From Methanosarcina sp. (lineage in GTDB: Archaea; Halobacteriota; Methanosarcinia; Methanosarcinales; Methanosarcinaceae): a stretch of 64,000 nucleotides of DNA. The notes beneath the pieces are model-generated. The model saw only the letters and a program-made list of their open reading frames with translations. It searched no databases and was not told where the DNA came from. The stretch is taken from NCBI GenBank assembly GCA_003164755.1, contig PLUB01000061.1:102-64101 (forward strand). The letters are read 5' to 3'. Position 1 is the first letter of the stretch; each line of letters opens with the position of its first letter. A program made the translations under genes and the position numbers. This document shows positions 1 through 64,000 of the stretch, piece by piece.

Positions 1-692
1 TTCGATAAATCCCAAATTTTAACTGATTGTTTACAACGCTTATATAAGCAATTTGTTGAAATTGGAGGTTTATTGAAACTATGATTCTAATCCCCTACAA
101 GAAACATTTTAAAATACTACAAAACTAATATCCAACCACCCTATAAACTTCAACCTGAACCATGCGAACAGAGTAAGCAAGTATATTTAGAGAATTATAC
201 TTTTGTAGAATAGCTGACTGAATTATCAATAGCTATTACAAAAGGTATTATAATATAGAAAAGTGGTAAAACCATATGTTTTTAAGGTCATTTTTGCATT
301 TATTGCAGATTTAATCGGTAGAAACTTTTACATTCCTATTATCTATGAATGATCGCGTTATCAAAAACATGGGGAAAAAATCGAGATTTATACTTGATTC
401 AATATAGCAAATGTGTGAATTTACTATAATTAAGCATAAGTATAGTTTCTAAGTACAGTTTCTCTTGGAATTTTATGTTGTTGTTTATAAAAATCTAGAG
501 TTAATGATAGATATCTCATATTAGGAAACTAGACAAAACGTGGTCTTGTCCGTGATTATTTTTTGTAAACCTCTCTGTATACTACTAAACTTATCCTATT
601 TTATTGATTTTAGTCTTTAATTCATCAGAGAGAATCTAAGACTAGAAAAAGAAATAAGATTTTAAGGTACGGAAGCATAATTCTCTGCACTT

Positions 693-872
693 TTATTTCC
701 CCACGAACTTTTTGATTTTACCTACTTTTTCTTGCACCTCCCCCTTTTTCTTTTCAACATTACCTTCGGCTTTCAAGTGGGAATCATTGAAGAGTTTCCC
801 GACGGTCTCCTTGATCTCTCCCTTCACTTTGTGGAGCTTACCTTCTACTTGATCCTTAGTACTTGTTTTCAT
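693..872 (-). CDS. CsbD-like general stress protein (59 aa, below the ORF-track cutoff)
   Basis: Own minus-strand translation ATG(872)..TAA(693): MKTSTKDQVEGKLHKVKGEIKETVGKLFNDSHLKAEGNVEKKKGEVQEKVGKIKKFVGK. Repeated KxxGxxKE / EGK pattern is typical of the CsbD family. Listed + ORF 732..923 is its antisense shadow. Confidence 0.7.
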   Translation of the reverse strand: MKTSTKDQVEGKLHKVKGEIKETVGKLFNDSHLKAEGNVEKKKGEVQEKVGKIKKFVGK

Positions 873-959
873 GGCACTCCCTCTTTTCTAAAGTTTCTTT
901 CCAATCTTTACAAATTATCATAGCTGAGGCTTCCAAATTGGATGTGAAATGAATCCTTT

Positions 960-1307
960 TTATTGCTGATGAATTTTCCAGTAAGGCTCATAGCCATAGT
1001 GAGTATATACTTTAAATAGCTCCTCATTAGTTAGAGGCAATTTATCCTTATCAAAACCTTCTGCTTTTTTTAGGACTTCCTTATCGACATTAAGAGTAAT
1101 TATCATGGCGTTCTCATAGAGCCTCAATTCAAGAGCCTTCCAAGGAACAACAAAGAGTTTATTACCCATACCTAGGAACCCACCAAAAGAAAGTGCTGCA
1201 TATGCTATTCTATCATTTTCCAAATCAATCATCAAGTCTTCGATCTTTCCCAGATCCTCTTTAGCCTTATTAACAACGTTATGTCCTTTGAGCGTGCTTA
1301 CTGACAT
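960..1307 (-). CDS. PRC-barrel domain protein
   Basis: 115-aa ORF. Segment RIAYAALSFGGFLGMGNKLFVVPWKAL matches the PRC-barrel family signature as I remember it. Confidence 0.8.
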   Translation of the reverse strand: MSVSTLKGHNVVNKAKEDLGKIEDLMIDLENDRIAYAALSFGGFLGMGNKLFVVPWKALELRLYENAMIITLNVDKEVLKKAEGFDKDKLPLTNEELFKVYTHYGYEPYWKIHQQ

Positions 1308-1676
1308 AAAATTTGGATTAGTTATAATCTCAACTCCATAAACATTATATCATTTGGTTAGAATCTTTAAATTATTCACCAGCATCAAAACTGGCTTTAA
1401 TCTTAAAGTCATCATATGAAAGAGATGTGCGTATTATCGTTGCTTTAACTTGTTTAGTTTCTCTATGCTTCATTTTCTATCCATTTTAAGACTAACAGAC
1501 AAAGAAGCAAATTCTTCTGGTTTATGTCACCCATTATCATTCCAAGCCTGAAAATCCAGAAAAGAATTCCTATTAACATGTAAAAATGTACCGCTAATCT
1601 ATGCCTGTACCCACAGATGTACTGCTTACTTCACCTTGATATGTATATATAAAAGCAAAGAATTTTTATATTTTCT

Positions 1677-1758
1677 GAGTTTTTGATTAATTGTGGTCGA
1701 TTGCCAGCTGAATTAATGATAAATTTTGGTGATCTCAGAAGATATTAACAAGTTTCCA
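1677..1758 (+). repeat. ~82-bp direct repeat, copy 1 (flanks gene 1873..2250)
   Basis: gagtttttgattaattgtggtcgattgccagctgaatt...aagtttcca aligns by eye with 2549..2630 in the same orientation (roughly three quarters of positions identical). Confidence 0.6.
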
Positions 1759-1872
1759 AAAAACAAAAAAGTGTTATCTTTTTAATTTTTGAAAATAACA
1801 CTTATTTGTTATGTTTTTCGGATTTATTGTATTTTTTTATTTTATACAACATATGCAACTGAAATAGAACCA

Positions 1873-2250
1873 TTATAAATACCTAACATTGATAATACGA
1901 TTTTTCTGAATACCAACTACAACGGATTTGTGTTCCAAATAGGCAGCATTTAAGGTGGCGTAGATGTTAGCTTCTTCTTTTCCTGCCGTAATTTGCACAT
2001 AACCAAGATTCTGAGTTTGTCCATTAACTACAGTAGTAAGATCAGCCATACTACTTTTATCACCGGTAATGGTATCGGTATATGCAGAAACCACATTATT
2101 TACAGTTGCTTCAAAGACACCATCAGCTGCTGCCTGAGTTGCGATTGGCATGTTAATAATTTTGTTCGTTTCAACTCCCATCGAAAGTGAAGTTGTTCCC
2201 AAGAGAATAAAAAATGCTAAAATTGTAATTATGAGTCGACTTTTTGACAT
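1873..2250 (-). CDS. small secreted protein, unknown function
   Basis: ORF 1873..2265. Likely start is MSKSR at 2250, followed by a hydrophobic signal-like segment LIITILAFFILLGTTSLSMG. No family recognised. Confidence 0.55.
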   Translation of the reverse strand: MSKSRLIITILAFFILLGTTSLSMGVETNKIINMPIATQAAADGVFEATVNNVVSAYTDTITGDKSSMADLTTVVNGQTQNLGYVQITAGKEEANIYATLNAAYLEHKSVVVGIQKNRIINVRYL

Positions 2251-2400
2251 ATTATTGCACCTCAATATTTTCTGTTGTTGCTTCTTTACTTCCTACTCGA
2301 TTGGCCCTTACTCTATCAGTTATTCCTCAATCCTTTTGACCTAGTAGCTTTAAGCCATTTTTTGATTTGTGCGCTTTAAGTTACAATACACAATTACGAC

Positions 2401-2500
2401 CTATTTATTTTAAATTAATTAAACGAAAAATAGTTTATGAATAAAAATTATTTACACAAAAAACGTTTTAAGATCGGATAATAATTTTACATTAATCATT
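2401..2500 (-). promoter_or_regulatory. conserved AT-rich promoter/leader module, copy E1
   Basis: ctatttattttaaattaattaaacgaaaaatagtttatgaataaaaattatttacacaaaaaacgttttaag aligns with 5237..5335 and, as reverse complement, with 9350..9451 and 36031..36117. Contains TATA-like tracts and lies 150-250 nt upstream of the gene start at 2250. Confidence 0.5.
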
Positions 2501-2548
2501 TTTTTATCCCATAAATCTTTACAAATTTAGAGATTTTTTGATTATTAG

Positions 2549-2630
2549 GAGTTTTTGATTGATTGTAATCAATTGCCTGGGAAATTGATTGTAAATTTTT
2601 GAGATCATATAAAATATTGAGAAGTTTCCA
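2549..2630 (+). repeat. ~82-bp direct repeat, copy 2
   Basis: gagtttttgattgattgtaatcaattgcctgggaaatt...gaagtttcca. Pairs with 1677..1758. Confidence 0.6.
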
Positions 2631-2707
2631 GGTATTTAAAAGAGTACTTCATTTTGACAATCAAATTCGAGATAATTATTTATTTTGATCATTACATAAA
2701 TTTCCAT

Positions 2708-3774
2708 ATGAGGGAGACAGGCGCTTACATAATCATCTCAGATGTACATTTGGCCAGCAAGGAATGTAATTATAATGAATTTTGCTACTTTCTAGAGTGG
2801 ATACGCGATCTAGAAAATAAGCCTAAGATAATTAAATGTAAAGATAAAGAAATCACAATTAAAAACCCCTCTAAAATAATTCTCTTGGGGGATATATTTG
2901 AATTATGGGATCCGAAAAATTTTGATAGAAATAACGTTATCAAGGACTTTATGAGACCATTTTTCTTACTTTGCGGTATCGATTGTGACAAGATATATGT
3001 GGCTGGCAACCATGATGATTCATTGGGCGAACTTGAAGCAAAGGTTAATCATGAGACACTGAATACTGGGACAAGATTCGATATTCGCGACAGACATTAT
3101 CCTAAAAGAGATAAAAAATCTGATATTAAGAGTGGTGTTAAAGTCGGAAATAGGTCATATTTCTTTCTTCATGGTCATCAGTTTGATAAACAACAGGCTA
3201 TTTTTAGATATGTATCAAAGCTTATCGGTAAGCTCTGGGATCCCCTTGATTGGTTCCAAAATCTATTTAACATCACATTTACTAAAAAACACTGGAAGAT
3301 AAATTTTATGATATTTTTGGGCTTGTTGTTTGGTGGAAAGTATTTTTTATGGAATGCACTTCTAAAATCTAGTTTTTGGGGTACTATGGTATGGGCTATA
3401 TTTACTGGTTTTTTTGCATTGAGCTCGATTCCTGGTATTGTCGTCCACACCCAGAGAAGTATCTACAATTCTAAGAAACCCATATATAAAACTGCAGAAA
3501 AGGTCATAACGGCTGGGTATTATCAAGCAATTAATGACACTATAGATGCAGAGTTGTTGTTTTTGGTCATACCCATTTTGCAAGCTCCTATGAACTCATA
3601 TCAGAAGCAGGGAAAAAATTATTCCTTAATAGCGGATGCTGGGTTGGGACAGATACAGAATTGAATGGAAAAATGCGTTATGTTAATTCTTTTATATATT
3701 TAGATGAGAGTGGAGCATATATTTTGACATGGCGTGGATCTGGTAAAATCAATTGTATTGAATCTTTTACATAA
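2708..3774 (+). pseudogene. membrane-associated calcineurin-like metallophosphoesterase with one frameshift (or sequencing error)
   Basis: Motifs DVHL, GDIFELWD, GNHD and HGHQFD lie in the frame of ORF 2654..3664 (ATG at 2708). The last motif VVVFGHTHFASSYEL...LNSGCWVG...ESFT-stop(3772-3774) is in another frame, which opens at 3538. The shift lies between 3538 and 3553. Confidence 0.75.
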
Positions 3775-4126
3775 AGATAGTGAGAATATTTTCAAATTAG
3801 ACTTTCGACTTTTCCAATTCGGAATATGCAATCGAGCTAGTCGCTTCAAGAATATTATAGAGAGTTTCGATAAATTCCTCTGCATTTGAGCATTGGAGTT
3901 TATCGAAATTCTCTACACGGTTTATTATACATATCCATTACATCAATGACGATTGATACTGGAACAAAAACAAATTCTACCTGCTAATATACATACCTAA
4001 TTCCAGTGATCTAATGCTTGTTTTATTCTATCTTTGTACCATATTTCTGTTTCCAGTATCTTCATTTTTTTAACCATTCTCAAATGTTGAAATTGAAATA
4101 AATACTAAAACAACAGTCTATTAAAC

Positions 4127-4378
4127 ATGATATTAACTGAAATTCTAGTATTAGTGGTCGCTTTAATAGTGGCGTTTGTTTTGTATAAATTGCTTGACAA
4201 TTCGATCCATCTGATAATTCATGCAGCGATTGGTCTAGCAATTTTATACATAGCAAGGTTTTTTGGCTTAAAAGTAGCAATATCGATATGGACAATCCTT
4301 ATTTGTGCATTGGGTGGTAGTATTGGTGCAGTGATTGTCATCATGCTGAGTTATCTCAAAATCGCCTTTGTGGGATAG
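4127..4378 (+). CDS. small 3-TM membrane protein, BofA-like
   Basis: 83-aa hydrophobic ORF. Pattern AIGLAILYIARFFGLKVAISIWTILICALGGSIGAV resembles the pro-sigmaK processing inhibitor BofA family. Confidence 0.6.
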   Translation: MILTEILVLVVALIVAFVLYKLLDNSIHLIIHAAIGLAILYIARFFGLKVAISIWTILICALGGSIGAVIVIMLSYLKIAFVG

Positions 4379-4473
4379 ATAACATTAATACGTATTTATG
4401 ACCAAGTACAAAGTGTAAGGATGCCACTGCTTCAGATGTGGATCCACTATTGTATAATCGCAAATATAAATAA

Positions 4474-4615
4474 GGAATAGGGCTTGCAATATGTAAAAAA
4501 AATTATAGAGAAACATGGTGGACGTATATGGGTCGAATCTGGATTGGGCAAAGGTTCAACTTTTTATTTCACTTTACCGATCAGCCTACCAGCATTTTCA
4601 AAATCTAATTTTTAA
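4474..4615 (+). pseudogene. C-terminal remnant of a sensor histidine kinase (HATPase_c end)
   Basis: GIGLAICKK then, after a frame change in an A8 run (4495-4502), [26 protein letters not shown]. No upstream kinase body, and a stop sits immediately before 4474. Confidence 0.6.
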
Positions 4616-4956
4616 CAAGTAAGAAAGACCATTCCAGCATTTAATTGGAATATAAAAATATAATTGAATAGCTGCTTGAAGAGTTAATTGATCTTCAATT
4701 GTAGAGCATTTATATATACCCTGTAATATTCTTCCAACTGGCGTGCTTTTTTTAATACAATCTTCTCCATACTGAATTATGTTTTCAATCGTATTTTTCA
4801 ACAGGATTTCTAGGTTTCCGTGATCCATAGGTTTTACCACAAAAGCTCTATATCAAAATCATCACAAAGATATGGATCTCTGTGAGGTTATATATTTTGG
4901 ATAATTATAATAATTTGGGATATTTGAACTGATTTACGGGCAAATCCATTCACCGT

Positions 4957-5148
4957 TCACCCATTCACATCCGAGGAGCCATAATCCACATTGCTATAGC
5001 CGCCTTCGCCACCATAGCCGCCATAGCTACCTTCTTCGCCATGACCGCCGCCACCACCGGCTGCCATAGATGTAAACGATATTCTAAAAAGAGCTGTCAG
5101 CGAAATAACCAACACTTTTTTCATTTTACTAGATGATTGTTTCAACAT
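4957..5148 (-). CDS. small secreted Gly/Tyr-rich peptide
   Basis: MLKQSSSKMKKVLVISLTALF... signal-like N-terminus, then AAGGGGGHGEEGSYGGYGGEGGYSNVDYGSS. RBS context aaggagtgaaat precedes the ATG, as in the paralog at 9756. Confidence 0.65.
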   Translation of the reverse strand: MLKQSSSKMKKVLVISLTALFRISFTSMAAGGGGGHGEEGSYGGYGGEGGYSNVDYGSSDVNG

Positions 5149-5236
5149 TTATTTCACTCCTTTATTTTTAAAATTAATAACTTTAAGGAATTTTGCCTTT
5201 TGGTAATTATTCAACTTTCCAATACACTTAATTCCT

Positions 5237-5335
5237 TAGTTATTTTAAATTAATGATAAAAAAAATAGTTTCGGAATAAAAGTTATTTCACAATAAAATG
5301 TTTTAACTTCAAATAACAATTTAATATTAATTATG
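5237..5335 (-). promoter_or_regulatory. conserved promoter/leader module, copy E2
   Basis: ttagttattttaaattaatgataaaaaaaatagtttcggaataaaagttatttcacaataaaatgttttaacttcaaataacaatttaatattaattatg. About 90-190 nt upstream of the ATG at 5148. Confidence 0.55.
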
Positions 5336-5447
5336 TATTTATTATTTTGACAGATATTCTAAAATTTAAAATTGAGTTTTACCTAAAAAGCGACACAGAT
5401 TAATTTCATATCAAATTTTGATTGTATCCTTGAGTTATTAATAAATA

Positions 5448-5535
5448 GGAGATTTTGATAAATCTCTAAATTTTGTCATGTATTTAGATGTGAGTATATG
5501 AACTATTCGTGAAAATGAGATGTTTATCGAAATCC
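5448..5535. mobile_element. ~85-bp MITE-like element, family C, copy 1
   Basis: Terminal inverted repeats ggagattttgataaatc ... gtttatcgaaatcc. Same architecture at 9538, 20079, 28464, 36147 and 61606. Confidence 0.6.
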
Positions 5536-5718
5536 TTTAGAATTTGAAGTATAGGTGCTAGGATAATTAAAAGGTAGCTAAGGGGGAAAGGTGATTCCCC
5601 ATTATAATCTAGGAGCAGCTGAAATTATTATCGCCAATTATCAAACACTTGCCATTTTACAAGAATTATCTGTAGGATGACTGATTTAGCTTCAACTACA
5701 TTGGTTTGATTCAGTCTT

Positions 5719-6075
5719 CTAATAATTTTTGACCTTTGAGTGTAATATTTTATTTTCTACCATTATTAGAGTAACTTCTGCATCCAGCACTTTGTTTATC
5801 GCTTCTTCTCTTTTTGTTTCTGCTTTCCTTATTAATTCTCCAATACTTTGGATTTGTGAATCTAATTTGTTGGTAATTGTCTCTAATTTTTTGGATTGTG
5901 TTTGTATAATCTTAGCTTCTGCTAATTTCCTCAGATTATTAGCGTCATTTATTAAATCCTCGAAATACTTGACCTTTTCCATTTCTATATTTAGCTCTTC
6001 TTTTATTTTTTCAAACTCTTCTTCGTCAACCTGTCTGTTATGTTCTTGTTTTCCGATGTCGTGTTCTGCATTCAT
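5719..6075 (-). CDS. coiled-coil protein, unknown function
   Basis: 118-aa ORF rich in E/K/L heptad-like sequence. Preceded by module E3. Confidence 0.55.
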   Translation of the reverse strand: MNAEHDIGKQEHNRQVDEEEFEKIKEELNIEMEKVKYFEDLINDANNLRKLAEAKIIQTQSKKLETITNKLDSQIQSIGELIRKAETKREEAINKVLDAEVTLIMVENKILHSKVKNY

Positions 6076-6164
6076 TTACATAACCTCCTTGATTTTTCTA
6101 TGTGATTAGTACATACTTAAATCTGTCTAAATTTACATATCTGTTGGTTATCCCACGCTTTTTG

Positions 6165-6265
6165 ACCGAATAATTTTTATTAAAGTATAATATAACCACT
6201 TTAATTATAAATAATTTCTACATAAAATGCTTTAACCTTGAATAACAATTTGATATTAATAATGT
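6165..6265 (-). promoter_or_regulatory. conserved promoter/leader module, copy E3 (more diverged)
   Basis: ...ttaattataaataatttctacataaaatgctttaaccttgaataacaatttgatattaataatg aligns with E2. Confidence 0.45.
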
Positions 6266-6395
6266 TTTTTATTTCAAAAGACATCCTGATATTTAGCACT
6301 GAGTTCTTTCTAAAAAGCAACGCCAATAAATTTTATATCAAATTCAGTTATGTCCTTTAGTCATTTATAAATTATTTCAAGAACCCTCTAATTTT

Positions 6396-6432
6396 GGTTC
6401 CGTTGCAAAAATAATATTTCTGCAACGGAACC
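6396..6432. mobile_element. 37-bp internally deleted derivative (mini-copy) of MITE family A
   Basis: ggttccgttgcaaaaataatatttctgcaacggaacc equals the first 29 nt plus the last 8-12 nt of the 8497..8646 copy, joined at a tgca microhomology. Forms a perfect 12-bp stem. Confidence 0.75.
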
Positions 6433-6651
6433 CGAAATCAAGTACAATAATTTTCATTGTTTAAATTTACTAAACATTTAACGGTTTAATGATACTTTTT
6501 TTCAATTCAAATGCATAACTTCAATCTCAATTGTAGAATCAAATTAATTTTAAGACAGGTTCTAGAAAATGGATTCACACCAAAAGATTTGACAGCTCCG
6601 TCAAGTCACAAATGTTAAGTACAAGTTATTCAAATAAAAAATTGGAGATTA

Positions 6652-7257
6652 TTGGAATTGGTTCTGTTTATACTTATTCTTGTTTTTTTGCTGGTGGCAT
6701 TCGCAGCTATTCACAGTCTTATGGCAAGCCAGTTCTTCAAACGCTGTGCTACTAGAGTCTTGGGTTTCAGGGCAGAAGTGTTGTATATGCCAATATTCAA
6801 CCTCATAGCATTGCTAACTATATTACCGCTCGCATATCTGCTCTACAAAAATCCCGGACCGTTTCTCTACATAATACCTTCACCCTGGCGCTGGCTGATG
6901 ATCGGTGGGCAGTTTATTGCTGCAACCATCGCTCTAAGAGCTTTGCTGGATGCAGCCAATAGATTCAAAATACGCTCACAGCTATCTGCACCCAATACTC
7001 TTGAAGCAAGTTCCCTTAATATTCGAGGCATTTACCGATGGGTAAGAGATCCCTTCCTGCTATCAGGACTGATCATAATTTGGCTCACTCCCTTTATGAC
7101 CATCAATCTACTTGTCATATACCTTTTGGCCACTATATACCTTTATATGGGGTCTCTGCACTGGGAAAGGAGGCTTGTATCACAGTTTGGTGATGAATAC
7201 CGGGAGTACCAAAAACGGGTTAACAGGATAATTCCCCAATTTTGGGGCCATCGTTAG
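6652..7257 (+). CDS. membrane methyltransferase, isoprenylcysteine carboxyl methyltransferase / PEMT-like family
   Basis: 201-aa multi-TM ORF (TTG start). C-terminal GIYRWVRDPFLLSGLIIIW...GSLHWERRLVSQFGDEYREYQKRV resembles the ICMT/PEMT family signature. Confidence 0.65.
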   Translation: MELVLFILILVFLLVAFAAIHSLMASQFFKRCATRVLGFRAEVLYMPIFNLIALLTILPLAYLLYKNPGPFLYIIPSPWRWLMIGGQFIAATIALRALLDAANRFKIRSQLSAPNTLEASSLNIRGIYRWVRDPFLLSGLIIIWLTPFMTINLLVIYLLATIYLYMGSLHWERRLVSQFGDEYREYQKRVNRIIPQFWGHR

Positions 7258-7630
7258 GGAAGCAGAGGGTCAGTTCTTTTCTAGATTGGATGTACAGTAT
7301 GATTAATAGAATGATATAAATGACAATTTAGAGTTTAGGGACAACCAAAGACATATGAATACCTATACTTTTATACTCAGGCAAACAGAACACTCGAATT
7401 TTTGGATGATTTTGGATAGATCATCTAGTCTTTTCTAAAACCTGACTATGGCAGTTTCTATTCTTTGTGTTGAAATTTTTCTAATTTTTTCAACTTTTTT
7501 TCAGAAAACGTAATTTGATAGTTTAAATTAAATTATCCAAATTCTGAAGATTTACTTCGAAGAGGGAAAATATTTCGCGAATGATTAATTTATATTTTGG
7601 GAATGATTAAATTATATGTAAAGGGGGTTT

Positions 7631-8045
7631 GTGACTGGCACAAAACAGAATTGAGAAGTCTGAAGAAGAATGGAAAAAGGTTCTGACTCCTGAACAGTAT
7701 AATGTACTGAGGCAACGAGGCACTGAAATGCCTTTTTCCGGCAAATTATGTTATAACAAGGAAAAAGGGATTTATACATGTGCTGCCTGTAAGCAGGAGC
7801 TCTTCTCCTCCGATGAAAAATTTGAGTCAGGGACCGGATGGCCAAGTTTTTATGAAGTGATTTCCAGTGGTAATGTCCAACTTTTGAAGGACGACAGTCA
7901 TTTCATGCACAGGATAGAGGTAGTCTGTTCCAACTGTGGCAGCCATCTTGGGCATGTTTTTGAAGACGGATCCACTTCAACGGGAAAACGTTACTGTATC
8001 AACTCTCTATCTCTTGACTTCAAGAAAAAAGGAGAAAAGGAGTAG
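7631..8045 (+). CDS. msrB: methionine-R-sulfoxide reductase MsrB, N-terminus unresolved (probable frameshift near 7640-7650)
   Basis: [11 protein letters not shown] and [12 protein letters not shown] zinc motifs plus the RYCINS catalytic Cys. The conserved N-terminal part [27 protein letters not shown] is in frame from 7635 but has no ATG/GTG/TTG before ATG 7728. GTG 7631 is in another frame and stops at TGA 7650-7652. Confidence 0.8.
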
Positions 8046-8064
8046 ACAAGGAATAAAATCCTTT

Positions 8065-8192
8065 CTGCAAATGAATGCAAGAATGCAATCTATTTTCTCA
8101 ATATGACAGTATATAGGTTAAATGATAGTCAAACTTTCAATGAATAATAGTGGCAATGGGCAAACAAATTCTATATGCGTGTATATCTGCGG
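8065..8192 (+). repeat. ~123-bp palindromic-ended intergenic element, family B, copy 1
   Basis: ctgcaaatgaatgca...atatgacagta...caaacaaattctatatgcgtgtatatctgcgg. Homologous to 22286, 29895, 30801 and 34079. Starts 20 nt after the msrB stop. Confidence 0.6.
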
Positions 8193-8496
8193 TATAGATT
8201 TCATTTGAGTGAATTAGCTATAACAAATCTTCTCAATTGAATGAAACCGCAAACATTCATTACACTGGAGACTTAATTATGAAAACATTAATCGTGTATA
8301 CCTGAACAATCATTTATGTTGAAGCTGAAAAAATACATAGACTTTAGCAACCAACATAATTTGGCAATTCCCCAAATTCCCTATTTTTTGATTAAAACCA
8401 GCTATTTATGTGTTCAAGAATTGAAACAGGCTTCCGACTTCTTTAGATGTGGGAGGAGTGCGTAATCTTATCAAACCTTGTTTTAGTAGAATATTC

Positions 8497-8646
8497 GGTT
8501 CCGTTGCAAAAATAATATTTCTGCATTTTGACACTATAATTTTCACCTTTATGTATCATTTTCGCCCGAATGAAAATTATTAACTTTCCGAATTGTGAAG
8601 GTTTTTTCTGATTTTGCAAGGGAGCCAGATTTTTTGCAACGGAACC
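8497..8646 (+). mobile_element. 150-bp MITE, family A, with IS6-like terminal inverted repeats
   Basis: Starts ggttccgttgcaaaaa and ends tttttgcaacggaacc. About 90% identical by eye to the reverse complement of 44581..44730. No coding capacity. Confidence 0.8.
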
Positions 8647-9349
8647 TGATTTCGTACCTCGAGTGTATAAGATCTTTGAATAAAGTACTATCCTTAAGTT
8701 CAATGTGTACCTGAATTTCGGAAAAATTTACGATCGGAATTTAACATTAGCTTTGCTTATTATCCGATTGTAGAAATTGTTTGAATTTTAAGACAGCCTT
8801 TTATCAAGGAAAACTGAGACAAGAAACAACAATTAGCTATTGAAAACTCAAAAAAAGTATTTGGAAAAATATTATTGGAAAGAACATACACTAAGGAATA
8901 ATAGATGTTTCGCATCTTCTATCGGCAATGTTAGCAAAGAAGCAGCTGAAAATTACATACGGAACAGAGTTAAAGGTGACGCTGACATCCAATTAGCTAC
9001 AGAAACAGTGGTGTTTTGATTTGTCCTAAAAAACCAAAATGTTGCTTTTCATCTTTCGAAGGAAAAGAAACATATCAAAATCAAATGTAAAATATGAAAA
9101 TAGAAATATTTGATTAATAAGACTGTTGTCTTAGTAAAATATGGTATTTGTTGATAATTTTATGATATTATTCAAAAAATATTATGAAACTTAATTTAGA
9201 TTAGATTGCTGGCCAACTTACAAATGTTTCATGCTGAAATAAGTTTTATTTCAGAACTATTCTACAAACATAATAAATAACTAATTTTAGCTATATTTCT
9301 AAAATATCCATACTGAATGCTGAAATGAAGTTTATTCATAATTATATAT

Positions 9350-9451
9350 ATAATATATTTAATATAAAATTGTTGTTTGATGTTGAAATATTTTCTGAGG
9401 AAAAAAGTTTTGTTCAGAAACTATTTTTATTATAATTAATTAAAAATAACC
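9350..9451 (+). promoter_or_regulatory. conserved promoter/leader module, copy E4
   Basis: ...ataaaattgttgtttgatgttgaaatattttctgaggaaaaaagttttgttcagaaactatttttattataattaattaaaaataacc is the reverse-complement homolog of E1/E2. Upstream of the gene at 9756. Confidence 0.55.
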
Positions 9452-9537
9452 AAGCAACGATTGTATGTATTGTAGTTTATGGTGTATTAGTATTGTTAAT
9501 GAAACATTTAGTTCGCTGGAGTATTCTATTTTGAAGA

Positions 9538-9610
9538 GGATTTCAATAAACACCTAAATTTTGCCAGCTGCCTATAAGAACTCGCGAAAAGCAGAAGTTT
9601 ATCGAAATCC
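9538..9610. mobile_element. family C MITE-like element, copy 2 (inside the leader of gene 9756)
   Basis: ggatttcaataaac ... gtttatcgaaatcc inverted termini. Confidence 0.6.
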
Positions 9611-9755
9611 TCTAAAGTGAACAGATAAAACAATAAGCTAAACAGAAATAAATATCGAAATTGTTGGTGTTGATCGAATAGAAATCAATCAACTGAATTT
9701 CGAATAACTAACAAAAACAACTTAAATAAATTTAATAATGAAGGAGTGAAATCAA

Positions 9756-10019
9756 ATGTTGAAACTTGGAATGAAAAAGGTACTTGCAGTTTTGCTGGCA
9801 GTCCTTTTTGTAGTATCGTTGACAGCTGTAGCAGCGACTGCGCGTGGCGGTGGCGGCGGCCGTGGCGGCTGGGGCATGATGGGAGCATCCCCACCTTGAT
9901 ATGGTCTTGGTGTTGGATACGACGGTCTTGGAGCATATCCCTACCTTGGATACGGTCTTGGCGGCTGGGGCTACGGCGGCTACGGTGGCTATGGTGGCGG
10001 ACACAGACACCACGGCTAA
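9756..10019 (+). pseudogene. Gly/Tyr-rich secreted peptide paralog interrupted by an in-frame TGA (9897-9899)
   Basis: aaggagtgaaatcaa-ATG. MLKLGMKKVLAVLLAVLFVVSLTAVAATARGGGGGRGGWGMMGASPP-TGA-YGLGVGYDGLGAYPYLGYGLGGWGYGGYGGYGGGHRHHG-TAA. The same frame is kept through the stop. The 47-aa upstream part could also stand alone. Confidence 0.55.
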
Positions 10020-10527
10020 TCATAACATAAATTAATTTATTTTTTTTACTTTTTTATAAAAATTATATAGAAATTTGATCCATTACTTATCACAAATAGT
10101 TAACATGGAATTATATTCTAAAAAACGTTAAATTGGATGAAAAAGTGATTTTGACGCTCATTCAAAACATTAACGAGTTTATCTCAGAACACGAAGTAGT
10201 TCTAATTTCTTGTTTGGTTTGGTAGCTTATAAGAATATTTCATTATCAAGAGATGTCATTAGGACAAAACAAAGCGGGCTCCTAATAATACAATAATCTA
10301 ATTTTCATTGGATCAAGAACAAATGACGTTTTCTTTACTCCACCTGAAGAATGAAACAGACTGAGCTGAAGTATCCGCGAATAGTCTATCCGCGTATTGA
10401 GGTGATTTAATTAACCAAAAAAATATCCCTGTATACCTTGATTTTATAGTGCTTTCTAAATGGGTGGTTACTAGATTCACATAACTTGACATTGTTGAAT
10501 TAACTCATTCTTGCAGATGTTACAATT

Positions 10528-10712
10528 AATTTCAGTCGAATCCCTCATAGCTTGCTTCTGGATAGAAATATCTCAGAAAACTAGTGTAAACTAACTAAGT
10601 CTATACTTTAAGCTAGCCTTGTACCATAAAATGGAACTATGAAATGCAAATCACTGTGCTTATAAAATGAAATATCATATGCTTTGTGAAAAAGTTTATT
10701 ACTGTTTTGAGT
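10528..10712 (+). repeat. ~180-bp dispersed repeat, family G, copy 1
   Basis: aatttcagtcgaatccctc...aagctagccttgtaccataaaatggaactatgaaatgcaaatc... aligns (about 70% by eye) with 36972..37146 in the same orientation. Confidence 0.6.
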
Positions 10713-10834
10713 TTGATGCAATCTATACTGCTATTGAACAGTTACATTTTTAATTGTTACTGAACCGAAATATATTCCTTAAAGATTATTGGTATTCTGT
10801 TAATATATAAAATTTTTAAAAGTTACTAAGGTCT

Positions 10835-11089
10835 AAAATCTAGTGATTTTTGGATTGATGAACTGAAGCATGAATTCTCAGGAGAAAGTGTTCGTCAATC
10901 AAACCTAAAATTGATACTACAAAGCTTCAATCATGAGGATATTTTCAAAAGATAGTATTCATTTCGAAATCTAGTGATTTTTTAGTTTTACACAATTACT
11001 TGATTTTGGTTGCCACCAGACTAGCAAAAAGTAGTGTGTCGTGAGCTTCAATTAGGCTATAGAAGACCTTTTCAAAAAAGACTATTCAT
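10835..11089 (+). repeat. two adjacent ~125-bp units with conserved ends
   Basis: Units 10835-10962 and 10966-11089 both start aaatctagtgattttt and end gcttcaat...ttttcaaaa.a.a.tattcat. Their middles differ. Confidence 0.4.
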
Positions 11090-11582
11090 GGTAAACTTCG
11101 AGAACAACTTCCAACCTCTTGATGCGATACCTTCCAATCCCTTAATATTGATAGATACCACAGATCATCTTTCATTTACAAGCTAATGATGTTTTTCAAA
11201 GATCATTATGCACCCCCTAAAATTACTTTTATTTTCTTACTTTTATATGATTCATGATTTTGAGTTCACAATCAAGAGCAATAAAAACTGTAGTTTAAAG
11301 TATATACTTCAGACAGTTGAGGCTTAAGTAGTACACATTTCTAAATTAAATCACACATATAATATAAAAAACTTCAACTTTTATTTTTAAATAATTATTT
11401 ATTCTGCATTTATCTATTTTCAGTTAGTTTATGCGATGATTACCCATATAGTTTAATATACTATTTGAGTATTTTAAAAAAATGAATCAAAATATTGGAT
11501 TAGATATTCTTCTTGTGCTCTCAGCGCCTCTTTTTATAGGCGGGATAATGAAGAATCGATAGAATACCTCAGGATCAGCTAT

Positions 11583-12638
11583 GTGAACTTTCCTGATAGT
11601 CTGAAAAGCCAGGAAAATCAGAAGCAATTAGTAAATCTGAAGAAAAAGAGAAAGGGATTGAAAACGAATGCTAAAGTTATAGGGCTTGATATTGGAGGGG
11701 CGAATACTAAGCTGGCATCCTCAAATGGGACTCAAGTAGAACTTCACTATCTGCCCCTATGGAAAAATACCAAGCTCTCGGAAGTCTTGAAGGAAATCGC
11801 ATATCGATTACAACCAGAAAAAGTTGCCATTGTTATGACAGGAGAACTTGCAGACTGTTTTGAAAATAAAGGCCAAGGTATTATCTTTATAAAAGAAGCT
11901 GTTGATTCTGCATTTGGATCTCCAAAAGTCTCGTATATAAATTGCATGGGTAGATTTCAGAGTGAAACTGACAAACTAACAGATCTTGCTGCTGCTAACT
12001 GGGTAGCTTCAGTCATGCTAGTAGGAGCTGAGCTTGGAGACTGTATTTTTGTGGACGTAGGCAGTACCACAACTGACATTATTCCGATAATTTCCAGGGA
12101 ACACAAAGCAGGAATAACTGACTTTGAACGCCTGATGCGGAGTGAACTTATATATTCAGGCGCACTCAGAACAAACATTGCTACTCTTCTTGAAAAAGTA
12201 AAAATTAACCAGAGATTGTGCAGAATCGCTTCAGAACTCTTTGCAACAACCGCAGATGTGTATATCTTGCTTGGTAAAATCAATGAAGATATTTACACTT
12301 GCGAGACTGCAGATGGAGCGGGAAGAAGCAAAACAGATGCTATGCGTAGGATTGCAAGGCTAGTCTGCACAGATCTTTCAGAAATTCGAGAAAAAGATAT
12401 ATATGAAATAGCAAGCCAGGTGTATGAAAAACAGATATCCACCCTGACTGAAGTGATTTATGAAGTTGCGAAAAGGAATGAACTTAATAGAATAGTAGCT
12501 GCAGGCCTTGGGGAGTTTCTCATAAAAGAAGCTTCAGAAAGACTCGGTTTAGAATGCATTTCGGTTTCCGGACACTGGGGAGAAAAAATATCAAGAGTTT
12601 TCCCGGCATACGCTGCTGCTAGACTACTTGATAAATGA
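11583..12638 (+). CDS. hydantoinase/oxoprolinase-fold (ASKHA) protein of the H4MPT-linked C1-transfer pathway family (possibly MfnF-like)
   Basis: 351-aa ORF with VIGLDIGGANTK and FVDVGSTTTD phosphate-binding motifs. A more likely start is TTG 11658 (MKTNAKVIGLDIGG). The family assignment is from memory. Confidence 0.7.
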   Translation: MNFPDSLKSQENQKQLVNLKKKRKGLKTNAKVIGLDIGGANTKLASSNGTQVELHYLPLWKNTKLSEVLKEIAYRLQPEKVAIVMTGELADCFENKGQGIIFIKEAVDSAFGSPKVSYINCMGRFQSETDKLTDLAAANWVASVMLVGAELGDCIFVDVGSTTTDIIPIISREHKAGITDFERLMRSELIYSGALRTNIATLLEKVKINQRLCRIASELFATTADVYILLGKINEDIYTCETADGAGRSKTDAMRRIARLVCTDLSEIREKDIYEIASQVYEKQISTLTEVIYEVAKRNELNRIVAAGLGEFLIKEASERLGLECISVSGHWGEKISRVFPAYAAARLLDK

Positions 12639-12675
12639 AATATCATCTCCGAGATTAGCAAAACAAAATATTAAA

Positions 12676-13150
12676 GAGAATTTTGATAAACTCATATGCA
12701 TTTGAGTATTGACAGTTCAAATATCTTAACAATTTTTGATACTAATAAAAAATGTTACTATTTTACTCTTAAAGAAGGATCAAAACATCTTCAGTCAGTT
12801 GTAGACAAACTTGATGAAATTGATTCCTTAATTGATTGGAAATCTGTTAGTATTATTTCTGAGTCCATAATTTTTAACAAAACCGTTTTCTGAGAAAGAC
12901 CTGAATCTGATGTAATCATTATGTTTAAAAGGCTCGTTTTATAGCAATGTCCTGGTCTTTCTGATTTTGAAATTGAGAAACAATGTACTGGTTGAATTTA
13001 GATCATGAAATTTCTTGGTTTTCCTGAATGCATACCATAAAGTACCACAGTCTGATAATTTAGAAAAAAAATATTGATAACTGTAAAGAAGGAGAAATAT
13101 GGTGATAGTTGTAAAGACACCTTAATTGCCTTGGTTTGGAAATATAAAGC
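12676..13150 (+). mobile_element. decayed left part of an IS5/IS1182-type element (copy D1)
   Basis: Starts gagaattttgataaac. From 12921 a single frame reads MFKRLVL*QCPGLSDFEIEKQCTG*I*IMKFLGFPECIP*STTV**FRKK, i.e. the LSDxExE...FLG...FR N-terminal transposase domain riddled with stop codons. Homologous to 34373..35001 and 58175..58707 (both reverse complement). Confidence 0.7.
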
Positions 13151-13662
13151 TTCTTATCCCTCCTGAAAGTTTATGTGATTCAGGTAAGTTTTTTAGCTGG
13201 AGACATTTCCTACACAATTTTTCTGCCATAACCTTTTTGTCTGGGGATCCTCACTGAAGCTCAAGTTTTGTAAACTTAAATCTCATATCAAAAAATTTCT
13301 TTCTTTTTAACCATTACACAGAATCCTAAAATTTGCCTCAAAGATTGAAAACTATTAAATTTTGACCTGCCGAAAATATGAAATTATTCACAGACATCGG
13401 AAAATAAAATTCCATTTATTGGAAAATGTAAATAGAGTATTTTGTACTCGATTTTCAACAATTCAGGAGCATAACTCATCTAATATGTATATGTGATATA
13501 TACATATATTAGAACATATTATATTTTAGAGAAATATCTTGTCCCTAAACGCAAAAAACTTTCATTTTCCTGGATAAGTCAGCCACAAAGATACTAATAA
13601 GGACATGATACAAGAAAATCAACTATTAATCAGTACTGGAAAAAACAATCTAACAACAGTTA

Positions 13663-14172
13663 TCAACGGTTATTCCTGCAGTGAATGATCTCATAGCTTA
13701 CTTTTCCTCTGTCTACACACTCCCTAACAAGCTTTTCCCGTTTCGAGAGAGTGTCCGTTTTTCCTGATTTGACCTCAATAAAGACTACTTTATTCATTTC
13801 TCCCTCAGAAAGACCGTCAAAGACTATGAAATCCACTGGTGTACCAAGAAAGCGTGCATCCTTTGGGTTGTACTCGAAATCAGGGAAATAAGGGATCAGG
13901 TGTTCAGTGACCTTACCCCTAGTGACAGCTTCGCTTTTCTTTACTGCGTCCTGTCGGATTTTTTTCTCCTCATCAAGTTTCCAGTTTCGAAAAAGGATAT
14001 CGGCTTTTTCAGAGACCTGGCGATTCATTTCCCTATCCTGCCAAAATTCATACAAATCTCTGGCACGGGACTCGACCGAGCCCCTTAGCTGGATATACTT
14101 CAGAAGCAGATAAACTGCAAAAAGGGCAAGAAAAAGGATAAGCATCGAATTAATCCAGTTGTTCATGGCCAT
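13663..14172 (-). CDS. membrane-anchored endonuclease related to archaeal Holliday junction resolvase
   Basis: 169 aa: N-terminal TM helix, charged coiled segment, then GTPVDFIVFDG...VVFIEVKSGKTDTLSKREKLVRECV, which resembles the Endonuc_Holl / COG4741 family. Confidence 0.65.
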   Translation of the reverse strand: MAMNNWINSMLILFLALFAVYLLLKYIQLRGSVESRARDLYEFWQDREMNRQVSEKADILFRNWKLDEEKKIRQDAVKKSEAVTRGKVTEHLIPYFPDFEYNPKDARFLGTPVDFIVFDGLSEGEMNKVVFIEVKSGKTDTLSKREKLVRECVDRGKVSYEIIHCRNNR

Positions 14173-15547
14173 TCTCAGAAAGGGATTATATTTACTATAT
14201 TTTGAGAAGTAACTCCCATTAGTTTAGATTAGCTGTAGTTCAGAATGGATATACTTATTCTTTTTTATTTTTACTCAATAGTTCACAGGAAAAAACTTCA
14301 TCCAAAAATCTCAGGAATACTTCTAGAAATCCCTTAATTTCGTCATATATTATTAAATGAATATGAATGGCTTGTGAAAATCAGAGGTTTATCGGAAGAT
14401 TCTTTGATTCCATTTTTTGTAATCGCCCCTAGGAAATTGAACATTGTAGATTTCTGAAGTAGAAATTCTTCACGAGATAAGCTTGCTTCATAGAGTGGAG
14501 TTGTTCTAAATGTATATTAATTTGCGGATGAATTCCAACGAGTGAATCACAAAAAAGAATTCTGGGGGCAGGATTGTTCTGAAGCAGGTTGCACAGGTAG
14601 CAGCAAGAAAGAAAAAAATACCATGTTAAAAAAATTATCTACCACGAGAAGAATCAAAATTAGATATAAAAAAGCAATTATTGCTCCATAAATAAAAATT
14701 ACCACAATTATATGGTATCTGAGTACAATGAAGAAATACTCGAAAATAGAACCGGATATCAAAAGAGAGAAATCTAAAAGATAACGATTGTTGAGATATA
14801 GACATTCTCGGTTGAGAAATATTTCCAAATACTTTCCAAAATAATTACAATTCGGGAGAAGAGGGCGAAGAGATTACTTAAGGATCAGTTTCGTCACCTA
14901 TTTAATATTAAATTAATGTCAAAAGATTTAAACTCCACGAAACTAAAAAGATTATAAGCTTGTCGAAATTCGCTACAGTATGTGGATATATAAAGTTCTA
15001 GGAAGAACTACTTACTTCAATTATTTTTGCTGAAAAATATAAATATCTGAGAATATATTATAACTTGCAAAAATAGTTTTTTGGTAAATCTCTCTAGAAG
15101 ATCGTGACAATAAGGCATACATTTATAAAATATTTTCTAAAAAATGAATCTTTAACCAGATGGCATTTCGAAAAATTTCAAAATTAAAGAAAATCTAAAT
15201 GAAAATTGGAAAAAATTAAATGCTATGTTTTTTGGTCTCGAAATATACCACCTTGCCACTTTTAGCCCCTATATAAAAGTGCGATAAATTCACTTTAGTT
15301 TGAAAATCGATGACTAGAACAATTGTAAATAATGAAATTTTACTGCGGAAAATGGGATAGATATGACATTCAATGCTAACATAAGATTTAAGTTCACTTG
15401 AACGATCGAAAAGAGTGAAACAAAATCGAATGCTACTGGAGCACAATTCGGAACTTACTACAGAGCTGTAACTCTGCAAGGATAAAATTGATTAATGATC
15501 GTTTTTGTACTTAGCTAAACTAATTTGAATTTTGCAAAGCAGGTAGA

Positions 15548-16411
15548 ATGGACATGGAGAAGAACGTTATGGACGCTCTCCTTGAGTTTATCGAAATCCG
15601 AGCCCTGACGAACAGAGCAAGAGTTGCTATGGGAATAAGGGATCCAAATTTCAAGGTTCTCGAAAGTGCGTGGAAAGCCCAGGAAAAAGGATATGCTCAG
15701 GTTATCCTGGTAGGGAGCAAAAAGGAAATCGATAAAATTGGAACAGAGCTTGAGGTAGTGGATACCGAAGATCCAGAAAAGGTTCTTGTGGAACTTTTGA
15801 TATCAAGAAAAATAGATGCAGCTATAAGGGGAACTGCAGAGTCATCTGGAACCCTTGCACACCTTAAAGAAGCACTTGGAAAGAAAAGCATCTGCAGACT
15901 TGCACTACTTCTGACAGCTGGCGGAAAGCCTTTCTTTCTTGCCCCTGTAGGAATCGATGAAGGTAATACAATTGCAGATAAGCTTCACATGATTACTCTG
16001 GGTGCCGAGCATATCAGTAGATTAGGAATCAACCCTGTAATAGGTGTGCTTTCAGGTGGTAGGATTGAAGATATTGGTAGGAATATACTTGTGGACAGAA
16101 CCCTCGCAGACGGTGAATTAGTTGCAAATAGAGCTATGAAACTTGGGATGAATGCTAAGCATTACACCATTCTTATTGAAGATGCCATAAAAGAATCCAA
16201 CTTTATCGTTGCCCCAGATGGAATCTCAGGAAACCTTATATTTCGGACAGTTGCTTTCCTGGGCGGAGGTGACGGGCTTGGGGCTCCTGTGCTAATGGAT
16301 GATTACGTTTTTGTGGATACTTCAAGGGCAGGCGGACATTTTACTAAAGCCATAATGCTTGCAAGCGCATTATCTCACCTGAATAAAGAAAGAAAAAAAA
16401 TGACTCAATGA
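15548..16411 (+). CDS. MtxX / methanogen marker protein 4 family (PTA/PlsX-like fold)
   Basis: 287-aa ORF with good codon structure. GVLSGGR...APDGISGNLIFRT...GAPVL pattern resembles MtxX-type proteins. No mtxA/mtxH follows. Confidence 0.6.
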   Translation: MDMEKNVMDALLEFIEIRALTNRARVAMGIRDPNFKVLESAWKAQEKGYAQVILVGSKKEIDKIGTELEVVDTEDPEKVLVELLISRKIDAAIRGTAESSGTLAHLKEALGKKSICRLALLLTAGGKPFFLAPVGIDEGNTIADKLHMITLGAEHISRLGINPVIGVLSGGRIEDIGRNILVDRTLADGELVANRAMKLGMNAKHYTILIEDAIKESNFIVAPDGISGNLIFRTVAFLGGGDGLGAPVLMDDYVFVDTSRAGGHFTKAIMLASALSHLNKERKKMTQ

Positions 16412-17988
16412 AAACTATTGTAGACACATGTCCTGTCGTAAATATGAATACAAGACAGAAAACAAAAAGTCCAACATAGCGATCTTAACCATTGAAAGCT
16501 ACATAAACCCCATACATGAAGCTGACCTCTAAGGAAGCTCATAAACCGAGAGTACTGAAGTCAAAGAAAAAGTCAAAAATAGAATTTCAAACTCCAACAG
16601 CAAGTACATCCTTGGGTTTTAGACTAAACCAAGAAATAATCTGGCAAGCCATGCACTGCCTACAGTTTATGCAAATAGTAATGATTAAAAGGACAGGGTG
16701 CTTGACTTCAAGGAAGCAAACCCTTTCATATAAACATCCCATGAAGACAATCATAATCTTCCAGTAACAGTTTGTACTTCTTTTAGAATGTGATAGTTGA
16801 TTAGGAGTAAATCCTTAGGCTTGTGATCAAATATAAGAATAAAGGAAAAGCAGATACTATGGATCTCTAGGTGTATATTTTCCAAAAATAAGTAAATCTA
16901 CTATTGTAGTTACTCTTTCAAGCGACGTGAGAATATCCGAAGAGTTACTAATAGACACACCAGCAGGTATTGTTTGCAAAGTAGAAGTCACTGATTCTTT
17001 GATTGGTGAAAATTCAATGTGAATATAACTAAGAAATTGGTAACTAAGGAGAAGATAAGATTTGTTTTTGTCATTGTAAGCTACATGAAATCAATTTCCG
17101 GTTTCTTGATTTCCATCCATTTTCATAAAAATAAGTAACCGAAAAATATATTAACTTCTCTCTTATATAAGTTTAAACTTACTCTAAATTTTAGAAATAT
17201 AATCTGCTGCCCTAATTGTCGTATCAGAATAGATTTTTGTTACCATAAAATCATCAAAAAATTTAGATATTTCTGATTTTTTGTTTTGGTTACTTTATTT
17301 TTTTTACAGCATTAACAAGATTTTCCTCGACAAATCTATACAGTTAGTGCGCTGTATTGAAGTAGAAAACTATCCAATGAATATTTCCAATTTTTGTCCT
17401 ATAAAAGTGGAAGCAAGAAGTTAGCCCGAAAGTGCCTAAATTATGGAATTTACCTTGTTCTGCCCCCGCATTCTCTCTGACCCTATTGGATATGTTCACA
17501 ACACCTGTGACTAACAGAAAACATGCTTCTAGTCAGAATACCCCTTGTTTCCACCCAAGAAAGTAATCACGACACCATATTCGTTCAATTCAACATTTTG
17601 AGTTTAACGAACAGCTACCATCTCCTTCAAGATCCCGAATTTGACTATTCATGTTTTGTGGGTTAAAATAATTATCCAGTTGAAAAGTAACTACATCTTA
17701 AGAGAAAAATATATTATGAATGTGATTTCCATAGATAATGTTTTCAAATAATATATATGTCGTCCCATATTTAAAAAATTATTATGAATTATCCACCCTA
17801 AATAGCGAAGAGCCTTGATTATTTGAGAAAAGATAATATGAGGAAATACAGAGAGTTTCTGGCTACATCCTGTTGTATAAAGCAAAGATAAAAGTAAATT
17901 ACATCATAAAAAATAAGTATTGTTTTAGAACTATTAAAAATACTTTTATAGTCTTGAGTGGACTCAATTTATATAAAGAGGGGATTCC

Positions 17989-18834
17989 GTGGTATCAGGA
18001 AAGAACTCCATTAAAATGACCGCAAAAAAAGAATTGTTTCTCCTTCTCCCTAAAATAGATAATATCTTTGCGTTAGAACCTGCAGTGCTCCGAACTGATG
18101 CTGAGCCAATAATGCTTGTTGGAGATATTCACGGAGACCTACAAGCTCTTAACTTCATAATAGGATTGAGAGAAGAAATAGATTGCAAAAACATTCTCTT
18201 TCTTGGTGACTATGTAGATAGAGGATTGCAGAGTACTGAGGTACTTTTAGAACTGTTCAAGTTAAAAATTGAAGATCCAGAACATGTTTTTCTCCTTAGA
18301 GGCAATCACGAAAGTGTAGAAATGAACTTTTACTATGGTTTTTATAAGGAAATAGGTTGTGATAAGGAGTTTCTCTTAAGGATCAGCCAAACATATGATA
18401 AGATGCCGGTAGCTGCTGTACTTTCAGGGCACACATTCTGTGTACATGGAGGGATTAACGGAACTGGAAGTATTGATACTATTAACAAAGAAGAATGTTT
18501 TCCCTATCTTTGGAATGATCCAGCACAAAGCTTAGGCTTTACCCCTTCAAATAGAGGTCACACGGTGAAGGAATTTGGGCCTAACATTGTAGACGGTTTT
18601 TTAATGACAAATAATTTGAAAAGAATAATAAGAGGACACGAATTCTTTGAAGAAGGATATAAGTGGTGGTTCGACGGGAAATTACTTTCCATCTTTTCCT
18701 GCCCTAGATACGTGGGTCAAAAAAATGATGGTACTTTTATCTTGTTTGAGAAAGGACAGCTAAAATTGTTTGTTTTCGGGATAAAAAGGAGTAAAGAAAA
18801 AATAACTCTTAAAGCCTGTTACGAAATAACTTAG
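17989..18834 (+). CDS. PPP-family serine/threonine protein phosphatase (PP1-arch type)
   Basis: GDIHGD, GDYVDRG and GNHE motifs in canonical order. GTG start, alternative ATG at 18016. Confidence 0.85.
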   Translation: MVSGKNSIKMTAKKELFLLLPKIDNIFALEPAVLRTDAEPIMLVGDIHGDLQALNFIIGLREEIDCKNILFLGDYVDRGLQSTEVLLELFKLKIEDPEHVFLLRGNHESVEMNFYYGFYKEIGCDKEFLLRISQTYDKMPVAAVLSGHTFCVHGGINGTGSIDTINKEECFPYLWNDPAQSLGFTPSNRGHTVKEFGPNIVDGFLMTNNLKRIIRGHEFFEEGYKWWFDGKLLSIFSCPRYVGQKNDGTFILFEKGQLKLFVFGIKRSKEKITLKACYEIT

Positions 18835-19188
18835 GTAACACATAATTATTTTAGAATTTAATAGATTATGCTGTTTGTGAAAACGATTTTGTATGGTATA
18901 AATTTGTCCAAACTGATTGGTGGTGGTTCTAATTAGTGAATGTACACAAATTCTTCCTAGATCTAAATTCAAACATTAAGCTTGTGATAACTTTTGAACC
19001 GAAGCCTAGCAGTACAACTAAACGTGATTTTTGAAGAATTATTTAGTCAGCATTTATAATTTATGGTATCTTCTAATTTTTTCGATAAATAACATATCTA
19101 AAAGAGAGAAAATACATAGTGAGTAAACAAAGGTCGTATTCAATAACCTTGCTTTAATAGTTAGGGTATAATGCTGATAACTATTGCA

Positions 19189-19425
19189 GGAGAAGCTGCA
19201 TTTACATATATTCCAAACTATGGTAGCAACAATGTCTCTGTAATTGATACAGCCACAGATAATGTTAAGCTACTGTAAATGTATGCGATCTTTATGGTAA
19301 TCCTCATGGAGTTGCAGTCACCTTGATGAAACAACGATATATGTGACTCACCAAAACGAATATACTGTCTCCGTAATTAACACAACCTCAAACAAAGTTA
19401 CAGACACAGTGAATGTCGGAAATAA
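19189..19425 (+). pseudogene. fragment of a YVTN-type beta-propeller repeat protein
   Basis: GEAAFTYIPNYGSNNVSVIDTATDNV..., then shifted/stopped pieces ...HGVAVT.., YVTHQNEYTVSVINTTSNKVTDTVNVGNK. No start and no body. Confidence 0.55.
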
Positions 19426-20078
19426 AGTTTCACAATAAGAATTATAAGTAGTGTGCCAATTATTCTGTAAAATAACAAATCTCAAGAGTTAGTGGGTAAA
19501 TAATTCCATATTTTAAGAACCTAATCACATAAAGTATACAGAATTTAACTTTGAATTTACAGCAAATTCGAAGAACTACGATAGTTTTTTGAAGGACCAC
19601 AATGGAACATTGGAAAAGGAATTAGAAAACCTTCAGAATTTGTATATTAATTACATCCTACAGATGCAGATCCCGATCAATCAGAGAGCAATTGAAGCGC
19701 TCGTAGCTAAAAAAACAATAATGGTGATTTTGGTAACTCCGGCTACAATTATACCACAGAATAAAATGAGCGGGGAGGACATCCTATTAAAAATAGAGAG
19801 AGTTAGGATGAAAAATATTGATCAGTAAATGACTGTGCCTTTCTCTAATCCAAACAAACTTTGCTCGAATTTCTCGTTACATATCTAAATTTCTTCGTCA
19901 CACAAAAATCTATCAGCATATGCTAGTTTAAACCTGCTTCCTCTTAGTTCTCTTAGTGTTTAATCCATGAAACACTCAATTTTGATGCCTCAGAACTCAT
20001 AGGGTTCATCATGGAATCAGCTAAATTTTTCATCATAGGCATCCGATTTATATTCAAATAACATCTGGTTAATATAAA

Positions 20079-20160
20079 GATATTTTGATAAACCTCTGAT
20101 TCACGAGTCATATATATCATTTTTAAGCATATGACGAATTTATGGATTTATCAAAATTCC
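20079..20160. mobile_element. family C MITE-like element, copy 4
   Basis: gatattttgataaacc ... ggatttatcaaaattcc. Just downstream of the pyrF stop. Confidence 0.55.
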
Positions 20161-20189
20161 AAAAAAAATATATTTCAGAAAAATATTCT

Positions 20190-20855
20190 TCAGGTATCCC
20201 CTTTAAGCTCAGTATCAATTTCCTTAAAAATCTCGTAAACAGCTTTTTTTGGCGATTCTGCTCCACATATGATCCTTCCTACAATTACCCAGTCTGCGCC
20301 TGCAAAAATCGCTTTAGAGGCTATTCCTCCCTGGGCACCAACTCCGGGGGCGATAATAGCAAGTTCGTCTCCAATAAGATTTCGTAGCTTTTTTACCCTT
20401 TCAGGCCTGGTGGCAGGGGCAACAAGCCCGAAAGCTCCTGCTTCAGCGGCCATCTTTGCGATAATTTCTGCTGCAGGCTGCAGAAATTCGGCTCCACCCG
20501 GATGGCTCATTTCGGTTACAACAAAAACATCTTTTCCAAACTTAGAAGCTACTTCAATGCAGGCATCAAGGCTGTCTCTTCCAGTAAAACCCTGGACAAT
20601 AATTGCATTTGCCCCTGCTTCAAAAACCTGCTCACAGATAAGGCGGTTGGTATTTGGGATATCTGCAACCTTGAAATCTGCTATTACAGGAGCAAAATTG
20701 GCAAGTTCCCTGATAATCCCAAGCCCTGTAGCAAGTATTAGAGGATAACCTACCTTTATTCCATCTACAAAATCCTGAACATCTTCCGCAATTCTCAGTG
20801 CTTCTTCCCTCTCGGGTACGTCCAGGGCAAGAATTATACAGGTATTCTTTTCCAT
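20190..20855 (-). CDS. pyrF: orotidine 5-prime-phosphate decarboxylase
   Basis: [13 protein letters not shown]..., FKVADIPNT motif, C-terminal GADWVIVGR. Start ATG 20855 overlaps the upstream gene's stop by 1 nt (TAATG). Confidence 0.9.
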
Positions 20856-21814
20856 TAAATCACATCTTTTAAAAGACGAGTCCGCACAGCTGCGACCATG
20901 ATCGGGAGAGTGATAGTTGCGTCTGCGTATACAGTTACTGATTTCGCATTTTCGCCTACCTTTCCCCAAGACTTGGCTTCGTCAAGTGTTGCCCCACTCA
21001 AGCCGCCTGTTTCAGGGCGATCCATTGTAAGTTGAATTGCATAGTCAAAAGACTTCGGAGTCACAAGCATGGACTGGAGAATATAGTTTTTTGGGACTCC
21101 ACCCCCAAGCAACAACACACCAGCACTTTCAGCCTCAGAGCATATTTCCATGTATTCGTGCATATCAGCAAAAGCATCTACATGCAGAGGATTTCCTTCC
21201 TGGTACAACCATGCTTGAAGGCCTATCACAGAGTCCTGAAGGGCGGGGCAATAAATCGGAACTCCCATGTCGGCTGCGGTTTTCAGAATGGAAGACTCAT
21301 CATCCAAGTTATTCCCTATTTCTGTAAGGACTTGGCGGATAGAAAGCTTTTCCTCCGGAAGCCCGGCATAAACTCTATGCAAAAACTCCTCAAGATCGGC
21401 AAAATGTTGGTCAGGAAGATATACATCATAAATTCGGTTTATACATTCATGTCTCAGCTGGATATCGTTTGAACAATCTGTATCTTTATAGTGGTGAAGA
21501 CCCAGAGCTTCAACTGTATCATGAACCATATTCGCTCCAGTAGTTACAAGGACATCGATGTGTCCATCACGTATGAGATCCGCAATGATTATTTTCATGC
21601 CTGCGGGAGTCATGGCACCTGCAAGTCCAAAGAATTTAGTTGTTTTTTCGGAAGCCAGCATCTCATAATATATATTCACAGCCTCAGCCAGCCTACCTGC
21701 TCCAAAGGCACAACCACCGTATTCAGTTACAAGATCATCTACAGTCATATTCGGGACTATTTTTGCACTTTTGACTGAAGTTGTAAGTTTTTTAGCAGAA
21801 GCTTGAAAATCCAT
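20855..21814 (-). CDS. dys: deoxyhypusine synthase
   Basis: 319-aa [25 protein letters not shown] and [13 protein letters not shown] segments are typical of DHS. Confidence 0.85.
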
Positions 21815-22285
21815 TTTTTCCCCTCTGAGATTACAAGATTAATTACAAGAATATTCGGACATAAGCTTTACCAATCAGATATGAGCTTGTACATAAGTAA
21901 TTACGCTTGAAAGTAAGCATGTTTTAAAGCGAGAGTATGCATCCTGCATCTTAAAATTTGTATTATGTTTTGTTTTTGAATTCTTTGCAGCCATAGAGAG
22001 TGGGAAATTATGATGAATTTCCCGCTCTAATAAGATGCTAAAGAGTCTATAGACCTGTATTTCAAGATTGGATATTCCTTTATTTCCTGAAAAATCAATA
22101 TAATTTTAGAATTATTCCTATTTCGAGCTTGATGGAGGTAACTCCCAAATGCGGAGTAAACATAGGAGGGTGCCTTATGTAAACACGTCTCTTATAAATA
22201 AATATTCTCTTAAGAAAAATAAAGAAAATAAATCTCACTTGGATAAGACAGAAAATTGAAAAATTTAAGGAGAAAATTCACTTTA

Positions 22286-22408
22286 TGCAAATGTACACAG
22301 AATACCATCTATTCCTTAATATAACAGTAGCTTAAAAATTAATCTAGATTTCAATGAACAATGATGGATAAATAAGCAAATGAATTATATATCTATGTAC
22401 ATCTGCAG
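22286..22408 (+). repeat. family B element, copy 2
   Basis: tgcaaatgtacacagaataccatc...aacagtagcttaaaaattaatc...tatgtacatctgcag. 183 nt downstream of the leuS stop. Confidence 0.65.
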
Positions 22409-22590
22409 AATGAGGATAGATGAAGTTTTCTTTTGTGAACCATTAGGAAAAATTGAAACGAATAAGAATAGTCTTCGAAACTACAGCAATCGGGACTAAT
22501 GTTTCCAATTTAAATAGAGAAATGATTTAGAACTAGAGCATCAAAATAGTCTGGAAAGCGAGGAAATGCCAGAAGCCTAAATGGCTTCTT

Positions 22591-25494
22591 TTACTCTCTG
22601 TTTCTTCCTTCAATATAAATAGCAGGTCTAAGAGGCTCTGCAAACCTGGACTTCTTCTCTGGGTCATAAGCTGGAGAATCTGCACTGTGAATCTCAACAG
22701 GGCAACATATTACTGTTTCCAGGAAGGAAGCTGACTCTTTCAGAAGGTCCTGCTCATCTAAACCAAGGCCATCAAAAATCTCATATCTTTCAGCACCTCC
22801 GCTTTTGAACTCTGTATCAATTTTTTGAACAAACTTTGGAATTTCTTTCCCAAATACTCTTAGTTCAGGATTTACCATAAGGGTTTTAATAAAAGTACCT
22901 GCCTCAATATAAGCTTTTAGGTTAATATCACAAATATATTTTTTTATTACTGATACTTTCCAGGCAGGCGCTGTATAGAGGTGTACTTTCTGCGGAATCA
23001 TTTTTGTTACCCTTATTATTTCTTCAATGTCATCCAGAGTGTCTTTAATTATTTCTTCACAGAGTTCTGCACCATCGTTTATTAGATCTTCATTATAGAG
23101 AGGAAATTGTACAAGGGAAATAGGATCTTTATGCCCCATAGCCTCCCAAATTTCTTCACAAATATGCGGGATAAAGGGAGTTAGGAGCCTGACCCAATTA
23201 TCAAGCACATAGTATAGCAGATTCTCTCCCCCTCTCCTTTGGTACCATTTTACATCGTTTATGAGCAAGAAGAAAGAATTCTGGATGGCTTCCCTTGTCT
23301 GGATGGAGTCAAGGGCAATATTTGTTTTATGGATGTAACCCTGTATCCGCGAAAGCATCCAGCGATCAATCTGCTTAAGCTCAGAGCTTATGGATCCACG
23401 TTTTCCACTCTCTATGACATCTTCTGCAAAGGAGTAAAATTTATCCACTTGCTTTCTTGTTGATTCAATTCCTGTCTTATGCCAGTCTGCATCCTGAGTC
23501 TGTTCAGCTGTGGAAAGTATATACATTCTTGTTATGTCAGCACCGTAATCTCTTACTGCACTTTCCATAGTGAGGATAGGCCCTTTGGATTTGCTCATTT
23601 TTTGCCCCTCAAGAGAAACAAAGCCATTTACAGCAAGAGCCTTGGGCCAGTTTTCTTCCCCAAAAAGGGCTACATGGTGGAAGAGGAAGAAAAGCAGGTG
23701 GTTCGGAACAAGATCCTTCCCGGAAGAACGTAAGTCCACAGGATACCAGTAGGTAAAATCGCTGCAGATTTCTTCCAGGATCACTGACTCAATACCAGTT
23801 TCTGCAGAAACAGCTGCATTATTACCTTTTCCAAGAAGTATGTAGTCAAAGAAAGAAAGGGTAAGCTGCTCCAGAGACAGGGCACCTTTCTCTATGAATT
23901 TGGCAATAATATAATAACTCATGTAAATTGTCGAATCCCCTAGAGACTCGATCAGCCACTCCTTATCAAGAGGCAGACGGGTTCCAAGGCCTTTTTTGCG
24001 AGCGCATGCTTTGTCCTTTAGCCAATCAACCTTGTTTTCAAACTCAACCCTATAATCTTCAGGAATAATCCGCATCTTGCTAAGGCATTTATAAACTTTC
24101 GATTTCCATTCAGGATCTGAATAATTAAGGAACCACTGACTTTTTACCATATTTACGACACATGGTGTACCGCAGCGACAAACCACTGGTTCACTGAGTT
24201 CATAAAATAGCTCTCCAGCATCCGAACTGATTAAGTCCCTAGTAAGGATATCCTTGATCTTCGATACTGAACATCCTGCATATTTTCCAGTGATCTTTTT
24301 GAGGATTCCACCATGGAATTCTCTCCTGTATACAATCTTCGTGGCTTCATCAGCTCTTTTATCACTCTGACTTGTTATTCCCATACTTTCTACGATTTCT
24401 TTTGCCGGAAATTCTCCAAATTCAGGCACTTTTATAAGGGAAAGTAGTTTGATCTCTTTCAAGTCTTCGGTTATTCCATAATCATGCAAATCAGCATCAT
24501 AAAGGTCACGAAGTGCCAAATAGTCAAAGGGCGCATGTGCAGGCACACTCATTACTATTCCACTTCCGTTTTCAGGCCTGACAAAAGAGGCAGGAAGGGA
24601 AATTATTATATCTCCTGTTATCGGATTTGTGAGTTTAATTCCAACTAGGGATTTTGCAGGTATATCCTCAATATACTCTACTTTCCTGTCCGTAAACGTT
24701 AATTTTCTGAAAGCTTCCCTGCTTACGACCCAGAACTCTTCACATCCGTTTTTTTCAACCCTGATTTTTAAGTAATCCACGTTCGGATTAACCCAGATAT
24801 TTGTTACGCCGTAAGTTGTTTCCGGTCTGAGGGTTGCACAAGGAAAGACTAGGTCTTTATATCTAAATTTGATGAGGGTATATTCCACGATAGTGGCGCC
24901 TTCCCCATGAAGTATATCGTGGTCTTCTACAGGGTTGTTGTCGTTAGGGCACCATTTTAAAGGGTGAGAGCCTTTGACTATTAGGTTTTTCTCCGCAAGA
25001 CGGATGTATTGCCATTGTATAAATTTTTTGTAAGTAGGGTCCGTGGTTGTGAACTTCCGTCTCCAATCAATAGAATACCCTATCATGCGCATTGCCTTCT
25101 CAGCCTCATGTTTGAAGTAATCAACGATATTTTCAGGCGTTTCAAGGGTAAGGAGGATATCTTTTGGAATTCCATGGAGATGTTCGTAGACATCCATTGT
25201 TTGAGGATCCCGGCTTGCAATTAGTTCCGCAAGTCCCACAATCGGAGTACCGGTTACATGAAAGCCCATGGGGTAAAGCACATTGTATCCAAGCATCCGT
25301 TTATGCCGAGCTACTACATCCCCTATGGTAAAAGTCCTGGTGTGCCCAGCATGGAGATTTCCGTTAAGGTAGGGGTAGGGGATAGTTATGAAAAATTTTT
25401 GCCGTTCATTCGGTTCTGCCTGGAAAATTCGGCTTTTAGTCCAATTTTTTTGCCATTTCTGTTCAATCTCATGAGGTTTGTAGTCATGCTCCAT
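22591..25494 (-). CDS. leuS: leucyl-tRNA synthetase (archaeal type)
   Basis: 967-aa uninterrupted ORF with a HIGH-type motif (NGNLHAGH) and a KMSKS motif (QKMSKSKGP). Confidence 0.95.
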   Translation of the reverse strand: MEHDYKPHEIEQKWQKNWTKSRIFQAEPNERQKFFITIPYPYLNGNLHAGHTRTFTIGDVVARHKRMLGYNVLYPMGFHVTGTPIVGLAELIASRDPQTMDVYEHLHGIPKDILLTLETPENIVDYFKHEAEKAMRMIGYSIDWRRKFTTTDPTYKKFIQWQYIRLAEKNLIVKGSHPLKWCPNDNNPVEDHDILHGEGATIVEYTLIKFRYKDLVFPCATLRPETTYGVTNIWVNPNVDYLKIRVEKNGCEEFWVVSREAFRKLTFTDRKVEYIEDIPAKSLVGIKLTNPITGDIIISLPASFVRPENGSGIVMSVPAHAPFDYLALRDLYDADLHDYGITEDLKEIKLLSLIKVPEFGEFPAKEIVESMGITSQSDKRADEATKIVYRREFHGGILKKITGKYAGCSVSKIKDILTRDLISSDAGELFYELSEPVVCRCGTPCVVNMVKSQWFLNYSDPEWKSKVYKCLSKMRIIPEDYRVEFENKVDWLKDKACARKKGLGTRLPLDKEWLIESLGDSTIYMSYYIIAKFIEKGALSLEQLTLSFFDYILLGKGNNAAVSAETGIESVILEEICSDFTYWYPVDLRSSGKDLVPNHLLFFLFHHVALFGEENWPKALAVNGFVSLEGQKMSKSKGPILTMESAVRDYGADITRMYILSTAEQTQDADWHKTGIESTRKQVDKFYSFAEDVIESGKRGSISSELKQIDRWMLSRIQGYIHKTNIALDSIQTREAIQNSFFLLINDVKWYQRRGGENLLYYVLDNWVRLLTPFIPHICEEIWEAMGHKDPISLVQFPLYNEDLINDGAELCEEIIKDTLDDIEEIIRVTKMIPQKVHLYTAPAWKVSVIKKYICDINLKAYIEAGTFIKTLMVNPELRVFGKEIPKFVQKIDTEFKSGGAERYEIFDGLGLDEQDLLKESASFLETVICCPVEIHSADSPAYDPEKKSRFAEPLRPAIYIEGRNRE

Positions 25495-25844
25495 TCGTGT
25501 TCACACCACCGAGAATTATGATAAAAGAACTTAATCTAAATGTAGAAGTATATAGGGAATCATGTCAAAAAGATTACAGGAAACCAGTAAGCGATCTTAA
25601 AAAATATTATAGATTGCAGGTACTTGAGCCTTGTTGCGCCAATTTCTTAACTTTTAAGATTCTGCACTTAAATATTCATCTTCGTGTCACTCTAATTTCT
25701 CTATAATCCAACTTGTGTCACATCCATGAGTTGTTGAACATCTCCAGCACTAGACTCTTCTTGCATTTTCCATAAATAGGAGAGTTACTCGTTTTTCAAA
25801 TTTGATCAATGACTCAAGAACAAGACATTAAATTTTTTGCTTTT

Positions 25845-27062
25845 TTATTCAACCTTTCTAAGGATAGCTTCCCGGATAGACTCGATATTTGCATCCACCA
25901 CAGTAGGCTCCTCGCAAATCTCACTAACAGAAGATATATCCTTTAGAAGATGTCCTGTAGTGATGCATACCACGGTTTCATCTATATTTATCATGCCCAT
26001 TTTTACAAGTTTCCTAAGTCCTGCGACAGATGCTGCACTCGCAGGTTCGACACCAATACCTTCAAGCCTTGCAAGATCCTTCTGGGCTGTAAGAATTTCT
26101 TCGTCAGTAACTGACTCTGCAGTTCCACCGGATTCCCGTATTGCTCTGATAGCTTTTTTGGAGTTGACAGGGTTTCCAATCCTGATGGCTGTTGCAATTG
26201 TCTCAGGATTGCCTTCCGGAGTTATCTCTGGAGCTCCACTCTTTATAGCTTTTACAATGGGACAGGAACCTTCTGCCTGAATTCCGATCATCTTCGGAAG
26301 AGAATTCGTTATACCGAGTATCTTAAATTCCTTGAAGCCTTTATAAATAGCAGTAATATTCCCTGCATTCCCTATCGGAAGGACAACTCTGTCAGGCACC
26401 CTAAAACCTAGCTGATCTGCAATCTCAAAACCAATGGTTTTTTGACCTTCCAGTCTATAAGGATTGATTGAGTTTAAAAGGTAGATATTTTCCTGGTAGC
26501 AGAGAATACGCACAAGAGCAAATGCGTCATCAAAATTCCCACGGATGCTTAGGACCTTTGCCCCGTGCATCAAAGCCTGTGCAATTTTTCCAAGAGCTAC
26601 TTTCCCTGCAGGTAGCAACACAATTACAGGAACCCCTGCTTTTGCCCCATAGATCGCAAGAGCTGCAGAGGTATTCCCTGTAGATGCACAAGCAAATTTT
26701 TTCATTCCGAGTTCAAGCGCTTTCGTAACCCCAACTGTCATTCCCCTATCCTTGAAGGAGCCTGTTGGGTTCATGCCTTCGTGTTTTACGTACAGTTTTG
26801 TTATTCCTATCTTTTCGGCAAGACGGTCGCATTTGTAAAGAGGAGTACCCCCCTCTTTGAGAGTTACAGGCACCCTTTTTACAGGAAGAAGTTTTGCGTA
26901 CTTCCAGACCGAGGGACATTCAGTCTTTAGTTTATCCATATCAATCTCAATTGAGGAATAATTATAAATAACATCAAGCAGACCATCACATTTGCTGCAA
27001 GTATAGATTATTGCATCTTTGGAATACTCTGCATCGCATTCGATACATTTCAGAGAATACAT
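25845..27062 (-). CDS. thrC: threonine synthase
   Basis: 405 aa. PLP-lysine region NPTGSFKDRG, N-terminal Cys-rich segment, ASTGNTSAA motif. Confidence 0.9.
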   Translation of the reverse strand: MYSLKCIECDAEYSKDAIIYTCSKCDGLLDVIYNYSSIEIDMDKLKTECPSVWKYAKLLPVKRVPVTLKEGGTPLYKCDRLAEKIGITKLYVKHEGMNPTGSFKDRGMTVGVTKALELGMKKFACASTGNTSAALAIYGAKAGVPVIVLLPAGKVALGKIAQALMHGAKVLSIRGNFDDAFALVRILCYQENIYLLNSINPYRLEGQKTIGFEIADQLGFRVPDRVVLPIGNAGNITAIYKGFKEFKILGITNSLPKMIGIQAEGSCPIVKAIKSGAPEITPEGNPETIATAIRIGNPVNSKKAIRAIRESGGTAESVTDEEILTAQKDLARLEGIGVEPASAASVAGLRKLVKMGMINIDETVVCITTGHLLKDISSVSEICEEPTVVDANIESIREAILRKVE

Positions 27063-27945
27063 TAAATTTGCTCCTGTGTCTGATTATTTTGAATTATTCA
27101 GATGTCGGATTGGAGTTACATTGATCTCAGGTTATTAAACCCTGAGTTTTCATGTCAGAAATATGGATTTCGGATTAGTATAATATATTAGAGTTTAATA
27201 ATATTTTGTATCGTCAACACTTTAATCGCTTTTTTATTAGATTTGTTTGACTCTTTAGTCCCCTTCTAAATATTGGCTAAAAAATATCTGGATATGGATA
27301 AATACAAGAGAAAAGATATCACCAAAAAGTACGGAAAATTGAAGAATATCATCGAATAATAAAGCAGTTAAGATGGGTGAAAACGTTTTCGACCAGCTGA
27401 AAGATGTCACACAGAGCACACGGATTGCGCCCTTTTAGATTTCTGATAAAACTAGTGTGACAAGAAAATTAGAAACAGTATTTAGTGTGATTTAAAAGTA
27501 ACACAACAATTAGTAGAATAGCAGCACTGCATATATAAATCACTAAGATATAAATCAAGCTTTCATAATATTATAGAGATTTAGTAAAAACAACGTTTTT
27601 GGAATGCTACTGCGTGAGTACCAGAAAAAATAACCTAGAACATGAAAAACACTAGTTCTCAGTAATTTAACTAGTTTTCATCTTAATAAGCTCTGAATCC
27701 CTTTACATCTCCATGTTAGATCTCAAAATTGATGATAATAAGGTGAATTTCCTATTGGACATTGTGAAAAATTCAAAAAGAGAAATTCAAAAAGTAAAAT
27801 TATTAAGATTGATTTATTTTCTAATGATAAAACTATTTATTTACTAAGAGCAAACTCCTAAAATTATTTAGAAAATAAATATTAGGAGGATAGAACTTTT
27901 TGATCTGAGGAACATTAAAATTTAAAGTCGATCAATTGAATTTAG

Positions 27946-28119
27946 TTACTCACTTTCTTTTTCTCTTTTGAAAATTGCTGTCACTGCTCCATCTTCATCG
28001 ATATCGTTCTTCATCAAAACTAGCCCCCAGCCCTCGTTTCCAATTCTTTCGAGGTCTATCATCTGCTGTGCTATGTGAACACCATGAATCCTGCGAGAAT
28101 CATATTCCCATAATTTCAT
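27946..28119 (-). CDS. small DUF4177-like protein (57 aa, below the ORF-track cutoff)
   Basis: GGAGG 12 nt upstream of ATG 28119. MKLWEYDSRRIHGVHIAQQMIDLERIGNEGWGLVLMKNDIDEDGAVTAIFKREKESE. The WEY...GxEGWxLV...FKR pattern matches DUF4177. Confidence 0.55.
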   Translation of the reverse strand: MKLWEYDSRRIHGVHIAQQMIDLERIGNEGWGLVLMKNDIDEDGAVTAIFKREKESE

Positions 28120-28463
28120 CACTTGAAAACCCTCCTATCAACATTAAGTAGAAACTTTTTGTAGTTAAATATTGCGATGAAACTATAAATAATCCTAACA
28201 AAACGAGAAATCTTTGGAAATTTGCTGATTATTTATTCCCTTACTACCCAAAAAGATATATGATTTACATTCCGAGCAGGTTATCTATTTTTCTGCAAAA
28301 TCACACATCTAAATAAATCATAAGTAAGGAAATAGCAATTATGACGAACCTAATTACATGAAGTATACAAAAACTATCATTTCAAATTTGCAGTAAGTCT
28401 GTGACATTCCCGCATTTCGTACATAGAAACAAAAAGAATGCTTCAATATACAATAGTGATGAA

Positions 28464-28560
28464 CTATGGAGGATTTCGAAGAACATCATTTTCAAGAATT
28501 ATTCACATACCATTTATAAGCATGTGACAGAACTTAGGAATTCATCAAAATTCTCCATAG
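28464..28560. mobile_element. family C MITE-like element, copy 5
   Basis: ctatggaggatttcgaagaac ... ttcatcaaaattctccatag inverted termini. Confidence 0.6.
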
Positions 28561-28755
28561 AATACCTTCCGTAGCAAGATCCAGTTAGAGTTTAAGAAAA
28601 CATATTTTCTTGATGTACATTAGCTGGAATTCCCTTTCCTCGCAAATAATTCCCCGCCAATGTCAACACTATAGCCTTGAATTTCATTAAAAACGATTGG
28701 ATGGGGAAATGAAATGTTTTCCCATCAATAAATATATAGAATCTAGTTCTAAGTT

Positions 28756-29733
28756 TCATTGGTCAGTCAGTCCAGCTGTAGTGACTGAGATTACAGCTTC
28801 TCCTTCGGGCAGGTTTGGAGAGTCAACTAGACGTACGATTCTTTTTTCTCCTTTGGATTTTCGTAGGTAAAGTCTAAAGGTTGCTGTGTGCCCCACAATA
28901 TGCCCTCCAATGGGCCTTGTGGGATCGCCAAAGAATGTATCAGGCTTCGACATCACCTGATTTGTTACAACTACACAGGCATTGAATAAGTCACCAAAAC
29001 GAAGCAAGCCATGCATGTGCTTATTGAGTTTCTGTTGTCTGTCAGCAAGGGTTCCCCGCCCTAGATATTCAGCCCTGAAATGAGCCATCAGTGAGTCGAC
29101 GATTAATAGACGAGTGGGTTTGCCAATTTCCTTGAGCTCGTTTGCTAAATCTGTTGCGGAATCTACAAGAAGTATCTGGTGATTGGAATTATATGCTCTT
29201 GCAACATGAATATTCTGAAGGAACTCTTCAGGGTCAAGTTCTAAGCCGTACTTCTCGGAAATCCCTTTCACCATTTGGGTTATTCTTTCAGGCCTGAATG
29301 TATTTTCAGTATCTATCATGATGACAGAACCACTTAAGCCACCGTGTTCTCTGTCCATCTGAACGTTCACTGCTAGCTGGTGAGCCAACTGGGTTTTCCC
29401 GGAACCAAATTCTCCATACAATTCTGTGATACCCTGGGTTTCTATGCCCCCACCCATCATTTCATCAAATTCCGTACAACCTGTGGTCAGCTTGCCTACC
29501 ATTTTTCGTCTTTCAAGCACTAAGTCTCCGGTCTCAAAACCTCCGATATCAGCAGCCTGCCTAGCAGCATTGATGATTTTTGCAGCAGTTGATTCTCCGA
29601 TTTCTACTGTTGTTGCAAGTTCAGATGGAGAAGCTACAGCTACTGCTTCAATTGTGTTAAATCCGGCTTCTTTTAGTTTTTCTGCAGTTGCGGGGCCAAC
29701 TCCAGGTAACTCTTCGAGTGACATTTCGCTCAT
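28756..29733 (-). CDS. radA: DNA repair and recombination protein RadA
   Basis: N-terminal HhH ([15 protein letters not shown]), Walker [10 protein letters not shown], Walker B LLIVDS. ATG 29733 is preceded by ggagga. Confidence 0.95.
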
Positions 29734-29894
29734 TACAAATCCTCCTAGATGCACATGTTAGATAAGGTGCATAACGGTTGTTTCACTTCGTTTTGCATGT
29801 ATATATAACTAGAGGAGCCAGAGTGAAAGTATTAATAGAGAGCCTTTGAAAAGCAGTAGAATGTCGAAAAACCTACAAAAAGAAGTAATCTACT

Positions 29895-30017
29895 CTGTAG
29901 ATGTACACAAGAATACCATTTATTTACTCAATTTGACAGTAGCTTCAAAATTAATCCAACTTTAAATAAATAACATTGGACAAATAGGCAAACAAATACC
30001 TATGTGCACATCTGCAG
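29895..30017 (+). repeat. family B element, copy 3
   Basis: ctgtagatgtacacaagaataccatt...gacagtagcttcaaaattaatcc...tgtgcacatctgcag. 15-nt imperfect inverted termini (13/15). Lies in the radA/coaD divergent spacer. Confidence 0.7.
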
Positions 30018-30281
30018 AATGTCGAAAGTAAAATAGGATGTCTTACTATTATACTTGCAATTTCAAGAGGAAAAAACAAGTTATTGTGCCTTATATTGTT
30101 AAATCATAACCCCAAATAAGTTATTAAAGGGAACAATTCCAAATCTTAAGACTTCATCATACTCAGTCTTCAAAAATATAACTTTAAATTAACAGCAAAT
30201 TCGTGATAATACAAAAAAATATCTTCAAAAAAACGTAACCAAAACCAAAACTTCTTTTTACTTAGTGGATTATCACACATC

Positions 30282-30752
30282 ATGCCAAAGGTCGCAGTAG
30301 GCGGTACATTTCAGTATATTCACGATGGCCATGCCAAATTAATTAGAACAGCATTTGAGATAGCAGGGGACGGAAAAGTTAATATAGGGCTCACCTCGGA
30401 CGAAATGCTGCAAAAAATACACACTATCGAGAATTATGAAAGTCGTCGGGCTCAACTGCTGCAGTATTTGATGGGAATTGGATTCCCTGAAGACACATTT
30501 GAAGTTACAAAGCTGAATGATCCCTACGGCCCCAGTCTAGAAGAGGATTTTGATTATATAATTGTATCTCCTGAGACTTATCCAGTTGCCCTTAAAATCA
30601 ACCGTATAAGAGAACAAAATAAAAAAAAACCTCTGAAAATAGTATATGTTGAATACGTAATGGCTGAAGATGAAATCCCTATTTCTTCAACAAGAATTGC
30701 ACAAGGAGAAATTGATAGGCACGGCAGACTAGTAAAAAAAACAGAATCTTAA
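30282..30752 (+). CDS. coaD: archaeal phosphopantetheine adenylyltransferase
   Basis: 156 aa. Nucleotidyltransferase motif GGTFQYIHDGHAKL and C-terminal ISSTRI. Archaeal PPAT (COG1019) family. Confidence 0.8.
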   Translation: MPKVAVGGTFQYIHDGHAKLIRTAFEIAGDGKVNIGLTSDEMLQKIHTIENYESRRAQLLQYLMGIGFPEDTFEVTKLNDPYGPSLEEDFDYIIVSPETYPVALKINRIREQNKKKPLKIVYVEYVMAEDEIPISSTRIAQGEIDRHGRLVKKTES

Positions 30753-30800
30753 AAAATTCCAATACATGATTAGAATCCATAATTAGTTACACCACTTTCC

Positions 30801-30917
30801 ATAAATATACACAAAAATTCAGCTATTATTCCATTATGACAGTAGCTCCAAAATTAATCCAATTTCTAATGAATTAGAGCGTGTAAATCAGCAAACAAAT
30901 TCTACATCGGTGGAATG
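30801..30917 (+). repeat. family B element, copy 4 (more diverged ends)
   Basis: ataaatatacacaaaaattc...gacagtagctccaaaattaatcc...caaacaaattctacatcggtggaatg. Confidence 0.55.
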
Positions 30918-31357
30918 TCACTCATTTGTTATTCCCCAGATTTCAAAAGCTAGGTAATGGATTCTTTCATGGAATCTTCAAGGTTTTGTATCTTGAGAAT
31001 TTCTTCATGGCTTAAACATTTACCGTCTTTCTTGATAATAAAGTTATCAATTAGATTCTATCTCCCCAAGCCTATCTATAAGTTTTAGATAGCCAAACCA
31101 TTTCTTGTATGCTTACTTAAAATCCCACAAAAATTAAATTTTTCATAAAAAGATTAGCAGTAAAATATATCTGGAGAAACGGATATATTTTTATTAGGAA
31201 TTGTATAGAATGTTCTTGATTTGTGTTTATACTTATTTGAAAGAAAAACATAAACAAAGGACTTATTTTTACTCAATAATTATAGTTACGGTTGAATTTT
31301 CAATAATTAATATGTGTTCTGCTTTCAAGGTTTCATAACCATTTTGATTTGAAAAAA

Positions 31358-32521
31358 TCATAGTTTTTTTGCTTCCAAAGCCCGTTTAAAGCGTTTTGTA
31401 ACATCTTCTGGACTAAAGGGAATATTTGGAGCTTTTGTGTTTCCTGGCTTAAGGATTACATGGATGAATGAAAGTTCTTGAATGGCCCGAAACCTTCTGA
31501 AGGCCTCTATTATTCCTTCCCTGCTGTTTACTTTAGCCGTATTTTGGATTCCGCATGCTTTTGCAAAAATTTCTAGGTCAATATAGCGCAAAGCACATGT
31601 TTCCTGTGAACCTGTAGAGCCATAAGAACCATTATCAAGGCATATAATTATCAAGTTTTTAGTGGCTTCTTTTGCAGCTTCAAGAAGGGCATTAGGATTC
31701 ATCAACAAGCTTCCATCCCCATCAAAAACCACTACTATCCTTTCGGTGCGTAGTGCAAGGCCAAGTCCAATCGAGGAAACAAGCCCCATTGAACCAAACA
31801 TATAAAAATTGAGATCTCTGTCTTTGTAGGCATAAAGTTCCTTACAGGGGATTCCAAGATTTGTTACTGTAATTTCATCATCAAGTTGAGAAGCAACTGC
31901 GCAAATCGCCTCGTTCCTGATCACCAATGGCTTGATATCTTCCATCTTAAGGTTAAACCTGCATGTTCTTTCCATAACCTTCGATTTTTCTGGAATTCTG
32001 GCAGCTTTCCAGCTGCAGCAGCCAGAATCTTCCCATACTTTAGGTGAGATCAGAGCAATGTGAGGCCGTAAATTTTCAAAGGCATCTTTAATTACGTTTT
32101 CAAGGAGAGAGATCTTTTCAGCATCTTCAATTATTGTGTATTGCAGCTCTGCTCCATTGAGAATCGCTGGAAGGTGGACCCCAAGAGGCACTTGCGCTTC
32201 AATATATTCTCCATAAACTCCACGCCAGCTTGTAAGTACAGGTAATGGAATTTTGCATATTACATTTAAGGATTCTAGAGCGTTAATCATATTCCCAACC
32301 CCTGTGCTTTGAATCAGCATCATGGGTTTTCCACCTGCAAGGTAAGCCCCGGCACAAATACCCACTCCATTTTCTTCCCTAGTCAACCTGATTTCTGGAA
32401 AATTTTCCGAAACCAGAGGAAGCAGGTTTTTGATTCGGTCACAGGGCAAAGTTGCAGCAAGGTCTATACCTTCTTTTTTCATAATTGCTATAACTTCTTC
32501 TTCGGGACTTGCCATGCACAT
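31358..32521 (-). CDS. comDE: sulfopyruvate decarboxylase, fused alpha/beta subunits (coenzyme M biosynthesis)
   Basis: 387 aa. N-terminal ComD-like half and C-terminal ComE-like half with the TPP motif FDGDGSLLMNPNAL. The fusion is as known in Methanosarcina. Confidence 0.9.
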   Translation of the reverse strand: MCMASPEEEVIAIMKKEGIDLAATLPCDRIKNLLPLVSENFPEIRLTREENGVGICAGAYLAGGKPMMLIQSTGVGNMINALESLNVICKIPLPVLTSWRGVYGEYIEAQVPLGVHLPAILNGAELQYTIIEDAEKISLLENVIKDAFENLRPHIALISPKVWEDSGCCSWKAARIPEKSKVMERTCRFNLKMEDIKPLVIRNEAICAVASQLDDEITVTNLGIPCKELYAYKDRDLNFYMFGSMGLVSSIGLGLALRTERIVVVFDGDGSLLMNPNALLEAAKEATKNLIIICLDNGSYGSTGSQETCALRYIDLEIFAKACGIQNTAKVNSREGIIEAFRRFRAIQELSFIHVILKPGNTKAPNIPFSPEDVTKRFKRALEAKKL

Positions 32522-32588
32522 ACCTCTTCACTTTCTTTTTTATTCTATAGTCCTTGATTATTAGTGCTTGTTCTATAGTTCTCCACAC

Positions 32589-33835
32589 TCAGATATTTAG
32601 ATATTCTAAGGGGACATCTGGGTTTTTGGCATGAGCTACCGGGAGATCTGAAAAAGTGTGAAGTCCTCTTTTAGCCGCATGTACCCCCCACCTGCAATAT
32701 TTAGGAGAATGATATCCTCTGTCCCAATATTTCCGGTTTTTACAGCTTTTAACAGGGAACCTACAGCAACCGCGGATGGAGGCAGTATGTATCCCCTCCA
32801 GCGATTCGAAAAGGACCTTAGCCTCAAGGACTTCTTTTCTGGTAATTGCGTACATCACCCCATCAGTATCGACAAGTGCGTCGTAGAGTCCTCCTTTTAT
32901 GCCATAAGGTGGAGTCAGATTTGTAAGAACCGATGCATAAGTTTCCTCTATCTGTTTCTTAGAATCCTTCATATCAATCTCAGGAATAATTTCTCTTCTT
33001 TTTGCCTGCCAGGCATTATAGATGGGTACAAAAAGCAGGTTCTGAGCGAGCTGTAATTTCGGAAGTTTCTGCCCGAATCGTCCGTCGGCCCTTAAGCGTA
33101 AGGAGGCGTCCCATGCTGAAATTCCTCAGGTACCACTCCCTACTGCCTGAAAATAGTGATCAGGCATTTTTCCTATGGTTACCGCTGCATCCAGCATCAT
33201 AGTACCCATTCCATCTCTTCTGGCGACATTTCTCGCTCCGCCTTCAGGAACCATGCCAGGCAATTTTACAATCCTTCCTGCAAGGTTGATAGCATCAGTG
33301 TAATCGTTTCCGGTACCCATACTGATAAAATGAATAGATTCAGTTGGTTTTTCGGGCAGCTATAGACTTGAAATTCCTGAATATGGAACTACTATGTAGA
33401 CATCTATCCCTGTTAAAACCGATACATAAGCAAATGCCCTACCCCTATTTCCAGCAGAGGCAAGGACTATAGCTTTTCCACCGCTTTCTTTTAGAAGCTG
33501 CATGGTAGGGTAAGCTTCAAGCTCTTTGAAACTGCAGGTTTTGATAAAAGATCCTCTTTCAGGCAGTATCCGCTGAACCCTATGTGGAGGTTAGGAAGCC
33601 CGAATTCCCTGGCAAAGGCTTCACTTTTGTAAGTCATGGGTCCGGCATCCGTAGTAAGTTCTTCCTGAATCGGAAGCCAAGAATGAAACCTTCCCATTCC
33701 AAGCTGATTTCGCAGATCCAGCCTTTTTTCAAAATATTCCGCCCGCAAGATTGAGTCATCGTTCTCACAGGTAAGCCTGTAATGAGGACCATATTCTTTT
33801 CCGCACTTCATACATTTTATTTTGAATTTTCCCAT
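32589..33835 (-). pseudogene. cysteate synthase (threonine-synthase homolog of the Methanosarcinales CoM pathway) with five lesions
   Basis: MGKFKIKCMKCGKEYGPHYRLTCENDD...GFSGY, then a 1-nt loss near 33563 (tac tgc ctg for tac tgg cct). In-frame TAG at 33360-33362 (SSL*LPEKP). In-frame TGA at 33126-33128 (GSGT*GISAW). A compensating pair of frameshifts near 32790 and 32645 scrambles about 50 aa (true frame ILPPSAVAVGSLLKAVKTGNIGTEDIILLNIAGGG). Ends ...NPDVPLEYLNI. Confidence 0.8.
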
Positions 33836-34078
33836 TGCTATCAAAGCAAATTGGGTTTCTCTTGTTAAATATATATTCCTGAAATAGGAATAAAATTAAG
33901 CCAATAGGTTTTTCAAAAAGAATTAAGCTTCTAAACAATCAAATTGAGCTTTAATGAACATAGTTTTAACTTTTGCAGAGAGCACAGGATACTAAAAAAA
34001 GAAGAATGGAGTTTTGGAAAAAAAGATGCTTAAAGAATTATTTGGGAATTAATCGATATAAATGAATACACCACTTAC

Positions 34079-34200
34079 GCCGATGTACACAAGATTTCGA
34101 TCTATTTTCTCGATATGAAAGTAGCTTAAAAATTAATCTGACTCTCACTGAATAATAGTATGCAAATGAGAAAGAAAATTATATATCTGTATAAATTGAG
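34079..34200 (+). repeat. family B element, copy 5
   Basis: gccgatgtacacaagatttcgatc...gaaagtagcttaaaaattaatc...atatatctgtataaattgag. Confidence 0.6.
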
Positions 34201-34372
34201 GAAATGCCAGAGCATTAAGAGAGTTGTTAAATATAGTTTTTTTCTGCAATATAATCAAATTACGGATCAAATTCGGATATTCAGTCTTTCTAAAAGGAAA
34301 AAAATGTTTATAGAGGAATATAATCCAAATAAAATTAATGAGACCTTTTATGTAAATTGCAGCTCATGGCAA

Positions 34373-35001
34373 CTAAGATTCTAAAATTGCGCGCCCCAAA
34401 CATATAATATTCTTTACATATAGAGGGTTTTCTGCATTCCCTTTTTTTGCTTCATTTTCTCGAGGTTTATCCGTTTTTGCATGTCCAGGATATGAATGGA
34501 TAAAAGTAGCATCTTGAATTATTCCCTTTTTTATTTTCAAAACAAAGCAATTAAATTGGCTTTGCAACTATCCCCATATTTATTCTTCTATGCAGTTCTC
34601 AATAATTTTCTTTCTTAATAATAAAATTGTGTTACTTTCTAGTATGTACTGAGGAAAACAAAGAAATTTCCTGATAGAAATTCAACCAGTACATTGTTTC
34701 TCAAGTTAAAAGTCAGAAAGACTATGTGTTGCTGTAAAATAAGTATTTTTAACATAATAATGATATCACTTCAGGTTTTCTTAATAAATTGTTTTGTTAA
34801 AATATATTAATTCAAAAATGATATGAAAAGACTTTCAATCAATAAAGAAGCAATTTAAACAAGATTGTCTCCAACTAACTGAAGACGGTTATATTCTTCT
34901 TTAAGAGCAAAATCAGTAAGAGCTTTCATAAGTAGAAATTATTGTCAAGAGATATATAAATCTCCAATGCCCAGATGCATAGGAATTTGTCGAAATTATC
35001 T
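34373..35001 (-). mobile_element. decayed IS5/IS1182-type element (copy D2, longest remnant)
   Basis: Reverse complement aligns with D1 from the terminus agataatttcgacaaattc onward. ORF 34373..34567 retains KKGIIQDATFIHSYPG, the first catalytic-region signature of IS5-type DDE transposases. Confidence 0.65.
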
Positions 35002-35043
35002 AAAATATGTGCAAATATGAAAAAAATATAGTGCCCTTATTTT

Positions 35044-35841
35044 TTAATATATATTTTGAAATTTTTCATTCATTAAAATACATGTAAGATAGTTTGCGGT
35101 TATCTGGAAAATCAGGATGAAAATCACCAACAATATAACATCCAGAAACGGTGAAAAAAGTGTTTTACCAGTATACGCATATTCAATCATATCATTTCCA
35201 TATGTTAGTGGTGATATAAGTGCAATCTCTTGACCGATATGAGACATTGAAGATATCGGAACAAAAACACCCGAGATAAAAATAAGAGGTAGTCTCACTG
35301 TATTAAGCATAGACATAACCTCCCCCCCATTCTCGGTAGGGTATGCAGCAAACAGTGTTCCAAGAGTCGCAAAACAGAATGCAGTGAGCATCATAGAAAT
35401 AACAAGTAAAAGTGTATTTGCAATAGGCGTACTGGAAAAGATAATACCGATTACAAGTGGAAAACATGCGATGCCTAGACTGTAGAAAAATCCACTCAGG
35501 CTCTCACCCACCACTAGTGAATACAGTGAAATCGGAGCAGCAAGCAATCGTTCAAAAGTTTTTACCTGCCTTTCGATAGGTATCGAAACCGGTTCTATTG
35601 ATGAAACCGAAAACAGAAGAGTAATCGAGATCAACCCCGGGATCAGGGGACCTGGAGATGTGTTCTTTCCAATAGCAAAGACCAGGAACATAACAAGCGG
35701 AAAGATAATACCTGAAACGATGACATGTGGCTTGAAGTAGTAGATCAACATGTCCTTTTTAGCAATTGCCCATGCAGCCGATATCCCACATGAAAGATGT
35801 TTTATCCATCTCGCATGATTAATAGATCGCATGGATTCCAT
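35044..35841 (-). CDS. ABC-2 type transporter permease
   Basis: Six-TM pattern, ...ERLLAAPISLYSLVVGE... typical of ABC-2 permeases. Likely start is ATG 35841 (MESMRS), overlapping the end of the ATPase remnant. Confidence 0.7.
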   Translation of the reverse strand: MESMRSINHARWIKHLSCGISAAWAIAKKDMLIYYFKPHVIVSGIIFPLVMFLVFAIGKNTSPGPLIPGLISITLLFSVSSIEPVSIPIERQVKTFERLLAAPISLYSLVVGESLSGFFYSLGIACFPLVIGIIFSSTPIANTLLLVISMMLTAFCFATLGTLFAAYPTENGGEVMSMLNTVRLPLIFISGVFVPISSMSHIGQEIALISPLTYGNDMIEYAYTGKTLFSPFLDVILLVIFILIFQITANYLTCILMNEKFQNIY

Positions 35842-35995
35842 CACCTGCACGCTGAAGACCAGTAAACTTGACAAATACATCCTCGAGGCCCGGACCAAGT
35901 GTCAAGATCAGAATAATTTTAAGATTATGCGCACACGCATAAGCTACTAAGGCATCAATAACCTTAGATGAATCTTCTGTATAGAGCTTAACCTT
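35819..35995 (-). pseudogene. C-terminal ~58-aa remnant of the cognate ABC ATPase
   Basis: KVKLYTEDSSKVIDALVAYACAHNLKIILILTLGPGLEDVFVKFTGLQ... (the LEDVF.K.TG ending of ABC-2 ATPases). Everything upstream is replaced by the repeat block 36031-36233. Confidence 0.6.
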
Positions 35996-36030
35996 TACAT
36001 TTGGTTAGTTATCTCATGAAACGAATTGGT

Positions 36031-36117
36031 ATTAAAGTATTGTTCGATATTAAAACATTTTATTGGAACTAAGTTTTATTCAGAAACTATTTTTTTTATA
36101 ATTAATTTAAAATGAAG
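36031..36117 (+). promoter_or_regulatory. promoter/leader module, orphan copy E5
   Basis: attaaagtattgttcgatattaaaacattttattggaactaagttttattcagaaactattttttttataattaatttaaaatgaag. No downstream gene on the + strand. Confidence 0.45.
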
Positions 36118-36146
36118 AAGTAAATAATTGCATATTGTAGTCCAAA

Positions 36147-36233
36147 GAGCATTTCATTAAACACCTAAAATTTATCAGATGCTTATAAATACTATATGGA
36201 AAACTCATGAAAATCATAGATTTATCGAAATCC
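36147..36233. mobile_element. family C MITE-like element, copy 6
   Basis: gagcatttcattaaac ... gatttatcgaaatcc. Confidence 0.55.
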
Positions 36234-36363
36234 TTTTAAAAATCTATATTAAATAGAGTGATAGCAGCTGGTATAATTTTTTTATTTCTTAACTCATTGA
36301 ATTTCTTCATAAAAGAGGATAAAAGGTTAATTAAAACCGATTGAAAGCTATAACAAATCTTCC

Positions 36364-36822
36364 CTATGTATAAAAGGTGTTAGGGGTAGAGTTTGTATTT
36401 AGGATATTCCTTCTTGTACCATCAGGATAAACAAGTGTAAGGATATCAGGCTGTATATCGAATTTTCGGGATTCATGCAAGTAGAACTGATCACTTTTCC
36501 GGGAAATATTTGACACAAGAAGTGAAGCACTATTACTTCTTATCTTAAGGATCTTTACATCACTGAAATCAGCAAAAATTTCTTTCATCTTGGGCTCCAG
36601 GTGCTTACTCCCAAAAAGGAATAGGTACGCTTCAGCGAAAGGGCTAAGATGGTATTCTACATGGACATTCCCATTAGACTTATTAAACTCGATTACCACA
36701 CTATCAATATGGATATATTTACCTTCCCTGAACTGATCCGTGTTAACTTCTTGAAATAATTTTGCAGCCAATAAAATAGCTGAGATGATAAGAGCAATTG
36801 CGATTATCAGTTTTGTTTCCAT
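36364..36822 (-). CDS. membrane-anchored protein, unknown function
   Basis: 152-aa ORF with an N-terminal TM helix (LIIAIALIISAILLAAKLF). No family recognised. Confidence 0.55.
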   Translation of the reverse strand: METKLIIAIALIISAILLAAKLFQEVNTDQFREGKYIHIDSVVIEFNKSNGNVHVEYHLSPFAEAYLFLFGSKHLEPKMKEIFADFSDVKILKIRSNSASLLVSNISRKSDQFYLHESRKFDIQPDILTLVYPDGTRRNILNTNSTPNTFYT

Positions 36823-36971
36823 GATACTTCCTTAGTTATAATTCTCTTTTCTAATATTTCTTTCCACAAATATTTTTCCCTGAAGACCTCCCTTCCCTGC
36901 AAATCAGAAAGCGATATAATTTTTCCTGGTACATGCTTATTTTTTTACGGGACATTTTACCTGAAAAGATT

Positions 36972-37146
36972 ATTTCAGTCGAATACCCTACCGACTTCTG
37001 TATAGATGAAAACTTCCCTGCGAACTGTTATTAACTAAGGTATTTATATTCTAAGCTACTTTTGCACTATAAAATAGGACTATGGGATGCAAACTATTAT
37101 GTCTATAGAAGAAGATAACACCTATTTTTTGTGAGAAAACTTATGT
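36972..37146 (+). repeat. family G repeat, copy 2
   Basis: atttcagtcgaataccctaccgacttctg...aagctacttttgcactataaaataggactatgggatgcaaac... Confidence 0.6.
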
Positions 37147-37249
37147 ATTTTCATATTTTCCAGCCTAAATCATAGGACATTTTTACCAAATTATGCAGAA
37201 GAGGCTTAGTTTTATAAAAACATGTGTCATGTTCAAAAAATTGCTATAT

Positions 37250-37783
37250 TTATCTTGCGACACATGGCAAGCATATCATCTCTGGATTGACATCGTAGGT
37301 CCAGATAATCCGGAATTCTTCCACAATTCTTCATCCGCTTTTCCATGGTTTACGCTTTCGGGGTCGTCCACCTAGTCCCCTTACATGCCATAGATGATAC
37401 TGCAGACTTTTACAAACCGTCTTTGACACGTGCGTTGAACTCCCTGACACCACGGTTCCCCGACCCTCCAGGCCATAAAAGCGCATTTGGGCGCAAACAT
37501 ACCCTAAGTAGGAGATGAAATGTAGAGTTAACTCAACAACGAACGCGTTGTTGTCAGCGTCACACTAATGTTTTTCGGAGATAATCGGAATTTCCTCGCC
37601 ATTTCCGGATGGCCAACGAAAACGTACTCTTCAGTGGTGCAAACTCGAGGATGTTGACCCGCTTGAGATGATCTTCCACAAATCGTAAGCTTCTTGCGCC
37701 GTCATATAAAGCCCCAAGATTGTCTGCTTTCCTTTAGGCACTTGGTGACTCGGTTGAGAGTTTGACCCGTCATTAGTCGTCAT
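37250..37783 (-). pseudogene. rhodanese-domain sulfurtransferase, multiply frameshifted
   Basis: aaaggagataatc-ATG(37783) MTTNDGSNSQPSHQVPKGKQTILGLYMTAQEAYDLWK, then pieces in three frames: DHLKRVNILE / TTEEYVFVGHPEMA / EEIPIISEKH / ...GGSGNRG... / WTYDVNPEMI. Resembles single-domain rhodaneses. Confidence 0.5.
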
Positions 37784-37893
37784 GATTATCTCCTTTAAGT
37801 ACGAGACATCCAGTACTGTCATACAGATTCGATGTGGCAGTCGGATCCGCGAATCGACCCTGTGGCACGCTTCGTTGAGGTCACCTTCTGCCG

Positions 37894-38996
37894 CTACTCC
37901 TCTAGCAGCTCTTTCGTCGCCTTCTCAAGGAACTCCGGTGCGACCCACTCATGCACATCGAAGTCGTTCTCGATGTAGCCGTGGCTCAGCATGAAGTCCT
38001 TGCCGATCTCAATGGCTACCAGGTTCTGAGGCGACAGATTGGGTACCATGTCGATGTTCTTGATGTTTTGGTACGTATTCTCGACGTCCAGGTAGAATGT
38101 CTGCTTGTCAAGTATTGCAGTTGCAGCGTGCTTGTGCTCTTCAGCCCACCGCGCCCCACTTTGATCATGCCTTTCATAAACGCGACAATGAGTTCGGAAT
38201 GCTTCACAGCCATCTCTTAGGTGCACATGATGACGGTGGGAACGTTGGCCATCTGCAAGGTCCAGTCTGGATACCGGGATAAGTCCTCAATCGCCTTGAA
38301 CTTGCCAGTCGCCTCCTGGAGATGCTGACAGGGGCAGCTCTGGGTGTAGATCGCATCGACTATGCCCTTTTCCAGCGCACTATCAAGCGGATGGAAGGCC
38401 AAGTCGTGCTTGTGGTCACGCTTGAGCCACAACTCCGACGGGTTGTCCATGGGCTCCAGCATTTTGGGATCGTCGTACAGTCATCCGGGTAGGGAACTTC
38501 CACGACTTCCACGTCGTCGCGAGTCAGGTCGTTCAGCATCAGTTCAATATCCTGTTCCTCCTGGATTCACCACCACCGTTCTTGATCGTGTTCAGGCTCT
38601 TTGTAAGGCCGATCTTTTTGCCCTTGAGATCTTTCAGCCTGTAGATATTGTCCCTAGCGCACACCATCGTGCAGCCGCCTTCATATACGGGTGTCGACCC
38701 AAGGAACCTGGGCCTGCGGATGTCGGCGTGAACGTGGATGGGGGGTAATAGACTGCCGAAGCGGATGAGGTTGTCGAGGTTGTGGATGTAGTGAGGATAG
38801 TAGTCATTTTCACGCACCGAGCGGAGAAAAGCGTACTTGACGCCGATCTTCTTGAACTCTCTTTTGTCCAACCCAGTTCTTGGTCGATATTGCTGGGGGA
38901 CACGAGGGGACAATTGGTGTAGTAAACCTCTTTCCAATCCAACGGTACCGTGCTGAATTTCTTTTCTTCTTGCTTGGATACATCTGATTTATTCAT
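37894..38996 (-). pseudogene. DszB / SsuA-type (NMT1-like periplasmic-binding-fold) protein, about five frame disruptions
   Basis: Pieces in order: MNKSDVSKQEEKKFSTVPLDWKEVYYTNCPLVSPSNI / FKKIGVKYAFLRSVREN...IRFGSLLPPIHVHADIRRPRFLGSTPVYEGG...LKGKKIGLTKS / ...TRDDVEVVEVPYPDD / MLEPMDNPSELWLKRDHKHDLAFHPLDSALEKGIVDAIYTQS... / WAEEHKHAATAIL...DVHEWVAPEFLEKATKELLEE. The YxNCP, RFGxxxPP and WxAPEFL landmarks match my memory of 2-hydroxybiphenyl-2-sulfinate desulfinase DszB. Confidence 0.5.
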
Positions 38997-39698
38997 TAGT
39001 ACTCTCCTTTACTCAATTTGTAATTTTATGTCGAATATGCTATTATGAAAAATAAGAAGAAACTCAGCCCTTTCTCTATCAAGTGTTACAACAGTTTCAT
39101 CAGTTACATCTCGAGCCTATCCCGAAACTAGCATTATGTTGAAATTAGAAAGATATAATAATATATCTCCATGGAATCGGTGATGCTATGGTAATTCATA
39201 GAACCTCATCTCCTCTATATAAACCACAAACAGGAATATCTGTAACTATTTCAAACAATAAAATTAATGTAGATATATATATCAGTTTAGATAATATTCC
39301 TAAAGATCAGAGCCACAACTTCATAAAGCTATATTATGAAAAATAATACCCTTGTCGCGGAAATTTCTTTAAGTTTGATTCGCGAGAATAGAACGTATTA
39401 GAAGCTCGTGGGTTGGTAAAAGTCCTAGAGTTACAGTTATATAGGAAAATTCTGAGTGAGAGAATGTGCAATGAAATTTAAATAAGTCTGAGCCTTATTA
39501 CCGGACCTTCGCACAATGGATTACAACCCTGCTGATAACAACCCATTTGATGGGCAAGTGATCTAGATTACCAGCTGATAAAACTATTTATTTAGGCTCT
39601 TCTACATTGTAAAAGCTCTCCGATTAAAGATTGCAAAAAGACATTCTGCTTTGATCGACGGGATATTCGATATCTATTAGTGATTGGAGGGAATAGAT

Positions 39699-42065
39699 AT
39701 GTCATTGAAAGAGTATAAATCCGGAACCACTTTTCCAGGCGTAATAGAGCGCACAGCGGACAAGTAAGAACCAGCCTGGCCAGAACCACTACGTGCTAAA
39801 GAGAATGCACCCAACATACTGTTCATTGTGCTGGACGATACAGGGTTTGGACAACTGGGGTGCTATGGCAGCCCTATCAAAATACCCAATCTGGACAGCT
39901 TGGCTGCTAATGGTCTTGCTTATAGCAATATGCATACTACTGCGCTATGCTCGCCTAGCCGCTCATGTATGCTTACCGGTCGAAACCACCATTCTAACAA
40001 CATGGCCTGCATTACCAGAGGGCTCAACCGGTTATCCAGGCTATAACGGGTAATATACCTTTTGAGAACGGCTTTTTGTCAGAGATGCTTCTGCAGCATG
40101 GTTACAACACCTATGCTATCGGCAAATGGCACCTGACACCTGCTAACCAAATATCGGCAGGTGGGCCTTATGACAGGTGGCCTTTGGGACGAGGTTTCGA
40201 ATGCTTCTACGGTTTTTTAGGAGCTGAAACAAACCAGTATTACCCTGAACTGATCTATGATAATCATTCCATAGACCCTCCCAAAACTCCAGAAGAAGGC
40301 TACACAATGAATGAGGATATAGTAAACAGGACTATCCAATTCATTGCTGACTCTAAACAAGTCACACCCAGCAAGCCCTTTTCCATGTATTTCTGTCCAG
40401 GAGCCATGCATGCCCTTCACCACATTCCTAAAGAATGGGCAGACAAATACAAAGGAAAATTCGATGACGGCTGGGAAGCTTATCGGAAGAGAACATTTTC
40501 CTGGCAGAAGGAATTTGGTATTATTCCAAAAGAAACAGAGCTGTCTCGCCATGATCCAGATGTCAAGCCCTGGGATCAATGCTCACCTGAAGAAAAGAAA
40601 ACTCTATGCCCGTATGATGGAGGTCTTTGCTGAGTTCCTAGAACACACAGACTACTACATTGGGAGACTATTGCAATTCTTGAAAGATGTTGATGAATTT
40701 GAGAATACGTTGATCATGGTAATTTCAGATAATGGAGCAAGTGCTGAGGGTGGTCCCACAGGACCAATTAACGAGTCCAGGTTTTTCAATAACGTGCCTG
40801 AATCTCTCGAGGAGAATCTCGCAGCTCTGGATAAACTTGGAGGTCCAGAGACTTACAACCATTATGCATGGGGCTGGACATTTGCTGGAAACACACCCTT
40901 TCGCCGCTGGAAACGAGAGACTTATCGCGGCGGCATCAGTGATCCCTTTTATAGTCCACTGGCCCAAAGGAATTAAAGCTAAAGGCGAGATTCGCACTCA
41001 GTATGCTCACGCTATCGATATGATACCTACAGTTCTAGAATGCTTGGGAATTGAGCCTCCGAAGATTATCAAAGGTGTAAGCCAATCGCCTATCGAGGGC
41101 GTAAGTTTTGCACATACCTTCGACGATGCCAGTACGCCTACCAGGCACCACACCCAGTACTTCGAGATGATGGGGCACCGCTCCCTCTGTATCATGATGG
41201 TTGGCGTGCCGTATGTCCATGGCCTGGTCCTTCTTTCACTGAAGCAGGAAAACCTTTTGGAGAACCAATTTCTGCAAATACATTAACTGAGCTTGATGCA
41301 AAAGGCTGGGAGCTTTATCATGTTGAGAAAGACTGGACAGAGAATTATAACGTGGCTGCAGAAAATCGGCCGAAGTTAATCGAGATGATTTCAATCTGGT
41401 ACACAGAGGCCGGGAAATATAATGTGTTGCCTATCGATGGTCGTGGGGTTCTGCGTGGTTTCTATTAACGGCCAAGTGTTGCAATTAATCGAACGCATTA
41501 TACCTATTACCCTGGAACTCAGGAAATCCCCGCAACTGTAGCAGTCAACATCCTCAACCGCTCGCATAGTATTTTAGCTGATGTTGAGATCCCTACAGGA
41601 GGAGCTGAAGGGATATTACTCTCTCATGGTGGTGTCGACGGCGGATATTCATTCTATGTTCAATACGGAAAGCTTCACTGGGCACACAACTACGTATCTA
41701 GGGCTTTATATCATATAGAGTCCAATGAGAATGTTCTTGAAGGGAGACATCAACTTGGCTTTGAGTTTGAGGTGACAGATAAGCCAGATATTGCTAATGG
41801 CAAGGGCTCACCTGGAATTGCTAAGCTTTTTATAGACAGAAAATTAGTCGGCCAAACTGATGTATCGGTGACTACTCCACTTTCATTAGGGCTAACTGGC
41901 GGAGTTAACCTGTGGGTCAGCTCCATAGGTCACCAGTCACACCTGGACTACCAGCCTCCCTTGGGGGAGTTCACAGACAAGATCTATAACATGATTGTGG
42001 ATGTCAGTGGCCAGCTGATAGAAGACAAAGGAGCTGAGATGCATATTGCCATGGCCCGCCAATGA
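39699..42065 (+). pseudogene. arylsulfatase (formylglycine type), at least seven disruptions
   Basis: ggagg-ATG(39699). In-frame TAA at 39765-39767. NILFIVLDDTGFGQLGCYGS, sulfatase signature ALCSPSRSCMLTGRNHH, GKWHLTP, VISDNGAS and YRGGISDPF are spread over ORF-track pieces 39828.., 40076.., 40344.., 40732.. and 41772..42065 in changing frames. Confidence 0.8.
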
Positions 42066-42427
42066 GATTGAAATATCATATTGACGGCTTTGAATGACTA
42101 TCCTGACAAAAGTATCATGCTTCGATCACTCGCTAAAGGCCAGCTAACCAGGTAATAAATAAAAAATAAATATTGCTCTTTTTATCGGGTTGCTGCTCTA
42201 TATTATTTCCGATCCATCAAAGCGCCGTTATTTATTTTTAAAATCATTACCACATCTGAAAATTGTCGACTCGTTTTCCTGGTTATCGAACTAATGATAG
42301 TATGTACAGATAGCATTTACTCAACCGGAAAATGATTAATAGGAAATGAAATGATAGATAATGCAAGTACATGGAATACAATGACAAGAAGCTCTATCTT
42401 ATAGAAAATTGAATGTTTGTTTAAGAG

Positions 42428-44521
42428 ATGAAAATGACATCCTCGGATAAACGTAGAAAACAAGCAATTTGTATTGCATCACTACTCTGCCTAATCAGTT
42501 TTTTGCTACTGATATATGTGGGATATGAGTACAAAAGTAGCAAGACAAATGAAATAATTATGGAAGATGCAAAGAACGATGCGCTTCAAAAAGCCAAGTC
42601 TGCTATAAAAAAATTAATCTGGAAGTTAATTCCACGAGCTCCCTTGTTTATGAATTGCAAAGATCTGAGTTCCGGAAAACTGGGTAATGATTCCCGGCTC
42701 AAGGAGCGTCTTCTGGCTGAAATGAAAAACAATTCCAACATTTTTAGCATCGTCGTTGCATATTCCCCTGCTTTAAATGCTGGGAAGCTTTATGCACCTC
42801 ATTTTAAGAGAAACGGTTCAGAAATCTGATATGATCCACTCACATATGACTACACGAAGGATAGTGAACCAACGGCATGGTACAATGATACCCTGAAAAA
42901 AGAATCCAAAGTATGTATTTCGCCTTATTTCGGAATTGCAGATCGCAATTTTCAGATCGATTATTCGGCTCCTTTTTATCTTGCAGAATTAGGGAATGGG
43001 GACAAAGTTGCTGGAGTGGTAAGTGTAAGTCACTCTCTTGAAGGAATAAGAACGAAGCTAGGTAGCCTCAACATAGGAAATACGGGTTATGGTTTCATGA
43101 TCACTGGGAAATGAATAATTATTCTTATCCTATCCAAGAGTATCTGACCAAAAATATTAACGATCTTGCAAAAAAAGATCTCAATCTTGACTTCATAAAC
43201 AATAACATAAAAAAGCACGATTACTGGGCAACAAATTCCCTTACAGGAAAATCCTACTGGGTATTTCAACAAAATATTCCTTCTACAGATTGGATCATGG
43301 GGTTCGTTCTCCCGCAGGAAGAAACCCTGCTGAACAGAAAAACAGAGCAAACTCACTCTATTATTTTTGTAGTTTCCGCAACGTTTGCTTTTTTATTCTT
43401 TCTATGCCTGCTTTTTGTATCAATTTACAGGTATGACCATACAAGGGCTCTGGATGCTCGCGGTTATTTTTTCATTACTTTGTATCCTGAGGATAGGCTT
43501 TATGTGGCACCTTACTATGAATAATTCCTCTCTTGATGGCAGGAATGGAGACCTTGTTGTTTTCGACAGGGAGATGTTGAAACGGTTTTGCAGCACGTTG
43601 ATACGAGTCCGACAACTCCAAGAATTCCTACATGATTTTTTCTTCAGTCCATGGAATTCTTGAATGCTAATGATGTCTTAATAACCGGATCGATTTGGCA
43701 AAATATTTCAAGCCTAGGAGCTTGGAAAGAGTTTCCTGACTTTAGATTTCCAGATTCAAAAGAAACTACAATTGAAAAAATCTATATTAATAAGGATAAA
43801 GGTGTCACAGGCTGGCGTTTTAAGACTAATTTGCACCAGCAGTTTGATTATTCCAAATATCCTTTTGACAAGGAAGATGTAAGGATTAGAGTATTGAATA
43901 ATAATTCTGCAGAAAGCGTCTTGGTTCCGGATTTTGATTCCTATAATACCTTGATTCCAGAGAGTTTACCTGGTTTGGGACGCTCTTTCATGCTTGATGG
44001 TTGGAAACCGTGAAAAACCTTTTTCAGTTACAGGGTTGATTCTAATAATACCAATATTGGGTTAGGTAACTTTGCAAATTCCAATACATCCAAATTTTAT
44101 TTCAACGTCGATATTCAGAGGGACCTTAAATCTCCCTATCATTCTGATCTTCTACTCGTAATGGTAGTACTCATTCTTCTGTTTGCAGTCCTTACGATAA
44201 TTACCAAGGGTGAAAACAAAACTCATTTTGGGTTCAGTTCTCATGGAGTCCGGGGCTACTGCACCTTAATTCGTTTTACTCTTATCATTGCCCACTCTTC
44301 TCTAGAGCTCGAATTCCCATAGGCTGGAGAATATACCTTGATATTTCTACTTTGTAATGTACATTGCAATCTTGGTTGTTTCCTTGAATTCAATCGTTTT
44401 TGCGTCAAATCGGAGTGTCCCCTTTATTGATACAAAAGACAACATGTACGTGAAGGTTCTGTACTGGCCTGTAATCATGGGAATTCTGCTGTTAATCACA
44501 TTCTTAAACTTCTATCGATAG
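42428..44521 (+). pseudogene. Cache-domain-fused pentameric ligand-gated ion channel (Cys-loop receptor family) homolog, about eight disruptions
   Basis: N-terminal TM, then a Cache-like region (...SIVVAYSP..YAPHFKRNGSEI-TGA(42827)-YDPLTYDYTKD..WYNDT..ISPYFG..IDYSAPFY..GVVSVSHSLEGIRTKLGSLNIGNTGYGFMITG / YPIQEY..TGKSYWVFQQNIPSTDWIMGFVLPQEE), two TM segments, then an ECD-like region with DYSKYPFDKEDVRIRV (FPFDxQ-like loop), pre-M1 IQRDLKSPYHSDLLLVMVVLILLFAVL, M3-like IYLDI/FYFVMYIAILVV and M4-like VLYWPVIMGILLLITFLNFYR-TAG(44519-44521). Confidence 0.5.
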
Positions 44522-44580
44522 GTATATGCCACGGTTTCTATCATGATCTCTGACATACTCACTACGGTCACAAAATAATC

Positions 44581-44730
44581 GGTTCCGTTGCAAAAAATCT
44601 GGCTCCCTTGCAAAATCAGAAAAAACCTTCACAATTAGGAAAGTTAATCATTTTCATTAGAAAGACAATGACACATAAAGGTTAAAATTATAGTGTAAAA
44701 ATGCAGAAATATTTTTTTTGCAACGGAACC
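44581..44730 (-). mobile_element. 150-bp MITE, family A, copy 2
   Basis: ggttccgttgcaaaaaatctggctcc ... attttttttgcaacggaacc. Reverse complement of the 8497..8646 copy. Sits between the channel pseudogene end and the ModA fragment. Confidence 0.8.
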
Positions 44731-44751
44731 CTATTTTAATAGTCCCTGGTT

Positions 44752-44964
44752 TTAAGTCTTTGAATCGGTTATATATACAAAACCTGCATCTTCTTCTCCT
44801 CTGTTCACGTATAACAATGCTTGTTTGACATCTTCAGCAAGTACAGCTTTATTTTTTAACTGACTCCACAAGCCATTCTCAGTTAGTGCAATAAGTGAAT
44901 ATTCACCTACTGAAACAGTATCTGGGTTTCCAATGCTTATTTTTTGAATATTAGGATTAGTCAT
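44752..44964 (-). pseudogene. internal fragment of a molybdate/tungstate ABC substrate-binding protein (ModA-like)
   Basis: KISIGNPDTVSVGEYSLIALTENGLWSQLKNKAVLAEDVKQALLYVNRGEEDAGFVYITDS matches the C-terminal lobe pattern of ModA. No N-terminal two thirds. Ends 22 nt from the MITE. Confidence 0.55.
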
Positions 44965-45582
44965 ATCTGTTATGTTTGTTATTTTAAGAGAAACGAACCG
45001 AATAACCCAAAAATGCTGAACAAATGCGGTTTATGGTTTTGTGTCGAAAAGAAAAGATCATGTTTTAAGACAGAAAATATTAAAAAATATATCAAGTAAG
45101 TACATTAATGCTGTTTAGTAGAACAGATCACCAAACTTTTCGAGGTAAATTAAATACTGTTGGTATGTACATCTTCAACAGTATCTCCCTCTCAAAATCA
45201 TGATGAATTTTGATTTTCATAATAGTTAATTTTTGCAATGTTCAGACCTATACCACATATTCCATTATATTGCAAATGAGCATTTGTTAGATATCCGTTT
45301 ACTAGAAATACTATTTTTGCTTCTAATAATTGATATTACTGAAACTCAATCACATTTCGCAACCAAACATTAATAAAGTTATTTAACTTCCTTTTAGCTT
45401 TGGATAACATTTTCCCTAGATAACCAACTTGATATACGGCAACGTAATCGTTTTGATATGTAAAGGCTTCAGTCCTTTTTTATCTGGGTAAATTTTCATT
45501 TCCATATGAAAACCAACCTTCACATCGCGGTTTTGTAATCCACTAAAAATAAAAGGTAGCCAAGAAAAGGAGCAATAATATA

Positions 45583-46809
45583 ATGTTTCTGCGTAAAGTT
45601 CCGCTTATATTTCAAAACAAATCCTTAATACTCTTATTGGCTGCCCGTATATCAACCACCATTGCTTTCCAGATATTAACTGTTGCTGTAGGGTGGCAAA
45701 TTTATTCACTTACTCAAATGCCTTTTTATCTTGGACTTGTAGGATTAGCCCAGTTTTTGCCTATGTTTCTACTTACTCTTGTAGTCGGCTATGTAGCAGA
45801 TCGTTATGATAGAAAGTTGATAATTTGTTTCAGTCAAATTGTAGAAAGTATAGGGATTTTCCTTCTTGCTTTCGAAAGTCATAATGGATGGATTACAAAA
45901 GAGGGAATTCTCATTACTATCTTTTTTATAGGTATTGCCAATGCTTTTCAAGGTCCTTCGATGCAATCTTTGCTACCAAATGTTGTCAGCAAGGAACTTT
46001 TCCCAGAGGTAGCTGCTTTTGCAACCTCTACAGCCCAGTTTGCAATCATTATAGGTCCAGCAATTGGAGGAGTCCTTTATGCATTAAATCCCGAAGTTGC
46101 GTACTCTATAGCTGGTATATTACCATTGGCGACAAGTGTGATTGTTCTCTTCATTTCAATAAGGGAGGAGCAGAAAAACTCTGAACCACTAACCATAAAT
46201 TCAATATTCGGGGGAATATCTTTCATTAAAAGCAAGCCTGTTATACTTGGGGCAATATCCCTTGACCTTTTTGCAGTATTATTTGGAGGTGCGACAGCCT
46301 TATTACCTGTTTATGCCAGCAATATTCTAAAAATTGGACCTTTAGGTTTAGGATTGTTGCGTTCAGCACCTGCCATAGGTGCATTGATAATCTCCGTTTT
46401 TTTGGCACGAAAGCCTTTAAAGAGAAACGAGGGGTTTATTATGTTTATCGGAATAATATTTTTTGGAATCTTTACCATGATTTTTGCTGTATCAAGTTCT
46501 TTTGTATTATCACTCATATCACTTGTAATGTTAGGAGCATCTGATGTGGTAAGTGTAGTCGTCCGTTCAACATTGATACCAATGAAAACCCCAGATAATG
46601 TGAGAGGTAGAGTAAATGCTGTAAATGCAATGTTTATAGGTACATCAAATCAACTTGGCGAATTTGAATCTGGGTTAACTGCTTCCTTGTTTGGAGTTAT
46701 GCCTGCTGTGTTACTTGGTGGAATTGGTACAATAATCATTGCAATTCTATGGATGAGACTGTTTCCAGAACTTTTGCATATAACTAGATTGGGACATTCA
46801 ACTGACTAA
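45583..46809 (+). CDS. MFS transporter (EntS/MFS_3-like)
   Basis: 408-aa uninterrupted ORF, about 12 hydrophobic segments, GYVADRYDRK loop motif between TM2 and TM3. Confidence 0.8.
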   Translation: MFLRKVPLIFQNKSLILLLAARISTTIAFQILTVAVGWQIYSLTQMPFYLGLVGLAQFLPMFLLTLVVGYVADRYDRKLIICFSQIVESIGIFLLAFESHNGWITKEGILITIFFIGIANAFQGPSMQSLLPNVVSKELFPEVAAFATSTAQFAIIIGPAIGGVLYALNPEVAYSIAGILPLATSVIVLFISIREEQKNSEPLTINSIFGGISFIKSKPVILGAISLDLFAVLFGGATALLPVYASNILKIGPLGLGLLRSAPAIGALIISVFLARKPLKRNEGFIMFIGIIFFGIFTMIFAVSSSFVLSLISLVMLGASDVVSVVVRSTLIPMKTPDNVRGRVNAVNAMFIGTSNQLGEFESGLTASLFGVMPAVLLGGIGTIIIAILWMRLFPELLHITRLGHSTD

Positions 46810-47284
46810 TGCTTCGATTTAAATCAAGATAAAGATTGGATATATGCGTATATGTATTGCATTTCTCATGGAAAACAGTAACAATAGCAAACGTTTTTTC
46901 AAATTATTTTAGATGAACTAAAAAGTATTCCTTTTTTTTGACTTTCTAACAAAAAATAAATACTATAAATTTTATAACACAAGAACATAGCATTTATATA
47001 TTAATAACTCAACGGCATTACATTTTAGAAAACAAGTAGTCACTAGTTTGTGTTCTCCATGAGAAATGGGGTACATACAAACAAGAATGTTACTTTTTAA
47101 ACTTGGAAATAAAATTCTTACGAAGGATTTTTTCAATTGGTTGCATTCTAAAGTCTTTAAGTAAAACTTCTAAAGTAGAGCGTTCAGACGATATACTTAG
47201 AATTTTTTTGTTTCTGCCATAACATTCCTTCATATTGCAGTGTATAAGTACATTAATAACGGACAGAAATGGGCGAAAAATTAG

Positions 47285-47590
47285 GGTTATGTTGCAAAAA
47301 ATTTATAAGAAAGATACAATAGAATAAAAAGGAAATCAAGGGTGGTAATATACTATCTAGTTCCTTTAAATGGAAGCATTATGAAGAAGAAATATCTCAT
47401 TAAATGTAAGATGGTGCCTTATTCTGAATAGCTGTCTAAATCTGGATATTATCTGAGGAATATTCTGCCTTTTTATGTTCTTTGCTTTGCAACCAAATTT
47501 TTACGATACTGATTTCAAAATTTCCCACCTGAATAAGTTACTGCTTTGCATCTCATTTAAGCGACGCTGGTATTACCACTAGTAGGTAGA
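47285..47590 (+). mobile_element. left-end remnant of an IS6-family insertion sequence
   Basis: ggttatgttgcaaaaaa at 47285 resembles the IS26-type terminal repeat GGCACTGTTGCAAA. About 75 nt later SFKWKHYEEEIS(shift)LNVRWCLILNSCLNLDII resembles the IS6 transposase N-terminus FKGRHFQRDIILWAVRWYCKYGISYRELQEML. The remainder is degenerate. Confidence 0.45.
47421..47504 (+). repeat. 84-bp inverted repeat, left arm (flanks cydBA)
   Basis: Its reverse complement matches 50210..50293 at 82 of 84 positions (hand alignment). Confidence 0.9.
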
Positions 47591-47698
47591 GTAGCATTCT
47601 TATTTTAGATTGTCTGTGATTTTATATTTATATTTTTTATGATTGAGTCTGTGCTTCGTATAAAGTTACAAACGAAGTGAAAAATAAGACAAAGCAGA

Positions 47699-48747
47699 TC
47701 AGTAATCGACTTGGTCTGTTTCTTTTATCTTTTCCTTAAACAGAGTATATACCCACAGCTGGTAGAAAATGACTATGGGCACGAATACCAATGCTCCTCT
47801 CAACATGATGCTCAATGTCTTGTGGCTTGATGCTGCCTCAAAGATATCTATTCCGTATTCCAGAGAAACAGAGGACTTAAGCATGTAAGGATAGATACTT
47901 GCAAGCCCGCTTTGAAGAACGAAAAGAAGCGCAAAGAGATTGCTGCAAAAGGCCAGGAACCCCTTTTCCTTTTTGCAAAGAACACAGCAAGGACAGCTGA
48001 CACTACTGAAAGAACTGGCAATAAGTACAGAGCTGGCGTGGCTGAATAGTTGGTTGTAAAACCTTCTATCCCTCCAAAGGAATATGCCAGATAGATCAGA
48101 GCAAGTACAAGTACAATAAGAGTGCTCTTCTTTGCTAGATCACCTGCTTTTACAGCTATGGCACCCTCGGTCTTGACATTGATCCAGAGTGCACCTGAAG
48201 TAACACTCATAAGCGCGAACAAGACACCGCCTATCAATACATATGGGCCAACAAGTCCAAGAAGGGTACCATTATAAACTCCTCCTGCAGCTATTTCAAG
48301 CCCCTTGAAGAAGTTCGTAAATGCAACTCCCAAGACCAGAGAGATCAGCAGACTTCCAACGAACCATCCCCAAATAAGTACTTTCTGTATCTGGGGATTA
48401 TCATCCTTGTGGAGGTATTCCACGGAAATGCCCCTTGTGACCAGGCCGATGAGCAGCAACATCATAGGAAGATACAGGAAAGTAAACATCTTCGAGAATA
48501 CCAAAGGGAATGCAGCAAATGTTCCACCTGCAGCCAGGATGAGCCATACCTCATTACCGCCCCAGAAAGGACCCACAGATCTCTGGATTTGTATCCTCTG
48601 CACTTTATCTGTTGCAATAAAGGGTGCCAAAAGACCTGCTCCAAGGGAAAATGAGTCTACAATGAAGTAAACTCCCCATATTACACACCACAGGAAGAAC
48701 CAGATAACAGCAAGCATATCATGAGCAAGGAAATCGAACATCTTCAC
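47699..48747 (-). pseudogene. cydB: cytochrome bd ubiquinol oxidase subunit II with one frameshift
   Basis: ORF 47848..48747 (GTG start in a GTGA overlap with the cydA stop) carries the body. The conserved C-terminus ...EKGFLAFCSNLFALLFVLQSGLASIYPYMLKSSVSLEYGIDIFEAASSHKTLSIMLRGALVFVPIVIFYQLWVY is in another frame (47699..47884). The shift is in the run gcaaaaaggaaaagggg near 47965. Confidence 0.8.
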
Positions 48748-50057
48748 TCAACTCCTGTCGCATTGACTACGGTTTTCTTTATGAGGTATATCTCAAAGAC
48801 CATCAGGATCAGAAAGACTGCGCTGATAAGGACAACACTTAACAACACATCTGATGGGGAACCGATGATATACCATTAGCTGTCTTTAGCAGACCATATA
48901 CCAGCCATGGCTGCCTTCAGATCTCAGTTACATTCCAGCCAGCAACGATGGCTATGAATGGGAGTGGAATCGACCACATCAATAGCTTCAGATACTTATC
49001 CGATGTGTACAGCTTGCCTGACTTTTGAAGATATGAGCCGACAAGAGCCTCTATGATAAACATGAATCCCAGAATTGTCATCAGCTTGAAGCTCCAGAAT
49101 ACCATTTCTACAGGTGGTAATTCATCCTGAGGTAGCTGGTTAAGTCCTGTTATCGTTCCGCTGAAACTTCCTGTATACAGGAAACTTGCAAGACCTGGAA
49201 TTCCTAGCAACTGAACACTATTAGAACCAGTGCTTGAATCCGGTACCTGTATCAGCTACATGGGCACTGAGGGACCTGTTTCCCATATCGCATCCATTGC
49301 CGCTCCTTTAGCAGGCTGAAGCTCGGTAACATATTGTGCATAACCGTGACCAAGAACTGGAAGCATGACGCAGTAGTGAGTGCTATGGTAACTGCTATGC
49401 TGAAAGACTTCTTGAACACTTCATTGTTGTTCCTTTTAAGGAAATGAGATGCACAGATTCCCATGATCAGGAATGCGGTCAACAGGTAAGCTGAAAGCAG
49501 AGTATGTACCAGCATATACCCCACATATCTGTTTGTAAGTAGAGCAAAGAAATCTGTCATAACCACCTTGCTCCCATTAGCAGCCATCTCATAACCTACG
49601 GGATTCTGCATAAAACCGTTTGCAGTGATAATCCATATGAAGATATGTTAGTACCCAGAGCGACCATCCACATGGAAAATGCCTTTAGTTTCTGACGGTT
49701 GCGATCCAAGAATATCCATGCGCCAAAGAAAGTACCTTCAAGGAAGAAAGCAAATAATGCTTCTATAGCTAAAGGTGGTCCAAAGACATCTCCCATGAAT
49801 TCCGCATAGGCACCCCAGTTCGTACCGAACTGGAAAGTCATTGCAAGACCTGATACTAGGCCTATTGCAAAGTTTATCTTGAATATCCTACCCCAAAAGT
49901 CGGCCATCTTTCGCCAAGTTTCATCTTTGTTCTTGTAGTATACCGTTTCCATGCCTGCCACTAACAGTGCGAGTCCCAATGTTAGTGGAACGAATAGGAA
50001 ATGGAACGCAACTGTTATGGCAAACTGAAGTCGGCTTAATAAAAGCAATTCAACCAT
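48744..50057 (-). pseudogene. cydA: cytochrome bd ubiquinol oxidase subunit I, at least three frame changes
   Basis: MVELLLLSRLQFAITVAFHFLFVPLTLGLA... (49596..50057), then WIITANGFMQNPVGYE... (49252..49611), then ...LLGIPGLASFLY...IVAGWNVTEI (48917..49210), then GRQPWLVYGLLKTA... to TGA 48744-48746. Confidence 0.85.
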
Positions 50058-50209
50058 TAATTATCCCTCTTTTTTTACTTACATTCTGCAATCATTAAGA
50101 TCCGAAAAAGGCTCTGAATTGTAAGGATCACCAATAACTATTATATTTATATTGGCTCTGTAGAAATCCTCAATTTAAGGTTGTGGTCCAAAAATCTCAT
50201 AATGTAGAA

Positions 50210-50293
50210 GTAAAAATTCGGTTGCAACGCAAAGAACATAAAAAGGCAGAATATTCCTCAGATAATATCCAGATTTAGACAGCTATTCAGAAT
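50210..50293 (-). repeat. 84-bp inverted repeat, right arm
   Basis: gtaaaaattcggttgcaacgcaaagaacataaaaaggcagaatattcctcagataatatccagatttagacagctattcagaat. Confidence 0.9.
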
Positions 50294-50549
50294 AGTGGGA
50301 GCCAAATAAGGAAACTAATCATCTCATAAATCACCTAACTTAGTTATTCTACATATTCTGAGTTAATAATTAGGTACATAAACATTATAACCGTAAATAT
50401 AAATAAGTGATAAGCCACTGGTAGGCTCAATGTAGGTTTTTCTTCTCCAGAAAAAGAATAGTAATAGATTATGATGACTTCACAAGTAATAAAAAATAAT
50501 TATTACTATATAATTATTTTTTGACTCCGAAAAATCTTATACGGATCAT

Positions 50550-50617
50550 CTTTTGTTTAGAAGTAAATTTTCATAGAATTAATTTAAAATAACTACGGAG
50601 ATAATTATGTATTGTAG
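50550..50617 (+). promoter_or_regulatory. partial promoter/leader module, orphan copy E6
   Basis: cttttgtttagaagtaaattttcatagaattaatttaaaataactacggagataattatgtattgtag shares the aattaatttaaaataac...attgtag core with E4/E5. Confidence 0.35.
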
Positions 50618-50971
50618 CACCGTATCATACCACAAACAGACCTAAAAGAGTGAGAAATAAGCTGCATAATGGGGTAAGACGGCATAGTGGAATTGCTTGG
50701 AAGATGTTGGTCTTATTTCGAATCAAATATACCTGAAATGATATTTATTCGAAGTAACTGTATTTGGGTTTACAGCAAACACAACTCTTCCAAGGTTTTC
50801 TCCTAACTTTTTCCAAACATTCTAAAAATTATCTTTTCTACAGTAAATGCTATTTTAGTACTTGAACTTGTTTTATGCGTGTACCATCAAGACTTCAATA
50901 CATTTTATTATTGTGTTTCAAAATTTTCATATACTACAGGGACTACAGCACCGCCATAATTCACTAGTAGG

Positions 50972-51178
50972 CTAATTATAACGAACTATCGCAACGGTAT
51001 GGGGTGAAATTATTGGTTGGTTTTTGAATGAACCTGTTGCAGACGCCAAATTGGTCCCAGAATCTGTATTAATGTCGGCATCTGTTATTTTGTAGGTAGC
51101 TGTCCCTGTAACGCTCGAACCTGGACTAAGGATACAACTGCTTTGTATATATACTGGCTCAGCCTTTAAATAATCCAA
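50972..51178 (-). pseudogene. possible fragment of a repeat-domain cell-surface protein
   Basis: SSVTGTATYKITDADINTDSGTNLASATGSFKNQPIISPHTVAIV resembles internal DUF11/CARDB-type surface-protein repeats. Isolated, with no signal peptide or body. Confidence 0.3.
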
Positions 51179-51813
51179 TATGCATAACTAAAATGTAGTA
51201 TAATAATTATTACTAGAATAAGTATATCTATAAATATATATGTTAATGTAGTGGTAAGTCTAACTATAAACACTTATTTAGCAATACAGAAGCAAATGTT
51301 AAATTTAAAAGAGTATCTGCCGAAAACCAGTTATTGAATGCAGATATTTTTGTAAAATCTATGTATTTTCCCTTAAATTTGACTAAAAATAACCTATAAT
51401 TTAGGGCTAAAATGGCAAAAATACAAGGTTTTTGTTACAAAAACTATGCATCAGTAAAACCAAGAAATCCTGTATTGTAATGAAAGAAAAGGGTGGAGAA
51501 CAGTCATTTTTATATAATTTTTCATACACTGTCTTTATAGCCACTACTTTTTTAATAGCTATAACTTTACCATCGTTGGTCTTCATACCCACTACTTTTT
51601 TCGTAGCTATTGACCTCGGCGGATGAACAGGGACTGCCCCGACGATACTAGGCTTTACCCACACCGCCATACGCGAGGCGAGCGTCAACACCATTTACAG
51701 TTCTTCGCATCTGATGCTGCTGATTTTGCCCACGGTGATTTGAGCCTCTTGCGGCAAACGGCCATGCAGAGTGACTCGTTCAGGCCACGGCGAGTCACAG
51801 GCGTCATTCCAGG

Positions 51814-54065
51814 TCAGTCGATTCGCAGGCGCGCGTACACCGCGAGCTTGATGGAATCCATCGCCAGGGTGAAGACAATAGTCGTCGCGACGAGCAGTGT
51901 TATCATGATTATCGGAAGCGAGCTCATCAATACACCTCCAGCGGCGAGAGAAGCGACCAGGAGGACATCCCAGAGTGAGGCCAGCAGCATTATCGGCGCG
52001 GGACGTGAGCTCCATAGACGCCCGTGCTCCCGCAACACATAGCTGTTTCCCTGGCCGGCGAAGACGAGCATCGTGAAGGTCAACGTTTGCATCTCGCCGG
52101 GGCTAAGGCGTAGCCAGTACCAGCCGACGCCGAGCACCGCTACCAGATAAAGAAGCCTGAAAGAACCGAGGGGAACCGCGGCGAGCGTAAGGTTTCGCAC
52201 GCGCCAGGCATTCGGGTAGGGAGACGGCCGCGCCCGGTCCGCCGTGCGCGCCATCGTCGCGAAGTCGTTGGTGATCATCGAAAGCGCTTGCAAAAGCGGT
52301 GTCAGAACCGCGTGCCCGGTGATAATCAGCCCCGCGCCGAGCACGATGAGCGTCACGCATTTGTTGATAAGGATCGTCAGCGTGTAGGTCAGAATGCGTT
52401 GGAACGCGGATCTCCCTTCCTTGATGCAGGCGACGATTCCGCCGAGGCCAGGTTCGGTCAGCACGACGCCCGCCGCGGCTTTCGCGACATCTGTAGCGGT
52501 CGAAACGGCGATGCCCATTGGCGCCGTCGCCGCACATGCCGACCGCATGCCCATGCTGCTGAAACGCTTTGACCAGGTGAAACTTCTGCTCCGGGAAAAT
52601 GCCGGCGTAGACGGCGAAGTCCTTCGGCTCGACGCTCGCGGGAACGTCGCCCGGCGGATAAACTGGCCCAGTGAGCCCGATCTCACGTGCGACGGTCGTC
52701 GCGGTAGCGGCCGCGTCGCCGGTGAGCATGACCGTGAGCACGCCGAGCGAGCGCAACTCGGTCAGCAATTCCGCCGAATCGGCGCGCGGAGGATCGCTGA
52801 ACGCAATGAACCCGATCAGTTCCAGTGCGTCGCTCGGCCCGGCAGCCACGGCGATCGTCCGATATCCAGCCAAGTTGAGCGTTTCGAGTTCCTTCTCGGA
52901 CGCCGGCGTCATCGGTGCGACCGTCGCGATGACGGCCGGCGCGGCCCGGGCCCTTGGCCGCCTCCACCGTCCGGATGACGGAATCTATCGGGTCCTGGCC
53001 TTCCGATGAACTCGCCAGCGCGGCAAAGCCGATGACGTCCGAAGCGTCGCAGCCCGGCTTCACCGGCCGAATCGCGCTCACGACCAATTCATTTTGGGTC
53101 AGCGTGCCGGTCTTGTCGCAGCAGATAACATCGACTATGGCCGCTTCGTTCAGCGAAGACAGCCGAGTTAGCAGCACGCCCTTCAAGGCGAGCGTTCGCG
53201 CGCCCAAAGCAGCGGCGAGCGTGAATGTCGCCGGCAGAGCGACGGGCACCGCCGACAGCAACGCCGTCAGGACGAGCAACAGGATCTGCTCGAAGCTGAT
53301 CCTGACCGCGAATGCATAAGCCACGAGCCCAGCGACAATGACGAAATTGATCACCGTGAGATTGCGAACGACGCTGAGCACGGCCTTCTGCTCGGCGCTA
53401 TCGATGTGGGCGACGCTGACCAGCTCCGCCGTCCGTCCGAAATAGGTGCGCGTTCCCGTCGCCGTTACCCGCGCAATTGCCGCGCCGCGACGAACGAGGC
53501 CGCCAGCGAAGGCGGTCTTTCCGCTCTCCATTTCGATTGGGATAGATTCGCCGGTCAGCATGGATTGATCGAGCAACAGCGAGCCGTCGACGATGAGGAC
53601 ATCTGCCGGAACGACTTCCCCGAGCGAAACCTGGACGATATCGCCGGGAACTAGGTCGGCCGCCGGGCCATCAACCCAAACGCCGTTGCGCCTGACGCGC
53701 GACATCAATGTCAGGCGCCGCTTGAGAAGCGCCAAAGCGGCGTCTGCGCGACTTTGCTGAAAGTCGGCGAGCAGGACGTTGAAGAGGAGCAGCCCCGCGA
53801 TCATCGACGCCGTAAGCCACTGGCCCAGGAAGATTTGCAGGCCTATCGTCACCTCGAGCATCCACGGCACCGGCGCCCAGAAATGGCGAGCGAATCTCCC
53901 GAGAGGAGGGATCGATTCCTCGATGACGGCGTTCGGACCGAATTCTGCTCGAAGGGACGCGGCTTGGGCCGACGACAGCCCGGCGAGTCCTCCCTCATCG
54001 TGCGCCACTGTTTCTTGCAAGGGCATACTCATTTCGACGGCCTTACCTAAGCCGGCATTTTCCAT
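51814..54065 (-). pseudogene. P-type ATPase of plasma-membrane H+-ATPase (P3A) type, two frame breaks, within the high-GC island
   Basis: LTGESIPIE (TGES), CCDKTGTLT (DKTGT) and MLTGDAAATA (TGD) are present. The hinge reads GDGAN then jumps frame to MGIAVSTATDVAKAAAGVVLTEPGL, so the universal GDGxNDxPAL motif is cut short. Three ORF-track pieces: 52683..54065, 52103..52912, 51814..52686. Confidence 0.85.
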
Positions 54066-54351
54066 ATAGCCTCCGGTTCAAGCCCAAGCTATGACTCGTT
54101 GCCATGTGCACCAACCGCAGGTTCAGCAAGGCGATAACAGTTCCAGTCAGCGCCGAAAGAAGGGCGGTTCGCCACCCAAAGTGCAAGATCGAAGCTGCGG
54201 TGACCAACAAGAAAACACCCGGTAGTAGGAACAATGCAGCTGTGGCGTTGCCCGGTACAAAGAGTAAACCATACCATAGGAAATAATTATGAAAATAGAG
54301 TGCTGCTCCGGTTATCAGGCAGATCAAGAGCCATTCTTTCGCTAACGCCAA
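54043..54351 (-). CDS. small 3-TM membrane ORF upstream of the ATPase (high-GC island)
   Basis: 102-aa ORF with a TTG start, hydrophobic, overlaps the ATPase start. Same foreign composition. Function unknown and may be non-functional. Confidence 0.35.
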   Translation of the reverse strand: MALAKEWLLICLITGAALYFHNYFLWYGLLFVPGNATAALFLLPGVFLLVTAASILHFGWRTALLSALTGTVIALLNLRLVHMATSHSLGLNRRLYGKCRLR

Positions 54352-54507
54352 CGTAAATGACGGCGTAGAAACGGATGCCTGTAAGGTATGAACCTACTCT
54401 TTCTCGTGGAGATATAGGCGGCGTTCCGCTTTGTCCAGCCCGCGACCCGAATTACTTCCTCAAATTCGTGCAACATAAATACTCAAATTTGACCCAATAT
54501 AAAATCA

Positions 54508-54633
54508 CTACAAAAACTGATAAAGTGATACATTGAGAGCTCCTTGAAGATTTGCTCCTTGGAGGTTAGTTTCCATAAGGTCAACTCCTTGAAGGTTAGC
54601 TCCCTGAAGGTCTTTTCTCTCTGGAATATCCAT
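54508..54633 (-). pseudogene. 41-aa pentapeptide-repeat remnant
   Basis: MDIPERKDLQGANLQGVDLMETNLQGANLQGALNVSLYQFL. Five A(D/N)LxG-type pentapeptide units only. Confidence 0.4.
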
Positions 54634-55102
54634 TTATAACTATCGACTTTGAACTAAGATAAGCATTACTATGCTAGGAAAATGTCTCCTGCTTTTCAGG
54701 ATTTTTTGGTTTCGCTGATGCAGAGATTTTGCTCTAAAACCTGTGCATCAGGGAAGCCTATATATCATGTTTTATAATACTCCACCGATAATATAAGATA
54801 TAGTAATCGGTATGGCTATATGATCGTCATTACAAAACAAAATTTAAAACCGGAATTCGTTTTGAGGATATTTTTTAAGAAAAAAATAGTCAAATTAGAC
54901 AAGGGATTTTAAAAGTTAATTTGATATTCTCTTTAATCAAAAATGAATCATAAAAATCTTCCAGTATAGTATGTATTTACTTAATTATAGGGACTTTTCA
55001 CTTTTTTATATGATCGCCAAAACTTACTATTAATTCCATTAGTGTCAAAAGTTCAAAAAATATAAAAATTCTAGAATGTTACAATAAAGAGGATAGATTA
55101 CC

Positions 55103-55273
55103 ATGAAAGAAGCAAAGGCACTCAAAGTGATCAAGTGTCAGGGTACAGACTACGAGATCGGGCAGCAATATGGAAAAGCGTGTAGAGAGATTTTCCATCT
55201 TAGCAACGAGAGGATTAACTCTTTCAGTCAGCAGTGCCAGATAAGCAAGGAGCAAATTATTGCCAGCGGGTAA
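55103..55273 (+). pseudogene. N-terminal 56-aa fragment of a C45-family (acyl-CoA:6-APA acyltransferase-like) protein
   Basis: MKEAKALKVIKCQGTDYEIGQQYGKACREIF... matches the GTxYExGxxxG opening of C45 peptidases. Stops at 55271-55273. Confidence 0.4.
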
Positions 55274-55323
55274 GAACTTTACCTTGAGCCTATAAATCGC
55301 CGATCACTTGTTTATATTTATGA

Positions 55324-55749
55324 TCATAGGATATGTAATCCATAAATGATACGTGGAGTATTATCAAAAAATCGACAAATCAAAGAAATCAAACGTGCTG
55401 TGTAATTCTGAACATATGCATTTTGTGATTGGATATCCTTTCCTAGGTATACTCTTTTTGTCTCAATATCCCCACATTTAACAATTTCTATATCTTGATA
55501 GCCTAACGAACTATCAAATGTCTTTGAAATATACTCATACTTAAGCTCATCAGCAATCAAATTCTAACCACTTGGATTTGTCGTTATTTTGTGATCGCCA
55601 TTATTAAATAGATATAGAGTTACAGCTAAATGTTCATAATCCACTTGAGCTACTTTTGGGTAATTAATTGTTACTCGTTCATCAACTCCTACACCCACTC
55701 CAATGTCAAAGAAAAAAAGATCCAAACAACGTTGAGAAATAGTATTTAC
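55324..55749 (-). other. unknown ORF interrupted by a single in-frame TAG (55564-55566)
   Basis: One frame reads ...CLDLFFFDIGVGVGVDERVTINYPKVAQVDYEHLAVTLYLFNNGDHKITTNPSG-TAG-NLIADELKYEYISKTFDSSLGYQDIEIVKCGDIETKRVYLGKDIQ.... No ATG, only TTG/GTG candidates. Confidence 0.3.
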
Positions 55750-55770
55750 TTAGAACTATTAACAATATTT

Positions 55771-56493
55771 TTAGAGTCCTGCCAGATAACTTATCCAGGC
55801 TACTGAAAGACCTATTGTCACTATGCTTAGCAAGGAAAGTTCGTTATTGCGTGTCTTTGCCACCTGGTACAGAAGAAAAGGAACTACATAGCGGGCACTT
55901 ATAAGAGTGAAAAGAACGAGTCCTATTCCCCTAAATATAAGATTAAAGAGAGCACTTCCAACTACTGCCTCTCCGGCAAGCAGTGGAGCAAGGATAATTA
56001 TAAAAACAGCAGCTATCTCCTGGAAAATGAGGATTCCAAGTGCAATTCTCCCGTGAACGCTGTAGATCTCCCCCTTCTCTGGCATAAGTTTCAGGACAAT
56101 AGCTGTGCTGCTAAGTGTCACAATAAGCCCCATAAAAACTGCAGCTTTAGGAGAATAACCAAGCCACACGAAAATAAAACCGACAATAATGCTTGTCATA
56201 AAGACCTGCAGCCCTCCTCCCAAAAGTACTATTCTTTTGAGCTTCAGGAGATCGCTCAGGGAAAACTCTATTCCAATTGTAAAAAGCAGCAGTAAGACTC
56301 CGATTTCAGCCAGAACTTCTATGTTTTTGATCTCTTGAATTAGTCCGAAACCGAATGGCTCGGCAAGTATACCCGCAAGCAAGAAACCCACAAGCAGAGC
56401 TATTTTTAATCTTGCGAATGTAAAAACAACGGGAATAGAGAGCCCGAAGATGATTAAGAGGTCAGCTAGAAGATTATATGCCCTTAATTGAAT
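55771..56493 (-). pseudogene. truncated CPA2-family cation:proton antiporter (N-terminal about 240 aa, no canonical start)
   Basis: ...LLADLLIIFGLSIPVVFTFARLKIALLVGFLLAGILAEPFGFGLI...EIGVLLLLFTIGIEFSL... is typical of KefB/NapA-type exchangers. The frame is open to 56493 without ATG/GTG/TTG at the expected start, and ends at 55771 after about 6 TM instead of about 12. Confidence 0.6.
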
Positions 56494-57125
56494 TTAATTT
56501 TTAAATAATATAAAGATGATTCCACAGGTAGCTGTCTAAAAATCTGATTTGAGTATAATGCAGAATAAGATTTAAGATCCAAAAATCAAAATTCCAAATC
56601 AGAATTATATTTTAAAACTATAAACAAATAGGCAGTTTACAAAGGAGAAGACGAATGAGCACAAATTTGAATAAACGTAGAGAAGAGGGGAAATTCTCAT
56701 GTATCACATATGATGCAATAAACTGTAGGAAAAGAGATAAATAATCAAATATTGGCAAATGTGTAAGCCGAAGTAAAAGATCTAAAATCGGTGGATAAGA
56801 TAATTGAAAGAGACATTTTATTTTTCAATGGTACATGCGACTTATAGGCTCGATTGTTATGACTACAAGGGTTCCTTTTTCATAATCTAGTCCATAACAA
56901 AATCTCAAATGCCTGGATAGCAACCTGAAAAGTTTTTCCATGAGCTCCAGATGTTCTAGGAGTTCCATAAGCTCCAGGAATCATAGATCAGTAACCTTTT
57001 CTTATTTCGTATGGAACTTAGAAAATTCAGAGATTTTAGCACAAAAAACTGTGTATCAGTGATAACAATAGAAATAGAAGCTTTGCCTGTAAAAATTATT
57101 GGCTATGGATCCTGGTTTTGTGGGT

Positions 57126-57779
57126 ATTATCCATACTTCCAGGCATCACTGATAGGCATTGCATTCATCCCAAGACTTTGAGTGGATAAATATCGTTTTC
57201 CGGTGTATCACCAATAGAGAGCACTTCCCAGGGCTCAAGTCCAAGTCGATCAAGAGCCATCTTGAAGAGTCTGGGGTCGGGTTTCTTGATATAATAATCA
57301 GAAGACATAATTGTGAAATTGAAGCGATCTTATAAGCTAAAAAAGCGAAGTTCCTGTTCAGTAAAAACTCTCTGGGCGTTCGAAACAATGCACTTAGGTA
57401 TATTTCGGTATTTATCAAGTAAACGCAGACTTTGGGGGTAAACTTCCATTTTTCTTAAGGACGCAGTTCTGAAAGCTTTAGCAGTTTCAATTCCAAGCCA
57501 ATATTTATCTATCTTTTTAAAAGCATAATAGGCACAAATCTCAGCAAAAATTTCTTCGATACGAATATCTGGGTGCTTTTGATCCGAATTGCCCAGCCGA
57601 CCTATGACTTTCTACTTGTATTCTTCTTTTAATCTATCAGGGCTAATCCGTACTCCATTATAGAGTAACCAATCGCTTACCCTTTTATTTGTTTCCCGGC
57701 TTCGCTCATCGGCCCTTATATCAATAAGGGTTTTGTAGCAATCAAAGATCAAGCCTTTAATTTTTCCATTTTGAAGCAT
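57126..57779 (-). pseudogene. HAD-superfamily hydrolase with in-frame TAG, in-frame TAA and a terminal frameshift
   Basis: MLQNGKIKGLIFDCYKTLIDI (motif I), VSNAQ (motif II), KKPDPRLF and SIGDTPENDI (motifs III/IV). TAG at 57612-57614 (codon 56), TAA at 57330-57332 (codon 150), frame change near 57167. Confidence 0.7.
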
Positions 57780-58174
57780 AGGAATTTTCTTAAAATTTCT
57801 TTGAAATTTCTAAGGATTTTAGAGTTGCGTATATTATTTTTTTTACTCACTAATTAGATTAACAGTCAGTTATATATCTATTGTCATAATACCTATAGTA
57901 TGACTAAATAATAGTCTATATCCAATATAGCCATATTTATGTATTCAGCGTCAATCCAGAACAAACATTTTGAAAAAAAGTAATTCTGTATCATTAATAT
58001 TAGGATTTAAGTGGTTGAACCAAGAAATCAATGGCTTTAGTACTTCAATTATCTAAAATACAAATTTAAACAGTAGTGCTTATTGTATTTGATTTTATAC
58101 CACAAGTGCGTAAGTCCTAAAGATAATAAATAAATAGTTTTCACCGTAAAAAAATATTTATTTAAATTTTACAG

Positions 58175-58707
58175 CTAAATGGAACCATTATCCAAAATTA
58201 TTTCATTTTTCAGTCGCTTTGGCACGCTCTTCTGCAGTCATGCTAGTAAGGCGATCAAGTTGGCTTTTGAACTGTCCACATAATTTCCTCTTCTATGCAG
58301 TTATCAATAATTATCTTGCTGAATGACCAAACTGGTATACTGTCTATGTAGTACACAGGAAAACCAAAATAGTTCCTGAAAAAAATTCGATCAATATATT
58401 GTTTCTCAAATTCAAATTCAAAAGACAATACCATTGTTGTAAAACGAGAATTTTGAACATACTAATGACATCATTTCTGGTCTGCCACCAAAAACGGTTT
58501 TATTTAGAAATATGGACTTTAAAAAACGATACTAAAAGTTTTCCAATCAATTAAGGAATCGATTTCAACAAGTTAATCCCCAACTGACTGAAAAGTTTGT
58601 ATTCTTACTTAGGACCAAAACCAGTAGGATTTTTCATGAGTAAAAATTATTGCTAAGATATCTGAACTTTCAAATACAAAAAAATATAGAAATTAATCGA
58701 AATTCTC
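58175..58707 (-). mobile_element. decayed IS5/IS1182-type element (copy D3)
   Basis: Reverse complement starts gagaatttcgattaattt and aligns with D1/D2 through the ...gataactgcatagaagaggaaattatgtggacagttc... region. Confidence 0.6.
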
Positions 58708-59083
58708 TATAATTTACTACATTTTAAATACTTATAACTGAAGGTACATAATCAAATTCCAGTAATTGAATGACTTTCTGCTGATTCAGAAAGGATTTCT
58801 ATAAAGCCAAATTTTGACATTATTTTCAATCTCTCTCTTAAGTTCAAAACTCGATTTGTCCATTTGTGAGTTATTTATTATGAGAATAACGGATACTATT
58901 GCTTTATTTTATTAGATTTTTTAACTTTCTACTCTTTGTAGTATCAAGTAGCTGACCTTGACAATCGCATTTCGAAAGTTTTAAGAATATCGCATTTAAT
59001 GTCATTTTGCTTTCCTACAATATTCTTGAAAAGCGAGCAATTTTGATCCTCACATAATTTTTATAGATCATTCCGGTGAGTGA

Positions 59084-60445
59084 ATGAAAACCCCATTGAT
59101 ATACTCTAAAAATCATAAGGACCAGACAAACCCTAGTAAGGAAAAATCTGATCAAAGGGAAATGGATAGAATAAATGAGATATATAACGAAGAGGGGCAA
59201 AATACCGCAAGGTTCAAAGCTGAAGAATTTCATCCCACGCTTTGGATCGAAGAAAATAGGAGCTCCTCACTTGTTGGAAAAACTATAGTTCTTGGCGTTA
59301 CGGGAAGTATTGGAGCAGTCAGGGTAGTTGAACTTGCAAGGGAACTTATCAGAAATGGAGCTAAAGTTCATGCAGTTATGACTGATGCTGCCAGGCATAT
59401 CCTGCATCCTGATGCCCTACATTATGCTACCGGAAATTCTGTAATTACTGAGCTTGGAGGCAGAGTGGAGCATGTGGAATTCTGTGGGCTTAAAGGCAGG
59501 GCTGATATTCTTCTTATAGCTCCTGCAACAGTAAATACCATAGGGAAAATAGCATCCGGAATAGATGATACAACCGTTACTTCCTTTGCAACAACAGCTA
59601 TTGGCTCAGGCATACCTCTGATAATTGTCCCTGCAATGCACGAGTCAATGTATAAACACCCGGCTGTAGTTGAGAATATAATAAAACTGAAAACTTGGGG
59701 GCTTCTTATTGTAGGCCCAAAATTGGAAGAAGGCATCGCAAAAATAGCATCAAATGAAGAAATAGTGCTAGAAGTAGAAAGGACTCTGGGGAAAAAGAGT
59801 CTTAAAAACAGAAAGGTGATCATCACAAGCGGTTCTACCACCGAAACTCTCGATCCTATACGCATCCTCACGAACCGAGCCTCAGGGAAAACTGGGAGGG
59901 AACTTGCTCTTGAAGCTTACCGCAGGGGAGCTGAGGTAACAGTGGTACATCGTAACAGATTGAATATTCCAGGAATTTGGGAAATTTTGGTAGAAAGCGC
60001 CGCTGAAATGACAGATGCAGTGCTATATGAACTGCAGAAAGGATATGATATCCTGATCAGCGAAGCAGCAATTGCAGACTATACAGCTGAGCCTTCCACT
60101 GAAAAAAGAAAGTCAGGTGAAGAATTTATTTTAAAGCTAAAACCGACCCGCAAATTGATAAAAGAATGCCGTAAAAGGTATTCTGATCTCGTGATCATTG
60201 GCTTTAAAGCCGAAACTGGAGTGGGGAGGGAGGAGCTTCTCAGAAGGGCAACTGCAACCCTTGAGGAATCAAAACTGGATCTGATTGCAGCAAATGATGT
60301 CGGAAAAGGTGGAATGGGCACCGAGGAAAACGAACTTTACCTTATCGGGAGAAAAAAAGGTCAGCCTAAGCACATAAGCGGAAACAAAAGGAAACTTGCA
60401 GCTTCGATTATTGAAGAGATCATCGAGCTTTTGAATGATAAATAG
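59084..60445 (+). CDS. coaBC: bifunctional phosphopantothenoylcysteine decarboxylase / phosphopantothenate-cysteine ligase
   Basis: 453 aa. Flavoprotein half (IVLGVTGSIGAVR...PAMHESM) followed by the CoaB half (ITSGSTTETLDPIRILTNRASGKTG). The true start may be an internal ATG. Confidence 0.9.
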   Translation: MKTPLIYSKNHKDQTNPSKEKSDQREMDRINEIYNEEGQNTARFKAEEFHPTLWIEENRSSSLVGKTIVLGVTGSIGAVRVVELARELIRNGAKVHAVMTDAARHILHPDALHYATGNSVITELGGRVEHVEFCGLKGRADILLIAPATVNTIGKIASGIDDTTVTSFATTAIGSGIPLIIVPAMHESMYKHPAVVENIIKLKTWGLLIVGPKLEEGIAKIASNEEIVLEVERTLGKKSLKNRKVIITSGSTTETLDPIRILTNRASGKTGRELALEAYRRGAEVTVVHRNRLNIPGIWEILVESAAEMTDAVLYELQKGYDILISEAAIADYTAEPSTEKRKSGEEFILKLKPTRKLIKECRKRYSDLVIIGFKAETGVGREELLRRATATLEESKLDLIAANDVGKGGMGTEENELYLIGRKKGQPKHISGNKRKLAASIIEEIIELLNDK

Positions 60446-60651
60446 TTTTCTAAAATTATTAGCTTATCTTGAAGTTGAAACCGTATAATTATGATACGCA
60501 TATTAGATGCTAAATATCTATTCAATAAGATTAGCTATACCCAAAGATAAATAGCTTCATTCAATCCTGAATGTACCTGCAAAATGCGAAACATTCTGCA
60601 AAACAGAAACGAACTTTGAAAAATCTATTAAAGTTATAATAGGCGCTTTCT

Positions 60652-61554
60652 ATGCACAAATATCAGAGTGGAGTAGCAGACTTTTATGCAAAAGCCTATG
60701 CACCTGGACACATCACAGGTTTTTTTCAGATCTACGAACATGAAAATCCTCATCGTAAGGGTTCTACAGGGTGTGGAATTGTCCTGAATGGAGGAGTTAC
60801 CACCGAGGTTAAAGTCGGGGAATCCGTAGAAAAGACAGAGATATTCCTCAACGGTAAGGAGGTTGAAGGCAGAACAACCCGTACAGTCGCAGAAATGATT
60901 ACTAATGTACCTGTAAGGATTAAGAGCTGGACAGAAATTCCGATTGGATGCGGATTTGGAGCTTCAGGTGCAGGAGCTCTTGGGACTGCCTATGCCCTAA
61001 ACAAAGCGCTTTCTCTGGATCAGACCACAAAAAGCTTGGCTGAATATGCCCATGTAGCAGAAGTCATCAATTGCAGCGGGCTTGGAGACATTGCTGGCCA
61101 ATCTAGTGGTGGAGTAGTAATTCGAACACAGCCTGGAGGATCAAAATTTGGACTTGTGGATGGTATCCCGGTTTCCGAATCCAGGGTTTATTGTATTGTG
61201 CTCGGCGAGATCTCCACGAATTCTGTCCTGAAAGACAGGGATGCAGTTGGGAGAATTAATTCTGCAGGAAAAGTCGCAATGTCAGAGCTGCTTAAAAAAC
61301 CTACTCTTGAAAATTTTATGTACCAAGCAAAGGAGTTTGCTGGTAAAATCGGCCTTATGAGCAGCAGGGCAAAGGATATAATTGAAGTTATAAACGCAAA
61401 CGGATGGATGGCTTCTCAGGCAATGTTTGGAGATACAGTTTTTCTAATTGCTCCTCATTGCCAGGAATTTATTATTTATGAAGCTCTCCAGGAATTCGGC
61501 CAGGTGCTGGAATATAATATTAGCACTTGTGTGCCCAAATTAATGCATGATTGA
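60652..61554 (+). CDS. pantoate kinase (archaeal CoA pathway, GHMP-kinase fold)
   Basis: 300 aa. AYAPGHITGFF and the GHMP motif PIGCGFGASGAGALG. Sits next to the phosphopantothenate synthetase gene, as is usual in archaea. Confidence 0.75.
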   Translation: MHKYQSGVADFYAKAYAPGHITGFFQIYEHENPHRKGSTGCGIVLNGGVTTEVKVGESVEKTEIFLNGKEVEGRTTRTVAEMITNVPVRIKSWTEIPIGCGFGASGAGALGTAYALNKALSLDQTTKSLAEYAHVAEVINCSGLGDIAGQSSGGVVIRTQPGGSKFGLVDGIPVSESRVYCIVLGEISTNSVLKDRDAVGRINSAGKVAMSELLKKPTLENFMYQAKEFAGKIGLMSSRAKDIIEVINANGWMASQAMFGDTVFLIAPHCQEFIIYEALQEFGQVLEYNISTCVPKLMHD

Positions 61555-61605
61555 ACCTTAGGATGAAATCCTATTTATTTCTTGAATATTAGGCAGGAAA
61601 ACCTA

Positions 61606-61692
61606 GAGCGATTTCGAGAAACGTCTGATTTTCACGAATCATTTATGTTATTTAAAGCATAGGAAAAAAATTTGTGGTTTATCTAAATTCTC
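61606..61692. mobile_element. family C MITE-like element, copy 7
   Basis: gagcgatttcgagaaacg ... ggtttatctaaattctcc. Confidence 0.55.
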
Positions 61693-61963
61693 CAAAATTT
61701 ACTACAGAGCTCACAAAACTCACGTAAAAAAAATTAGAAATATAGTCGTATGGATAACATTATTCAGATTATTTTTCGAAGTCTATCCAAGGTATAATGA
61801 AGAATTTAAACTAAATATAATGATACAGTAATAATAGCAACTATTCCAGAATTAACACAAATCACTGAGTACTAACTTTCAGTAAAATCACAATATAGGT
61901 CAGAAAGCAATAAACAAAATAAATGATAAAATTAAGCTAACGAGCAAAAAGTAGGCAACAGAA

Positions 61964-62725
61964 ATGACCGAAATACCAAAAGACCACCCAAGGCATGAGT
62001 CCCTGCTTGCCCGTGAAAAAGTTGCAGCAGGGGTAAAAATGGGAATTACAAGCATTCAAGGGTTGATTTCGCAGGGTAGAGGCGAAACCTTTGATTATCT
62101 CATAGGCGAGCGGAGCACAGAGTCAGCTCTGTATGCTGAGAGGGCAGCAGTTGCTGCTATCCTTCTCGCAAAGAAACCAGTGATTTCCATAAATGGTAAC
62201 GTCGCAGCCTTAACTCCTGAAAGAGTCGTTTCTCTTGCAGACATTACAGGGGCCAAGATTGAAGTAAATCTTTTCCACAGGACTGAAACACGGGTACACC
62301 TTATAATAGAACAAATGAAAGCCAAAGGAGCTGGGGAAGTGCTCGGAAAAAATCCTGACGCAAGCATTGAGCTCTCCAGTGGCAGACGCCTGATAGAGAG
62401 AAGGGGGATCTATACCGCAGATGTCGTGCTCATTCCACTAGAAGATGGAGATCGTTGCGAAAAACTTGTAGAAATGGGCAAAACTGTAATTACAATTGAC
62501 CTAAATCCCCTTTCCAGAACCTCCAGAAAAGCTACTATATCCATTGTGGATAACCTCACTCGAGCTCTTGATAACATGGTCAAATTTGCAAGAGAAATAA
62601 AACAAGAAAGAAAAGATGAGCTTGTGAAATTAATTATGACCTACGATAACAAAAGAGTACTCTCAGAGGCGATTTCTGAAATTCAGGAACATCTAAAAAC
62701 CATAATTGCTGAAATTGAATACTGA
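61964..62725 (+). CDS. phosphopantothenate synthetase (4-phosphopantoate--beta-alanine ligase, archaeal)
   Basis: 253 aa. ...GRGETFDYLIGE...PVISINGNVAAL...VITIDLNPLSRT resembles the COG1701/DUF137 family. Confidence 0.75.
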   Translation: MTEIPKDHPRHESLLAREKVAAGVKMGITSIQGLISQGRGETFDYLIGERSTESALYAERAAVAAILLAKKPVISINGNVAALTPERVVSLADITGAKIEVNLFHRTETRVHLIIEQMKAKGAGEVLGKNPDASIELSSGRRLIERRGIYTADVVLIPLEDGDRCEKLVEMGKTVITIDLNPLSRTSRKATISIVDNLTRALDNMVKFAREIKQERKDELVKLIMTYDNKRVLSEAISEIQEHLKTIIAEIEY

Positions 62726-63453
62726 AAATGGCTATTATGGAAAAAAAGGTATCTATTACCGTTATAATTGATTATGGCATGTCTAAAATAAATTTTTACG
62801 ATGCCTATACAAAAAAATCATTTAATATCTTATTTTTATAGACACAACGATTTTACATGACTTAGTTTCATTTTATGATACACAAGTAGCTTTAAAAATA
62901 ACTCATTTAGTCACTAACTATTCTCTGGAAAGTTCCCATTATACAGCAAACTGCAGGGTATTCGACTGTAATGAGCCATTTAAGACTCCTTGATAACTAT
63001 AGCTTGCTACATCATGTAAAAGTACTATAAAAAAAGAGACTACATGATTTGAAAGGATGATAGACAATAACTTGGTTATATCTATACCAGAAGTATAGTA
63101 ATTTTTCGTTGCCATAATCAACGATTTCATCACTTTAAATAATTCTATCATACTATTATGATTGGTAGAACTGGCTTCTGAACTGATGAGATTCAGAAAT
63201 ATTGCTTTACCTTTTACCTTTAAATATGTTTGATGTATAACTATATTTTGCATCGGCATTGCCATATGGCATTTTGATGATTATTTGAATTGATAAAGCG
63301 GCAGAGTAGTCAGATATACATATTTTTTAAAAATATTCCGGGGAAAATTGGTTCTCAGAATTTGTAAATGGAATTTATGAATTGTAATGCACATAATCAG
63401 GTTCCCGAACAAATTTTGTAAACAAAATTAAATATGAGAAGGGAAGGATAAAT

Positions 63454-64000
63454 ATGGCTAAAGAAATGTACATATTACCGAATTTGAAATATGGATATGC
63501 AGACTTAGAGCCTTATATTTCTGAAGAACAGTTGCGAATACACCATAACAAACACCATCAAGCTTATGTGACTAATGTGAATTCGATTTTGCAGATGATG
63601 GACAAAGCAAGAGCAGACGGAACTGATTTTGATTACAAGGCAAATGCAAAAGCTTTGGCTTTTAATTTGGGAGGACATGTCCTTCATGATTATTTTTGGT
63701 GGGAGATGATTCCTGCAAACAATTCCAACAAAGAACCAGTCGGTGAATTGTCTGAGGTAATCAAAGAAGACTTCGAAAATTTTGAAAGGTTTAAAAAGGA
63801 GTTTACCCAGGTCGCATTAAGTGTTGAAGGTTCCGGTTGGGCAGCATTAAGTTTCTGCAAGGGTACTAAAAGACTCGGAATCATGCAGATAGAAAAGCAC
63901 AATGTAAATATAATTCCGAGTTTCCCGATTCTAATGGTTCTGGACGTATGGGAGCACGCCTACTACATTGACTACAAGAATGAAAGAGGCAAATTCATAG
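63454..64000 (+). CDS. sod: Fe/Mn superoxide dismutase (3-prime end beyond the window)
   Basis: Own translation from ATG 63454 (ggaagga RBS): [39 protein letters not shown]...GSGWAAL...[14 protein letters not shown]. Absent from the ORF track because no stop falls within the window. Confidence 0.9.

What the first reader, a model, noticed from the sequence alone, without database searches (positions are those of the whole stretch)
32589..33835. Cysteate synthase is inactivated next to an intact comDE
In Methanosarcinales, coenzyme M is made via cysteate synthase (a ThrC homolog), an aminotransferase and ComDE. Here comDE (31358-32521) is intact, but the adjacent cysteate synthase carries five lesions: a 1-nt loss (~33563), an in-frame TAG (33360-33362), an in-frame TGA (33126-33128), and a compensating frameshift pair (~32790 and ~32645) that scrambles the C-terminal domain. 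For a methanogen this implies a second copy, another sulfopyruvate route, CoM scavenging, or errors in the assembly.
Basis: partly seen in the sequence, partly recalled or inferred. Interest (0 to 1): 0.65.

Follow-up and report, generated by a model that had tools for sequence, protein, structure and literature searches.

The report
Dead cysteate synthase, live second copy
The cysteate synthase gene beside comDE in this uncultured peat Methanosarcina really is a dead but still transcribed pseudogene, and the same organism almost certainly carries a second, intact and more strongly expressed copy elsewhere, so coenzyme M synthesis is probably not lost.

Summary
Window 32589-33835 (minus strand) is a cysteate synthase gene (TIGR03844, 618 bits when read through). 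Against intact orthologues it carries five disabling lesions:
- a 1-nt deletion at 33563/4
- TGG>TAG at 33360-62
- GGA>TGA at 33126-28
- a 2-nt deletion at 32790/1
- a 1-nt deletion near 32643

These are not assembly errors. The exact sequence occurs in contigs from at least 12 independent peat, permafrost and bioreactor metagenomes and in metatranscriptome contigs. A sister-species MAG shares the TAG and has further lesions of its own.

An intact cysteate synthase (about 82% aa identity) follows a pst operon, with no comDE beside it. It co-occurs with the pseudogene at about 1:1 depth in all 12 runs (r=0.96). It sits in the same MAG as the pseudogene in the sister species. Two gene-conversion tracts in the pseudogene came from it, and its RNA depth is 2-10 times higher. 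It groups with a different Methanosarcina clade, which suggests an acquired copy displaced the native one.

comDE is intact, under purifying selection, and co-transcribed with the pseudogene. This is an ordinary kind of event that is well documented here. The window holds several other broken genes.

The parts
32589..33835 (-). Cysteate synthase pseudogene. This is the native, comDE-linked copy. Its read-through product is 416 aa.
   Evidence: Three-frame translation. Alignment to intact orthologues L001, L002 and L064. TIGR03844 cysteate_syn scores 618 bits against a cut-off of 324.9 on the read-through. The read-through is 90% aa identical to intact 416-aa proteins.
33563..33564 (-). Lesion 1: a 1-nt deletion (the G of TGG in GYWPERG) that causes a frameshift.
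   Evidence: The paralogue unitig carries the extra base here.
33360..33362 (-). Lesion 2: TGG (Trp) to TAG. The sister-species remnant L060 has the same change.
   Evidence: The paralogue unitig has TGG (33361 T>C on the + strand).
33126..33128 (-). Lesion 3: GGA (Gly) to TGA. L060 has TGT at this codon, so the G>T change at the first base is shared.
32790..32791 (-). Lesion 4: a 2-nt deletion (GATAGAC becomes GAT--AC) that causes a frameshift. It is specific to the window lineage.
32641..32644 (-). Lesion 5: a 1-nt deletion in a C run, which restores the frame after about 49 scrambled codons. It is specific to the window lineage.
33200..33410 (-). Gene-conversion tract 1. The sequence is paralogue-like: 92-97% identical to L015 against 73-80% to orthologue L001. 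L060 shares this tract.
   Evidence: Sliding-window identity. Shared 31-mers and summed depth in the unitig graph.
33550..33700 (-). Gene-conversion tract 2. The sequence is paralogue-like: 92-96% identical to L015 against 77-89% to L001.
31358..32521 (-). comDE, a fused sulfopyruvate decarboxylase. It is intact, lies 67 nt downstream of the pseudogene and is co-transcribed with it.
   Evidence: TIGR03845 scores 218.9 bits and TIGR03846 scores 240.5 bits, both above cut-off. dN/dS against L001 is 0.13. RNA contigs span 32350-32687, across the junction.
33836..33880 (-). Upstream region with an A/T-rich TATA-like box (aatatatattt, about 33866-33876). It is the inferred promoter that still drives the pseudogene-comDE transcript.
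   Evidence: This is inference from the sequence. RNA contigs begin at about 33822-33830, with zero RNA depth from 33916 onward.
34376..36339 (.). A stretch of about 2 kb that is absent from orthologous loci L002, L003, L005 and L006. It separates the MA3296-like ORF (36364-36822) from the cysteate synthase, and it contains an ABC-2 permease gene (35044-35898, minus strand) and a high-copy repeat (34042-34175).
   Evidence: BLAST breakpoints. Pfam. A depth spike of 72-460 against about 10.

Best explanation
The comDE-linked cysteate synthase of this uncultured peat Methanosarcina is a true pseudogene whose job has passed to a second cysteate synthase gene elsewhere in the same genome.

The second copy is an intact ORF of 416-421 aa. 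It lies downstream of a pstSCAB cluster and sulfate-assimilation genes, with no comDE next to it. It groups with cysteate synthases of a different Methanosarcina clade (barkeri/spelaei-like). This suggests it was acquired, or is an old paralogue, and then displaced the native copy.

Both copies sat in one genome long enough for two gene-conversion tracts to be copied into the native gene. The native gene then took a TAG, and probably the TGA, before two sister species split. After that it decayed independently in each.

It remains as a transcribed relic because it lies between a still-active promoter and comDE, which is intact and under selection.

The inferred pathway is: phosphoserine plus sulfite is converted to cysteate by the paralogue, an aminotransferase makes sulfopyruvate, and ComDE from this locus makes sulfoacetaldehyde.

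Shown here: the lesions and their reality, the existence, intactness and transcription of the paralogue, the co-occurrence, and the mosaic structure.

Inferred: the two loci lie on one chromosome, the paralogue is enzymatically active, the transfer went from another clade, and the pseudogene persists as the comDE leader.
For: Lesions against intact orthologues.

Independent confirmation:
- The pseudogene unitigs show 0 differences in 12 metagenome runs and in RNA contigs.
- The sister-species MAG MFD01223.bin.2.83 has a comDE-adjacent remnant, L060, that is 95.7% identical in nucleotides. It shares the TAG and the G>T at the TGA codon, and adds a 5' truncation and two further TGA codons of its own.
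- That same MAG holds the intact second copy, L015.

The peat runs carry an L015-type copy:
- It is collinear with L015 over 9311-11988, with no indel inside the ORF.
- Its upstream non-coding 30-mer matches only L015.
- It is identical to the Stordalen scaffold L065 and protein P0121, an intact 421-aa ORF. The N-terminal 313 nt have 0 mismatches, and 40 of 40 listed SNPs agree.

Depth: the paralogue-to-pseudogene ratio is 0.68-1.38 (geometric mean 1.04, Pearson r=0.96) over 12 runs spanning 2.5x to 22x. Four of those runs were chosen for holding the paralogue, not the pseudogene.

Mosaic identity shows two conversion tracts.

Selection: dN/dS is 0.10-0.13 between functional copies, 0.31 for window against L001 outside the tracts, 0.56 for window against L060, and 0.13 for comDE.

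Phylogeny: the paralogue sits in another clade.

RNA: paralogue contigs are 2-10 times deeper than pseudogene contigs in the same libraries.

Family assignments.

Literature: deleting cs (MA3297) makes M. acetivorans a CoM auxotroph (PMC12068725), so a methanogen needs a working copy or external CoM.
Against: - No single contig or read joins the two loci, so residence in one genome rests on depth co-variation, binning in a sister species and gene conversion.
- Contig k-mer depth is a coarse measure of abundance and a poor one of expression.
- The complete paralogue sequence for the window's species comes from one Illumina scaffold, L065. That scaffold carries a 6-nt in-frame deletion and a stop-codon loss (7 extra residues) that other runs may not share.
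- The pst and ATP-sulfurylase genes beside the paralogue are themselves fragmented, so this lineage is losing genes, and the activity of the paralogue is untested.
- The dN/dS values rest on few substitutions (13 synonymous and 14 non-synonymous for window against L001).
- The tree is a quick neighbour-joining tree on 195 residues without support values.
Confidence: 0.85

Rival explanations
1. The pseudogene is real, but the intact L065/L015-type gene belongs to a different, co-occurring Methanosarcina. On this reading the window's organism makes no cysteate and lives as a CoM (or cysteate/sulfopyruvate) auxotroph that scavenges from neighbours.
For: No physical link between the two loci was obtained. 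The paralogue groups with another Methanosarcina clade. The genome shows other gene decay. Natural CoM auxotrophs are mentioned in PMC12068725.
Against: The depth ratio is about 1:1 (0.68-1.38, r=0.96) over 12 runs from many studies, including a bioreactor. Both loci are binned in one MAG in the sister species. Two conversion tracts require the copies to have shared a cell. The divergence between L065 and L015 (95-96%) mirrors that between the window and L060 (95.7%). An intact comDE under selection (omega 0.13) would have no use without a source of sulfopyruvate.
Confidence: 0.08
2. The lesions are sequencing or assembly artefacts, for example long-read homopolymer errors, and the real gene is intact.
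For: Related MAGs of the MFD series may be long-read assemblies (my recollection, not checked here). L064 shows three +1 insertions with no nonsense codon, which could be such errors.
Against: Two of the five lesions are substitutions to stop codons. Unitigs with 0 differences recur in 12 independently sequenced metagenomes and in Illumina metatranscriptomes. Within the read-supported stretch, the only intact version is a separate sequence about 7-19% divergent, with its own flanks. A sister species shares the TAG.
Confidence: 0.02
3. The gene is still expressed as protein through recoding, with pyrrolysine inserted at TAG (Methanosarcina decodes UAG), read-through of TGA and programmed frameshifts. 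Alternatively, its 117-aa N-terminal ORF has a function of its own.
For: Methanosarcina has the Pyl machinery (general knowledge). The locus is transcribed, and its 5' part reaches 47-60x in RNA contigs.
Against: Five separate recoding events would be needed. None of the sites is conserved: orthologues have TGG and GGA and no indels, and L060 has a different set of lesions plus a 5' truncation. dN/dS is raised. Conserved motif residues have changed, for example AGNTGRA to AGNRGRA and VPDSG to VPYSG.
Confidence: 0.03

Closest known systems
Cysteate synthase MA3297 (EC 2.5.1.76; TIGR03844) with comDE MA3298 in Methanosarcina acetivorans
   Same: It belongs to the same family, has the same 416-aa length and keeps the same gene order: cs followed by comDE, with an MA3296-like ORF upstream. 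The cs-comDE linkage was found in essentially every Methanosarcinaceae locus fetched that had enough flank. Deleting cs gives CoM auxotrophy (PMC12068725), and MA3296-98 is treated as one operon (PMC12713407).
   Different: Here the comDE-linked copy is disabled by five lesions. About 2 kb has been inserted between it and the MA3296-like ORF. The working copy appears to lie at a different, pst-linked locus without comDE.
Gene displacement by a paralogue or acquired copy, followed by pseudogenisation of the native copy
   Same: There are two homologous copies in one genome. The native copy decays once redundant. The incoming copy groups with another clade. Conversion tracts run between the copies. 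Lesions are shared across a speciation event and then diverge.
   Different: The native copy is an operon partner of a gene that is retained (comDE), so the relic is still transcribed. The replacement copy seems to have lost its own comDE. Compare L032, where pstCAB-cs-comDE are together. This suggests, but does not prove, reciprocal loss between two clusters.
Threonine synthase (ThrC, TIGR00260), the ancestor family of cysteate synthase
   Same: It shares the PLP fold-type II and the PALP domain. A thrC gene lies 5.5 kb away in the window (25845-27062).
   Different: The neighbour scores 364 bits on thrC but only 100 bits on cysteate_syn, whose cut-off is 324.9. It is therefore threonine synthase and not a back-up cysteate synthase.

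Membership tests
Cysteate synthase (TIGR03844 equivalog) | The sequence matches the curated equivalog model above its cut-off. | tested here: met
   The read-through translation scores 618.4 bits against a cut-off of 324.9. The paralogues score 644.5 (L015) and 634.6 (P0121).
Cysteate synthase (TIGR03844 equivalog) | An uninterrupted ORF of about 416 aa able to give a full-length enzyme. | tested here: not met
   The gene has two in-frame stops and three frameshifting deletions. It is a pseudogene of the family, not a functional member.
Cysteate synthase (TIGR03844 equivalog) | The PLP-binding lysine motif is conserved (TCSFKELEA in Methanosarcina homologues). | tested here: met
   The motif is present in the frame-corrected sequence and in all aligned homologues. 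The role of the lysine is taken from general knowledge of the ThrC family.
Cysteate synthase (TIGR03844 equivalog) | Genomic linkage to sulfopyruvate decarboxylase comDE. | tested here: met
   comDE starts 67 nt downstream on the same strand. The linkage was seen in essentially all Methanosarcinaceae loci with enough flank. The paralogue L015/L065 lacks it.
Cysteate synthase (TIGR03844 equivalog) | Catalyses O-phosphoserine plus sulfite to L-cysteate. | not testable with these tools
   This needs an enzyme assay or complementation of an M. acetivorans cs deletion.
Pseudogene made redundant by a functional paralogue | The disabling lesions are real, that is, reproduced in independent data. | tested here: met
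   Contigs from 12 metagenome runs and 4 RNA runs show 0 differences.
Pseudogene made redundant by a functional paralogue | Lesions are inherited across related lineages, with further independent decay. | tested here: met
   L060 shares the TAG and the G>T at the TGA codon, and adds a 5' truncation and two new TGA codons. The window's 2-nt and 1-nt deletions are absent from L060.
Pseudogene made redundant by a functional paralogue | Relaxed selective constraint. | tested here: inconclusive
   Omega is 0.31 (window against L001) and 0.56 (window against L060), compared with 0.10-0.13 for functional pairs. The direction is as expected, but the counts are small.
Pseudogene made redundant by a functional paralogue | An intact copy exists in the same genome. 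| tested here: inconclusive
   Support is strong but indirect: 1:1 depth in 12 runs (r=0.96), both loci in one sister-species MAG and gene-conversion tracts. No physical linkage was obtained.
Sulfopyruvate decarboxylase ComDE | Fused alpha and beta subunits that match the equivalog models, in an intact ORF under purifying selection. | tested here: met
   TIGR03845 scores 218.9 against a cut-off of 147.95, and TIGR03846 scores 240.5 against 221.5. The ORF is 387 aa with no gaps against L001 or L060, and omega is 0.13.
Programmed recoding (Pyl at UAG, or programmed frameshift) | The recoding sites are conserved among relatives. | tested here: not met
   All orthologues have sense codons and no indels at the five sites. 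The sister lineage has a different set of lesions.

The most novel reading that the evidence does not exclude
The lineage once held two complete cs-comDE clusters: the native one and a pst-linked one like that of L032. It then resolved the redundancy reciprocally. The native locus kept comDE and lost cs, and the pst-linked locus kept cs and lost comDE, splitting an otherwise universally linked operon across the chromosome. The dead cs is kept only as the transcribed leader and promoter carrier for comDE. This would be taking place in a peat Methanosarcina lineage with unusually heavy pseudogene load and low coding density.
Probability: 0.3. Interest if true: 0.45.

Novelty: new member of a known kind. 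Interest (0 to 1): 0.3.

Why it matters
For annotation and metabolic modelling, a pipeline that sees a broken cysteate synthase beside comDE would wrongly call this abundant peat and permafrost methanogen a CoM auxotroph, or would "repair" the gene as an assembly error. The evidence says the pathway is most likely complete, using a displaced copy at another locus.

It is also a clean, datable example of operon-partner replacement in an archaeon. Lesions are shared across a speciation event, gene-conversion tracts are visible, and the relic is still transcribed.

Finally, it flags that this peat Methanosarcina lineage carries many broken genes and repeats. That may matter for interpreting its ecology in thawing permafrost. 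The phenomenon itself is ordinary evolutionary biology.

Tried and rejected
- **Paralogue among the first hits.** I looked for it among the 120 best hits to the read-through protein. None matched the alternative unitig (best 95 of 102 residues), because those hits are orthologues of the native copy. The orthologous loci (L001-L006) are syntenic and comDE-linked, so they are not the second copy.
- **GTDB representative genomes.** The scan did not contain the window's own genome. The best matches were 95-96% identical, so same-assembly proof of two copies was possible only for the sister species.
- **comDE remnant after the paralogue.** tblastn found none in L015 down to E=10.
- **The neighbouring 405-aa PLP enzyme as a substitute.** It is thrC.
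- **Rfam scan of the window.** It found no RNA family at gathering thresholds.
- **Shared dispersed repeats.** L065 and the window share repeats at only 76-83% identity, which is too generic to prove a common genome.
- **comA, comB and comC.** I did not scan for them. The Pfam-annotated ORFs of the window include none, and no sequence outside the window and the fetched loci was available.

Full report
**1. What is at the coordinates**

The minus strand of 32589-33835 encodes a ThrC-like PLP enzyme broken into four reading-frame segments with two internal stop codons. I read it through by frame correction and put Trp and Gly at the two stops. The result is 416 aa. It matches the NCBIfam equivalog for cysteate synthase (TIGR03844) at 618 bits against a cut-off of 324.9. 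It is 87-90% identical to intact 416-aa cysteate synthases of uncultured Methanosarcina and 81-83% identical to those of cultured species. The organism is therefore a Methanosarcina. The window has 37.4% G+C, and its sequence is found in peat, permafrost and bioreactor metagenomes.

**2. The lesions**

I aligned the DNA to the intact orthologous loci L001 (95% nt identity), L002 and L064. The lesions are:
- a 1-nt deletion between 33564 and 33563 that destroys GYWPERG
- TGG>TAG at 33360-62
- GGA>TGA at 33126-28
- a 2-nt deletion between 32791 and 32790
- a 1-nt deletion in the C run at about 32641-32644

comDE (31358-32521) is intact at 387 aa. It matches both sulfopyruvate decarboxylase subunit models and has dN/dS of 0.13 against L001.

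**3. The lesions are real**

Contigs from twelve metagenome runs belonging to many studies contain the pseudogene version with zero differences. Metatranscriptome contigs do too.

A GTDB representative MAG of a sister species (MFD01223.bin.2.83) has locus L060, which is 95.7% identical to the window. It carries a comDE-adjacent remnant of the same gene. The remnant shares the TAG and has TGT where the window has TGA. It lacks the window's 2-nt and 1-nt deletions. It has its own 5' truncation (upstream of window position ~33437) and two extra TGA codons. So inactivation began before the two species split and continued independently in each.

dN/dS rises from 0.10-0.13 between functional copies to 0.31 for window against L001 outside the converted tracts, and to 0.56 for window against L060. 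The counts are small.

**4. A second copy**

In every run the assembly graph forks inside the gene. Beside the 382-nt pseudogene unitig there is a 383-nt unitig at similar depth that has TGG instead of TAG and restores the missing base. At lower stringency, that alternative path continues into unitigs of 2402 nt and 9213 nt that are only 81-85% identical to the window.

Its N-terminal 102 residues form an open frame. They fit none of the top orthologues well, but they match 98 of 102 residues of L015, a second cysteate synthase locus in the same sister-species MAG that holds L060.

The peat contigs lie collinearly on L015 from 9311 to 11988 at 95-96% identity, with no indel inside the ORF. Their upstream non-coding sequence matches only L015.

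A protein search with L015 found P0121, a 421-aa protein encoded on a Stordalen Mire scaffold (L065). L065 has zero mismatches to the reconstructed N-terminal 313 nt and reproduces 40 of 40 listed SNPs. L065 is therefore the paralogue of the window's own species, as an intact ORF. It does carry a 6-nt in-frame deletion and a stop-codon loss that adds 7 residues.

**5. Same genome?**

The paralogue-to-pseudogene depth ratio is 0.68-1.38 (geometric mean 1.04; Pearson r=0.96) over 12 runs with depths from 2.5x to 22x. Four of these runs were selected for holding the paralogue rather than the pseudogene.

The pseudogene is also a mosaic. In 33200-33410 and 33550-33700 it is 92-97% identical to L015 but only 73-89% identical to its own orthologue L001. 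Elsewhere it is about 97% identical to L001 and 72-87% to L015. L060 shares tract 1. Gene conversion requires the two copies to have been in one cell.

Together with the co-binning in the sister species, I put residence in the same genome at about 0.9. No single molecule linking the two loci was seen.

**6. Origin and context of the paralogue**

cs-comDE linkage holds in essentially all Methanosarcinaceae loci fetched that had enough flank. L015 is the exception: it follows pstSCAB and precedes a PAS fragment, a ThiS-like gene, an ATP-pyrophosphatase-like gene, cysE and cysK. No comDE remnant is detectable there.

One other genome, L032 (UBA8098), has pstCAB-cs-comDE together. This hints that the pst-linked locus once had its own comDE.

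In a neighbour-joining tree of the unconverted C-terminal half, the paralogue (L015 and L065) falls among barkeri/spelaei-type sequences. The pseudogene falls with the peat clade L001, L002, L004, L005 and L006. This favours acquisition from another Methanosarcina, or an old paralogue, followed by displacement of the native gene. The direction and timing are inferences.

**7. Expression**

In four peat and permafrost metatranscriptomes, the RNA contigs are identical to the pseudogene, lesions included. Contigs bridge the pseudogene's 3' end into comDE (32350-32687). RNA depth is zero from 33916 onward, upstream of the gene. So the relic is transcribed from its own upstream region together with comDE.

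Paralogue contigs are deeper in the same libraries:

| Library | Comparison | Paralogue | Pseudogene |
|---|---|---|---|
| X27 | homologous 383/382-nt unitigs | 123.7 | 59.2 |
| X27 | 3' halves | 47.9 | 10.2 |
| X24 | all contigs | 125-350 | 8-60 |

Contig depth is only a rough proxy for expression.

**8. Comparison with what is known**

In M. acetivorans, cs (MA3297) and comDE (MA3298) deletions both give CoM-dependent growth (PMC12068725). MA3296-98 is handled as one operon with a native upstream promoter (PMC12713407).

The window keeps that architecture, but with cs dead and about 2 kb inserted (34376-36339) between the MA3296-like ORF (36364-36822) and cs, compared with L002, L003, L005 and L006. 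The nearby 405-aa PLP enzyme is threonine synthase.

The case is a new instance of a familiar process: a native gene is displaced by a second copy and then becomes a pseudogene. It is not a new kind of system.

**9. Wider context**

The window contains at least four more apparently broken genes:
- a sulfatase in three frames, 40076-41286
- cydA in at least two pieces, 49252-50057
- a P-type ATPase, about 51814-54065
- a truncated Na+/H+ exchanger, 55771-56391

Four independent runs reproduce this 16.5-kb stretch almost without difference.

ORFs of 100 aa or more cover 45% of the window. For most other Methanosarcina at the same locus the figure is 55-78%, and peat-clade relatives are similarly low. 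Beside the paralogue in L065, the pstS, pstA and pstB genes and the ATP sulfurylase gene are fragmented, although they are intact in L015.

So the dead cysteate synthase is one item in a lineage-wide pattern of gene decay. This tempers any reading of it as special.

**10. Verdict**

Assembly error is excluded. Auxotrophy or scavenging and recoding are unlikely. The finding is ordinary in kind but well resolved, and I score interest at 0.3.

Noticed in passing
window 40076-41286 (+): A sulfatase gene is split over three overlapping reading frames (Pfam Sulfatase profile positions 84-201, 200-268 and 248-301). It is probably a frameshifted pseudogene. The homologous gene in sister-species locus L060 (about 5245-6140) is also fragmented.
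   Followed up: partly
window 47848-50057 (-): Cytochrome bd oxidase. cydB (47848-48747) looks whole, but cydA is split into at least two ORFs (49596-50057 covering profile 1-136, and 49252-49611 covering 145-228, with perhaps 48917-49210 as well). A single 2.7-2.8 kb unitig with 0 differences covers the region in four independent metagenomes, so the breaks are real.
   Followed up: partly
window 51814-54065 (-) and 55771-56391 (-): A P-type cation ATPase appears frameshifted: the E1-E2 part lies in a 460-aa ORF and the hydrolase part in an overlapping 269-aa ORF. A Na+/H+ exchanger ORF covers only profile positions 21-228 of 375.
   Followed up: partly
window 34042-34175 and 44408-44958; also 8497-8651 vs 44577-44730: There are short high-copy dispersed repeats. 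Unitig depth jumps to 72-460 and 335-728 where the flanks are about 10-22, which implies tens of copies per genome or community. A 155-nt copy pair within the window is 92% identical. A further repeat family of about 470 nt lies at 12668-13148, 34528-35008 and 58248-58713 (74-77% identity).
   Followed up: no
window 34376-36339: About 2 kb is present here but absent from orthologous loci L002, L003, L005 and L006. It lies between the MA3296-like ORF and the cysteate synthase gene and carries an ABC-2 permease gene (35044-35898). In L060 the corresponding interval holds a different 185-aa ORF. This locus has been rearranged repeatedly.
   Followed up: partly
L064 10001-11251 (MAG MFD01476.bin.2.7): The comDE-linked cysteate synthase of another peat-clade MAG has three +1 insertions but no nonsense codon and well-conserved residues. 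It is either an independent young pseudogene or the product of sequencing indel errors. This was not resolved.
   Followed up: no
L065 2729-7909 vs L015 5093-8806: In the window's species, the genes just upstream of the intact paralogue are fragmented: ATP sulfurylase, pstS, pstA and pstB. The sister-species locus L015 has intact pstSCAB. This is further evidence of lineage-specific gene decay.
   Followed up: partly
L065 9097-10362: The Stordalen allele of the paralogue has a 6-nt in-frame deletion (it loses Ile-Gly after NQPG) and TGA>TTA at the stop, which adds 7 residues. The unitigs of other runs show no deletion there. This is population-level variation in the working copy.
   Followed up: partly
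L015 11838/11841 vs peat runs; L065 10929-11637: The peat population has a 707-nt insertion downstream of the paralogue, relative to L015. It encodes a DUF1670 protein and is flanked by a high-depth repeat (about 100x against 22x).
   Followed up: no
L032 (Methanosarcina sp. UBA8098) 1-5119: This is the only fetched genome with pstCAB directly upstream of a cs-comDE pair. It is the arrangement expected for the ancestor of the pst-linked paralogue locus.
   Followed up: partly
whole window and loci L002, L005, L064: The peat clade has the lowest G+C (36-37%) and the lowest coverage by ORFs of 100 aa or more (38-54%) among about 30 Methanosarcinaceae loci around the same genes (most others are 55-78%). 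No Rfam family was found in the window.
   Followed up: partly

What the first reader, a model, noticed from the sequence alone, without database searches (positions are those of the whole stretch)
51615..54470. Sharp-edged ~2.9-kb high-GC island carrying a dead P3A-type H+-ATPase
Composition changes abruptly. Hand counts give 40/60 G+C for lines 52081-52140 and 53401-53460, against 14/60 for flank line 54841-54900. The island holds a small 3-TM ORF and a P-type ATPase with TGES, DKTGT and TGD motifs, resembling plasma-membrane proton pumps. The ATPase frame is broken twice. A composition jump this large with sharp edges (about 51.61 and 54.47 kb) implies either very recent acquisition from a high-GC donor or a chimeric assembly. 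I saw no integrase, tRNA or flanking direct repeats, so the insertion mechanism is unexplained.
Basis: partly seen in the sequence, partly recalled or inferred. Interest (0 to 1): 0.7.

Follow-up and report, generated by a model that had tools for sequence, protein, structure and literature searches.

The report
Dead bacterial pump gene in archaeon
A 2.9-kb piece of bacterial DNA carrying a proton-pump-type ATPase sits in the chromosome of a Methanosarcina-like archaeon; a sister strain still has the gene intact, and this strain has recently lost it to small deletions, so it is a very fresh but otherwise ordinary bacteria-to-archaea gene transfer.

Summary
The GC island is real.

It is not an assembly chimera. 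The same junctions occur in at least 22 contigs from independent JGI and ENA assemblies. They also occur in a sister lineage (L092, flanks 98% identical).

The host is a Methanosarcina-like archaeon. The insert is a mosaic of three parts:
- a P3A-like P-type ATPase gene, 91-92% identical in DNA to alphaproteobacterial contigs (nearest named: Roseiarcus, Beijerinckiaceae);
- a 200-bp tail of unknown origin.

In L092 the ATPase is intact (793 aa). Since the two lineages split, both copies have evolved under purifying selection (omega 0.12 and 0.25). The gene was therefore acquired before the split and was functional in the archaeon.

In the window lineage the ATPase was then killed by 104-nt and 29-nt microhomology-flanked deletions. 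The HXXEE ORF lost 1 nt. The whole segment was inverted, and 2.4 kb was deleted next to it.

There is no integrase, tRNA or target duplication, so the insertion mechanism is still inferred. This is a new, unusually fresh member of a known kind of event.

The parts
51612..54480 (.). Whole foreign (bacterial-type) insert, 2.87 kb, 60.6% GC in a 36% GC archaeal chromosome
   Evidence: GC profile. Markov host/donor LLR edges at 51612 and 54449. HXXEE-family nucleotide homology reaches 54479. Identical junctions in L001-L006 and in L092.
51814..54065 (-). P3A-like P-type ATPase pseudogene. It reads in three frames: 54065-52944, 52943-52520 and 52519-51814. Donors may use an alternative start at 54032.
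   Evidence: Pfam E1-E2_ATPase, Cation_ATPase_N and Hydrolase. 86% aa identity to P0001. 91-92% nt identity to L007, L018, L047, L090 and L091. The intact 793-aa orthologue in L092 is 98.1% nt identical. TIGR01647 is the best NCBIfam match. AHA2 is the best PDB match.
52940..52946 (-). Site of the 104-nt deletion. It removes ~34 codons of the N domain and shifts the frame. It is flanked by a 6-7-nt microhomology (CGCGCC).
   Evidence: Alignment to five donor contigs and to L092.
52520..52523 (-). Site of the 29-nt deletion. It removes D-A-P-A-L-R-Q-A-Q of the GDGxNDxPAL P-domain motif and shifts the frame. It is flanked by a 4-nt AATG microhomology.
54066..54117 (-). ATPase 5' leader, conserved with the bacterial contigs. 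The archaeal copies have GGAGG 6 nt before the ATG where the donors have GGCGG.
   Evidence: Multiple alignment of upstream regions. Three-frame translations.
54043..54476 (-). HXXEE-domain (PF13787) ORF remnant. It is 144 codons in L092. Here it is frameshifted by a 1-nt deletion between 54381 and 54380.
   Evidence: P0301 is 96% identical and passes PF13787 at 30.2 bits against a cutoff of 25. The 1-nt gap is seen in alignment A1. Against family members it lacks 16 N-terminal and 20 internal residues. 70-74% nt identity to a bacterial HXXEE gene in L173.
51612..51813 (-). 3' tail of the insert, 58% GC, origin unassigned. It contains an 8-bp-stem hairpin (51771-51798) just after the ATPase stop codon.
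   Evidence: No match in 165 bacterial loci or in the plasmid collection. Conserved in L092. Hairpin fold z = -2.5.
51421..51472 (.). Copy of a dispersed host hairpin repeat, ~140 nt outside the left edge. It contains inversion junction 1 (TTTTGTTACAAAAACT|ATGCAT).
54697..54769 (.). Palindromic copy of the same host hairpin repeat, ~220 nt outside the right edge.
   Evidence: DNA fold -16.1 kcal/mol, z = -4.9.
55255..55268 (.). Junction 2: the 14-nt AATTATTGCCAGCG repeat at which 2.4 kb present in L092 was deleted after the inversion. The lost DNA includes most of an AAT/C45-like gene.
55103..55273 (+). N-terminal 56-codon remnant of the host AAT (PF03417) gene truncated by that deletion. The gene is intact at 355 aa in L092.

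Best explanation
The island is a 2.87-kb piece of bacterial DNA that became fixed in the chromosome of a Methanosarcina-like archaeon. It is a mosaic of three parts:
- a truncated HXXEE-domain membrane-protein gene;
- fused to it, a gene-sized unit encoding a P3A-like (plasma-membrane H+-ATPase-like) P-type ATPase, whose closest relatives are in alphaproteobacterial contigs (nearest named relatives: Roseiarcus and Beijerinckiaceae);
- a 200-bp tail of unknown origin.

Shown:
- The insertion happened once, before two sister populations split at about 2% divergence.
- The ATPase stayed under purifying selection in the archaeon and is still intact in one lineage.
- In the window's lineage the locus has been dismantled by small replication- or repair-type lesions. 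These are a 104-nt and a 29-nt deletion between short direct repeats in the ATPase, and a 1-nt deletion in the upstream ORF.
- The lesions also include an inversion of the whole segment through ~24-nt inverted copies of a host hairpin repeat, and a 2.4-kb deletion between 14-nt repeats.

Inferred:
- While intact, the pump exported protons (or another cation) and helped pH or ion homeostasis in an acidic habitat.
- Integration was by illegitimate, microhomology-type recombination of a linear fragment into a repeat-rich, rearrangement-prone intergenic zone. No dedicated recombinase was involved.
- The GC3 drop from 82% to 76% is early amelioration towards the AT-rich host.
For: Host identity: archaeal LeuRS, pantoate kinase and PPS_PS. 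Dfp is 78% identical to Methanosarcina barkeri and 77% to M. spelaei.

Donor:
- The best of 5.8 billion proteins is 86% identical. Named hits are Roseiarcus (80%) and Beijerinckiaceae (77%).
- 576 bacterial loci form an identity gradient from 50% to 86%.
- DNA identity to five contigs is 91-92%, but only across 51810-54117.
- The archaeal copy is closer to those five contigs than Roseiarcus L008 is (91.7% against 87.5%), so it is nested inside bacterial diversity.
- Donor gene GC is 65-67% and donor locus GC is 58-64%.

Not a chimera:
- The identical 460-aa ORF occurs in 36 index blocks and 22 contigs.
- Six contigs from JGI and ENA are 99.98-100% identical to the window over 11-21 kb.
- The same junctions occur in L092.

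Single old acquisition: window versus L092 is 98.1% identical in the ATPase and 98.0-98.3% in the flanks.

Functional after transfer:
- L092 encodes an uninterrupted 793-aa ATPase.
- Post-split substitutions fall at codon positions 4/3/15 (window) and 4/1/15 (L092).
- Omega is 0.25 (p = 0.0013 against neutrality) for the window and 0.12 (p = 8e-6) for L092.

Lesions. Inversion and deletion junctions.

P3A-like character:
- TIGR01647 is the best family, matched full-length.
- AHA2 and Pma1 are the best PDB hits, and the TM6 Asp and TM2 Asn are conserved.

Composition shift:
- GC3 is 0.76 and 0.75 in the archaeal copies against 0.82 in the donors.
- On archaeal branches GC>AT outnumbers AT>GC by 113 to 24.

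Mobility of the family:
- Five bacterial contigs share only the gene plus 50-100 nt on each side.
- Homologues lie on plasmids of Methylocella tundrae, Granulicella tundricola, Acidiphilium and Rhizobium.
Against: - No empty site was recovered, so the insertion chemistry is not shown. The nearest lineage without the island at this position (L087, 94-96% nt) is rearranged there.
- The closest sampled bacterial copies are still 8% away. About 110 substitutions lie on the branch leading to the archaeal copies. It is unknown how many arose in an unsampled donor and how many in the archaeon.
- The GC>AT excess on archaeal branches is not statistically distinguishable from the excess on the donors' own tip branches (Fisher p = 0.13-0.14). 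Amelioration is therefore suggested, not proven.
- The omega estimates rest on 20-22 substitutions per branch and on parsimony polarisation.
- Because the gene moves between bacterial contexts, gene identity does not pin down the donor's taxonomy.
- Proton transport is unproven. The review PMC10654040 states that the transport function of prokaryotic P3A ATPases is undetermined. The protein scores below the TIGR01647 equivalog cutoff, and the TM5 Arg is not at the aligned position.
- No expression data were available.
Confidence: 0.85

Rival explanations
1. Assembly chimera or contamination: a bacterial contig fragment was wrongly joined into an archaeal contig.
For: The GC step is extreme and sharp. 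The source is metagenomic. Bacteria carrying closely related genes are abundant in MAG collections whose names (SPRUCE, palsa, bog) suggest peatland origin.
Against: - Both junctions are identical in at least 22 contigs from different assemblies and assemblers. Six of them were examined at 99.98-100% identity.
- The same junctions occur in a 2%-diverged lineage with a different local arrangement.
- The insert differs from every bacterial copy by 8%.
- Its GC3 has shifted towards the host.
- It carries lineage-specific lesions.
Confidence: 0.01
2. Very recent, strain-specific arrival of DNA that was already dead: junk DNA uptake that never functioned in the archaeon.
For: Both ORFs are broken in the window. 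There is no obvious archaeal promoter evidence. The HXXEE part is truncated even in the 'intact' lineage.
Against: - L092 has an uninterrupted 793-aa ATPase at the same junctions.
- Island and flank divergence are equal.
- Post-split omega is 0.12 and 0.25, both significantly below 1.
- The deletions are absent from L092 and from all donors, so they are derived in the window lineage.
Confidence: 0.04
3. A native archaeal P3A ATPase with aberrant composition, or a transfer from the archaeon to bacteria. Prokaryotic P3A pumps are described mainly from methanogens.
For: [quoted passage not shown]
Against: - The gene's GC (63%, GC3 76%) is far from host genes (GC3 0.27-0.47) and close to bacterial copies (GC3 0.82).
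- Hundreds of bacterial homologues span 50-92% identity, with the archaeal copy nested among them.
- A 94-96% relative (L087) has no island at the syntenic spot.
Confidence: 0.02
4. Insertion by a mobile element. Either the island rode in on, or was captured by, a hairpin-repeat (MITE-like) or transposon vehicle, or the ATPase is a cassette moved by an unrecognised site-specific system.
For: - Copies of one dispersed host hairpin repeat lie ~140 nt and ~220 nt outside the two edges, yet only 3-4 copies exist in 64 kb.
- In the sister lineage L087, two copies of the same repeat bracket a different 870-nt segment at the corresponding place.
- In bacteria the ATPase sits in five unrelated contexts with homology limited to the gene.
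- A transposase-type HTH ORF lies 500 nt downstream in L090.
- Family members are plasmid-borne.
Against: - No transposase or integrase is present among the island ORFs scanned or the called genes around the island.
- There are no terminal inverted repeats at the true GC edges and no target-site duplication.
- The extent of shared flank among bacterial copies varies, from -90 to +13 upstream, unlike a fixed cassette boundary.
- The hairpin repeats are host-type AT-rich DNA that also occurs elsewhere.
Confidence: 0.1

Closest known systems
Bacteria-to-Methanosarcina horizontal gene transfer (Garushyants et al. 2015, PMC4455057)
   Same: A single-gene-sized bacterial fragment inserted without its regulator into a Methanosarcina-type chromosome. 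That study reports a characteristic fragment length of ~1.2-1.3 kb, many transporters among the transferred genes, and that bacterial-type transporters can work in archaeal membranes.
   Different: - This event is far fresher than those catalogued: 91-92% DNA identity to bacterial copies, with donor-level GC essentially unameliorated.
- It comes from an uncultured lineage.
- It is caught in two states, intact and dead, in sister populations.
Prokaryotic P3A P-type ATPases (e.g. MJ1226 of Methanocaldococcus jannaschii; eukaryotic AHA2 and Pma1), as reviewed in PMC10654040
   Same: - The best NCBIfam family is TIGR01647, matched over its full length.
- The best solved structures are AHA2 (5ksd) and Pma1.
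- TGES, DKTGT, TGD and GDGxND motifs are present, as are the TM6 Asp and TM2 Asn.
- It has the short form without N- and C-terminal regulatory extensions.
   Different: - The score of 566.6 is below the 615.5 equivalog cutoff.
- The TM5 Arg is not at the aligned position.
- The lineage is bacterial (Alphaproteobacteria and other soil bacteria), not the methanogen-native type.
- The window copy is a pseudogene.
Classical genomic islands (integrase-bearing, tRNA-adjacent, flanked by direct repeats)
   Same: Sharp compositional discontinuity, foreign cargo, and presence or absence varying among relatives.
   Different: - No integrase, no tRNA and no flanking direct repeats.
- Only 2.9 kb, with a single functional gene.
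Acquisition of low-pH adaptation genes by archaea through HGT (Ca. Nitrosotalea; Herbold et al. 2017, PMC5767755)
   Same: An archaeon in an acidic soil-type habitat gains ion or pH-homeostasis genes from co-resident microbes.
   Different: - There the donors were acidophilic Euryarchaeota and the genes are retained core genes.
- Here the donor is bacterial, the adaptive role is only inferred, and one lineage has already discarded the gene.
Amelioration of horizontally acquired DNA (Lawrence and Ochman model; from my own knowledge)
   Same: Foreign GC-rich DNA in an AT-rich genome shows a net GC>AT flux concentrated at third codon positions. GC3 falls from 0.82 to 0.76, and the counts are 113 GC>AT against 24 AT>GC.
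   Different: The bias is not statistically separable from that on the donors' own tip branches (p = 0.13-0.14). Part of the shift could also predate the transfer.

Membership tests
P-type ATPase superfamily (HAD-IC) | E1-E2 ATPase and HAD hydrolase domains, with TGES, DKTGT, TGD and GDGxNDxP motifs | tested here: met
   Pfam PF00122, PF00690 and PF00702. TIGR01494 scores 264 bits against a cutoff of 62 on the L092 orthologue. All motifs are present in L092. In the window copy the GDGxNDxPAL motif is destroyed by the 29-nt deletion.
P3A plasma-membrane H+-ATPase (TIGR01647 equivalog) | Score at or above NCBIfam's curated equivalog cutoff | tested here: not met
   566.6 bits against a cutoff of 615.5. 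It is nevertheless by far the best family (the next scores 271 bits) and is matched over positions 1-751 of 755.
P3A plasma-membrane H+-ATPase | Closest solved structures are P3A pumps; TM6 Asp proton acceptor (AHA2 D684) and TM2 Asn (N106) are conserved | tested here: met
   AHA2 (5ksd) E = 6e-105; Pma1 E = 2e-96 and 5e-92. ND in 'MITNDFATM' aligns with AHA2 'ILNDGTIM'. The N in 'LLFNVL' aligns with 'LVINST'.
P3A plasma-membrane H+-ATPase | TM5 Arg (AHA2 R655) that tunes the Asp pKa | tested here: inconclusive
   The aligned residue is Leu, and a Lys lies four residues upstream ('LINKCVTL'). The review notes that the Arg position differs even between plants and fungi.
P3A plasma-membrane H+-ATPase | ATP-driven H+ export | not testable with these tools
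   The transport function of prokaryotic P3A pumps is stated to be undetermined (PMC10654040).
HXXEE-domain proteins (PF13787) | Pfam gathering score and full-length architecture (~165-180 aa) | tested here: inconclusive
   The L092 ORF (144 aa) scores 30.2 against a cutoff of 25. It lacks the first 16 residues and an internal 20-residue stretch, and its C-terminus is replaced. The window copy is additionally frameshifted.
Classical genomic island / integrative element | Integrase or recombinase gene, tRNA or other att site, flanking direct repeats | tested here: not met
   No tRNA in the 64-kb window. No integrase-type domain among the island ORFs scanned or the called neighbours. Only chance-level short repeats lie at the edges.
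Transposon / IS / integron cassette | Transposase, terminal inverted repeats at the element ends, target-site duplication, or an attC site with fixed cassette boundaries | tested here: not met
   None was seen at 51612 or 54480. The extent of bacterial flank homology is variable. The nearby inverted hairpin repeats are host-type and lie 140-220 nt outside the edges.
Inter-domain HGT (bacterium to archaeon) | Gene nested in bacterial diversity, donor-like composition, and physical linkage to archaeal genes confirmed independently | tested here: met
   (nesting). (composition). (archaeal flanks in many independent contigs and in two lineages).

The most novel reading that the evidence does not exclude
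The ATPase gene may be a self-contained, gene-sized mobile unit. It would move between unrelated genomes, including across the bacteria-archaea boundary, by a mechanism that needs no linked recombinase. The host's paired hairpin repeats may mark a preferred capture site for such DNA.

Four observations fit this reading:
- Five bacterial contigs share 95-97% identity over the gene plus 50-100 nt on each side and nothing else.
- The archaeal insert shares the same unit, from -52 to +4.
- Copies of one hairpin repeat bracket the insert.
- In a sister lineage, copies of the same repeat bracket a different segment at the corresponding place.
Probability: 0.12. Interest if true: 0.7.

Novelty: new member of a known kind. 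Interest (0 to 1): 0.42.

Why it matters
Transfer of bacterial transporter genes into Methanosarcina is well documented, but nearly always as old, ameliorated events. Here several things are available at once:
- the donor clade, at 91-92% DNA identity;
- an intact recipient copy under purifying selection;
- a freshly inactivated copy whose every lesion is resolved to the base.

This makes a compact natural experiment on three questions:
- how a bacterial membrane pump fares in an archaeal cell;
- how quickly composition drifts (GC3 82% to 76%);
- how an acquired gene is discarded (microhomology deletions, repeat-mediated inversion).

It also gives a concrete, testable candidate for a bacterial-type P3A-like pump that functions in a methanogen. 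Prokaryotic members of this family have no established transport function. It does not reveal a new kind of system.

Tried and rejected
It returned only bacterial loci and never the host genome, so the host was identified through Dfp homologues instead.
It returned no archaeal copies and no donor closer than 89-90% aa.
- The first protein search did not list the L092 protein. The absence of hits above 86% there is therefore not evidence that intact copies are absent.
- The search for an empty site failed. L087 (94-96% nt) loses synteny at window 55497. It has the hairpin repeat but unrelated DNA beyond it. L089 was uninformative.
- Rfam found nothing at gathering thresholds in the window, and there are no tRNAs.
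- The sigma-70 and terminator scan was at chance level and is not applicable to archaeal promoters.
- The 200-bp tail (51612-51813) matched nothing by blastn or tblastx in 165 bacterial loci (2.1 Mb) or in the plasmid collection.
- The 49-nt inverted pair 50386-50434 / 55280-55328 was first suspected to be the element's termini. It was rejected because the real inversion and deletion junctions lie elsewhere.
- The 21-nt direct pair 51372 / 54482 was judged to be chance.
- An integron-cassette reading of the bacterial unit was rejected because the boundary positions vary.
- A GC>AT bias test against donor tip branches was not significant.
Full report
**Observation.** The compositional island is real and was described accurately.
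- The three hand counts are exact: 40/60, 40/60 and 14/60 G+C.
- The stretch 51612-54480 is 60.6% GC, against 36.4% and 36.1% in the rest of the window. Host 300-nt windows average 0.363 (sd 0.069), and island windows average 0.617 and never fall below 0.50.
- A third-order Markov comparison of host-like and donor-like sequence places the left edge at 51612, sharp to a few bases. It places the GC drop on the right at 54449. Homology to HXXEE-family genes shows that the foreign DNA continues to about 54479.
- ARAGORN finds no tRNA in the window and Rfam finds nothing.

**The ATPase.**
- It lies on the minus strand from 54065 to 51814 and carries the E1-E2_ATPase, Cation_ATPase_N and HAD hydrolase domains.
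- Aligned with close homologues, it is interrupted by exactly two lesions and has no in-frame stop.
- The first lesion is a 104-nt deletion between 52944 and 52943. It is flanked in intact copies by the short direct repeat CGCGCC. It removes about 34 codons of the nucleotide-binding domain.
- The second is a 29-nt deletion between 52520 and 52519, flanked by AATG. It removes D-A-P-A-L-R-Q-A-Q from the GDGxNDxPAL motif of the phosphorylation domain. Each deletion shifts the frame by two.
- These are large, specific deletions, identical in every contig examined. They are not sequencing slips.

**Host.**
- The flanks encode an archaeal-type leucyl-tRNA synthetase, threonine synthase, Dfp, pantoate kinase and phosphopantothenate synthetase.
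- The best named matches to Dfp are Methanosarcina barkeri (78%) and M. spelaei (77%). Unnamed metagenomic relatives reach 80-97%.
- The host is therefore an uncultured Methanosarcina-like archaeon.

**Not a chimera.**
- The exact 460-aa product of the first ATPase fragment is indexed in 36 blocks of the contig collection, and 22 contigs were read.
- Six of these, from JGI and ENA assemblies with different naming and assembler styles, are 99.98-100% identical to the window over 11-21 kb, including both junctions.
- The junctions are also identical in a second lineage, described below.

**Donor.**
- Among 5.8 billion clustered proteins, the best match to the reconstructed protein is 86% identical. 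Named matches are Roseiarcus sp. (80%) and Beijerinckiaceae (77%).
- In species-representative genomes, 576 bacterial loci encode relatives at 50-86% identity. They are mostly Alphaproteobacteria, with Acidobacteriota, Verrucomicrobiota, Planctomycetes and a Gemmatimonadetes MAG also present. Many MAG names (SPRUCE, palsa, bog) point to peatlands.
- At the DNA level the window matches five bacterial contigs (L007, L018, L047, L090, L091) at 91-92%, but only across 51810-54117.
- Those five contigs are 95-97% identical to one another, and 87% identical to Roseiarcus L008. The archaeal copy is 91.7% identical to L007, so it is nested within bacterial diversity.
- Donor genes are 65-67% GC, and their loci are 58-64% GC.
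- The direction of transfer is therefore bacterium to archaeon.
- The five bacterial contigs share nothing beyond the gene plus 50-100 nt on each side.
- One contig has a transposase-type HTH ORF 500 nt downstream.
- Homologues at 54% identity lie on plasmids of Methylocella tundrae, Rhizobium rhizogenes, Granulicella tundricola and Acidiphilium.
- The gene therefore moves among bacteria as a gene-sized unit, so gene identity alone cannot name the donor species.

**The key relative.**
It is 144 aa, 96% identical, and passes the Pfam HXXEE model at 30.2 bits against a cutoff of 25.
- Its contig, L092 (JGI 3300060650, 65 kb), is a sister population of the host. The flanks are 98.0-98.3% identical to the window.
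- L092 carries the same insert with base-identical junctions.
- There, the HXXEE ORF is open and overlaps by 23 nt an uninterrupted 793-aa ATPase gene.
- In the window, a single A is missing between 54381 and 54380.

**The HXXEE ORF was already damaged.**
- Even the L092 version is degenerate relative to its family. It lacks the first 16 residues and an internal 20-residue stretch.
- Its last ~20 codons are read from the ATPase's conserved 5' leader.
- Its closest relative (58% aa, 70-74% nt) sits in a 57% GC bacterial contig beside an N-ATPase operon and an AraC-family regulator.
- The insert is therefore a mosaic of three parts: a truncated bacterial HXXEE gene (about 54134-54479), the ATPase unit (51810-54117), and a 200-bp tail (51612-51813) that matches nothing I could search.

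**History inferred from the two lineages.**
- The ATPase differs by 1.9% between the window and L092, the same as the flanks. The insert therefore predates their split and has been inherited vertically since.
- Substitutions were polarised with the bacterial consensus. 110 changes are shared by both archaeal copies, 22 are private to the window, and 20 are private to L092.
- The private changes fall at codon positions 4/3/15 and 4/1/15. N:S is 9:13 and 5:15, giving omega of 0.25 and 0.12. Both are significantly below neutrality (p = 0.0013 and 8e-6).
- The pump was therefore maintained by selection inside the archaeon. It still appears functional in L092, and its loss in the window lineage is recent relative to ~1% divergence.

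**Composition shift.**
- GC3 is 0.76 and 0.75 in the archaeal copies, 0.82 in the donors and 0.27-0.47 in host genes.
- GC>AT changes outnumber AT>GC by 113 to 24 on archaeal branches. This fits early amelioration.
- The bias is not statistically distinguishable from the bias on the donors' tip branches (p = 0.13-0.14), so I treat amelioration as suggested only.

**Structural change.**
- Relative to L092, the window segment from about 51440 to 55260 is inverted. Two L092-only blocks are also missing: 1.4 kb holding most of an AAT/C45-like gene, and a further 1.0 kb.
- Junction 1 lies within a ~24-nt stretch (TTTTGTTACAAAAAACTNTGCAT) that L092 carries in inverted orientation in two copies of a dispersed host hairpin repeat.
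- Junction 2 lies at a 14-nt repeat, AATTATTGCCAGCG.
- The simplest path is an inversion through the inverted hairpin copies. That inversion turns the 14-nt repeats into direct repeats. A single 2.4-kb deletion between them then truncates the AAT gene to the 56-codon remnant at 55103-55273.

**Insertion mechanism.** This step is not shown.
- No integrase or transposase was found, there is no tRNA, and no terminal inverted repeats or target duplication lie at the true edges.
- Copies of the host hairpin repeat lie about 140 nt and 220 nt outside the two edges. Only 3-4 copies occur in 64 kb.
- In a 94-96% relative (L087), two copies of the same repeat bracket a different 870-nt segment at the corresponding place. 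That relative has no island within 3.3 kb, but it is rearranged there and offers no clean empty site.
- I therefore favour illegitimate integration of a linear fragment into a repeat-rich, recombination-prone intergenic zone. A hairpin-associated capture mechanism remains a minority alternative.

**Family placement.**
- On the intact L092 protein, TIGR01647 (plasma-membrane proton-efflux P-type ATPase) is by far the best NCBIfam model. It scores 566.6 bits over positions 1-751 of 755, and the next family scores 271 bits. It falls short of the 615.5 equivalog cutoff.
- The best solved structures are AHA2 (E = 6e-105) and fungal Pma1.
- The TM6 Asp proton acceptor and the TM2 Asn are conserved. 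The TM5 Arg is not at the aligned position.
- The protein lacks the eukaryotic regulatory extensions, as prokaryotic P3A pumps do.
- The review PMC10654040 notes that prokaryotic P3A pumps have no established transport function.
- The protein is therefore P3A-like. Proton export and a role in acid tolerance are inferences.

**Comparison with what is known.**
- Garushyants et al. (PMC4455057) found that about 5% of Methanosarcina genes are of bacterial origin. They are typically single-gene fragments of ~1.2-1.3 kb, transferred without regulators. That study also found that bacterial-type transporters can work in archaeal membranes.
- The present case fits that pattern and is a new member of a known kind.
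- What sets it apart is its freshness: over 90% DNA identity to bacterial copies, with donor-level GC. Both an intact and a just-inactivated allele are also available.

**Verdict.**
High-GC foreign origin holds, the chimera reading is rejected, and 'very recent arrival' is replaced by an older functional acquisition with recent inactivation.
- Interest is moderate.

Noticed in passing
window 37894-41286; 48917-50057; 55771-56391; L089 1160-4508: The window is unusually rich in pseudogenes and poor in coding sequence for an archaeon.
- A sulfatase is split over four ORFs (39828-41286).
- An NMT1/SBP-like gene lies in pieces at 37894-38996, where GC reaches 0.56. This is the only other compositional outlier in the window.
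- cydA is in three pieces.
- A Na+/H+ exchanger is truncated.
- Sister contigs also show split Nramp, SOD and Asn-synthase genes.
The whole clade may be undergoing gene decay.
   Followed up: partly
window 47420-47504 and 50210-50294: An 85-nt inverted repeat, 97.6% identical, brackets the cytochrome bd oxidase genes cydAB. It is also present in L092. It could be a MITE pair or a sign that the cyd block is itself mobile or acquired (cydB GC3 is 0.44, against 0.27-0.38 for core genes).
   Followed up: no
window 58248-58677 (also 12670-13148 and 34529-34953); L002 1-5176: A ~430-480-nt dispersed repeat (72-73% identity between copies) sits at the breakpoint of a second inversion. In contig L002 (JGI 3300037196) the Dfp/pantoate kinase/PPS/SOD block (58825-64000) is inverted relative to the window in otherwise identical sequence. 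The L002 order matches the sister lineage L087. This is either a real population polymorphism or an assembly alternative.
   Followed up: partly
L007, L018, L047, L090, L091 (ATPase plus 50-100 nt on each side): Five bacterial contigs carry 95-97% identical copies of the ATPase in completely unrelated genomic contexts. This implies frequent gene-sized transfer among the bacteria. L090 has an HTH_Tnp_1 ORF 500 nt downstream. Relatives at 54% identity are on plasmids of Methylocella tundrae, Granulicella tundricola, Acidiphilium and Rhizobium.
   Followed up: partly
window 54066-54075: Both archaeal copies have GGAGG 6 nt upstream of the ATG at 54065, where the bacterial copies have GGCGG. Two of the bacterial copies also lack that ATG. 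This may be an improved ribosome-binding site and start codon acquired in the archaeal host. A TATA-like TTTTATAT lies at 54497-54504, ~25 nt upstream of the HXXEE ATG, but it reads TTTTAGAT in the lineage with intact genes.
   Followed up: no
window 5220-5346, 9335-9475, 36074-36140, 50479-50617; L087 18384-18916: A further ~140-nt dispersed repeat family (70-82% identity) is scattered through intergenic regions and clusters at the synteny break in the sister lineage L087.
   Followed up: no
window 51531-51626: A tandem 48-nt duplication (88% over 32 nt) ends exactly at the left edge of the insert, and its second copy may run ~15 nt into the GC-rich DNA. It could be a trace of the integration event or a coincidence.
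   Followed up: no
L173 1-4270: The nearest full-length relative of the HXXEE ORF lies in a 57% GC bacterial contig next to an N-ATPase-type operon (AtpR, ATPase_gene1). That is the operon type known to have been transferred from bacteria into Methanosarcina acetivorans and M. barkeri.
   Followed up: no
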